A stretch of 64,000 nucleotides of DNA from Takakia lepidozioides (GCA_030704615.1 CM060734.1:30380001-30444000), one strand, 5' to 3'. Counted from the stretch's first letter, positions 1 through 64,000 are shown. Translations and numbers: made by a program. The notes: generated by a model from the letters alone, not told the origin.

Positions 1-2678
1 TCATTCTAGAAAGCCCACCTCCTTCTTGGTCTTCTCTGCTTACGTCACCTGCGATTCCAATACAAGTTGGGACCAGAGGCCGTGTTGAGGTTTGCGTTGG
101 AGGAAAATGCAAAAAAGCAGGATCTCAACAGATCCTCTCAGCTTTTGAAGAAAACATTCCCGAGGGTAACATCTCAGTAACACCTTGCAAGTGCATGGGG
201 AAATGTAAGAGTGCAGCAAATGTCCGGGTCCAGAAAGAGGAAGTAGAGCCCCAGCTCCATAGTCATGTTAGTGTGGAAGATGTTAGCACTCTACTGGAAC
301 TGCACTTCGGTTTGGGCAACCCTGCTTCGGGCCTCCAGAGCCCCTCTCAGCCGTTGTTGTCCAGAGTAAGTCCGGTGACTGCAGTTGCATGAAGCTCATG
401 TTTGCAAATCTAGAATGGATTCGGCTCCAATGATACACTATCTGCCCTTCAGTGATAATGAGGCCTTTAGTTGGCATCATGAGTACGATACCTAGGAGTG
501 ATGTATTTAATTCTTCAGAACAGGTTACTCTTCCTTCAGCACTTCAATGGAGGTTTGTACAACATAAAACTTATATTGTTACAGTCCTGATTTTGCCTTC
601 ACCAATTTGGTGTGGAGTTGATAAAGCTTTTCTCTTGGTGTGTACATGTAATAGGATACCCTTCAATTTCTGATGAGTTTTGACGTCCTCCTCTGTCATG
701 CTCAGAGGTTAGATGATTGACAGGTTGGGCTGCAGTTCGAGTGTATGCTTACATAGCAGAAGACTCCCACAATCTGTCATATGTCTAAAAACAATTCTTC
801 TCATTTCTGTAAAGGGAATGGCCCAGGGAGTTCTCATGTTTGATCATGTGAAGAGCCCTTCACCTGCCGATAAGAACTGTTGGGAATTTTCTGCCACATG
901 TAATGTAAATGGAGATGGGCACCTTACAGAATTGGAAGTGAACTGATAATACAAAGGAAATTCCCAGTGGTTCTTTACACTTTGGTGTAGTGATTTGAGA
1001 ATCTCGCTAAATATTTGTAGGTGTGCATGCGGAATAGGAGTGGCAGTGATTGCCTAGTGAACAGGCTCTGTGGTTGTGCTGTGGTCCTGATGTATGTGTG
1101 ATCCGTAGCAAGCCCCATGACACAAAACATGTTGGCAGTGGTGACAAACTGCCACAACAGACTCTCCTTTTAGGCGTCCTACCTGGGTGCTATAATCAAG
1201 AGAAACTTAAACATCATAATCAAATGAACAGTAGTGTAATACAAACCACCTCCCAAAAGGTAAATTGTTTTGTTTTGTTCGTTGACATCAAGGCCTCCTG
1301 CCCGGGGTCTTATTACAGCTGGAAAGCCCTCAATGAATAAAAGGTGCATCCTGGTGGTTTCATAATTTTGGACCTTATAATATGTGAGATATTGAATTTT
1401 AAGTTTTTTTGTCACTGGAAATTCATGGGTTGTTATGGAAGATTGGCCCGTCAGTTGTGTGTTGGTACACATGGTCATAAAATGTATTCTATTTAACTTT
1501 GCCGTTTACATGTGAGCTCAACGGCATACGACACACTATTATATATGATACAATCTAAGGAGAACAACGGCAAAGTTCAGCGCCTTTTAGTAAAGCTCAC
1601 CGGGCCTCTGTCCCTTTATATGTATATATATAAACCCTTCTTGTCTCATGGCAATACAGTGACTCTCATTGGTTGAATTTCGTGGCTTGGCTGTTACACA
1701 CGATTTTCACACACGATTTTGTCCACAAAACAAGAGTGTCGAATAATCACTCAACGCCTTCTAATTCAGCGGACAACGCAAGCAAGCAAGGGGAGGGGAT
1801 GGGAATGTCCAGGTATGAGACGGTTATTAATTTTGTAGCAACGTATATATTCCGGAATGACATGGTATTGGTATACTGAAACGAGGTGAAATAACATGTA
1901 TGCAGGCTCATGTCGGTCTCAGTGTGCTCAAGTGACCAGAAGCGAATATTTAGTATATTCCTTGATTTGTTTTTTGATACTACGACGAAACAAATTGACA
2001 AATTGCAAAATTGTTCCAAAAGAGAAAGAAAGAGATATAATTAATTGCGGCAGACAGGACCTTGGGATGTGTTCTTGTGAGACTGTTGATAGATCCTGAC
2101 GCAACATAAAACTTATTATCTAGAAAAGCTGCCCTTGAAACTAGGACTCCGATCGGAAAAAGAGACGAAGGAGAAACGTCAATTGGACATACAGAGGCCA
2201 TTGAAATATTACCTAAAAAGGACAGAATTGTCGATCGGTAAATATAGCAAAAACTTAGAATGACAAGTGGTCAAACTGACTCGATATGATGCAAAATTGG
2301 GCATGCCTTGGACGGAATCTCACAACCCCAATGCTGATTGGTTTCGAAAGATAATTAAAACCCAAAATTGAAAAATATGGGAGTTTGAGTGAGGACACCA
2401 CATCAAAACCTACCATCACTTTTTTCTTTTTTTTTTCTTTTTTTTTCCTTGTTTTTTAAAAAAACACCTGGGAGCAACATATTTGTTATAGACACTACAG
2501 CCATGTGTAAGAATGATTTCTTATTTATAGTTTAATAAAAAAAACGTGAAAAATCCAAAAAAAACATAAATGAGGTCCCTATAGAATTACAGCATGTATT
2601 GAAAGAATTCAAATATGTATTTTCAAATGACCTATCATCACGATTTCCGCCAAAGAAAAACGTAGATTATAAGATTGA

Positions 2679-3403
2679 TGTTGCAGCCCTTTGCCTTGAG
2701 AGCAGGGGGTCGAGACACAAGAGGGGCTGCCCCTGTGGTGAGGGCAGTGGTAACAATAGGTAAGGGGGCTAAAGCATCCTTGAGTGCCCAAGGCACTCAA
2801 GGAGGCAAAGGCGCTCACTAGGTAGAGCCCCGCACACTGGGTTGCGGTGGTGGTGGTTCCACGAGGGGTGGTGATAGCTTAGTGGGTCTTAGTGGGGGTG
2901 GCATAGGACTCACCATGGGGCAGAGACCTTGTGGTGGGAGTCGTGGGGACTCTTGGGACTCATCACGGTCCAATGGGGCCGTGGTGGGTTGGCCAAGACT
3001 CACCGCGACTCATCACCGGGAATCGAGGGTCTTCGTGATGGTTCGCCATAAAATGACTGGGTTATTTGTGAAACCCCCGCGGACAGTCACAGAAGTATAT
3101 ATAGAGAGTAGTAACCCCGAGAACGGTACAAGCCCGTTGGTGACCAAAAACTAATGAGTAAGCGTGTGAGCCGGAAAACGACCAAGGTGTGGGGAGCTGT
3201 TCCGGACTGCCAACAATCAAAGGGAATTTCCACTAGGCCCAAAGTGAGCGAGGGTCTTATGGAGGAACAAAAGGGGACCGTTATGTCCCGGTGAGCAGCC
3301 GAAGCTCCGAGTTGGCCCGGCGGCCAGTTTGGGAGTTAGGCGCGCGCATCAAAGCGAGTATCTATGACATGAAGGGGAGCTTACCGACGTGAGGTGCGCG
3401 ACA
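2679..3403 (+). repeat. 5' LTR of chromovirus
   Basis: Begins TGTTGCAGCCC, ends GCGCGACA; direct repeat of 8972-9695. Confidence 0.95.
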
Positions 3404-3405
3404 CT

Positions 3406-3417
3406 TGGTATCAGAGC
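3406..3417 (+). promoter_or_regulatory. Primer-binding site (tRNA-iMet)
   Basis: TGGTATCAGAGC, 2 nt after the 5' LTR. Confidence 0.95.
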
Positions 3418-3457
3418 TTAGAGTTCAGTACGTGATCGTCTTGAGATCGGCCTCATC

Positions 3458-4713
3458 ATGGGGTCGGGCAAGACAAAGCGAAAGCAGAACGGCCCGAAAG
3501 ATGATGATCCCGGTAAGCCCGGTGGGGGCGACATGTCACCGAAGCGGCAACTGGAAGAGACGATTTATGGTTCTGAAAGTGAGGCCGCTCAAGAACGGGA
3601 GGAATTTGGGGAGTCGGAGCCCGAGGACTTCCCGGAGGCTCCGCCAGACCAAAAAATGTCTCCCATGCCAGCAGCCTTTTGGGAAGGGTTGTTGGCGTAG
3701 TTTGGCGGGACGTTGAAAGACGTGATGAGGGCGACTAATGTCACTTCCACTAAGGCTAAGTTTAAGGTTAAGCCTAAGGAACCCGACACCTTCGAGGGCG
3801 TCCGAAATCGGAAGGCACTCAACACCTGGCTCTTGGAGTTAGAGCAATACTTCCGGGCGGCCAAGTTGAGTGACGAGGATCGGGTGGAAGTGGCTCCCAC
3901 CTATTTGAGGGGCTATGCTCAACAATGGTGGCAGAAACGTCTTCATGACCAAGGACCAAACAGAGAAACCTTGAGCTGGAGTGGGTTCAAAGAACTTAAG
4001 AAAAGACAGTTTGTGCCCCTCAACGCGTCCTGACTCGCCCGGGACAAGATGAGGAATTTGAAGCAAACGGATGACATTCAGGGATATGTTTAGGCTTTCA
4101 ATGTGCTGTTGCTCGAGTCACGGATATGGCGGAACCAGAAATGGTATTCAACTTTGTGGCGGGACTGGCCCCATGGGCCAGGCGGAAGTTGGAGGAGAAG
4201 CCACCTAAGACTTTGAACGAGGCAATTGAAAGGGCTGAATGTTTCTCGGATGTCCCTAGGGGCGAAAGACAGGGTCGTACGGAGCTGAACCACAAGAAGG
4301 TCCGGCGGGAGGATGACTCCTTCCGACCGGAAAAGAAGTGGGATAGGCCACGCGGCGACAATGGCACATGGAAATCGAAGGGAGGGCCTTCACACGTCAA
4401 AGCGGCACCCGGTGCTCCAAAATGAAAATTAGGTGCGGCGGCTTATGGCGGACAGAAGGCGACCTTCGATGGAGTGTGCCTTAATTGCGGGGAGCCCGGG
4501 CACATGGCCAAGAAGTGCGCGAAACCTCGACAATTGAACATGACTCGGGCGACCACGGAGCTGTCCGAAGATTCCATTAGCCGCTTGGTGGAGGCGGTAG
4601 TCGCCAAGACTTGCAAGGTAGGTACGAAATGCATCTACAGCGGGACTGGAATTGGGGAATATTCTCTAGTATATACTTTGCTCATGTTTAATTTTGCATC
4701 TGCTCATGCTTAA
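3458..4713 (+). pseudogene. gag: gag of chromovirus (premature stops and frameshifts)
   Basis: KPKEPDTFEGVR..WLLELEQYF..YLRGYAQQWW; zinc knuckle CLNCGEPGHMAKKC at ~4477; stops at 3698 and 4031. Confidence 0.9.
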
Positions 4714-4787
4714 ATGTGCTCATTGCTCATAGAAAATACAGACCCTATGCCTGGATTTCTTTCAAGCTTTAATGTGAGTTGTATCAG
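4618..4787 (+). other. Predicted GT-AG intron joining gag to pol in frame
   Basis: AAG|GTAGGT donor, AT-rich 170 bp, TATCAG|GAG acceptor. Removal gives ..KTCK|ETGPLRKWSQLMFVRGIIFGTNVSLLVDTGAS. Confidence 0.6.
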
Positions 4788-7700
4788 GAGACTGGCCCCT
4801 TGCGTAAATGGAGTCAGTTAATGTTCGTGAGGGGAATAATTTTCGGAACTAACGTGTCGTTGTTAGTAGACACAGGAGCGTCCACTCCTTTATGACACCG
4901 GCAACGGCACGGAAGCTGGGGCTCCCGACAAGTGATGTGGGGGCCTCTATTGAAGTGCGTTCTGCCAAAGGAGAACCACAACTGGCGACGAGGTTTCTCT
5001 TCAGCTGGGGAGTTGGGAGGGAAGTGAAAACTTCACCATTTGCGAGATCGATGGAATGGATCTCATTTTGGGGATGACCTTTTTGAGCAAAATCCGGAGC
5101 GGTCATAGATGGCCGCAAGAGAATAGTCACGCTACCGTATGGGAATGGTGGCGAAGTTTTACGGGTGTCGAAAACGCCCAACCGAGTAGGAGGGTGAATA
5201 AACCTGCTGACAGCAAAGGAGTGGGCCGTGGAGGAGCCACATGAGCCCCAGTTTTTGCTTTACGTGAGACAAGTGGAAGGAGAAGTCGATAAAGAGCCCA
5301 GCCCAGATTGGATCAAAGGGATCTTGGAGAAATACCAGGATGTGATGCCGGAGGATTTACCAAGCGGCTTGCCACCGCGAAGAGGAGTTGACCATAAGAT
5401 AGAGGTGATATCGGGATCGGAGCCGTCTGCCAAGGCGCCCTACCGGTTGAGCCACAGAGAATTGGTCGAGCTGAAGGCCTAGCTCAAGGATCTAATGTTC
5501 GCAGACAAGAAGGATGGGACGTTGCGGATGTGTGTCGATTACAGGGCTCTGAATAGGGCGACTATAAAAAACCGGTACCTTTTGCCAAGGATCGACGACC
5601 TCTTTGATCGGTTGGCAGGAGCAAAGTATTTCAGCCGGATCAATTTGCGCTCAGGTTACCATCAAATCCGAGTGGCGGAAGGAGATGAGGAGAAGACCGC
5701 GTGCAGGACAAGATATGGTTCATATGAGTTCTTGGTGATACCTTTTGGGCTCACCAACGCACCCGCGACCTTTAGCACGCTAATGAACAGCCTTTTCCAG
5801 GAGTGGTTGGATGACTTTGTGATCGTGTACATCGACGACATCTTGGTGTACTCGAAAACAAAGGAAAAACACCTGGAGCACCTCAAAAGGGTGTTCCAGA
5901 AATTGTGGGAAGAAAAACTGTATGCCAAAGCCTCAAAGTGCGAATTCGGGGTCACAAAAGTGGAGTTCCTAGGGCATGTGATTACACAGGATGGGATCAA
6001 AATGGATGACAAAAAGGTGAGGGCGATCTTGGACTGGGAACCTCCGACTTCGGTCCCGGGAGTGCGATCCTTCCTAGGACTCGCCTCCTATTACCGAAAG
6101 TATGTGAGAAATTTCGCCAAGATCGCGGGGCCGCTGTCAGACCTTCTGTGTAAGTCCAAGATATGGGTATGGAACACCTTTTGTGGCCAAGCTTTTGCCG
6201 AATTGAAGCAATGGATGGTGGAAGCTCCAGTCCTGAAAATCCCGGAGTTCGACCGTCCATTTGAGATTCATACAGATGCGTCGAACTTCACAATTGGGGG
6301 TGTGCTCATGCAGGATGGACATCCAGTGGCTTACGAAAGTAAGAAACTGAATGAAGTGGAGCAACGGTGGCCTACGTACGAGAAAGAAATGAAGGCGGTG
6401 GTGCATTACCTTGAGCTTTGGCGCCACTATGTTGGTTCCAACCCAGTGAAGGTGTTCACGGACAACGTCACGTTGAAGTATTTTGCCACACAGCCTAAGT
6501 TGTCCCCAAAACAACTTAGGTGGCAAGACACTTTGGCAGTGTTTGACGTGGATATCCAGTACAAACCGGGACGGGACAACATGGTGGCCAATGCTTTAAG
6601 TAGAAAGCAGCAGCTCATGTTGGTATACAAGGGCGAGACGGCGCTCCAAAGGAAGATCCGGAAGGCTTACCAAAAAGATGAGATGGCGAAGTCCATGATG
6701 CGGGACTTGAGGTTTGGGGTTAAATTGCAGTTCCACTTGCACAATGGACTGCTCCGGTACAAGCAAAAACGTCTCTACATGCCGAAGGGAGGGATCAGAG
6801 ATAGTCTCTTGAGAGAATGCCACGATGGCCCGCTTGCGGGCCACGGCGGAGCCAAGCGCATCGCGGCACTTTGAAGAAAGAGTATTTCTGGCCCAAACTG
6901 AGAGAGGAGGCCGAGGAGTATGTTAAGACATGCACCACATGCCAACAAAACCAGAGCGAGTACAAAAAGCAAGCGGGGCTGTTACAACCCTTGCTTATTC
7001 CAGAGGGGTCTTGGGAAAGTGTCTCGATGGATTTCATGACTGCTTTGCCGCTGTCAAAATGATTCGATGCAATCATGGTGGTGGTGGATAGGTTCAGTAA
7101 AATGGGTCATTTCATTCCCACCAAAGAGACGACAACGGCGCAGGAGACGGGGCGACTTTACTTCGCCCACGTCTTCAAGCATCATGGACTCCCGAAGGAT
7201 ATTGTCTCAGACCGCGATCCAAAGTTTACAAGTAAATTTTGGAGGGCACTTTGGAAGAAAATGGGGACGGGGCTCAAGATGAGCACCGCCTTCCGACCTA
7301 CAACGGACGGCCACACGAAAAAAGTGAATTCCGTGGTGAAGCATATCTTGTGGAATTATGTGTCGGCAGATCAGTCAGACTGGGTGGAGCACTTGGATGC
7401 GGCAGAGTTCTGTTATAATAACACAAAACACTCCGCAGCGGGAGTTTCCCCTTTCGTATTGGTCTATGGAAAAGCACCTCTGATGCTGACAAGTTGGACC
7501 GCCCAGGATGTTGATGAACTGACAGCAGCCGCGATGCTGGAAGAACGCGAGCGTTTGTTGGAGCTCGCAAAGTTCAACATTGCCAAAGCTAGGAAACGTT
7601 ATGAACGGCAGGCGAATCGGAAGTGGAGTGAAGTTAAGTTTGAGGCAGACACAGAGGTCTGGTTGAACATCAAGAATTTTCGACTACCTCCGGAAATGAG

Positions 7701-8060
7701 TCCGAAGTTTGTAGGCCCTTTCGCATTCGAAAAGTTATGAATGAGGATGTGTATGAATTGGAGCTGCCGGCAAACAGCAAGGTGCATCTGGTATTCCACG
7801 TTTCCCTTTTGAAGCCTTACTTCAAATGCGTCTGAATCGGCATCAAGTGTTGCGTCCGCCACCTATGCTGTTGGATCATGAAAATGAACCTGAGTACGAG
7901 GTGGAGGCAGTGCTTAAGTCGAGGAGGTTCAAGAATCGAGAAACGGAGTATCTCGTGAAATGGAAGAGCTATCATCAAGTGGAGGCAACTTGGGTGCGTG
8001 CCTCAGAAATGGGAAACGGGTTGCAGCTTTTGAAGGGCAACCTCAAGAGCAGAAGAAGCG
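4788..8060 (+). pseudogene. pol: pol of chromovirus: protease, RT, RNase H, integrase, chromodomain
   Basis: LVDTGAS; [17 protein letters not shown]; HTDASN; [12 protein letters not shown]; SMDF..VSDRD; EYEVEAVL..YLVKWKSY..ATW (~7892-8000). Several stops and frameshifts. Confidence 0.95.
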
Positions 8061-8959
8061 TTGATGGGGACATCAACCTTGGATCGTGGGGGAGGAAATG
8101 CATGCTTAGTCCGGCTTAGCTAGCTCAGGAATCCGATTGCAAAAACTTGTGTTATACAAAATTTTGTTATAAATGAAATGGTTTCCAAATGTTGTGCTTC
8201 CTATTTTGTTTGGAATGGTGATGCATGGTATGGTTGGCTAATGTGTAGAATGCAGGCTAGCTTACAAAAGTGGGAGAGGTAAATTGGATTAATCGTGTGT
8301 TTGCACAGTGCCAAAATCGGGTGACTCCCATCCAAGGGACAAGGAAACTTGCGCCTTCTTTGGGAGTTCACGTGCTAGTGCGCACCTGGCGCGTGCGCGT
8401 ACTATAACCGCGCTACCGAGGGGGTTGTCTTGTAGTGCGGGCTAACGCGGAAGCTACGTGCTTCCGTTCACGTACTATAATCGTGTAACCTCGGGACGAA
8501 GTCGTAGTGCGGCTTCGGCGTGTTCCCGTACCTTAGGCCAGCATTCCAAGGCGGACCCAATTGTATTGATTGGGGCGCACGGTTGGTTCAAGGTTATCTT
8601 CCTAGTCAAAAAAAAAGTTCAAGGTGAACCCTTGCTCAAGGTGATGCCAAAAAATGGCATCATGAGCGGTCGCAAGCAATGTTGTTGCAGTAAGGCGATT
8701 CGATCCTCGGGGAGGATCGTTCCTTGGCGTTGAAGTGGGCCAAGAAGAGTACCTAGGAGGAGCTCGAGAGGCTCCACCTTTGGCCGAGACTTGGAGGAAG
8801 TCGGCCGAATTAGCTAGTGGAGAGTAGAGTCAAGTGGGGATTTGGTTCTTTGCCATGGGACGCCATGGTACGGATACAAACTCCTTGATGTGGGACGCCA
8901 CAACTTGGATGTTAGTTTCTACAAAATGGACAAGTCGATGAGGACATCGACTCCTTGTT

Positions 8960-8971
8960 GGTAGGGGTGTA
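8960..8971 (+). promoter_or_regulatory. Polypurine tract of chromovirus
   Basis: GGTAGGGGTGTA immediately before the 3' LTR. Confidence 0.7.
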
Positions 8972-9695
8972 TGTCGCGGCCCTTTGCCTTGAGGGCAGGG
9001 GGTCGGGACACAAGAGGGTCTGCCCCTGTGGTGGGGGCAGTGGCAACAATAGGTACGGGGGCTGAAGTACCCTTGAGTTCCCAAGGCACTCAAGGAGGCA
9101 GAGGCGCTCACTAGGTGGAGCCCCGCACACCGGGTTGCGGTGGGGGTGGTTCCACGAGGGGTGGTGGTAGCTTAGTGGGTCTTAGTGGGGGTGGCATAGG
9201 ACTCACCATGGGGCAGAGACCTTGTGGTGGGAGTCGTGGGGACTCTTGGGACTCATCACGGTCCAATGGGGCCGTGGTGGGTGGGCCAAGACTCACTGCG
9301 ACTCATCACCGGAATCGAGGGTCTTCGTGGTGGTTCGCCATAAAATGACTGGGTTGTTTGTGAAACCCCCACGGACAGTCACAGAAGTATATATAGGGAA
9401 TAATAACCCCGAGATTGGTGCAAGCCCGTTGGTGACCAAAAACTAGTGAGTAAGCGTGTGAGCCGGAAAGCGACCAAGGTGTGGGGAGCTGTTCCGGACT
9501 GCCAACAACCAAAGGGAATTTCCACTAGGCCCAAAGTGAGCGAGGGTCTTGTGGAGGAACAAAGGGGGACCGTTATGTTCCGGTGAGTAGCCGAAGCTCC
9601 GAGTTGACCCGACGGCCAGTTTGGGAGTTAGGCGCGCGCATCAAATCGAGTATCTATGACATGAAGGGGAGCTTACCGAAGTGAGGTGCGCGACT
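8972..9695 (+). repeat. 3' LTR of chromovirus
   Basis: Begins TGTCGCGGCCC, ends GCGCGACT, followed by TSD ATTGA. Confidence 0.95.
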
Positions 9696-9756
9696 ATTGA
9701 GGTTGTTCCAAGTAGTCCTCTTGTATAGAACGTCGGTGTGATTTGTGAAAAAAAAA

Positions 9757-10075
9757 TGCGTCAATGAGAGCTTCCTTGACGCTCTCGCTGCCAGGGCGAA
9801 GAAGGTGGCACACAGCAAGTCTCTGGCGGAGCAGAAGGGGAAAGCCAAGAAGAGGGCTGCCGGTACAGAGCCTAAAGACACCCCTGGTTTTGAAGCCATG
9901 ATGGAATTCTTCACAGTTGTGAGCACGGATTGCAAGAGCACTCGAGGGGCGGGGGGGGGGGGGGGGGGGGGGGGGGGTGAGGTGGAGAGAGCTTGCGATG
10001 GATGGTGTGCCCAACTGGAACAGGTTTACTGAGGACTACTGGAAAGTCGGGTTTGGGCTGGCGGGGATGCTCCTG
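9757..10075. other. Unidentified ~320-bp insertion with a poly-G tract inside the old element's RT
   Basis: Separates the RT peptide ..VKKK | DGTIR..; G-run at ~9951-9977. Confidence 0.55.
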
Positions 10076-10719
10076 GATGGCACAATTCGGAGGTACATTA
10101 ATTATCGAATACTTAACCAACAGACAGTGAAGAATAAGTAGCTATTACCACGCATTGACGATCTATTTGATCAACTGTGGGGAGCAAAATACTTTACGAA
10201 GCTGGAAGAGTAGATACAACCAAATTTGAATGGTTGATAAAAATTTATATAAGACCATCTTCCGTACTAGGTATGGACATTTTGAATACATGGTTGTGTC
10301 ATTTGGTCTCACCAATGCCCAAGCTATACATTCATGGGCCTCATGAATGAAATCTTCTGCCCATTCTTAGATAGATTTGTTTTAGTTTTTTTAGATGATA
10401 TTTTGATCTAGAGTAAGAGTTTTGTCGAGCATAGAAATCACCTCAAATAAATGTTCTAAGTTCTCCGTGAGAATCAGTTATATGCCAAAATATCTAAATA
10501 TGAGTTTAGAATACAAGAAGTCGATTATTTTGGACGCGTGAGTATGAAGGGAATTGAGGTGATAAGTGAGATGATGAATATAATTTGAAAATAAATTTTT
10601 GGAGGAATTGCGCCTCACTACGTGGCGAGGCGCGGGACGGCTATCACGATTATTTATTTATTTTTAATGTTAAAAAAATATTTTGAGGAATTGCGCCTCA
10701 CCACGTGGCGCAGCGCGGA

Positions 10720-11213
10720 AATACATATCCATACGTAAGTGTCATGTAAGCAGATACATATCTGACTGCATAGGACCCACCCCCGAAAAGGGGCAGTAGC
10801 CATGAGGTGAAGTGACTCGGATCTAAATAATACAAGTTTTGAGATGGTTCAAATGCCATAGTCATTGTTGAGATTATGGTACCAACATCAATCCATTACG
10901 TATCACTGAAATCATATTTCAACTTTATGTGACCTCTACCTGATCTCATCCTGATGGATTAGAATTGGATGTAATATGAGAAATTTCACAAGGATGGATA
11001 CATTATACTGTAGATAAAACCCTTTATTACATTAACTTTTTAAGTAAAACTCTGGATTTTTTGTAACATTATTTTTAAAAATACTGGGTGAAAAGATATT
11101 GCCCTACCATATTTTCTAAGTAAAACTTTTCTAAAATTTACCTCAAAAAAATAGATTACACCCTATATTTGTTCTCACGTGGTTTTGAAAATACGGGGAT
11201 TGACCTCCCCAAG
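10720..11213 (-). mobile_element. Partial copy of the non-autonomous hAT-like element at 37077-37878
   Basis: Reverse complement matches 37077-37350 and 37460-37580; shares the terminus CTTGGGG(A/G)GGTCA. Left boundary approximate. Confidence 0.75.
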
Positions 11214-11223
11214 CACAAACTGC

Positions 11224-11860
11224 CACTACAAGAAAATTTGGTTTTTTATGATTGCATTTAAGAGCCGGGTTCCATGGGCACTCCCATACGCCCCCCCAAG
11301 CAAGCGCTCCAGGATGGAATCGCTATTTAAAAATGAGAAAGGGTGGTTCCACACCTTTCCATTCACCCCTCTAGAAATCTTGGCACCAATTGCCATGTGG
11401 GCCCATGATATAGTAAATGATAATTAATATAAGTTTTGGATGAAGATGTCAAAAATCATTTCCTCTCCTAAAATCTACCTTACTTTGGATGGAAATCAAT
11501 AGCATTCTGTAAGCTACAGGCCCTGTTGTATGAAAAAACAAAGGTGTCAGTAAAGGATGCCGCGAAACTCGATCCCTCCTTGTGAAGGGACATCTTTTTT
11601 GCGCCCCTTCGCAAGGGACGATTCCGTGATGGCGCCTCTTAGGGAATATTCTATTTCAACCAATAACGTCTCGTTAATCCTGGGGGCGATTCACAGGGGA
11701 GACGCTTGCAACTACCCATGGAACCCGGCTCTAAGTGATATATATGACTACATGACTATGCTGTCACAAAAGCCCTCTCATCTCGGACATTCTGTCATAT
11801 CTGCCATTAAGTCATATATGCAGTCAGGAGAGAGAGAAGACTCCGGCAAAAACCGGCGTG
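11224..11860 (+). mobile_element. CACTA-type terminal fragment (interrupted by a Tourist MITE)
   Basis: Canonical En/Spm terminus CACTACAAGAAAA at 11224-11236; partner end not found. Confidence 0.55.
11262..11731. mobile_element. PIF/Harbinger (Tourist-like) MITE, 470 bp
   Basis: 17-bp TIR GAGCCGGGTTCCATGGG / CCCATGGAACCCGGCTC; TSD TAA at 11259-11261 and 11732-11734. Confidence 0.9.
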
Positions 11861-13122
11861 AATAACCCCTGAAGACATTGCTCAATTAAGGAGTTTTTTG
11901 GCCCTTACGAGATTCTACCGACGATTTGTACGGGCATTCTCAAAGATCACCCAACCATTGACAAATCTTTTGGGCAAAATAGTTAGATGGAAGTGGGCTA
12001 CAAAAGATGAGTTAGCATTTCAAACCTTGAAAGGATGCGTTGCTTCGTGGGCCCCAATCTTGAAATGGTACGATCCGACCAGACTAATCAAACTCTCGAT
12101 AGATATGTCAGACTTAATAGTGGGTTTGGTGTTACAACAAGAATGGGAAGACGGATAAGATCCAGTGATATATTTTTCTTGTAAATTGTTATTTGTGGAA
12201 CATAATTACCATATAACCGAGTGAGAAGAATTGGATATTGTTCTGGCTACAAAACATTGGAGGCACTATCCTTGAGACAAAGAGTTCGTAATGGAAACAG
12301 ACCATACACCTGTTAGTGAATTTGAAGACACAAATAAATCTATCGAAAAGACAAATTCGTTGGGTTAGGTGGCGACAACAATTTAATATGAAGATCATCT
12401 ATGTGAGGATAAACGACAATTAGCTTATGCAATGACAAGGATATCACACATAAAAGAATGACAGAGGTTAGTATTCAACTGGAGCGGTGGAACATGATGG
12501 CCAAGACTTCTAAAGATGACGGGGACATCGCGGACGCTAAGAATAAGAGCAAACTTGATAAAGAAGTTCGAGGGTTAATTTTTCAGGAAGTTGAACTTTG
12601 GATCCATGATGAACCTTAACTAAAGATAGAAATTTGGTTTGAAGCTTATGAAACGACAATAGCATGATATGTTGAAGTTAAAAAAACATTCGAACAACTT
12701 AAGCGAACATTTTATTGGCCACGGATGCGAGACGAGGTGGAGGCGTGTATTCGGAGTTGCATGAAATGTCAACAAAATAAGTCAATAAACCTCAAGCCAG
12801 CAAGTCTTTTACACCCACTACCAGTACCAAACAGACGGTGGGACCATGTGAGCATGGATAGAGTTTGTGAGTTGTTTCATACATCATCGGGATATGATGC
12901 TATAGTGATCTTTGTAGACAAATTGAGTAAGATGATACATATATGTCCCATTACAAAGTCTGTCACCGCACTTCAGTTAACTCGAATATATCTCGAAAGA
13001 ATCTATTTTCAACATGGGCTATACTAAAGTCTTAATTACTGATAGGAATACCCAATTTACTAGCTTGTTTTTGAAAAACCATTTGGTTTTTTTAAAACCA
13101 AATTAGTTGTGTCCACGACGTA

Positions 13123-13432
13123 TGTCAAGTTATTTTACCACTAGTGTGAAACTAGCTAGGAAATAGTTAGTTTTGATATATTGACATTTGGGATTGATTC
13201 AAGTGTCAATCCAGGGCCCAATGTATGTTTGGGCACCTGGCGTGGTTATCTTTACGGCAGATCGCAGTGGGCTCATCTTTCTCGAGTTGAGCCTCACCGC
13301 GTCTAGCTATGGCGCCGTAGTGTGGATTCCCCATGGCGTGGGGTGCACTTGGCTCGATTTGTATTTGAGTGATGATCTATACATGCATCAGTTTGTGTGA
13401 GATATGTGAGCTTGTATCATTCTTGTTTATCA
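13123..13432 (+). repeat. Repeat A1 of copy a
   Basis: TGTCAAGTTATTTTACC...GTTTATCA; repeated at 15596, 39711 and (minus strand) 21165 and 31398. Confidence 0.9.
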
Positions 13433-15595
13433 CTCAAGAAATATCAGCTCGAGTCTGTGAGTGTCAGGTTTGAGTTAGTTGATAGCACTTGTGTGTCTTC
13501 AGATGAGAAGCGACTCAGTTTAGAGTGCAGGGATCTGTGCATGAACCTATCCAAAGCGGATAGGGTGTAAAGGCGAACAGGTTGCATGTTTGCAATGGAT
13601 AGAGAGGCGGGCAGCCTTTGGTAAAGAACGGTGTTGCATAGCTCAATGCTATGACAACTAAGTGTGGTGAATGTGGAGCTGCGAGGATGCTACATGCGGG
13701 TCCCAACCTGTTGGAGCTTTACTTCAAGCTCACAAAGAGGTATGAGTGAAGAGAGGGGGTTGGTCCTTCTTGTGTGTAAATCAGTGCACTTTGTGGAGTT
13801 GGAGTTTCAATTTGAAACTCCAGCAGTGTAAGGACTCTTGGAGTGGCAAGAGCGGGGCTAGAAGGGCAACATCGAGGCGCCCTAGAGCCAGGGAATATGC
13901 ATGAGAAGTGCAAGTATACCAAGGTTACAAAGGTGTGTGATTTCAGCTTCATTTTGTGATTCATGGAGCAAGAAAGTTTGTTGGAAAGCAAAGAGCTTGT
14001 TTGGTAAGTTGGAGGCGCCTCTGGTGGGCCGTGAGAGCCCAAGAGAGCATGGCAGCAGACCTGGTGGCTCCATAGAAGCCATAGGTCGTCGACAGCAGGT
14101 GCAGAAGCAAACCCCAGCTCGGGGAGAGCTCAGGAACGCGTGGGAACGTCCCGGGAGTGATTGGGAACTCGTGGGGAGTTCTTGGGAATGTAGGGAACCG
14201 TGGCCGTGGCACTGATGGGTCGTGGGGCCGGTATCACGAGATACACGAGCCAGGCGCTGATCGTTGACCGTGACCGTGGCCGTGGGGAATCGTGGCGCGG
14301 ACACCAGAGGGGGGCACGGTGACCAAATCGTAAGAATGGCGGGCCGTGAAGGCTCGTGGGCGTGATACCACGGGGTATCATGGGGCAGCCCATGGCGGGT
14401 GTGCACCTAGGGCGGGCCGTGAGAAGTCGTGGCGTTGAGGGCCACAGAAGGCCACGAACAGGCAGAGTGGGGAAAAAAAAAAAAAAAAAAAAACTCGTGT
14501 CGTGTCGTGGGACCTTAATGGGGAGGCTGGGCTATGAAAAACAACGGTTTTGAGCTAGCTGATCTGGCAGAAAAGTCAGAATTGCCTCCCTGTTGCGTTT
14601 TAACAAAGGGGGTTACCTCCCTGCAGGTAATCTTTTGGGGTTTTCAGTCCAGTTCTTAACTATGAGGGAGACCACCCTGCAGGTAATTCCTTTGGACAAA
14701 TTGTTGTTGGGGCCTATATGTACCTCCATTTGCTCCAGTTTGAACCTTCAGTAAATGGCATGGTTTCCTCCATTCTAAGGAATGGCTGGTGGACATAAGG
14801 AGGCACTAGCGGATCCTGTGGAGGCTTGCATGGGGCCTTGGAGGCCAAGTTCCATAAGCTCGTGGAGGGCTGAGGAGTGTCTACAGGATACTTCTCATGG
14901 TTATACAAGTTAGAGAAGAGAGGAAAAAACGAGTGTTGGGATGAGGACATGCTGGGGATAGGCATTGCTTTAGCTTCCCTTCCTCATAGCTTTCCACCTT
15001 CTCTGTAGGCTGAGACCTTTCCGTAGATGGAGACAAGAGTCAGTCCAGGTTTGGGCTGGGGTGTCCTTGCAGGAGCGACACTGTGGAGTTGTTTTTGGTG
15101 TGGGGGAGTTGTTGTTTTCATTCTTGTGTTTGGATCCCCTCCACACCTACATGCTTGATTGTGCGCCATGTTTAGCTTTGTGTGGGCACTTGATTTTATA
15201 GGTGGTTGACTCGGATTTGATCACCGATCCAATCATAGAGCATGCTGTCGATGGCGAGGTGATGACCAGCCAGACCATCTTTGTTTCTCCTGTGGTGAGG
15301 TTGGAGGTGATGACCAGCCAACCATAGGAGTGCCTGCGCCCAAAGTACTTGAAATTTCACATCTCCCACATCGCGGGTCTAAAAATCATGAGACCAAGCC
15401 GGTGCACCCCTCCTCATCGAGGGCTTTCCAACGGCACCAAGCAACGGGGCTGGGGCCCCGCGGTTTGGAAGACCTCAATGACGATGCAAAACAAAACAAA
15501 CAAAACAAACGTCTCGCTTCTGGATGCAGGTGCAGGTGCAGACTATGTTAGGAACCTAGTATTCCAAACCATAAGCCGCAACAAGTTCTCTACCC

Positions 15596-18500
15596 TGTCA
15601 AGGTATTTTACCACTAGCGTGACGTTAGCTAGGAAATAGGTAGCTTTTATATATTGATATTTGGGATTGACCCAAGTGTCAATCCAGGGACCAATGTATG
15701 TTTGGGCACCTGGCGTGGTTATCTTCATGGCAGATCACGGTGGGCTCATCTTTCTTGAGTTGAGCCTCACCGCGTCTAGCTATGGCGCCGTAGTGTGGAT
15801 TCCCCATGGCGTGGGGTGCACTTGACTCGACTTAATATATGAGTGATGTTTTAATGTGCAAGTGTGTGAGTTTGAGAGAGCTTGTGTGCTTGTATTCTTC
15901 ATCTTTATCACTCGAGAAAGATCAGCTCGAGTCTGTGAGTGCCAGGTTCGAGCTAGTTGTAACAGTTGTGTTTTCAGATCATGAAAAGCGGTTCAGCCTA
16001 TAGTACAGGGATCCGTGCATGAGTCTATCCAAATAGAGTACGAAGGCGAACAGGTTGCAGGTTTGCAATGGATAGGGAGGCGATCAATGTTGCATAGCTC
16101 AACGCTATGGCGACTAAGTATGCGATTCAGTGTGAAGCGGAGGAAATGTTGGCCACGAGTGGGCAAACTGTGGTCGTCTTCTTCAGCTGCAGGCTGAGTT
16201 GAGGAGTTGTAGAAATGTGGGCGGTGCGCGGGGAAGCTACTGCAGCACAACCCGTCATTGCATCGCAGGTTGGCAACGGTATGAGGGCCATTGGTTGCTG
16301 ACCCAAAAGCACTCGCTTTGGGGCCCACGAACTGCAGGTATGATCATGGTGTGGAAGAGTAGAAGTCCAAGCGAGAGGGCTGGTTCTTCTTTTGTGCAAA
16401 TCAGTGCACTTGTGAAGCATTTGCCTGAGTTGGAAGTTTCAATCTGAAACTCTAGCACTAAGGCTCTTGGAGTGGCAAGAGTGGGGCTGGAAGGGTAGCA
16501 ACAAGGCGCCCTAGAGCCAGGGAATATGCATGAGAGATGCAAGTGCACCAAGGTGGCAAATGTGTGTATTTTTCAGCTTCATTTTGTGAGTTTCATGGAG
16601 CAAGAGAGTTTGTTGGAGAGCCAAGAGCTTGTTTGGTGAGTTGGGGGCACCTCTGGTGGGCCGTGAGAGCCCAAGAGCATGGCAGCAGGTCTGGTGGCTT
16701 CGTAGAAACCATAGTTCATCGGCAGCAGGTGCAAGAGCAAACTCTAGCTCGGGAAGAGCTCGGGAACGTGTGGGAATGCCCGAGAATGCCTTGGGAACAC
16801 GTGGGAAACTCGTGGCGAGTTCCTAGGAATGTAGGGGAACAGTGGCCGTGGTCGTGACGTGATGGGTCGTGGTGCCGGTATCACGAGATACCACGGGCCC
16901 TGGTCGTGGTCGTGGACCGTGGACTGTGGCCGTGTCGTGGTTGTGGTGCCAATGTGTGCATCTTGACAGTTTATCATGTGCAAGAGAAAGCAAAGAGGAG
17001 ATTGTTTCAGACTTTCAGCCAGAACTTGATCTATTTCCAGCGTCTTGCAAACACATTCAGGACCTGAAAGAATCACCCCCTTTGTGGCCTACGTTTTGGC
17101 AGTTTGGATTGTGTGGACAGTGCCCTGGAAACTTTATTGAAGATTATTAGAGGGGAAAAATTTAAAATCCTTGAGTGCCCGAGTTCTGCCATCCAATGCT
17201 TTGTGATTAATTAGATTTGGTTAGTGTCTACGCCAAGGCAATGGTGGATGTTTTTCCACTGAGCATCTCTATGTTGACTGTCCTGTTCTGTGCTGCACTT
17301 ATTCTAGGCCTTGCAAAATTTCAAAGGAAATGGTTCTGACTTTACCATGCTACAGGGATGCCACGAACCCAGGCCGTGGTAGTGGCCGTTGAGGGGTCGT
17401 GGCACGAGGGTATCACGGGAGGCGCTTGGGGCCGGTTCGTGCCTATGGCAGGCCGTGGCCGGGAAGCATGGGAAGTCGTGGCGGTTAGAGCCACGGAAGG
17501 CCGCGAACAGGCAGAGTGAAAAAAAATAAAAAAAAATAAAAAAAAACTTTTTTCACTCATTTCGTGGGACCTAGATGGGGAGGCTGGGGTCTGAAAGACA
17601 ACGGTTTTGAGCTAGCTGATCCGACAAAAAAGTCGGAATTGCCTCCCCGTTGCGTTTTGAGAAAGGGGGTTACCTCCCTGCAGGTAATCTTTTTGGGTTT
17701 TCAGCCCAATTCTTAACTATGGGGGAGACCAGCCTGCAGGTAATTCCTTTGGACAGAATGTTGTTGGGGCCTATATGTACCTCGACCCTGTGGAGGCTTG
17801 CATGGGGCCTTGGAGGCCAAGTTTCATGAGCTCGTGAAGGGCGGTTTGAGGGGTGTCTACATGATGCTCTCATGGTCATGCAAGTGAGAGAAGAGAGGAA
17901 AAAAAAAGGTGTTGGGATGAGAGCGTGCTGGGGATAGGCATTGCTTTAGCTTCCCTTCCTCATAGCTTTCCACCTTCTCTGTAGGCCGAGACCTTTCCGT
18001 AGGTGGAGGCAAGAGTCAGTCCGGGTTTTGGGCTGGGTTGCAGGAGCGACACTGTGGAGAGATTTTTGGTGTGGGGGAGTTGTTGTCTTGATTTCTTGTG
18101 TTTGGATCCCCTCCACACCTGCATGCTTGATTGTGCGCCATGCTAGTTTTGTGTGGGCGCTTGTTTTTATAGGTGGTTGACTCAGGCTTGATCGCCGATC
18201 CGACTCTAGAGCATGCTGTCGATGGTGAGGCTGGGTTGATGACCAGTCAGACCATCTTTGTTTCTCCTGTGGTGAGGTTGGAAGTTATGACCAGCCAACC
18301 ATAGGAGTGCCTGCGGTGGATGCAGGTGCAGGTGTAGACTATGTTAGGAACCTAGTATTCCAAACCATAAGCCGCATCAAGTTCTCTACCCGGTTACCTT
18401 GTGGAGAAGGGGTTAGGGACATGTTCATGACCGGTTGAGTGTTAGTTTGTCAACACGGAGGTGCCACTAGTTGCTGGGAAAAGTGACGGTACGAGCATTA

Positions 18501-20298
18501 GCGATACTAGCGGGTACACGAGACGAGGTGTGCGGTTTAGGCCACCTTCACCTCCTGTGTCTTCTACGGAAGGTTCTGATTCGGATTGTGAATTAGGAGG
18601 ACTCACACTGGCGGTGCAAGTTATTTCCTTGCCATTGTTGTGGGACACAATGGAGGAGATGTATGGAGCTACCAAGGGGGCCATGATGGTACTCTGGGGC
18701 GGTGGGTTACCATCGAGTTGGATGATTTCATTCAAGAGTTTGATAGTTGGTGTGACTTGTAGCAAATGCGCAATCCACAACTGTTTACGCCTTTCATGGC
18801 ATGGAAGGGGTTGTTTCAGCACCTTGAGGGGTCGCCCATGGATGATTACCATGAGTTTAGGCGAGGGCATGATGTTGAGATCGAGGAGTGGAGGATGTAC
18901 TGGGCACCCGACTATGTCTCCATCATTAGAGGCACTAGAGGGACAAGGGCCCCGACACAACTTTACACAGCCCGTCACAGTCTATCACAGCCAGACACAG
19001 TCTGACACAGCCCGACACAACTTTACACAGCCAGTCACAGCTCGGCACAGCTTGACACAGCCTGTCACAGTGTACATAGTGAACAATTATCATTGACAGG
19101 GAACGACTATGTGGGAACGCCATCTACAGAGGGAACATGTTACTTCAGGGGTGACGGTTAGTTAGTTAGGTGGCTAGAACAGCTTGCGGGTAGATTAGGC
19201 AGGGCGGCAACAGGAAGAGGATCACTTCTTGAGGAGGGCGACTTGTTCAGGAAAAGGGAGACGTAACGGAGAGCGGAAACAGTGAAGAGGAGATGATGAC
19301 TTGATTGAGGCTTAATTCATGCAAGCTGTAAAATTATACAATAGGGTAGATTAGGGACACCATGGCATAGGCATGATACATGATTAATCTTAATCCGATA
19401 CTGAATCGATACAAACATACTTTGTAGAGAGACATGAGAGAAGCTATGGAATGAATGCATGATTAATTGAAACATAGTAGATACTGAAGCAATCTGATGC
19501 TTCAGTATATATGGTAAGGTAAATTGATAACATGAAGGCAAGAACGAATACAAATAGGAAGCACAACCATGATTCACTAGCTGTAGGTCATGACTGATTG
19601 TTCTGAGCGGGCTGAGTGCTTAGAGATATCCAATTCTTCTATCTTGGAGTTTCCACCTCGGATAGCGAAGGGATGGGTGAGTAAAAGCTGCTTGACAGAG
19701 GCCCAGTGTTATGGTTTACATCCTGAGTTGTGCCCAGGCCAGTTCCAAGGGAACAGTGGTGGCCGGGGGTGAGGTGGAGCAGCCCAGAAAGGACGAGGTG
19801 GCTAGGCACGAGGTGCAGGCCTGCAAGGGCAAGCTCAACATGGCCAGGGACGTGGAGGTCAGGATGTTGACCAAGGCATGGCCAACCGGCTTCAGCAGCT
19901 AGAGCAGAGGCTTGCTGTCATGGCAATAGCTCAGGTGGTACCAGCTCCAAGGCCTGATGGTCCACCTCCTGCTCTTGAGGGAGGAGACATGGGAAGCATG
20001 GGATTTATGTGCGGGGCAGCACTACCACTAGTGCAGGTGGAGTCTGCTGCTGTTCCTCAGTCATTAACATTGGCGGAGAGAGTGTCGACGCCATCCATGG
20101 CACCCAGTTCTCGTCCGACTGTTATCGAGGCGGAGGTTACTATGCCATTAGGGAGAGCTACATGAGTGGCACCACTACCTAGTAGTGCCAAGGCTATGAT
20201 AGCTAGTGTGCTGCTGGGGGCGGCCACATCTGTGTGCCAGGCTCCATTGTTCTTGGCTACCATGATTGTGACGCCGGGGGTAAGACCAGCTGAAGTGT
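15596..20298 (+). mobile_element. Split-repeat family, copy c (5' part: A1 15596-15910, long leader, gag fragments), inserted in copy a just upstream of its gag
   Basis: Starts TGTCAAGG right after ..TCTCTACCC of copy a; leader homologous to 13123-15595; gag homologous to copy b (18440-18950, 19698-20298); 3' end lost. Confidence 0.75.
18951..19697 (-). mobile_element. Probable divergent relative (copy d), 5' fragment inserted antisense in gag of copy c
   Basis: Minus strand begins TGTCAAGCAGCTTTTAC (cf. TGTCAAGTTATTTTAC) and carries the same CACAGCC repeat as copy b in the same relative orientation (18951-19070). Confidence 0.55.
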
Positions 20299-20769
20299 GC
20301 CATTGCACAGGTGTTGCACACATATTTAAGCACATGTGGGAAAAAATGAAGCTTGAGCCACATCCGTTTGATGGGTGCAATGGCATGAGAGGATTTTCTT
20401 TCACATTAATAAACAAAAATTGGTTGATAGGGTGAACGCGTCCTTGAGGGGGCAAATGATTTTGTTTGGGTTTGAAACTTTGCATACGTGACGTTGTGCA
20501 CATATGTCCGTATGTTCAGGACTTTGTCCCTCCCTTCCCGGTCCTTTCTCTTGGCACCCCATCCGAAAACAACCCAAGTACATCAGGTGGGAGCCGTGGG
20601 AGAGACGCTGCCCCCATGGTACCGGATGATGATGACGATGACAGTGACAGTGACAGTGACAGTGACAACAACAATAAGCATGGAATTAACCAGGAGGATG
20701 TGCAAGCCATGGAGGATCTCTTAATGCATCATGTGGGCGCTGATGCATCCCATGGAGAGGGAACCCGGC

Positions 20770-21355
20770 TGTCGTGCGCATACATATCGCTACACAACTA
20801 CATCGCTGTCCAAAACCACACAACACATGTGCATACCACACACTAGTATACCACTAGTCTACCACTAGTCCAGCCACTAGTCCAACCACTAGGCTACAAC
20901 TAGTCAGTCACTAGGCTGCCACTACGCTGCCCACTATGGCAGTCACTAGTCCACACAATCGAGCCCCGCAGCTTCAGCCATAGCTAGGCGCGGTGAGGCT
21001 CAACTCGAGAAAGATGAGCCTCCCGCGCTTGCCGTGAAGATAACCACTCCAGGGCCTAAATCTGCCTTGACCCCTGGATTGACACTTGGGCCAATCCCAA
21101 ATGTCAATATGTAAAAGCTAGCTATTTCCTAGTTAGTTTCACACTAGTGGTAAAATAACTTGACAGCTGTCGTGCGCATACATATCGCTACACAACTACA
21201 TCGCTGTCCAAAACCACACAACACATGTGCACACCACACACTAGTATACCACTAGTCCACCACTAGTCCAGCCACTAGTCCAACCACTAGGCTACAACTA
21301 GTCAGTCACTAGGCTGCCACTATGTTGCCCACTATGACAGTCACTAGTCCACACA
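20770..21355 (-). repeat. B1-A2-B2 terminal repeat block of copy b
   Basis: Two 188-bp B repeats flank a 189-bp A repeat; palindrome GACAGCTGTC at 21162-21171. Confidence 0.9.
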
Positions 21356-21370
21356 ATCGCCCCCCTAGCT
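21356..21370 (-). promoter_or_regulatory. Polypurine tract of copy b
   Basis: AGCTAGGGGGGCGAT directly before TGTG of B1; same motif at 39528-39542 in copy a. Confidence 0.75.
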
Positions 21371-21615
21371 GGTGCTTAGGTCCCTCTAAGTCCAGGTAGC
21401 CACAAGATGTGATAGTGACCATAGCCTCACTAAGTCCTCCACCACTATCCCTACTACACTCAAACTCGATAGATCAAGAGGCCGGGTGCAAGAGTTGCCC
21501 CATCGTTAGTCACCGTCTTGCAACCTGTGAACTTGAGCTTGGGATCTCATGTATTGACTCCTATGAGCTTGGCCTCCCATGTCTTATTAGCTACCTCCAG
21601 TCATGTCCACTGCCA

Positions 21616-21925
21616 CTATCCCAAGCAGTGTGGACACAACCAATCTCCGTCAGGAACCTTCTCAAGAGGTGGTGTCAAGCATCCCATATGCCAACCCCTT
21701 GAGCATCGATCACACACCAGCATGGTGGCTGCCCCTTTGGCAGACCCACTGAGCATGCACCTCAAACCTGCAGGTACCACTGCCAAGTGTCAACTCTGCC
21801 ATCGACATTGGGAAGGTGACATGGCGCACAATTACGTACATGGTCCTTCCAAGTCATGCCATCCCGACCCTCTAAGATCAGGACCCCTGAGGGCAACACC
21901 TCTCGAACCCTCAGAATAACACGCC
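21616..21925 (-). pseudogene. Integrase C-terminal region with PHD finger (copy b)
   Basis: RVILRVREVLPSGVLILEGRDG..; CMLSGSAKGAATMLVCDRCSRGWHMGCLTPPLEKVPDGDWLCPHC at 21759-21625. Confidence 0.85.
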
Positions 21926-23382
21926 TTGACCAAACCCGGTCGATGCACAACCTGAAAGTCATACTCCTGGAGTATAAGTGCCCACCGTGCAAGCTTCCCC
22001 GTAAGCTTGTCTGACTCCATCAACCACTTGAGTGGCTGGTGATCCGTGACAAGGGTGAAAAGATTGCCGTATAGATAGCACCTGAAGTGTGCCACGACCC
22101 ACACTGCAGCTAAGCACTCTCCCTCATATGAGCTGTACTTAGCCTCTGCAGCGTTGTTCGAGCGGCTAGCATAAGCCACTACGAACTCTCTTCCCTCATC
22201 ATCCACCTGTGTGAGCACCGCTCCAAGCCCCAGCATGCTCCAATCCATACGCAGCTGAAAGGGACGCCCCCTGATAGGTCGTCTCAGGATAGGCGCCGAG
22301 GTCAACCTCGCCTTGAGCTCTTGAAAAGCTCGTTCCTGCTCATCTTCCCACTGCCACTCCTGGTCCACCTTGGTCAGCTTGGTTAGAGCCTTTGCAATGG
22401 TACTAAATCCCTTGACAAACCGTCTATAATAGTTTGCCAACCCCATGAAAGCTCGAACTCGGCTCACATCCGTGGGGCGTGGAATTTGTGCAATGGCCTC
22501 TACCTTAGTCTGCTGTACCCCCAATCCTCCAGGATATATCATGTGACCCAGATACTCAATCTGGTTGTGGAAAAACTTGCACTTCCCCGGATGCAACTTC
22601 AATCCGTGCGCTCTCAAGCGCTCCAATACCACCTGAAGGTATCTCTCATGCTCCTCCATCGTAACACTAAAGATGATGATGTCATCTATGTAGCACCGAG
22701 CAAAGTCCACCCCTGCTAGAATCCTATCCATGACTCTCTGAAACACTGCAGGAGCATTCTTAAGCCCAAATGGTAAGAACCGCCACTGATATAGGCAATC
22801 CTTGCCGTGCTCATTGATCCCCCAGAATGCCGTCTTCTGCTTGTCCGCCTCCTTGATTGGCAACTAGTGATATCTGGATCGTAAATCCAAAGTGCTAAAG
22901 GCCTTAGCATGCCCGATGGCATCAAAGATTTCCTCTGGTGTTGGCATGGCATACTTATCGGACTTGGTCTGACGATTTACAGGCCGGTAATCACCGCACA
23001 TACGTCTCTCCGTCCAATTGCCATAGACATCCTTCTTGGCTGGCATCACTGTGGCTGAAGCATACTCTCCACCAGAGAGCTCCACCAAACCTGCCTCCCA
23101 GAGATCTTGAGTCCTCATCTGAATCAAAGACCTCTCCATGTCACTGTATCTATAGGGTCTCCAAAAGATTGGCGTGTCAGTGGCCAACTCAATACGGATC
23201 TCTTGACCCTTCAGTGCTCCCAAGTCCTTCAAACTGAAGGCAAAGCAATTCCTATAAGCCCTTAGGAACCGCCGTATACGTCGTCTCTCTCCTCCGGTGA
23301 CAATGGGTCCAATGTCAGGCTCCCAATTGTCCTCCGTAACTGCAACCTTAAGTCCAGTGGGCTTAGAGGCGTCCAGTGGTTG
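21926..23382 (-). pseudogene. pol: Reverse transcriptase and RNase H of copy b
   Basis: RMCGDYRPVN, LDLRSRYH*, LPFGLKNAP, CYIDDIII, DWSMLGLGAVL, YEGECLAAVW, VTDHQPL; one in-frame TAG at 22864-22866. Confidence 0.95.
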
Positions 23383-25158
23383 CTATGTTGCAACCTCTTG
23401 AGCAGTACTCCCTACCTGCTCAGTCAATGACAAGGGCTCATCCTGCCCCATCATCTCATCCTTGAGGACCTCCTCAACCCGAGAAGAATCCCCAACCTCA
23501 TCCATCACAGCCGCCTTGGCTGCCAACTCCCTCTGAACCTCGAGCACCTCCCACGTGTGCCATGGATGCATGCACCCCGTGGTCCTCACATGCTCGCCCC
23601 CACTCACTGCTTGTACAGTCTCGGTAGGCAGAGAGACCATTGAGGGAAGTGTACTCCGCACTCTGTGTTGCTCAGCCAGAGCCAAGCTGATAATCCAGGT
23701 CAAGCAATTGAGATCCATTGCTTGCCCCAACACTTGACGACGGGATGCCTCAGAAAGAGACGACACCGCCGTGGTACCAGTGGTAAAACCCATTGCCCGC
23801 TCACGCTCATCAGCATTAGGCTCCACTAACTGCTGCAACTGAGCATCCCACAGGAGGCCAGGTCCACTATCCGGGAAAGCATGCGATCCTGGGAAGCTGA
23901 GCAGTGTAGGTAATGCTGCTCGTGGTTGACCCACCTTGTTGACCACTGCCAAAGGCGAACGGTCATCATGTCTCACACGCTGAGACTGCCTCCCTGTGTC
24001 CAGAATGTTATCCACTGTGAGATGTGCTGGCCGCTGCACCCCATCAAATGCACGCTTGAGCAGTGCGGGTGGCATCAAGTTAGTCCACCATAGTTGTGGA
24101 CGATGAGCCCGTGACCCCACTGTAGCTGCATCTAGCAACACTGCTGACCCAAGCCACGACCGGACTTGATGCACACTGGCCATCACCCTGGCCCAAGAAT
24201 CGCCCATCAGTGGCACATTCTCCAAGATGTATGCTGGAGATACAGCTTGATGAAGCTGCAAGTGGCGCAAAACCCGCACCATCTCCCAAAACAGACCCGA
24301 CCTCGAGTCTCGCAATCCATTGCCATGCCTAGCTGATGAATGCCCTTGGCAGGGCCAACCTGCCACTACCAGATCAATGGAACCAACCCGCTCCAAATCC
24401 TGCGCCCCCGGCAACGAAATGTTTGCTGGCAAGGCCTGCTGATATCCACGAATTGCAGACACCGACAACAACTCCGGGTACCGCTGCACCAACTGAGCAA
24501 CATGGCGAAGTGAAACGCGTCGTGTAGTCTCATCCTTCTCCACATACAGGTAACGCCGAACTCGTACACCTGCTTGTAACACAGCAGCCAATCCGGTGCT
24601 GATCCCGCCAAACAAGTCTAGAAGACAAATGTCTTCATCCGGATACTGCCACACAATAGGTGTGGTGTCCAATGGAGACAATTGAGGTGGTCCTGGTGCA
24701 ATCCCCACACTCTCCTCCTCTCCTGACGGTACAAAAGCCTCCACCCAGGCTTGTTGCACCCGTCGATCAGCATCCCGCTGCAAATCCTTGCTCGTGCCCA
24801 ACAATGGAGTCTGAGCAACCATGGTAGGCAACTCCGCCATACCATACATATCATCCTGCTCTCCCGGAGGTGGTACATCCTCTGAATGAGCATTGCCCTC
24901 AAGCAACTCTCTAGGCCAACTCACTGCCGCTGTGAATGCTGCTAGTGTCGGCATCTTGCCTCGCTGGGCAACCGCAACTCCTCCTATGAACGTCACAGGG
25001 AGCTGCACATGCCGGCCCTCCCCTGACTGCCATGCAGGCCTATAGGAAGCTGACTCCTCCCAAAAATCTAGGGTGAAGCCCATGGGGTACAACACTGCCC
25101 CACCAACCAGGACATCGTATGAGACTGCGTCTGTCACAATGGCCTTGGCTCGCATCAC
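23383..25158 (-). CDS. Polyprotein segment: protease C-terminus plus DNMT3-like DNA (cytosine-5) methyltransferase domain (~24630-23680)
   Basis: Motif I LDLFGGISTG, II YVEKD, IV DLVVAGWPCQGHS, V SGLFWEMVRVL, VI YILENV, VIII DAATVGSRAHRPQLWWTNL, IX ERERAMGF..GTT, X RRQVLGQAM. Same frame as RT and RH. Confidence 0.93.
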   Translation of the reverse strand: MMRAKAIVTDAVSYDVLVGGAVLYPMGFTLDFWEESASYRPAWQSGEGRHVQLPVTFIGGVAVAQRGKMPTLAAFTAAVSWPRELLEGNAHSEDVPPPGEQDDMYGMAELPTMVAQTPLLGTSKDLQRDADRRVQQAWVEAFVPSGEEESVGIAPGPPQLSPLDTTPIVWQYPDEDICLLDLFGGISTGLAAVLQAGVRVRRYLYVEKDETTRRVSLRHVAQLVQRYPELLSVSAIRGYQQALPANISLPGAQDLERVGSIDLVVAGWPCQGHSSARHGNGLRDSRSGLFWEMVRVLRHLQLHQAVSPAYILENVPLMGDSWARVMASVHQVRSWLGSAVLLDAATVGSRAHRPQLWWTNLMPPALLKRAFDGVQRPAHLTVDNILDTGRQSQRVRHDDRSPLAVVNKVGQPRAALPTLLSFPGSHAFPDSGPGLLWDAQLQQLVEPNADERERAMGFTTGTTAVSSLSEASRRQVLGQAMDLNCLTWIISLALAEQHRVRSTLPSMVSLPTETVQAVSGGEHVRTTGCMHPWHTWEVLEVQRELAAKAAVMDEVGDSSRVEEVLKDEMMGQDEPLSLTEQVGSTAQEVAT

Positions 25159-25775
25159 TGAGCCATCTTAGGGTGATCCGGCCGTAGTCTGATAGCCAAC
25201 TTACGCCGTGTCATGCCCCGAGCCTGCTCCGATCCTCCCAGAGATGTCTGTATCTGGAACGGACAAGGCTCCATATCCGCCTCCGTGAGGCCCAAGCCTG
25301 CAATAGCAGCTCTGCCCAGCATCAATGGCTGAGCTCCCGAGTCTAACAAGACCCGCAGTGGCCGGTACCTCTTGCCTGCCGGTCCACTCAAACAGAAAAT
25401 GTCATCTTGGTTGTCTAACATGACAACTCCAGGTGTCACCATGGCGCGCTCAATGGCTGGCCTAGTTGGCAGCTCCATCAACCTGGCAGCTGCAGCTTGC
25501 CATGGCGCCGCCGTGGCAGTCTTGACCCTCAAATCCAAGGATCCCTCCGGCACTACACCTCCCACTATCTCCGCAGAAGATGAAGTAACCTCCCCACTCT
25601 CACAGAGTGTAGCTGCCAGCCTGAACACCTCAGCTGGTTTTACGTCACAATCATGGTAGCCGAGAACAATGGAGCCTGGCACACAGATGTGGCCGCTCCT
25701 AGCAGCACACTCGCTGCCGTAGCCTTGGCAAACACTAGGTAGTGGTGCTACCCGTGTAGCTCTCCCCAATGGCAT
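25155..25775 (-). pseudogene. Aspartic protease region of copy b
   Basis: RVLLDSGAQPLMLG active site; continues through one frameshift into AIVTDAVSYDVLVGG. Confidence 0.85.
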
Positions 25776-27544
25776 AGTAACCTCCGCCTCGGTAAAGTCG
25801 GGCGAGAACTAGGTGCCATGGATGGCGTCGACACTGTCTCCGCCAATGTGAATGACTGAGGAAGCCTAGCCTGATGGCTTGCCTCCCCACGCTGTGGATC
25901 CAACTCCACCTCTCCACCTCGTGGCTCAGGAACTCGTGTTGCTCCTCGAGTCACGGCTGCAACAGACTCCTCCTGCACTAGTGGTAGTGCTGCTCCACAC
26001 ATGAATCCCATGCCTCCCATATCTCCTCCCTCAGGAGCTGGAGGTGGACCATCCGGCCTTAGAGCCGGTACCACCTGAGCTGTAGCCATGGCAGCGAGCC
26101 TCTGCTCTAGCTGCTGAAGCCGGTTGGCCATGCCTTGGTCAACACCTTGACCTCCGTGCCCTTGGCCATGTTGAGCTTGCCCTTGGCCTGCACCTCGTGG
26201 CTGGCCACCTCGTCCTCTCTGGGCTGCTCCACCTCGCCCCCGGCCACCATTGTTCCCTTGGAACTGGCCTGGGCGCAACTCAGGATGCAAACCATAACAC
26301 TGGGCCTCTCCATGCCCGTGCTTGCCACAATGCCCACACTGTAACTGTGCAGGCTGTGCATGTGCCGACCCTTTGCCTCCCTCTGGGCAATCCTTCTTGA
26401 CATGGGGTCCTCCACATGTCCAGCACACCACATCCGCCCGTTGTTGGCCAGCAAATGAAGGGAAGACCCCTGCATCTGAGGTCCTCTCTGCCCTTCCCTG
26501 AGCTTCACCTGAGCCCCCTTGTTGCCTTGAGCACGTTGAGGTAGTGGTTGGCTAGGAGCACCACTACCCCGTGGTGTCTCCTTAGCAAATCCCACCATGA
26601 CCACTCGTTCCTCCACCATGTTGAGCTCTATCCACTCTGCCAGCAAAAACACATTTGCTAAGGTGGAATGGGTCGCTTGTAGAAGAGTTTTATCCCGCAC
26701 CCTTCTCCTCAGCTCCTTGTCCAATATCCCATACCAGAATTGGACTGCCTGAGCTTCCGTAACCCCTTGGGTTACATTTATCAAGCGCCTCATGCGAGTG
26801 AAAGCCTCCCTCAAGCTCTCGGTCGGCTTCCGTTGGAACTCTTGTAAGCTCCGCAACTTCTCTGTCCTCACCCCTTGGTAGTTCCCTCTCAACTCTTCGA
26901 AGAACTCCACAACAGGGTTGAAGGCAGGCACGGGTGCTAGTGCTGGTGCGGTAGTGGCTTGGGTGGACGTCGTAACTACTGTACCACCAGTCCCACTGCT
27001 ACTCGCTGAAGCTGCCGGTGCAGCGGCAGGTGTAGCCACTGCCCTCGTGGCTCTAGTGCCCCTAGTGATGGAGACATAGTCGGGTGACCAGTACATCCTC
27101 CACTCCTCGATCTCAACCTCATGCACCCGCCTGAACTCATGGTAATCATCCATAGGCGGCCCTCAAGGTGCTGAAACAGCCCTTTCCATGCTATGAACGG
27201 CGTAAATAGTTGTGGATTGCGCATTTGCTGCAAATCACACCAACTATCAAACTCTTGGATAAAATCATCCAACTCAATGGTGCCCACCGCCCCAGAGTAC
27301 CTTCGTGGCCCCTTGGTAGCTCCATACATCTCCTCTTTTGTGTCCACAACAATGGCAAAGAAACAACTTGCACCGCCGGTATGAGTCCTCCTGATTCACA
27401 ATCCGAATCAGAACCTTCCGTGGAAGACACAGGAGGTGAAGGTGGCCTAAACCGCACACCTCGTCTCGTGTACCCCTTAGTATCGCTAGTGCTCAAACCG
27501 GCACTGTCCCCAGCAACTAGTGGCACCTCTGTGTTGACACTCAA
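25748..27544 (-). pseudogene. gag: gag of copy b (frameshifted) with two CCHC-type knuckles
   Basis: ELDDFIQEFDSWC, FQRKPTESLREAFTRMRRL, CWTCGGPHVKKDC and CGHCGKHGHGEAQC. Confidence 0.85.
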
Positions 27545-28282
27545 CCGGTCATGAACATGTCCCTAACCCCCTCTCCACAAGGTAACCGGGTAGAGAACCT
27601 GTTGCGGCTTATGGTTTGGAATACTAAGTTCCTAACATAGCCTACACCTGTACCTGCATCCACCGCAAGCACTCCTATGGTTGGCTGGTCATCACCTCCA
27701 ACCTCACCACAGGAGAAACAATGATGGTCTGGCTGGTCATCACCCCAGCCTCACCATCGACAGCATGCTCTAGGACTGGCCGGTGATCAAATCCGGACCA
27801 ATCACCTATAAAAACAAGCGCCCACACAAAACTAGCATGGCGCACAGTCAAGCATGCAGGTATGGAGGGGATCCAAACACAAGAAATCAGAATGACAACT
27901 CCCCCACACCAAAAACAACTCCACGGTGTTGCTCCTGCAAGGACACCCCAGCCCAAACCCGGACTGACTCTTGCCTCCACCTACGGAAAGGTCTTGGCCT
28001 AATGAGAGGGTGGAAACTACGAGGAAGAGAAGCTAAAGCAATGCCTAACCCCAACACTGCCCTCATCCCAACACTCTTGCTCTCCTCTCTTCCCTCACTT
28101 GCATGACCATGGGAATATCATGAAGATACTCCTCAAACCGCCCTCCACGAGCTTCAAAATTCGGCCTTCCAGACCACATGCCAGTCCTTAGGCAGTCCAC
28201 CAGTGCCTCCACGAGTCAGCACAGGCCGTCCACAGGTCAACACGGGCCACCACAGACCAGCACAGGCCTACACAGCTCACTG

Positions 28283-29540
28283 GTCACAGCCGTCACAGTC
28301 CCACAGGCCACTGGGCACAGCATGTCACAGCCCCTCATAGCCCATCACAGCTCGCCACAGCCTGTCACAGCCTGTCACAGCCCCGCACAGCCCCTCACAG
28401 CCCCTCACAGCCCCTCACAGCTCGCCACAGCCTCTCACAGCCCCAAAGGCCTCAGGCACGGCCTGACACAGCCCGTCACAGCCCCAAAGGCCACGGGCAC
28501 AGCCTGTCACAGCCCCTCACAGCCCGTCACAGCCCCACAGGCCACTGGGCACAGCCTGTCACAGCCCCGCACAGCCCATCACAGCCCCACAGGCCTCAGG
28601 CACGGCTATCACAGCCCCTCACAGCCCGTCACAGCCCCAAAGGCCTCAGGCACGGCCTGTCACAGCCCCTCACAGCCCATCACAGCCCCAAAGGCCATGG
28701 GCACAGCCTGTCACAGCCCCTCACAGCCCGTCACAGCCCCACAGGCCACTGGGCACAGCCTGTCACAGCCCCTCACAGCCCGTCACAGCTCGCCACAGCC
28801 CCTCACAGCCCCAAAGGCCTCAGGCACGGCCTGACACAGCCCCTCACAGCCCCAAAGGCCATGGGCACAGCCTGTCACAGCCCCTCACAGCCCGTCACAG
28901 CCCCACAGGCCATTGGGCACAACCTGTCACAGCCCCGCACAGCCCGTCACAGCCCCACAGGCCACTGGGCACAGCCTGTCACAGCCCCTCACAGCCCAAA
29001 GGCCACGGGCACAGCCTGTCACATCCGGTCACAGCCCGTCACAGCCCCACAGGCCTCAGGCACGGCCTGTCACAGCCCTCACAGCCCATCACAGCCCCAA
29101 AGGCCATGGGCATAGCCTGTCACAGCCCCACAGGCCACTGGGTACAGCCTGTCATAGCCCCGTACAGCCCGTCACAGCCCCACAGGCCACTGGGCACAGC
29201 CTGTCACAGCCCCGCACAGCCCGTCACAGCTCGCCACAGCCTGTCACAGCCCCACAGGCCTCAGGCACGGCCTGACACAGCCCCTCACAGCCCGTCACAG
29301 CCCAAAGGCCTCAGGCACAGCCCCTCACAGCCCCTCACAGCCCCAAAGGCCTCAGGCACGGCCTGTCACAGCCCCTCACAGCCCATCACAGTCCCAAAGG
29401 CCATGGGCACAGCCTGTCACAGCCCATCACAGCCCCCAAGGCCATCGGCACAGCCCATCACAGGCCCTCACAGCCCGTCACAGCCCCGAAGGCCATGGGC
29501 ACAGCCTGTCACAGCCCCTCACAGCCCCTCACAGCCCCAT
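28283..29540. repeat. Minisatellite array in the leader of copy b
   Basis: ~1.25 kb of TCACAGCC(C/T)(G/C) 10-mers interspersed with CCCACAGGCCACTGGGCACAG / CCCAAAGGCCTCAGGCACGG units. Confidence 0.95.
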
Positions 29541-31055
29541 CCATGGCCGCTCTGGCAGTTTAGCCATTTCTCCAAGGGGTTTAGCCACGCCAAGCTAGGG
29601 TTTGTGTCTCTTGGACTCTAGGCTTCTTTCCACCGAGCTATGGCGGCTGTGAGGAAATCAGCAAGGTATTCTTGCTCTTTCAGCTCCCACACACCACCAT
29701 AGTAGCCCTAAGCCATGAGGTGGTTGCCACAAACCAAGCCTTCTTTCTCACTTAGCCTCCCCAAACACGCCACTAAACTCAATGGCAAACAACCAAGCCC
29801 TGCTGGTTCCCAGCTCTTGTGAGCACTCATTCAAGCACTCTCCTTGGCCATAACATCTGTCTTAGAGCCTATTCCAGCCCCCTACACCTGCTGCTTCAAG
29901 AGTTGCGCTCCCTTCAAGCTTGAAGTTGAAACCCCAACTCACATAGGCCCTACAAGTGCTTTTCTTTCACTCCAAGTGGAAACCAGCCCTAGACCTTCCA
30001 TTCTAGCTCTCTAAAGCTTGAAAACAAGAGCCTCAATGGGCTGAAGGCATGCTCCACACATGCCCCACTCTCACCATAAGAGAATCAGCTCCTTTGCTTC
30101 ATTTCTTGCACCCACAAACCTGAAAATACAAGCTTCAGCAGGCTGAAAGCATGCTCCACATGCCCTACAGGGAAACCAGCCCCTTCCTTCCTTTCTTGCA
30201 CTCCCACACCTGAAAGTGCAAGCCTTCACCAGGCTGATAGCATGCTCCACACATGCATTGCCCTCACATAAGGGAAGTCAGCCCTTCCCTCTTCCTTGCT
30301 TGCCCTCCAAGCTTGAAGATGGAAGCTTCAATGAGCTGAATACATGCTCCACACATGCAACCTCTTCACACAAGAGATATCAGCCCCCTATCTTGGCTCC
30401 TTGGCTCCTTGATGCTCTCTAAGACAAGACCAAGCACTCCACAGCCTTTGCCAAGCTCCTGAAACCCTAAGGCTTACATTTCCAGCCACAAGACACTTCT
30501 CTTGTGGTGCAAGAGCTCTTCTTCCAAGCTCTGAAACCCTAGGTGCACATTCCATGGCCTTGCCGCACCTCTTAGCTCCTGTTCCAGCCCTGCTCTTGCC
30601 ATGACAAGAGCCCTCTCAATGCTAAAGCTCGAGATTAAAACCCAATCTCACCATATCCACAAAGTGCACTAATTTGCCCCAAGCCAAATCAGCCCTTTCG
30701 CTTGGTCTTGCAATCCTTCACACAATGAAAGCTCGCATTCCCAAGTCCAGTTCTCAGCTTTGCCACCAAAGCCACTATAACCTGCTCTTGACTGGTCTCT
30801 TCCCAATCATGCTTGCTCATGCATGTACACAATCTGAAACCATCAAGGTGCTCTGGAATTACCTGCAGCATGGTGCTTTCATCTCTGAAGCTGAAGATCG
30901 AATGCCAAAGTCTACCACCTCGTAACCCACATCGCCTCCGCTTCTAACAACCAAGAGCTCCACGGTGCTCCTTGCATAACAACTTGGTTTCTCTCATTCT
31001 CAAGCAAAAACCACAAGTGCTACAATTAACTCGTATCTGGCACTCACAGATACGA

Positions 31056-31071
31056 GCTGATCTTTCTCGAG
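31056..31071 (-). promoter_or_regulatory. Putative self-priming primer-binding site of copy b
   Basis: CTCGAGAAAGATCAGC directly after the ..TTTATCA end of A1; complementary to GCTCATCTTTCTCGAG inside A1 (31252-31237). Confidence 0.7.
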
Positions 31072-31398
31072 TGATAAAGAAGAAGAATACAAGCACAAGC
31101 TCATGCGAGCTCACAAAGCTGAAGCATAAACTCAGGCATATATAACCTCATCACTCAAATACAAGTCAAGCCAAGTGCACCCCACGCCATGGGGAATCCA
31201 CACTACGGCGCCATAGCTAGGCGCGGTGAGGCTCAACTCGAGAAAGATGAGCCTTCCGCGCTTGCCGTGAAGATAACCAATCCAGGGCCTAAATCTGCCT
31301 TGACCCCTGGATTGACACTTGGGCCAATCCCAAATGTCAATATGTAAAAGCTAGCTATTTCCTAGCTAGTTTCACACTAGTGGTAAAATAACTTGACA

Positions 31399-34300
31399 TG
31401 GCGAAAGTGAGTTAACTTTCAACAATCTTACTTTTGCTCAATTTTCACATTCGATTTGGCATAAGTGATGTTGGGATGTCTGCCATAATGCAAACTATTG
31501 CGGACTATATCATTGCTCCATACTTGAAACCCAAGATGCCATGGTCGCGGAAAGAGGCGCGTGAAGTCTTGGACTCTGTGGGGATAGGCTATAAGATTTT
31601 TCATGCATGTCCATGTGATAAAACCCTATACTACGGAGATGATTCGCGTCTCCCCAAGTGCCCAAAGTGCAAGAAAGACCGATATCGGGATGATGTCCAA
31701 GGGAAAAAAATACCACGCAAGGTATAAGCGTCATTCCCCCTCGAATGGAAATTATTTTCTTTAATCTTCTCAATGCATGTAAAGTGTATTCCACAAAGTT
31801 TAGGGATTAGAGAGTAGTACTCATGCAAGGAGCGACGTTCAATTTTGACCATTCACGCCCAAATGAGGGAGAGGCTGCATAAAGGGAAATACATAAGGGT
31901 GTTGTATTATGTGTGCTAATGGGATGATTACATGTGGGGGACGTGGGGTATTTCATCCTAGAAAATGCATTACTTTCTGATCATCCCACGATTGAGGGCA
32001 CAATACCGAAGCCCTGAATTGGCCAGAAAGGTGTGCGGGCCACAAGATTCACAAACATGGAGGCATACTGAAGAGATGTGGCATTTTCTCTTGGAGGACC
32101 CACGACATGTCCACCTCGGCTTCTCTCGGATGGGGTCAACCCATTCTCTGTCCAGTCATGTAGTCATTCCACCTTGCCGGTGACCATGGTGAATTACAAC
32201 ATCCCTCCGTATCTTTCAATAAAAAAAAGGCCATATCATGTTGGCTGCCATTGTGCCAGATGAGTGTTCTCATTTCATGTTTATTATTTCCTTGGACTTT
32301 ACATTAAACTTCTGATCTCTGGCGCAATTCGGATGCAAGATTGATGAGTGACAGAATCATGGAGTAAGACGTGTAATTCATTTTGTAGTATAATTTGCAT
32401 ATTGGTGGAGCATTGAAACAACGATGAGAATGTTAGAAACAAGTGACAAACATGGACACGTACTTGCGACCTCTTGTTGATGAACTTAAGGAACTATGGA
32501 GGGGGGTCCCGGCATTGGATGTTTCACTTGACCCTATGGCCGGACAATCTTTTCAGATGAGAGGCATCTTGCTTTGGACAATGCATGATTATCCAGGTAT
32601 ATTATGTTCCCCATGAACAACCCGCGTACATTCACTTGTCAATGCCGGATAATATCGATGAGGATTGGGATTGATTGAAGTAGCGGCGACAGTCTTGTGC
32701 ACCGTAGTGGGGTACATGACATTATGGGCCATGCACATGACAACTTTTTGTCTTTGCTAATGTGGCGGGATATGTAGTACATGACTATTTGTTTGATTGG
32801 GGCTAAGCACCAAAGGGTACCATGCATGCTTGCATTGTGGCGATGATCTTGATGCACATAGCTCCCGCCATCTTCACAAGATGGTGTATCCCAACTACCG
32901 CAAGTTTCTTCCTATGAGCCATCGATGGAAAAGAAGAGAGAAACACTTGTTTGATGGCAAAGAGAAAGTACGTTTCCCCCCCTGTGACACCATCCGGGCA
33001 ATTTTGGGAGGACCGATGGAAGGAGGCCCATGCGGGCACGGACGGTGAAGTGGACGTGCCCGACATGAAACGACTTTCAATCTTCTACAAGTTGTCATAT
33101 TGGGCGGTACATATTCCACAAGAACACCATCAATATCCTTATGTATGCACGTGATATTGCACATTTTGTATGAATCACATTGTCACTTTCACGTCAAAAT
33201 ATTTGTGTAAGTTTTTGTGGGTGAAGTATATGTAGGACCTGAAGATTCGCCATCTTCTAGATCCCATGCATATTGAGAAGAATGTCTGTTCATCCATTTT
33301 CCGGGTTCTTCATGGCACGCCAGCAAAGAAGGGAGTGGCTGCAAAAGGAGATTTTCTTGGTGTTAGAAAGGAGCTTGAGGAGCAGGGTCACATGCGCCAT
33401 CTATGGGTCGAACAAAATGGTGTGGACCCAAAGGGTGTTGTACGGTGGAAGTATAGGCGCGCATTTTGGCAATGGACAAATGAGGAATACAAGAAAGTGA
33501 TAGCCACCATAAGTGTTGTCCGAACACCAACTGGTTATGGGTCATCCCTCTGTACGAAGTTCAGCGAAGAAGACGGGGTCTATGGTTGAAGTCTCATGAC
33601 TACCACAATCTATTGCAAGACATCTTGCCCATTGCAGTACATGGGACATTGACTCCCGAGGTTCATGAGACATTATATAGATTGGGAGGCTTGTTCCGGT
33701 GGATTTACTCCAAAGAGTTGGAGGAAGCGGATTTTCCACGCATGAAGAAGGAGGCGGCGGAGGTAATGTGTATGTTGGAGATTTCTTCCTCCTTCTTTGA
33801 CATCCAAGTACACTTGGTAGTGCACTTAGTGGAAGAGGCTTCGATTTCCGGCCCTATTCATTCTCGGTGGACGTACTTCCTTGAGCATTATATTAAGACT
33901 TTGAAAGCATTTGTAAGACAAATGGCGCACCCGAAGAGTAGCATGGCGGAGGGGTATACGTTGCAAGAAGCTATGTTCTATTGCACGGAGTACATGACAA
34001 GGGTGGATGAGGAAGCCCCTCGGGTGTGAAAGGAAGAGGAGGATGCACGAACCAATGACATCGTTTTGCCCAAAAAATCAAAGAGGGTAAAATTGCCGAC
34101 CTTGGTGATTGAGCAAGTGCATGATTTCATACTGAAGAACACCCCATCCATACACGAGTGGGAGGCAAGATACAATAACCTTGTTCAACAACGAGAGGAG
34201 GAGACGCTTGCATGGAGGCGAAACCATCCAAGGCCGGTTACTAGACGCCCTCGACGAGGAGTGGGCCGCCGGAATGTTCCTTCACAAAATTTGCCCATGG

Positions 34301-35205
34301 AATTGCAGCCTCTAAGTTCATTCCAACAGTGGTTTCAGACTTCAGTTTATGACGCCGTTGCTCAAGGAGAGGTGGTTTCAGATTTGGTGCAAGACATTGC
34401 TTGGGGCCCCTCTCAATTCGCGACCTCATACACGGCGGTTTGGGTTCACGATCGTCATTTCCGCATTTGTGCTCTTGACATGAAGCGCAAAACAACCTTT
34501 GATTCTAACTTGTGTGCCACATATATGCAAGACTCCGTGTGGGGGTGCAAGGGAGATACATGACCTGTTATGAGCAAACTTGAGTACATTGGAGAGGTTG
34601 AGAGCATACTCTAACTTTGGTATACAAAGTACCGGCCTCTTCTCTTCAAGGGAAGGTGGTTCCAGCCATATCTTGTGGGGCCCTCCGCAACACTAGTGCA
34701 AGATGATTGTGATTTCATGCATGTCAATGCAGATAGACTCAACCCTACTCATCGTCCCTCCGATGAGCCTTTTTCATGGCTTTCAGACATGGAGCAAGTT
34801 TTCTTCTTCGACGACAAAACAAGAGGAGGAAATTGGAAGATGGTTGTGCATGCTCAGCCAAGAGGAAGATGTATGTATCATGGTCTCGGATCTACATGAG
34901 GTGGGGCAATTGCGGTGGAGGGAGAGACTGGTCATAATGATGCTGATGATGGAGCTTGGGTAGAGGGGGTAGAAGAGGATGATGACGCCCCGGAGAATGC
35001 ATCCCGGACCCTATATGATGAAGCTCCAGAAGATACGGATGTTGGACAAGGAGATGAAGACACGGCCATTGACAACGAGGTGAAGGATGATTCGGAGGTG
35101 CCTTTTGAGGGCCGGACCATTTATGACGATGACTCCGATGACCAAGAAGACTTGCAGCTTGATGAGGATGAAGAAGCTCCGGATGATGATGTTCAAGTTG
35201 ATTAG
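31399..35205 (+). pseudogene. CACTA TnpD-like transposase (multi-exon, decayed); N-terminal part at ~20480-20769
   Basis: HACPCDKTLY, HYFLIIPRL, DGVNPF, DTYLRPLVDELKELW, LLWTMHDYP, LDPMHIEKNV, KSHDYHNLLQ, FFDIQVHLVVHL, SMAEGY. Confidence 0.9.
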
Positions 35206-36029
35206 ACACGTAATCAAAGCTACATAATAATTCTCGTACCGAACTGCACCCATCCCTTCGATTGATTGTACATGTACATGCATATTGTAGCTTATTTCTA
35301 TGATTGATCAAATATGGCTGTGGCTGGTAGTCTTTCAAGAAAGAAGGCGCCGGCAATGAATATGTCAGAGCAACACATACAGATGTGGTATCAAGAGAAT
35401 TATCAAAATGAATGTCACAATCTACAAGAAGGTCCACAACAACAAGCTACACCATAAAGAAAAACAAACACCCTACCCAGTACCATATGAAAAAAAAAAA
35501 AAAAAAAAAAACTAAGAACTCCAAAATGCTCTAAACCTAAACCTATAAAGCCCTACCGTCGCTGCCTGCGACACCAACGCATCGCAGAATGCGACGCATT
35601 TTTTTGGATTTGCGAGGCCGGGGGTCGCAAGCGGCGACGGAATGCCGTCGCAGGCTGCGACCCGTTTTTTTTTTTTTTTAAAGAAAAAGACAACCCCTGT
35701 TTGTGACGTCCGGCCATCGCTTGGGCCTTTTGCCCTTCATGCCACCATGCGACGGTCGGGTGTCGCAAGAAAGGGCAAGAAAAGGGCTGTCTTCTCCCCT
35801 TCGCTGGGGGGCGACGCTTGGGCGTCGCATGGAAGGGTTGCCTTCTGCCCTTGCGACAGTCGGGCGTCGCCGCCTGGCCCTAGCGCTAGGTGGCGGCCCG
35901 TGGGGTCTGTTTGCGACGGCCCGACGTCGCAAAAAAGTGCCACAGGGTTGGCGTCGCACGCTCGGCGGCGCGCGGGGCGTGGGGGTGCGGCTGGCGTCGC
36001 AAAACCCCCCATTTGTTGTAGTGTATTTT

Positions 36030-39000
36030 TCCCGAAGAGTTATGGACATGATTCTGGCAGGGGTTGAGTTTGCTCGGTGCTACATAGATGACATCATCAT
36101 CTTCAGTGCTATGGTGGAGGAGCATGAGAGACACCTTCAGGTGGTATTTGAGCGCACGGATTGAAGCTACATCCAAGGAAGTGCAAGTTTTTCCACAACC
36201 AGATTGAATATCTGGGTCATATGATATATCATGGAGGATTGGGGGTACAACAGACTAAGGTAGAGGCCATTGCACAGATTCCACGCCCCACGGACGTGAG
36301 CCGAGTTCGAGTTTTCATGGGGTTGACAAACTATTATAGACGGTTTGTCAAGGGAGGCTCTAACCAAGCTTACCAAGATGGACCAGGAGTGGCAGTGGGA
36401 AGATGAGCAAGAACGAGATTTTCAAGAGTTCAAGGCGAGGTTGACCTCGGCGCCCATCTTGAGACGACCTATCAGGGGGCGTTCTTTTCAGCTCCATACG
36501 GATTGGAGCATGCTGGGACTTGGAGCGGTGCTCACATAGGTGGATGATGAGGGAAGAGAGTTCATAATGGCTTGTGCTAGCCGCTTGAACAACGCTGCAG
36601 AAGCTAAGTATAGCTCACATGAGGGAGAGTGCTTAGCTGCAGTGTGGGCCGTGACACACTTCAGGTGCTATCTGTACGGCAATCTCTTCACCCTTGTCAC
36701 GGATCACCAGCCACTCAAGTGGTTGATGGAGTCAGACAAGCTTACGGGAAAGCTTGCATGGTGGGCATTCATACTCCAGGAGTATGACTTTCAGGTTGTG
36801 CATCGACCGAGTTTGGTCAATGGGGATGCAGATGGATTGAGTCGCAATCCATGCACGAGCTAGCAGGATGACATTGGAGCTCGGTGGCATGGTGAGACGG
36901 ACGAGGAGATGGTGTCGGGGTGGCACACATTTGCATTTTTGTGTATCTTAGCATCGGGAGGTCAGGTTGGACCTACAACGGGGATGACTGTAGACGGAGT
37001 GTCTGAGGACCCTGATGCTAGTGATGAGCCAGGTGGTGCCAGAGATATACATGAGGATTCGGCTGTGTTGGACTACCTTGGGGGGGGGTCACTTCCCGTA
37101 TTTTCAAAACCACGTGAGAACAAATATAGGGTGTAGTTTATTTTTTTGAGGTAAATTAAAAAAAAAAATTACTTTGAAAATATGGTAGCACAATATCCTT
37201 TCACCCAGTTTTTAAAAAAAATATGTCACAAAAAATCCAAAGTTTTACTTAAAAAGTTAATGTAATAAAGGGTTTTATCTACAATAAAATATATCCATCC
37301 TGGTGAAGTTTCTCATATTTCATCCAACTCTCATCCATCAGGATGAAATCTTCTCAAAACTTCATTCATTCATCAGGCTTATTTGATTAATAAGCCTGCT
37401 CTACCCAAATCTGGGGGTTCTTCGATTATGGTGTTTTTGAATTGGTTCTCTAAAGATAAAGGCCACCTGAAGTTCAAATATGATTCCAGTGATACACAGT
37501 GGATTGATGTTGAGACCATAATCTCAACAGTGACTATGACATTTGAACCATCTCAAAACTTGTACTCTTTAGATCCAACTGATGGTGCGGCTTTGAATGA
37601 GTTTGTGGCTAATGAAAATTAAACTTTTCTTTGGGTCCGACATTTGACTTATGTATGGAATGTTGTTTGTGTACATGCTTTGAATTTTGCAATTATTTAA
37701 AAAGACAATTTAAAAAAGGGACTAATTAATTGTTGCAACAAAACATTATAAAGAAAAATAGGGTATTAGGAAACAAAGGGTTTTACAATATTACCTAAAG
37801 ATAGGGTGGAAAAAAATGCAAAATTTTAAAAATATAGCCTAGTATAAATATAAAAATACATATAGTGAACCCCCCGTGTGGACTACCTCCGCACGAGAGA
37901 TACGACAGCCACTGTGACTGCCAGGGAGAGGGATCGGATCCTGCAACAAGCCAAGAGGTTCAAGTGAGAGAGATACACTTGCTTCGAATGTGGGAGGATG
38001 GTCGGCTGAGGATCGTGCCTCACCCAACACAACGTGCACGGTTCGGCATACCCATGATGAGTTGAGGCATTTTGGAGTGCGACGCATTCACAGTCTACTG
38101 CAGGGGCAGTATTGGTGGTGTGGTATGCACACAGAGTACAACAGTTCGTGACTAGGTGCATGGTGTGTGACAGACGCGTGATTCATTCAATGCCCCTACA
38201 CCACAGTTGCATCATTTACCCATCATGGGATTGGGCTACAGGTGGAATCTTGACTTCGCAGGGCCGTTGCCACTGACGCTGGACCACCACAAATATGTGT
38301 TGGTGATGGTGGAGCACTTCTCCAAGTGGATTGAGTTGGTTTCATTGCCCGACAAGGCTAGTAAGGGGGCTGCGTATGCATTCTTGGATCGTGTTCTTAG
38401 CCAATTCGGTGCTCCAGCTCAGGTACACATGGACCAAGGGAGAGAGTTCTTGGGGGAGTTTCAAGCTTTGTTTAATAAAGCCTTGATAGACCACCGTACC
38501 ACTTCTCGGGATCATCCTGAGACCGATGGCTTGACAAAGAGAGTTGTGCAAACGGTGAAGAGGGGTTTGCGCAAATATGGCTTGAAGAAGGGACACCTAA
38601 GAGATTGGGATCTTCATGTATCTTGGTTAGCCATGGGCTACAGGTTCAGTAAGCAAACATCACTTGCCTCGTTTTCACCATATTTCCTTCTCTTTGGCCG
38701 AGAGTCGGATTTGCCAGCAAACATTTGTAGGGACACTGCTCAAGTCCTTAACATTGACGATCCGAACGTGTGGGTACGTGTATGTGATCAGCATGCAAAA
38801 TTTTTCAAGAAAGTCATGCCCATGACTTTTGAGAACCTTGCCATTGCGCAATACCGTAATACGTTGAGGTATGCCACTATACGTGGTGGAGGATATTGTC
38901 CCAGGGTTCGGAGGTTTAGCCCTGGTGACTATGTTTATTTGTAGCAGACTGCTCCTATGACCCTGGATGTCACTGCATGGCGTGTTATTCTGAGGGTTCA

Positions 39001-39286
39001 AGAGGTGTTGCCCTCAAGAACCTTGGAGGGTCGGGATGACATGACTTGGAAGGACCATGTGCGTAATCGTGCGTCATGTCACCTTCCCAATGTCGATGGC
39101 AGAGTTGACCCAAACTTGGCAGTGGTACACGCAGGTTTGAGGTGTATGCTCTGTGGGTCTGCCAAAGGGGCAACCACCATGCGGGTGTGTGATCGATGCT
39201 CAAGAGGTTGGCACATGTGATACTTGATACCACCTCTTGAGAAGGTTCTTGATGGAGATTGGTTATGTCCACACTGCTTGGGATAG
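36030..39286 (+). pseudogene. pol: 3' pol of copy a: RT C-terminus, RNase H, HHCC-DDE integrase, PHD finger
   Basis: CYIDDIII; HTDWSMLGLGAVL; HDELRHFG..CMVC; WNLDFAGP, HMDQGREF, DHPETDGLTKR; PHD at 39143-39277. Interrupted by a hAT-like MITE. Confidence 0.93.
37077..37878 (+). mobile_element. Non-autonomous hAT-like element, 802 bp
   Basis: 8-bp TSD TGGACTAC (37069-37076, 37879-37886); imperfect TIRs CTTGGGGG..GTCACT / AGTGAACCCCCCGTG; removal restores V-L-D-Y-L-R. Confidence 0.85.
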
Positions 39287-39542
39287 TGGTAGTGGATATG
39301 ACTAGTGCAGCTAACAAGACATGAGAGGCCAAGCTCATATAAATCAATACACGAGATCCCAGGCTCAAGTTCACAGGTTGCAAGACAACGACTAACGATG
39401 GGGCAACTCTTATACCCGGCCTCTTGATCTATCGAGTTTAAGCGTAGTAGGGACAGTGGTGGAGGACTTAGTGAGGCTACGACCACTATCATATCTTGTG
39501 GTTACGACTTAGAGGGACCTAAGCGCCAGCTAGGGGGGCGAT

Positions 39543-40221
39543 TGTGATGGACTAGTGGCTGCACTAGTGGTGGCTAGTGACAGTCTAGTGGTGGATTAGT
39601 GGCTGCACTAGTGGCGGACTAGTGATATAGACAAGTGTTTGATGTGCACATGTGTTGTGTGGTTTTAGACAGCGATGTAGTTGTGTAGCGATATATATGC
39701 GCACGACAGCTGTCAAGTTATTTTACCACTAGTGTGAAACTAGCTAGGAAATAATTAGTTTTGATATATTGACATTTGGGATTGATCCAAGTGTGAAATC
39801 CAGGGGCCAATGTATGTTTGGGCACCTGACGTGGTTATATCTTCATGGCAGATCGAGGTGGGCTCATCTTTCTCTAGTTGAGCCTCACCGCGTTTAGCTA
39901 TGGCGCCGTAGTGTGGATTCCCCATGGCATGGGGTGCACTTGGCTCGACTTGTATTCGAGTGATGATTTATACATGCATAAGTTTGTGTGAGACATGTGA
40001 GCTTGTATCGTTCTTGTTTATCATTGTGATGGACTAGTGGCTGCACTAGTGATGGTTAGTGGCAGCCTAGTGGTGGACTAGTAGCTGCACTAGTGGTTGC
40101 ACTATGACAGCCTAGTGGTGCACTAGTGACGGACTAGTGATAGACTAGTGTTTGGTGTGCACATGTGTTGTGTGGTTTTGGACAACGATGTAGTTGTGTA
40201 GCGATATGTATGCGCACGACA
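39543..40221 (+). repeat. B1-A2-B2 terminal repeat block of copy a
   Basis: B1 39543-39708, GC, A2 39711-40023, T, B2 40025-40221; palindrome GACAGCTGTC at 39705-39714. Confidence 0.9.
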
Positions 40222-43200
40222 CGTATTGATCATCCGAAGTCAGATGGATAGACATAACGTTTGATAGAATTTTCATACAATAATTCTACCAATGCGTCAA
40301 TAAAATATATTCATTTTTTTAAAAAAATGTTGTCAAATGAAGAGTTATCATATGTAGCTGCGACAAACGCATTGTGGAACAAATTTGATAGGGAGTACTT
40401 CAAGCTAAAGAGAAGGTGATGACTGCCTAAAATCACCAAAAGCAGTATGAAGATGAACATTGACAGGATGAAGAGTCAAGTGTGATTCTACAACCAACAT
40501 ACTCATCCTAGGATAGTAAAAACTAGGGACACAGTTCATTGACATTTTTTTGATTATTAAACGTAATGAAGCAGTAGCATTTAATCTGGAGTTGCTACCA
40601 TATATGAAGATCCACTCGATGTTGCATGTTTCTCTACTACGACGTAACCTCGACCATCACACATTCAAAGATAATCAAGAACCACAACCTTTACCAAAGT
40701 TAATAGATGGAAACGAAGAGGGGGAGGTCGAAGGTGTTGGAATATTTGTCTGGTAATTGCTGGAACCAGAGTTTTAAAAATTTTGATTTTTCAAAAGTAT
40801 TTGGCCCGAAGATTTAAGTTTAAGTGGAGGCAAGACAAAAGAACTAGAATTTCCGATTTCGCAAAGATAAAAAAACTGGTGAAGACTGATCTGTTATAGA
40901 AAATGCATGAAACGAGCTTCATACTTCATACCCTAAATGAGATACTTCAAAAACTTATGGGAAATTTTTTATACAAAAAATAAGAACAAAAATAAGTGTC
41001 AATTTATTTAGAATATATATTTATATGAAGTTGAAGTAATTTTTTTTTTAAACGAAAGAAAAGGGGAAGTAGCCCTTGAGATTTTTAGTAAGGTTATTGA
41101 AGGGAAAAAAATTATAACCCTTTTGTGCCCGAAGGCTGCCATAAAGCTTGAAACTCACGAAAGTTCGGGTGATCCGGGGACTATGATGAATGAAAAAATA
41201 ACGAATGGAAAATGCACATTCTAGAGACCTGGCCTCTCCTGGAGAACCACCAAGGCAGCGAGAGAATCCCAGGGTGGATCTAAACAGCGAGCTGTATTTC
41301 GGAATTTAAATTATTTTATTATTAACTACAGAAACAATCATCTATTCATATAATAAAAGTGAGTAAGGTCTTCTTTGACAATGGTGGCATCCAACCCTTC
41401 AAAGTTTGGCATGCTACTGGCATGGAGTGCAGCATACACTTCCGTTTTGGGGAGGTTACCTTTGTGTAAGCGTCACGGCCTTGTGTGGTTATCTTTTCCA
41501 TGCCTCTTTAAACCTCAACTAGGTTTTTGAGGTTAAGAAAAAAATACAACAAAAGAAAAAGAAAAAGAAATACAACTTCTTATCAATAAACCTGGGGTCG
41601 GTGGCTGATCCTAGGTAGCTATCCTATGATTAAGATGTAACCCTCATGGCTGTAGATCGTTGTTATTTTTTCCATTACTCAAGAAAATGGGTACAAGCTA
41701 CAATAACTCTAGACTTCTAGTTAGAAATAGGCCCTATTTCATACCCTAAATAGACTCCAATTTGGAAATAAGCCTTATTTATAACAACTTTCTATTTTAC
41801 TACGGTCCATTTTTTCCTCCTCACCAATTCGGTACCACTTCTGCACTTTTGAGTTGGGCGGCTGTTTATATTGAAAGTTTTTATTTTTTTCAAGTTAAAC
41901 AAGCCTAAAAAGCCGATGGGCTCTCTTGCTTTGGCAAAACATAAGAGGAAGGTGAGAGCAAGTGGCATGACTCAGCACTACGACCAATCACCAATCGGAG
42001 CCATGACACAGTGTAAGGTCCTTTGACCACATTTTCTCCATTGACTTGAACATGTTGCAAAGTCTCTCTCTACAAGAGAGCCAACAAAGGGACAATCCTG
42101 GATGTTCATATGAGGCAATGGTCATCTCTCTTATGAATTGTTATTTTGCATCATTCGGTTGGCGATATGTTAGAATCAAATGCGATTGAGGCTGACATAT
42201 TTGGTCTGTACACCAACCATTATCTTGGCCATCCCAAACTCCTTTTATCTTCGATTTGTTTTTCAAACTTAAAAAAGAAAAAACGGGTGACAGAGCCTAG
42301 CCCCTGGAAGCTTTATAATAGAACATTTTTTGAGCCCTGCCGCCCTGAGAGACAAAATGTCTTTTACATTTTATTTTTATTTTTATTTTCCCCAGATATT
42401 ATCCACTTAGGGTGTGGAGTCGGGGACGTGGGTAGTGCGGGCCCACACGGTGGCAGAAGGATGGTTATGCGGCCCGAGTTCGGTTAGCGTAACTGCCCAA
42501 TTTGTTAGTTACCCAAACCGAGGTTACGTTACGAAATGGTTAGCCTAATTAAACTATGATTATTATTACTCGAAATAATTTGATTTTAAGAATCTGTGAG
42601 CGGGCCGGCACAGGATGAATGTGAAATGGTCGCAGGGCAGGATGCTTCCAGATAAGCAGAGAAACAGGCTTCTGTTCCGTTTTCATCCATTTGCGGACGG
42701 ATGAAGGCATCAGCACCGTCGCCGACGGCATGAGGGAAGCAAGGGTTTTGCATGCTGGACTACTGCCGAGATTGCGTGCGAGATCGATCGATCGATCGCG
42801 CAGCTTGAGCTCGCAAATCGCAGCCTGCATGTGATCAGCTTTGTCTCGTAGATCGAGGGAGGGAGGGAGCAGCCGTGCCGTTGCCGTGATTAAGCAAATC
42901 TGACAGTCTAGGGTTTTATGTGTTGTGGGGTTAGACATGCATGCAAGTTTGGGGAGGGTAAGGCCGCTAGAATGTCTTGCATGACGGCGCTGTAGGCATT
43001 GAGCGAGGCTTTCAAGGGGAGTGAAAATTCGACAGCCTGAGGGCTGGGTGGACGCGATCTCTAGGTTGTCAGCTCGATGACATGACATGAGGATGGCAGG
43101 CAGGATGGTGATGATGTTGATGGATGGGTTGGATGAATGGGATTTTTGCATGCAGGCCCTGGATAAGGGGTACTTGCAATAGCGAATCTAGCAAGACATT

Positions 43201-43869
43201 CTCTGATCGTTGAGTGAAATAAGAAGTTTTTCCTTAATCGCAAGCTGGATGTTCCTGCACTTGAAGTCTCGTTGAGGGTTTGGTTGCCATCCAGACGTTT
43301 TTAAGAACAATCCCCGAGAAGCCGAAGAATTTGCCTCTCGGGTCGGCGAGACTGGTCTTCAGATATATGGATGCTTAATGGCATGCTGGATATCTGCCAG
43401 AACATTTGGTTCCCGAATGTGTTCATCAATATGTGAAGATGGTGATTTTGGTGATGTTTTCAGTCAACATGGACGGGTGTAGATTTATGGAAACAATCAT
43501 AAGCTGCTAGCATGGCTGCTGCGGCCTCCATGTTGACACCAATTGTCGATTCCATCGGGATGCCAGGTATGTTTGCTGCACATGTCTTTCATCCTCTTCC
43601 GTGTCTATCGGGCTTGTCCTCGGAATTTACTGGCAAATAGTCGAAAATTGGAAGGAATTTGGAGGTGGAAGGACCTGAAGGACTACTACTAGGCACGATG
43701 GGTTCTAGGCTTCCCTTGGCAACTATCAGAAAAGTTTTGATGCAAGTTTTCATAGGCACTTGGTGAAGTGATCTGTGTGCAGTGGTCAGCCGTAATGCCG
43801 GTCAACCCTGTCTAGTGATTATACTGATAACATCGCACATCGTGTCTGTAGTGTGTCTTGAGCTGTGTT

Positions 43870-52883
<9,014 letters not shown>

Positions 52884-54545
52884 GTAGGTTTTCCCATTGT
52901 TCTTCATACTGCATTTAGGATCTGAAATTCGAGGAAGATAGTCCAAGTTTGATTCTTTTGTAGGAGCAATAAACTGGGTCAATACGGCCTGGACCCTGGT
53001 GCCAGCCATAAGTTTTACAGGATTTTTTTCGGAATTCTTGAACTAACGAGCTGACAAAAGAATGAGGTCATGTTCTTCACAACAATGGGTTGGCACTTTG
53101 CACTTTGGCTGCCAAGCCCTTTGTGCCTATTAGCTGCTGAATGGGACATTGGATTATGATGTAGGGTTTGCAATTCATAAGAGTCTAGCCAAAGTGTGCA
53201 GCTTAGGAAAAAAGACAAGGTAAATGTGACTGTTTAAAACACATTCACTTCATCACTTCATGCTCACCAATTTTTCATGCCTTCCATTTTGTAGAGAAGG
53301 GTGTAAGTTTCCATTCTGCCACACATTGTAATTGTGCAGAGTGAGGTAACAAAGCTACAATTGGAAGCAGCTTATTTTTCTTATGTACTCTGCACCAATT
53401 TGGACAGTAGAGGCTGCCTAGGAGGAATACAATTACACACCAGCTTATTTCACAGAATTGATGGTGCATGCAGACTTTGAATGTGCTTTCCTCTTGTATT
53501 AGGAAAGATGGAGCGCAGGACAAGACTCTTCACCATCTACCACCAAAATCCAGGGGGCCTGTATTGGCTTCAAGTCTGTTTGCACTGAAGGGATGTTACA
53601 AACTCCTAACTACTAACACATTCAAGCAACATAAATGAATGACTGCAAGCCAGTGCCTGATTTATGGACGAGTGAGGCTCTTGGATACAATCTTATCTTT
53701 CATACACGGACTTGGGACGCGCTAAAGCCATGACAGATTCTCTAGAAAGCTAGTCAGGAAGAGTTGCAACATCCTTGAAATACCTTGGACAGTCTACAGA
53801 TCGTTCTTTTGTGTCCTGCACATCAGCATGTCTGTTGATTTCGAAAGCCACCATGAGCAGGCTTGTGATCACCGGATCACTATTGTGCTTGGAGAAGTTT
53901 GCAACTTAGTTCAAAGTGGTTCAAGTGTTTTGGATTTCAATCCAGGGATGCAGTGAGAGAAACAGATCTCGTGAAGGGAAGCAGCAAAAAGGTCACTGTA
54001 GTTTTTGCCCCTCCAACTGGCAAGGTCGCCAAGCCTAAGAGCCCTTTAATGAAGACTGTTAGGCAGTTTTGCCAACTGGGAGTAAGCTTCAAACTTGCAA
54101 TCACCTTGTGAGGCCGAAGTGCACTGACGGCTGCAGAGGGCTACGGTATTCCTGAATTATCCTAGAATGTGTACAGCAGACTTAGAATCTAGAGAGTCAG
54201 AGGAGAGGAATGTCTTGCAAGGAGTGAACTTGCCTGCAGTGAATGGCACTTTTACCTAGTCCCTAGATTGTTTACTCTCAAAGTCCTATCCCCGGAGCAC
54301 GTTAGAGTAGTTTCAGCCTAGTTTCAGCTGGTTCAGATCAGAGTTAATTTTGACGATAATTTTGGTACATGACAGAAAAATTGTAGTACCCTCTAGCAAC
54401 AGAAAACAGCGGAACATTCTGAAGTCAAGCTCAGCCACGCTGGAGAATGTTGTTTGAACGTCAGTGTTGGTAGAGAGCTCGTCAACCCTAGCATCAGTGT
54501 CCAATGGGGGTCTTGGGGGATTATGCAACTCCTACCATACCGGTA

Positions 54546-55667
54546 CTAGGGAATTCCAAAAAGGCCTTGATGTGAAATGCATAGCAATTCACTTGATAAC
54601 CCCCCTAAAAGTGCGCAATTCAATTGAATTGCAAGGGCAATTCAATTGAACTAACCCTAATTTGCAATTCAATTGAATTGCTGACTACAATTCAATTGAA
54701 TTGTAATCTATAATTTTTTAACTTATTTTTGTATATAATATATAATATATATGTACATGTATATATTCAAATTATATTTATACACATATAAGAGTATAAG
54801 CTAAAAATACATGTTGCCCGTCTATTCTTGCTGGCCCTCTTTCTTGTGCCCTTGAGGAAATTGTGGAGTTGTGAAGCCACCCTCAGCCTCAGCGAAAGGG
54901 AGAGCTAGAGACGGAGACAAATCGGCAGCTTCCTGTGATTCACTGGCAAAAGAAACATGGCTGGCTCCGGGAAAAACAGACAAAATCAAACCTGACAATT
55001 GATGAAAGGCTTCCCCTGCATCACCGTGTAGTCCCCTAACACTAGTATCTGGCCCAGGACAAAGGAAACAAAAAATATGTTATCTTGAGAATTATCAAAA
55101 ATTTCGATATCCTTACAAAGGTATCATGTTGAAGTTAGGATGTGTGTTCTATATAAGTTTAATATATCAAACTCTTACACGTTGATACTCTTACATTGGT
55201 ATCATGTTTGGTATATGTACATAGCCATATATTGGCACCAACATCCACAAAGAGAGACAATCCCGCTTTTACAAGCGCTTCGTGACTTCCCCTCTCTCTC
55301 TCTCCCTCTCTCTCTCTCCCTCTCTCCCTCTCCTTTAGGCTTATCTTGGGCTCAAGCCTTACCACGGGCAAAGGATTGGCAGATGGACAGCAAGAATAGA
55401 CGGGCAACATGTATTTATAGCTTATACCTATGTATGATGTATAATTTAAATATATATATATATATATATATATTATATACAGAAATAAGTTAAAAATTAT
55501 AGATTACAATTCAATTGAATTGCCAATTCGGAATTCAATTGAATCGTGTGTGCCGACAATTCAATTGAATTGCAAATTAGGGTTAGTTCAATTGAATTGC
55601 GCACTTTTAGGGGTGATCAAGTGAATTGCTATGCATTTCACATCAAGGCCTTTTTGGAATTCCCTAG
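54546..55667. mobile_element. Foldback/MITE-like DNA element with ~290-bp terminal inverted repeats
   Basis: CTAGGGAATTCCAAAAAGGCCTTGATGTG... and its reverse complement ending 55667; arms contain repeated AATTCAATTGAATT palindromes; TSD TA or CTAG (ambiguous). Confidence 0.9.
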
Positions 55668-57904
55668 GCTGCTTCAACTTGAGTTCCATGATGTAGAGGC
55701 AGGCCCAGTGTGTTTGGGCTTTGAAAGTATTGTGGGATTTTCGAGTGCTTAAAGTACACTAGGTACTAACAGCTTCAGTTAGTGGGAGAACCGAATCGCG
55801 CTAAGTTAGCTGTGAGTTGGGCCCTCTGGAAATTGCATTCATGACAGGGATTAATGACATTGGATGAGTGAATTGATGAGGAGCCGGGTTTTGGCGGCTG
55901 TTGTCAGCCTGGCCATCCACGTAACACTTGGAGCATTCATAACAGTCAGTGACAGTCAACAGAAGCGTGTATGTTATTAACGAGTAGGTGTTGCGTGTCT
56001 GGAATTTAGCCAACGTTGATGTTAAGTGTATCATGAATGCTTGGTGGTGATAAATCTAGAGATTAGGGCACTATGGAACAAGAGTGGCCGTTTCATTTTC
56101 AGGATTGATGGGTTTCAGCGGGGTCGTCATCTCATTAACAGGCAATCACAAGTATTTTGTGGCAGACCTTATGAGGAATTAAAAGTATGGTACGTTGTAA
56201 GTGCAGAAAGCAAAGTGCAGTGAAGGGACGAAGAAATGGCGGCTACAAGGAAGGTATCCCATGCCGCCTTTGCAGTCATTGCACTGTTTTCCATTGCCCA
56301 CCCGGGCCCGCAGACCCCCACGCTTTCGACTTTTCCCTGCAAAGAGATCTGTGGGAGCGATCCTTTAGCCACTCCCACCCATGATGTCACGGTAAGGTAG
56401 ATGACAGACATTGTCTTTTGGCAAATTTAGTGGTGACCCAAAATTATCCGCTAGGGCTTGGTCAGTCCACAATCTCCAGAGAGGCTAGTTATCAACAACG
56501 GAGGGCCGGGCCGTGTTGCAGGTAGATTTTGATTACATCCTTTGGCAGTTGTGAAACGGAAGAATTCTTGAGATCTGAGTCTCCAACAAAGCAGCATTGT
56601 TTTGGGAAGGATTCCATCTAAAGTTGACTAGATGCCGGTACACCTGTGGGGATAGCACGATGATCGCTACCATATTTTTAGGAGAGTCTTATTTTGGGAA
56701 CTTTATTTTTGGGAAGGTCAATCACACACATGTAAAGCAACCAACATCGGGGCGAAACATTCTGTGCAACAGTTTGTTGACAGTCTACAGCATCCGAAAG
56801 AGATCGAGGGTATGGTATGGTCCAGTGAAGGCCTGTTTGGTACGAGCCAAACAGCGGACAAGGAAGGGAAGGGACCAGCCGAAAACCACACAAAACGACA
56901 GCAACTGTGCTACCTTACAACAACAAAGAGAAATGTGACATTGAAAAAAATGTGTGAAGTCTGAAGGTGGGCGGGCCGCACTTGTCCTTAACTTGTCAGT
57001 CCACCATCGCCAGGGTGCAAGGGAGGGCATCCCAGCGACGAGGATCCCAGTACTTAAGAAAAAGCCGTTGCTACACTTTTCACAGAGGGGATCGCTGTAT
57101 GTACATAACTGAGATTTAGGAGGGTCAGGTGGAAGGAGGAGGGACCAGGGCAGGTGTTGTTGCAAGGAGAAATGATTGCAGAGCAGGACGGGTGATGTGG
57201 GCAATAAAGAGGAGAGGAGACCAGCTCCTCAGTGGTCCAGGTCCCCATTACTAACGGTATGCCACGTTGGATGTTGTGGGCCTGGCTGCGCTGCTACTTG
57301 TTTCCCGCGCTATGCAGCTCTTCCCTCTCACTCTATTTTAAGGACGAAAATGGAATGACCATGTTCTCAAGACTAGGGTGCCTCGCCTCTCTCTCGGGTT
57401 GAGAGACTGAGATGAAGAAAAGAAGAGTTGGATGATGCAAAAGATGATTTGGGTAGCGAGATCGGGAATGGGGTTAGGGAGGATGAATTCGGGTTTTGGG
57501 TTGGGAGGTAGACGGCATTGAGGAGTACGAGGTGGTGAAAGAGGGCGGTTTTGTAGACAGGCGGGAATTGTAGGACGAACTTAAGAGTTGAAGAGGGAGT
57601 CACTGAGAAAGAGGACCGTTGAGAGGTTGGGCCTGCGTGTTTCGGCACGCATTGAGTAGGAATTGGATGAGCAGGGATGTTTCTGAGTGTGGTCCATAGA
57701 GAGAGAGAGAGTGAGAGGACGATATTCTCACGTGACATTGGTGACTAGCAAGATTCATTCATGCGACCCGATGGCCGTGCAGCACCTGCTTTGAAGAACT
57801 GTGTTTTCTCACTGAAGCGGTGGAACTAACCATTTGCACATATGACATAATCGTTGGATCCATTGCTTGATTTTCTTTGGAGTAGAACGAGGGAGGAAAG
57901 ACAG

Positions 57905-60900
57905 ATGCAAACTCCAAACTGGGCTTTTGGGCCTGCAACGGACGCCATGCAAACTCAGTTATCTGGTTTTTACCGCTCAGCCAAGAAGGCCTTGGGTGGG
58001 AAAGAAAGGGGTAGTGCCTGTCAAAAAGCAACAACCAAGCCTGTCGGATGTTGGCGAGACATGAAAGATGAAGATAAAGCTCTCGAAAAGTTTCCCAAAC
58101 GTCACCATGGAGCTAAAAGGTGCAGGACCCGGGAGCTCCAAGTGAATGCCGATGCTCCCTCTGTAGAGACATCGGTAGAGAATGTGAGCGCACTGCATTC
58201 CCGCGAGAAGGCTCTCCCGTGCGCAAATGCTCAAACTGCTACCTTTCTCTTGAGCACTTCAGTATCCGGAACAGCATGTGTCGAAATGAAGGAGAAGACG
58301 GTTCCCCCAGCAGAGACAGAGACAGGTGGTGAGCTTCTTGAGACGAAACGAGACATTGTCCCCTTGCTCGAGAGGTCGGCTCCGGATAAAGCACAGTGCA
58401 TGCAGCTGAAAGAGGCCAGAAAGGAGGGTACTGCTTCGGTTGGTCTATCTACCAATGCAGGAAATGTGGATGGATCACCTGGCTGCGACCTTCGCAGGCG
58501 ACTTTCTCCTCGGGATGTTTCACTCTTAACTGCAGGGAGTGCACATAGTCCAACAGTGGCAGCTAGGGTCTCAAATCAACCGAAGGTTGTCCCCAAAGAG
58601 AAAGTAGATTCTGTGGGTGAGCTCGACCTGTCTTTAATTCCTGAAGACCCACGTCTTCATCGCTCGTTAGAGTCATCATCCTGTAGGGACACGGAAGTTG
58701 ATTCACCGTGTTCATCCGATACGACAGAGAGCAGTGAGTGTCAATCGGCAGACAGCGATGGTAGGGATACTAGCAGTGATGAATCAAGTGACGAAGGAAT
58801 TCAGAAGGCAGGGAACGTTTTTAGACTGAAGTCACTCAAGAAGAAATGTAGCTCAAAGGTCAAACTCGAAGTGCTTCGTAGAAATAGCAATCCAGGGAGG
58901 CGCATGGTTGGTCGTCGCATATATGATTCAGTACTGGGAAAGACATGCCATTGGTGCCGCCAGAAGACGGTGGAGGATCACGTTAAGTGTGCGATATGTC
59001 CGATCCGCTTCTGCCGGATGTGCCTCTTGAATAGGAACGGGGAGAACATTCGCAAAGAGATGCGCGAAGGGGCTCGATGGATTTGCCCAAAGTGCCGGGG
59101 AGGTTGTGGCATTGGCTGTGACAACTGGTATGTTTTCAGTCTGCAAGTGTAGCATTGTCTTCAGTGAACCAACACTTAATTCAACGGCCTCACTAAGATT
59201 TCAAACCCATACCAATCAAATGTCAAATCCTGGAATCAGTGTTGGAAGTGAGTCTGAAGGTGTAAATTCTATAGCTTTTCAGAGCCTTTTCTAAGTTAAG
59301 GACAGACTGCATGCTGCTGGGCAATCAAAGTACTTTTTTGGTCTCTGGTTGCAACCTGGCGATACTGTCACTTGCTATCTCATTTGCATTCTCTACCATT
59401 TTGTTGGGGTCTGCTGCAAGGTCGTGGCTATCCAATCTGTCGTTTTTCAGCTACGAGCCTCCATTCCGTCCTCGTGACCTGGGGGGCTTGTGTTCTAGGC
59501 CATTTTTGTTTTACAGGCAATCTCGATTGCACCGGTATCTCAACAACTTCTAAGTGGAGCTGTCACAATTGGTATTTTCGTGTCATGTGCAGAGGCTTCA
59601 ATCAGGTTAAAGACCTTGTTACCTAGTTACGAGGTTGAGGGTTTAGGCTGCATAGATGGTTGGAGAGACTGAGGAATAAATGCCCAGGACTGGATTGTTG
59701 TGGTTGTGTGCAAGTGTTCTGGCAGTTTATTACCCAGTGGGTGGAAACCCCAGCAAGGGTAAATAACCTTTGTTGATGATCCCGGGAAGGATACGCTTAG
59801 TCAATGTTCACAGGGTAAGGATGCAATAGTGTAAAGTATGTTTGAAACAAAGGAAATTTGGCTGGCAGTTGCAACTGTGGACCATGCCGCAAGGAACAAG
59901 GGTTGGAGCCAACAGGCCAACTTGTTCGATTGGCACGAGCAGCAGGATTCTGCAATGCGCATGACTTTCTGGTTCATCAGGAGACTGATGAATCAGCTGA
60001 AGCCATCGCATCCCGCAAGGTGGGCCGGGGTTGGACAAACTGTGTTAAATCCGATGAAACAGATGAGTCTGAATCAGAATCTGGTGATGGTAGTGGCTTG
60101 GATGGAAAGGAGGATTATGCATCAAGGGCTGAGGCTCGCAGTGAAGTAAGAGCTGGGAAAGCTCATGGATTGAAGGGGAAGGCTAAAGAGCTGTTGGTAT
60201 GTATCAATTGCCTGATTTTCATATTTATTTAGACCTGCCAGTGAGTCGGTTTTTATGTGTTGCCATAACTTTCTCACTCCATGTGTCTTCCATCCTCATG
60301 CTTTCAGTCTATGTCCTCTCTCTGCAGAGTTTACTCTCTGACTTCCTCGCATGTGTGCCACATTGTTGTGTGGCAGGGGGGTAAGAGAATGCGAGGTGCT
60401 GTGGATGTTCATCCCTCTGTATTACTGCGAAAGCAGACGAGAGCTGCTGTACAAGTAGCAGATAATGTTTTGGCTAGAAGTGGGGACCCGCCACGCACAA
60501 CTATAGATGATCCAAGAGTCAAAAGGGAGCCAGTTGACTTCTCACCGTCTAAGAGAGAGCCCCATGATGAAGATAAAATAAAGACATGTGCAAGTGCAGA
60601 CAATCTGAAGTGCAAAAGGGAGCCAACTGACTACTTGCCGTGTAAGAGAGAGCCCTGTGACGAAGGGAATGCTCTATTGGGTGCTGGGGATCTGGACAAT
60701 CCAGTTAGGTACCCAGTGTGTAAAATGGAACCTGTGGATGCAAATGAGTTGCTGCCACCCTCAATTTCACTCAAAATCAAAGTTGAGAAAGTTGAGGAGT
60801 ATGCTGGGGTTGCCTGTCCCCCAATATCTCCCTCCACAAATTCCTTGCCCTCTTCATCAGCATGTAGAAATATCTTTTCTGGTCCTAAAGCTCTACAATT

Positions 60901-62356
60901 CACTAATTCACCCAAAATCTCACAAATACTAAAAACACTTGGATCTCGGTTTCACACACCTCCACTTGAATTGGACAACACTAGGATTACAAAAGATTGT
61001 GGGGCAGGTCTGTATGGGGTGGTTGAAAAAGAGCCCAGGTGTACAGATGAGAGGGAAATGGCCAATGATGTCTCGAGCTTGGCAGGTGGAGATGAGTGTG
61101 ATGGAAAGACTGCCCATGCTGCTCCTCTGATGAAAGTGAAAGTTGAGAGAGAAGAGGACAATGCGTCTTTACCCTATATTTCCACAGAGTGTTGTGAGGA
61201 GGCTCAAACCTGTGGTATTTCCACCCAAAGTGGAGTTTTGCAAGACAACAGCTTGTGTGAAGGGCAGGAATCTCCACTTGAGGTTCATGAGGGTGACTGT
61301 TCTGTCCTGAATAGTGAGTCCAGTCCCAGCACAAATAACACTCTTGTTGAGGGTAATAGACGTGGGGAGAATGAGACCCCCTCACTTCCAGCAGGTGGCC
61401 TGGCAGTCTCTTCCAATGGGGAAGAACTTCTACCTCGAGGATCACACATGCTACAGAAATTGGTGAGTGTACGGACTCCCTGGTGGCAGCGTTTAATTTC
61501 TGTTCAAGGTTTGCGATGTCCTTAGCAATGTGGACTTTTTAATTCAGATATATTGCGCACATGTCATTTTCTTCACTTACCAGATATCTGAATGATGAAG
61601 CTGGTCAATGTCACAGGAGGGGGCAGCAGAGAAAGCAGCAAGTAATTGGAGCATTCCAAATGGTTTTCAAGCAAAAGAATATGGTAAAAAGCTTGAAGCA
61701 ACACTAGCAAAGCCATTTGAAACAACAGAGCTGTCTGACAAGTGGGACCTTGCTAATCGCCGGACACCCGTATTGCGGCTGCGCCAAACACGGGGACGAT
61801 CAGTCCATGTACCCACCAAGGAGGAAGGCTTCTCCTACCTTGACCACCATCCTGGTACTACCATCTTATACAATATCCTCTACCACTGGCTGTCTTTTCC
61901 TCATCTGGTTGTGACTGTCTCTATTTCTCTGGTGGTCCCCCTGTCAAGAGTATGAAGTTTTACTTCTGCTCTTTCTCACCCTCTCTCTGACCCCTCTTGG
62001 ATATTGTTAGTCTATTTTCTTTCTCTCTACTATCTGCTCAGGGAATGGTTAATCTGGTGATGTACTTGTTTATCCATCTAGCTCTTCTGTTGCTCTCCCA
62101 CATGTTGTATTTTGCTATGCCACCGCTCTTAATGTCCTTTCCCAAGAATTTGGGCTGTGAAACAACCTTGACCTTGACTGAGGTTCTTGCACTACAATTC
62201 TTATGTTTACTTGTTTCCATTTACTTATATTCAGTAGCTGAGCAAAGTTAAGCAGAGGTATGGCTGGTGTGGACAGACTTAGCTGGGAGGCTGGCAGAGA
62301 CTAGTAGTTCAGAGGACAAGTTGCGATTGTTGCGCGGTTTTTTCTTCTGGCTTCAG
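57905..62356 (+). CDS. zf-4CXXC_R1 (CDCA7/JPO1-like) zinc-finger protein with a conserved plant C-terminal SYLDH..LLRGFFFWLQ region; 3' end unresolved
   Basis: Predicted exons 57905-59127 (start uncertain), 59869-60196, 60377-61462, 61617-61854, 62277-62356. Motif RIYDSVLGKTCHWCRQKT..CAICPIRFCRMCLLNRNGE..WICPKCRGGCGIGCDNC|CNCGPCRKEQGLEPTGQL. Confidence 0.85.
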
Positions 62357-64000
62357 GTATGTTACTGATGCGTCTCTGCACAGGTTGATGTTGTTGCCAG
62401 TTTGTTGAGGTTTTCATGCGACAATGCTGCCACTGAATCTGAAGAAAAGATTTGCCAATTGGATGCAGCATTCATGCATGGATGGTGCTTATAAGCCATG
62501 GGCTCCTCGACCTCTTGGTCAAAGTGGAAGTGAGGATTGTGTTGAGACTGATGGCCCAGAATGTGAGGTATGATCAATCTCTTGGACTTAGCTTTGGAAT
62601 ATCTGTCCAACTGGATGGAATATCTGTCCAACTGGATGCAGACATGTTTTCTTATGCCTTATGTGGGTCAAGTAGACTCGGTTGCTAAGGTAATGCAAAG
62701 TTCCACCACTCATATCTTGATATTGTGCCTCCCTCTTTGCACTACTTGTCCATGACCAGTGCACATAAGGAAAACAAATTTCAGTCAACCCCCTGAAGTT
62801 GACGCCATATACCTCAGCGCTGGTCAAAATCGCCTTGCATTGTGACCCTGGCACTCCCTCTATCTGGGGTGAGGGGGTTTGTGGCCACCGCAAATAGGGG
62901 ACTCTTGGGCTCCACTGGTCACAGGAAGCTCCATAACCTGCTATGATAAGTCTTTAAGATATCTACAACCTACTACAGGCATTGCTTCTATGTGATAGAA
63001 GCAAAAGGACAACTTTCTGATGGTAGCTTCCGCTCTCAACTGGTGGCACATAGCAAGGCTTGCTGGTTTGACCCCTCGAGTGACCTGCTCTCTGGCCTAC
63101 ATTATCCATGGGTGAGGGGGTCACATGGAAGTAGTGTAGGTCGAGTGCCCGCGTGAGGGGATTTGCCTGTCAGGGTTACTGGCTAGAGGCAGCAAGAGGG
63201 TAGAAGCCTCTAGAGCAAGGGTGCTGAGGTTAGAAAGATTCCAGTGAAGCTTCCATGAAGAGGTGATTGGAAGCATGTTTAAGTAGGGATCCTGAAGAAG
63301 GCTAAAGACTGTGTCTCTCTTGTCATTGTCATTTAAACTCAGGGCGGGAAGCCTATCTCTGAACAATGAACAGATGCAGAGAGGAAGAAGATATTGTAAT
63401 TGCCCAATGTGTGGGCAGGCTGAAGACAATATCCTTATACATTGTCCAGGATGTTCTCACCAGAGAGTAATCCTCTTCAGGACGATCAAGAACATTGTCC
63501 CTGCACCTATGTTCACCAACTTTCAATATCTTGAGGCTGAGCCCAAAGCCCTGGCCCAGTTGGTGTCTAATTTCTGGGCAGCTCATACACAGCAAGTTGA
63601 TGCTTGTGTGACTCTTTCTAGAGGTTATCTGGAAAACCCGAACTAATTGTCTCTGTAAGTCGCACTACTGGAGTGAGCCCTTCGCAAAGGTAGTTTCTGT
63701 TTGCTTCTGTTCCGCCCAAACTGGGTTTGGGGACTATGCCCACAAAGCTATGGCAAACAACGGCTTATGAGTACATTCTCTCTTGTCATTGAACACTTTA
63801 TAGTGTATAGTCCATACATATAAGTACATCACAGTGCCACTTGTGGCTGGTGGGACTACCATTGAAATGTCCCTGGAGAGGTCTTTGTGGACTACTGAGA
63901 GTTTGCAGTCCCCTAATGATTGGGCTCTTTGCAGGATGCTTGAAGGATAGATGAAACTGATGGGTATTTCTTCCTCTCTTAAGATGCTAATTTAAGCTGA

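What the first reader, a model, noticed from the sequence alone, without database searches (positions are those of the whole stretch)
23383..25158. Land-plant Ty3/gypsy retrotransposon with a DNMT3-like cytosine methyltransferase inside its Pol polyprotein
Seen: a complete, uninterrupted C5-MTase domain (~24630-23680) sits between protease (DSG) and RT. It is in the same frame as RT and RNase H (ORF starts 25158, 23232 and 22863 share a frame, separated only by single TAG codons), so it is part of the polyprotein and not a passenger fragment. Motif spacing follows DNMT3 (LFGGISTG cf. LFDGIATG; AHRPQLWWTNL cf. AHRARYFWGNL; ERAMGF cf. ERVFGF; RRQVLGQ cf. RQRLLGR). The catalytic PC and ENV are intact. 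The second Arg of motif VIII is Gln (CAA, plausibly CGA deamination in this copy). Known: DNMT-carrying retrotransposons were reported in Symbiodinium and the charophyte Klebsormidium (de Mendoza et al. 2018, from memory). I do not recall a description in embryophytes. Inference: the enzyme is released by the protease and packaged in the particle, and could methylate the new cDNA or the insertion site.
Basis: partly seen in the sequence, partly recalled or inferred. Interest (0 to 1): 0.92.

Follow-up and report, generated by a model that had tools for sequence, protein, structure and literature searches.

The report
Bryophyte retrotransposon with capsid-linked DNA methyltransferase
This is a broken copy of an abundant jumping gene in what is likely a moss; its family, described before in an alga but also present in liverworts and peat moss, carries a DNMT3-like DNA-methylase domain in front of a conserved, likely leaky stop codon, so the enzyme would be made in bulk with the capsid protein and likely methylates the element's own new DNA copies.

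Summary
Confirmed: an open DNMT3-like C5-methyltransferase domain (about 23662-24640, minus strand) lies between protease and RT of a decayed Ty3/gypsy element. The host is likely a moss. It is not a one-off: relatives occur in Marchantia, Calypogeia, Riccia, Sphagnum, Klebsormidium and the chlorophyte Monoraphidium. The domain is under purifying selection and its tree matches the RT tree. It is the family of KnitGypsy-Dnmt3 (de Mendoza 2018), sharing domain order and A-coding-B-A-B repeats. A stop sits at this column in 33 of 49 related linkers, 31 followed by CAR-YY, the TMV-type readthrough signal. So the DNMT ends a Gag-PR-DNMT frame, and RT-RNaseH-integrase-PHD likely come by readthrough. 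Ends are TGTC...GACA with 4-bp target duplications, and the same ends meet internally in a conserved palindrome, so integrase likely cuts an internal junction. Activity and target are untested; the Klebsormidium enzyme was inactive in yeast. My ten literature searches found no land-plant description. This scan noted the family before, in this genome and others. Verdict: new variant of a known kind, testable in Marchantia.

The parts
31072..31398 (-). Repeat A1, left end of the element; begins TGTC; preceded by target-site GCCA (31399-31402)
   Evidence: end at 31072 from joints to B in other copies and from the second window copy
28220..29540 (-). Array of 10-nt tandem repeats in the 5' leader
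25748..27562 (-). Gag with Cys/His knuckles, broken by frameshifts in this copy
   Evidence: PF03732 weak, E 0.0024; 58-74% identity to Marchantia Gag parts; one-base indels in other copies
25155..25450 (-). Aspartic protease, DSG at 25335-25343; frameshift lesion near 25168
23662..24640 (-). DNMT3-like C5 cytosine methyltransferase domain; catalytic Cys 24349-24351, ENV 24214-24222, motif VIII RxQ 24094-24102
23377..23385 (-). Conserved stop plus readthrough-type context TAG CAA CCA, ending Gag-PR-DNMT
   Evidence: motif from PMC2754532
21930..23330 (-). Reverse transcriptase and RNase H, one internal TAG at 22864-22866 (likely lesion)
   Evidence: PF00078 E 3e-25, PF17917 E 7e-35; relatives run on through this site
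21920..21930 (-). Breakpoint of a deletion that removed the integrase core in this copy
   Evidence: loose ends at 21923-21926 in runs X5 and X12; integrase present in relatives and at window 38171-38941
21619..21760 (-). PHD finger at the integrase C-terminus
   Evidence: PF00628 E 4.5e-11
21360..21366 (-). G-run (polypurine-tract-like) directly before repeat B1
   Evidence: same G-run before B in related loci
21168..21357 (-). Repeat B1, ends GACA
   Evidence: 191 of 198 identical to B2
21161..21172 (.). B1-GC-A2 junction, palindrome GACA-GC-TGTC: right end and left end of the element joined by 2 bp
   Evidence: conserved in L001, L018, L042, L059, L060, with 1-2 changes in L019, L027, L052
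20977..21165 (-). Repeat A2, shortened in this copy
   Evidence: 186 of 189 identical to A1
20770..20959 (-). Repeat B2, right end GACA, followed by GCCG (20766-20769; 3 of 4 match to the left target site)
13123..40221 (+). Older, interrupted copy of the same family into which the focal copy inserted: A1 at 13123, RT piece 36036-36820, integrase 38171-38941, B-A-B 39553-40221, flanks CGTA/CGTA
   Evidence: that both ends belong to one copy is inferred from the 4-bp match

Best explanation
This is a decayed copy of a multi-copy Ty3/gypsy family, the land-plant branch of Gypsy-DNMT3, whose Gag-protease-DNMT reading frame ends at a conserved stop that is likely read through to make RT, RNase H, integrase and PHD, so the methyltransferase would be packaged in bulk and likely methylates the element's own new cDNA before insertion. 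Shown: domain order, family-wide retention, purifying selection, the conserved stop and its context, split repeats, TG...CA ends and 4-bp target duplications. Inferred: readthrough (about 0.75); catalytic activity of intact copies (about 0.7); the target being the element's cDNA, most likely CG as for the related Symbiodinium DIRS enzymes (about 0.55); integrase cutting at the internal GACA-GC-TGTC palindrome of a cDNA whose repeat unit is B-GC-A, possibly closed to a circle (about 0.5). The likely benefit is that new copies arrive pre-marked, which would shield them from host detection or editing, or set their chromatin together with the PHD reader.
For: Family: 95 and 65 homologous proteins incl. 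Marchantia, Calypogeia, Riccia, three Sphagnum species, Klebsormidium, Monoraphidium; 243 clusters at 50% identity with E<=1e-30; 122,732 contigs of one run lie on the element. Selection: catalytic Cys in 131 of 137 proteins, ENV Glu 130 of 133; DNMT dN/dS 0.14 for L026/L027 (dS 0.26), 0.11 for L027/L075, 0.08-0.10 for window vs five loci (near saturation). Co-descent: stop-bearing clade 97/95 in the RT tree and 100/97 in the DNMT tree; RT-DNMT-IN clade 100/99 and 97/87. Stop: 33 of 49 non-redundant linkers have a stop at this column, 31 followed by CAR-YY, against 20 of 789 lesion stops followed by CAR; 2 have TAC there, and Tyr is the residue inserted at TMV leaky UAG/UAA (PMC2754532); spacing DNMT-RT stays in frame in unbroken copies; 14 of 14 long Gag-PR-DNMT proteins P0105-P0118 and five Marchantia models end 73-164 aa after the domain; no majority change at 23383-23385 in other copies of the same organism. 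Ends: TSD 4 of 4 in L034, L042, L052 and the second window copy, 3 of 4 in L028, L036 and the focal copy, all 7 elements with both ends in view. Precedent: related retrotransposon DNMT3s methylate CG de novo (PMC5890265); foamy-virus integrase cleaves a palindromic LTR-LTR junction (abstract of PMC1180852).
Against: No activity was measured; the Klebsormidium domain gave no methylation in yeast, which the authors call inconclusive. This copy is dead (frameshifts, RT stop, no integrase, motif VIII Gln). 28 of the 33 stop-bearing linkers are one Sphagnum-type subfamily, so the count stands for about five lineages; in that subfamily the context is CAA CCC ATG, one base off the consensus and with an ATG that allows reinitiation. 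Eight of 49 linkers, and Klebsormidium P0137, have no such stop, so bulk production is not required for the domain to be kept. Six named gene models join DNMT to RT (P0021, P0055, P0098, P0099, P0102, P0121); I did not see their DNA. Close, decayed pairs give DNMT dN/dS 0.27-0.95. A simple two-repeat circle should give A-B-A-coding-B as often as A-coding-B-A-B; none of 14 upstream A repeats is preceded by B. The base of both trees is unresolved and no host DNMT3 was in them.
Confidence: 0.58

Rival explanations
1. Same element, but RT-integrase is expressed by reinitiation at a downstream ATG or by a splice that skips the stop, not by readthrough.
For: In-frame ATG 6 nt after the stop in the Sphagnum-type subfamily; six gene models join DNMT to RT with shortened spacing; Ogre elements splice between protease and RT (recalled).
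Against: No ATG there in the window, L026, L027, L029, L075 or the L055 group; a single stop with the frame kept on both sides; sense codons TAC and GAG at the column in 3 linkers; CAR-YY kept across lineages whose synonymous sites are saturated.
Confidence: 0.2
2. The domain is kept for a role other than methylating the cDNA: it binds or methylates the packaged RNA, methylates the flanks of the insertion site or competing elements, or acts as a structural nucleic-acid binder.
For: No activity on yeast DNA for the Klebsormidium domain; bulk production with Gag fits an RNA-coating role; de Mendoza et al. raise RNA methylation for the LINE case; Asn of ENV is His in 9 of 134 and Pro of PC is Glu in 9 of 137 proteins.
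Against: Catalytic Cys, Glu and both Arg are conserved in over 90% of proteins; sequence and fold are closest to DNA-specific DNMT3; in the second architecture the domain sits between RNase H and integrase, next to the DNA-handling enzymes.
Confidence: 0.25
3. A one-off capture of a host DNMT3 fragment, evolving neutrally in this copy or genome.
For: The copy is broken; close pairs show dN/dS up to 0.95.
Against: Same position in liverworts, Sphagnum and Klebsormidium; intronless; low dN/dS between lineages; matching trees.
Confidence: 0.01
4. The split repeats are regenerated as in PAT/Ngaro-type DIRS elements (RNA from inside A1 to inside B2, internal B-A junction as template), giving ends that integrase joins directly, with no internal cut of a B-A repeat.
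For: The A-coding-B-A-B layout is that of DIRS elements (PMC5890265); the A2-B2 join is base-exact in L018, L019, L042, L052; only one orientation is seen.
Against: A G-run precedes B1 exactly as a plus-strand primer precedes an LTR; 11 of 16 loci with a B end show B alone followed by flank, which an internal cut explains directly, although B1-B2 recombination would too; no tyrosine recombinase was found in the proteins scanned.
Confidence: 0.35

Closest known systems
KnitGypsy-Dnmt3 of Klebsormidium nitens (de Mendoza et al. 2018, PMC5890265; read parts 1-4 of 7, term searches, 3 supplement files searched, figures not seen); called streptophyte Gypsy-DNMT3 in bioRxiv 10.64898/2026.05.21.726589 (passages)
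   Same: Gypsy RT, RNase H and rve integrase with an intronless, non-permuted DNMT3-like domain; order PR-DNMT-RT-RH-IN in Klebsormidium P0137; 44% identity over 260 aa; DIRS-like A-coding-B-A-B repeats; purifying selection.
   Different: Land-plant host; DNMT ends ORF1 at a conserved stop whereas P0137 is continuous; the paper calls the capture specific to the K. nitens lineage, while relatives extend to bryophytes and a chlorophyte with a second order (RT-RH-DNMT-IN-PHD); TSDs, the palindromic junction and the PHD are not mentioned for it in the text I read.
SymbioDIRS-Dnmt3 (same paper)
   Same: DNMT3-like domain in Pol, split direct repeats, shown to methylate CG de novo in yeast.
   Different: DIRS with tyrosine recombinase; here a DDE integrase with 4-bp TSDs.
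EpiLTRs and DAM-LTRs (bioRxiv 10.64898/2026.05.21.726589; passages, supplements closed)
   Same: LTR elements that pair a DNA methyltransferase with a chromatin reader.
   Different: DNMT sister to DNMT4 plus DAM and chromodomain, in Cymbomonas and Euglena; here DNMT3-like with PHD.
TMV-type UAG-CAR-YYA readthrough (PMC2754532, passages) and stop suppression in SIRE1 (cited in PMC2829016, passages)
   Same: Stop followed by CAR-YY(A); UAA also works and Tyr is inserted.
   Different: Here the stop lies after protease and DNMT, not between pol and env; not tested for this element.
Foamy-virus integrase cleavage of palindromic 2-LTR junctions (PMC1180852, abstract and outline only)
   Same: Integrase acting on a palindromic end-to-end junction.
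   Different: Here the junction is encoded inside the element; the cut is inferred only.

Membership tests
Gypsy-DNMT3 (KnitGypsy-Dnmt3 kind) | Gypsy-type RT, RNase H and DDE integrase | tested here: met
   (RT, RH); integrase deleted in the focal copy but present in the second window copy and relatives
Gypsy-DNMT3 (KnitGypsy-Dnmt3 kind) | Intronless, non-permuted DNMT3-related domain in the element's coding frame | tested here: met
   44% identity to Klebsormidium P0137 against 24-29% for phage enzymes
Gypsy-DNMT3 (KnitGypsy-Dnmt3 kind) | DNMT in one uninterrupted Pol ORF with RT | tested here: not met
   same frame but a conserved stop separates them in this clade; continuous in P0137 and 8 of 49 linkers. 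This marks a variant, since both trees hold the two forms in one family
Gypsy-DNMT3 (KnitGypsy-Dnmt3 kind) | A-coding-B-A-B repeats | tested here: met
   Klebsormidium layout taken from figure legends, its DNA not seen
Gypsy-DNMT3 (KnitGypsy-Dnmt3 kind) | Purifying selection on the DNMT | tested here: met
   between lineages; close decayed pairs are higher
Gypsy-DNMT3 (KnitGypsy-Dnmt3 kind) | Monophyly with the Klebsormidium element | tested here: inconclusive
   base of both trees open; one outgroup for RT, none for DNMT
DNMT3 methyltransferases | Motifs I, IV (PC), VI (ENV), VIII (RxR), IX, X in canonical order | tested here: met
   met in the family; this copy has Gln at the second Arg
DNMT3 methyltransferases | Placement inside the DNMT3 clade against host DNMT3, DRM and bacterial enzymes | not tested
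   no host DNMT3 sequence was held; only best-hit evidence
DNMT3 methyltransferases | De novo DNA cytosine methylation | not testable with these tools
   needs an assay
DIRS/PAT/Ngaro elements | Tyrosine recombinase, no TSD | tested here: not met
   rve integrase and 4-bp TSDs; no recombinase domain in the proteins scanned
Canonical LTR retrotransposons | Two full direct LTRs at the termini | tested here: not met
   termini are A start and B end; repeats are split
Type I readthrough signals | Stop followed by CAR-YYA | tested here: met
   exact in the window, L026, L027, L075; CAR-YY in 31 of 33
Type I readthrough signals | Measured readthrough product | not testable with these tools
   needs a reporter or proteomics

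The most novel reading that the evidence does not exclude
An ancient green-plant retrotransposon lineage, from chlorophytes to liverworts and mosses, loads each particle with capsid-level amounts of its own DNMT3, writes 5mC on its cDNA before insertion, aims it with a PHD reader, and integrates by cutting a palindrome inside its repeat instead of trimming linear ends: a self-methylating element with a replication route unlike either LTR or DIRS elements, present in the model plant Marchantia.
Probability: 0.3. Interest if true: 0.86.

Novelty: new variant of a known kind. Interest (0 to 1): 0.64.

Why it matters
Why a transposon would carry the enzyme that silences transposons has been open since 2018, and the published cases lie in algae without good genetics. 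Finding the family in Marchantia, which has CRISPR and methylation mutants, makes the question testable in a land plant. The conserved stop predicts that the methyltransferase is as abundant as capsid, an unusual place for the Gag/Pol boundary. The range from a chlorophyte to bryophytes suggests one old capture, or horizontal spread, and not a Klebsormidium curiosity. The split repeats hide these elements from LTR finders, so their ORFs are annotated as host genes (several Marchantia gene models) and can inflate methyltransferase counts.

Tried and rejected
No whole genome is held, so copy number, unbroken copies and within-genome dN/dS were not measured. Viral contigs: 8 pattern matches, none a relative. 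Phages: 206 records, 24-29% identity among the 8 listed, mostly partial; they do not settle the origin. Expression: no RNA holder listed; one contig of a run only guessed to be RNA spans the stop unspliced, which may be DNA. could not test the RT stop at 22864 or the Gln codon at 24095 because both lay near the ends of the stretch. CpG depletion as a sign of self-methylation is uninformative: 0.56-0.60 in the element, 0.83 in one other Gypsy, 0.31 and 0.74 in two host exons. Cluster look-ups gave no organism names for 10 unnamed proteins. No tRNA in the window; a TGG-starting stretch inside A and a 17-nt linker at A2-B2 look like primer-binding-site sequence, by recall only, and I could not test them. 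The Atlas gave only PF00145 clusters, one streptophyte and two phage. Rejected: one-off capture, DRM-type permuted enzyme, DIRS membership, and 'both TAGs are lesions'.

Full report
Observation. The minus-strand frame 23383-25167 is open for 594 codons. It holds a C5-methyltransferase domain at about 23662-24640: PF00145 at E 1.9e-10, best solved relatives human DNMT3A (E 1e-9), then DNMT3B/C, then DRM2, and an AlphaFold model (mean pLDDT 75, pTM 0.75, 23-sequence alignment) whose listed Foldseek matches to rank 50 are all DNMT3 structures. The motifs are in canonical, non-permuted order. RT and RNase H follow in the same frame behind a TAG at 23383-23385, with a second TAG at 22864-22866. Gag and protease lie upstream in shifted frames, the integrase core is deleted near 21925, and a PHD finger remains. 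Other copies in the same organism carry one-base indels at five sites in gag and protease, so these breaks are lesions. The copy is dead.

Host. No genome is held. A JMJ16-like gene in the window hits Sphagnum at 64%, Physcomitrium 59%, Riccia 58% and an orchid 47% (9 hits, long proteins only). The host is a bryophyte-grade land plant, likely a moss. The family is highly repeated there: 122,732 contigs of run X1 lie along the whole element, DNMT included; that run may be the source sample, and the figure is no copy number.

Family. Two searches gave 95 and 65 proteins. Named ones come from Marchantia polymorpha, Calypogeia fissa, Riccia sorocarpa, three Sphagnum species, Klebsormidium nitens and the chlorophyte Monoraphidium neglectum; one carries a bacterial MAG label, likely a binning error (inference). 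None of the 160 is named from Physcomitrium, ferns or seed plants, but most have no name. A full scan found 243 clusters at 50% identity with E up to 1e-30. Two domain orders exist: PR-DNMT-RT-RH-IN-PHD (window, bryophytes, Klebsormidium) and RT-RH-DNMT-IN-PHD (Monoraphidium, many metagenome proteins). I built trees from a hand-picked 37 of the 68 elements holding both domains (RT/RH, plus one outgroup) and 42 DNMT rows. Both recover the stop-bearing clade (97/95; 100/97) and the second-order clade (100/99; 97/87), so DNMT and RT descended together. The base is unresolved, and no host DNMT3 was included, so origin from host DNMT3 rests on best hits and on de Mendoza et al.

Selection. Catalytic Cys is kept in 131 of 137 proteins, the ENV Glu in 130 of 133, the motif VIII arginines in 120 of 129 and 121 of 128. 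Of 18 pairs, DNMT dN/dS is 0.14 for L026/L027 (dS 0.26), 0.11 for L027/L075, 0.08-0.10 for the window against five loci with pS 0.71-0.74 (near saturation), 0.20-0.28 for three other deep pairs, not computable for three saturated pairs, and 0.27-0.95 for five close, decayed pairs.

The first TAG is a conserved signal. Fourteen of 14 long Gag-PR-DNMT proteins (P0105-P0118), five Marchantia models, a Calypogeia and a Sphagnum protein end 73-164 residues after the domain. Of 80 metagenome loci plus the window, 57 showed the DNMT end and RT start, 49 after removing near-identical linkers. Thirty-three have TAG or TAA at the window's column; 31 of these continue CAR-YY and 4 CAR-YYA; the other two continue TAG or TAA, one change from CAR. 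Two have TAC and one GAG at the column, five have a similar stop a little upstream (three TAA CAA TCA), and eight of a divergent lineage have none. Only 20 of 789 lesion stops inside domains are followed by CAR and none by CAR-YYA. Other copies in the host organism show no majority change at 23383-23385. CAR-YYA is the TMV readthrough signal, works after UAA too, and inserts Tyr in plants (PMC2754532, passages). Caveats: 28 of the 33 are one Sphagnum-type subfamily, so about five lineages stand behind the count; that subfamily has an in-frame ATG six bases on; six named gene models join DNMT to RT, probably through predicted introns, and I did not see their DNA. Readthrough is the best reading: the DNMT would be made at Gag level and the copying enzymes at a fraction of it.

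Ends. The element runs from 31398 to 20770 as A1-coding-B1-GC-A2-B2. It starts TGTC and ends GACA; A1/A2 are 186 of 189 and B1/B2 191 of 198 identical. All 7 elements with both ends in view have a 4-bp duplication: exact in L034, L042, L052 and a second window copy (13123-40221, which hosts the focal one), 3 of 4 in L028, L036 and the focal copy. The B1-A2 junction, GACA-GC-TGTC, is the right end joined to the left end by two bases and is conserved even in a lineage with 40% DNMT identity. A G-run precedes B1. Among 16 Sphagnum-type loci with a B end, 11 show B alone, 4 B-A-B and 1 B-A cut off; none of 14 upstream A repeats follows a B. My reading: plus-strand priming at the G-run makes B-GC-A the repeat unit of the cDNA, and integrase cuts at the internal palindrome; cutting both gives A-coding-B, and cutting a closed circle once gives A-coding-B-A-B. 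The missing mirror form speaks against a symmetric circle, and a PAT/Ngaro-like route remains a live rival.

Mechanism. Shown: anatomy, conservation, selection, stop context, ends. Inferred: readthrough, release by the protease, packaging, and methylation of the new cDNA, likely at CG as shown for Symbiodinium DIRS enzymes; the Klebsormidium domain was inactive in the same yeast test, which the authors call inconclusive (PMC5890265). Pre-marked copies could evade host detection or set their own chromatin, with the PHD finger as a likely histone reader.

Known and new. De Mendoza et al. 2018 describe KnitGypsy-Dnmt3 with DIRS-like repeats and call the capture specific to the K. nitens lineage (parts 1-4 of 7 read; three supplement files searched; figures not seen). 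The window's domain is 44% identical to a Klebsormidium member. Later papers refer to the streptophyte case without naming land plants in the passages I saw (PMC12344493; bioRxiv 10.64898/2026.05.21.726589, supplements closed). Searches, and passages of PMC11982613, PMC6453930, PMC9516144, 10.1101/363937, 10.1101/2021.02.12.428880, 10.1101/2021.11.30.470311 and 10.1101/2022.06.16.496473 gave no bryophyte description, no readthrough and no TSD or junction analysis. Subscription papers, Repbase entries and tree figures could hold one. Earlier notes of this scan report the same family in this genome and others; they are not independent support.

Verdict. The kind is known from an alga; the land-plant range, the capsid-level expression signal and the end structure make it a new variant. 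Interest 0.64; the boldest reading has probability about 0.3 and would merit 0.86.

Noticed in passing
window 20960-20980 (-): The focal A2 stops at a TGG and joins B2 through a 17-nt linker found nowhere else in the window; with the TGG it resembles the complement of a tRNA 3' end (recalled), which would be a primer remnant at a circle junction.
   Followed up: partly
window 31193-31213 (-), 13308, 15781, 39899 (+): A TGG-starting, primer-binding-site-like stretch lies inside repeat A in four copies; Sphagnum-type copies have a different TGG stretch at a similar place.
   Followed up: partly
P0141, P0122-P0155, L061, L070, L073, L078: A second architecture with the DNMT between RNase H and integrase forms its own clade, includes the chlorophyte Monoraphidium, and is the commoner order among the new cluster representatives.
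   Followed up: partly
L006, L010, L017, L031, L034, L036, L037, L050: Copies that end after B1 with no second A or B; three with both ends in view (L028, L034, L036) still show a target duplication. Such copies would lack the 3' repeat needed to copy again.
   Followed up: partly
window vs P0099: RT/RNase H is 82% identical between this host and Marchantia, high for the moss-liverwort split; slow evolution or horizontal transfer.
   Followed up: no
window 45724-52880 and 57851-61522 (+): Host genes: a JMJ16-like histone demethylase (JmjN, JmjC) and a zf-4CXXC_R1 protein.
   Followed up: partly
window 5483-7737 (+), repeats 2678-3318 and 8971-9610: An ordinary Ty3/gypsy element with two direct LTRs and no DNMT seen; used as RT outgroup.
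   Followed up: partly
window 31416-34560: Fragments with DUF4218, likely a CACTA-type DNA transposon nested in the older copy.
   Followed up: no
window 15596-20298 (+): Further fragments of the same family (an A repeat, leader and gag pieces) inside the older copy.
   Followed up: no
P0035: A 51% identical member is labelled as a cyanobacteria-related MAG protein; likely eukaryotic DNA in a bin.
   Followed up: no
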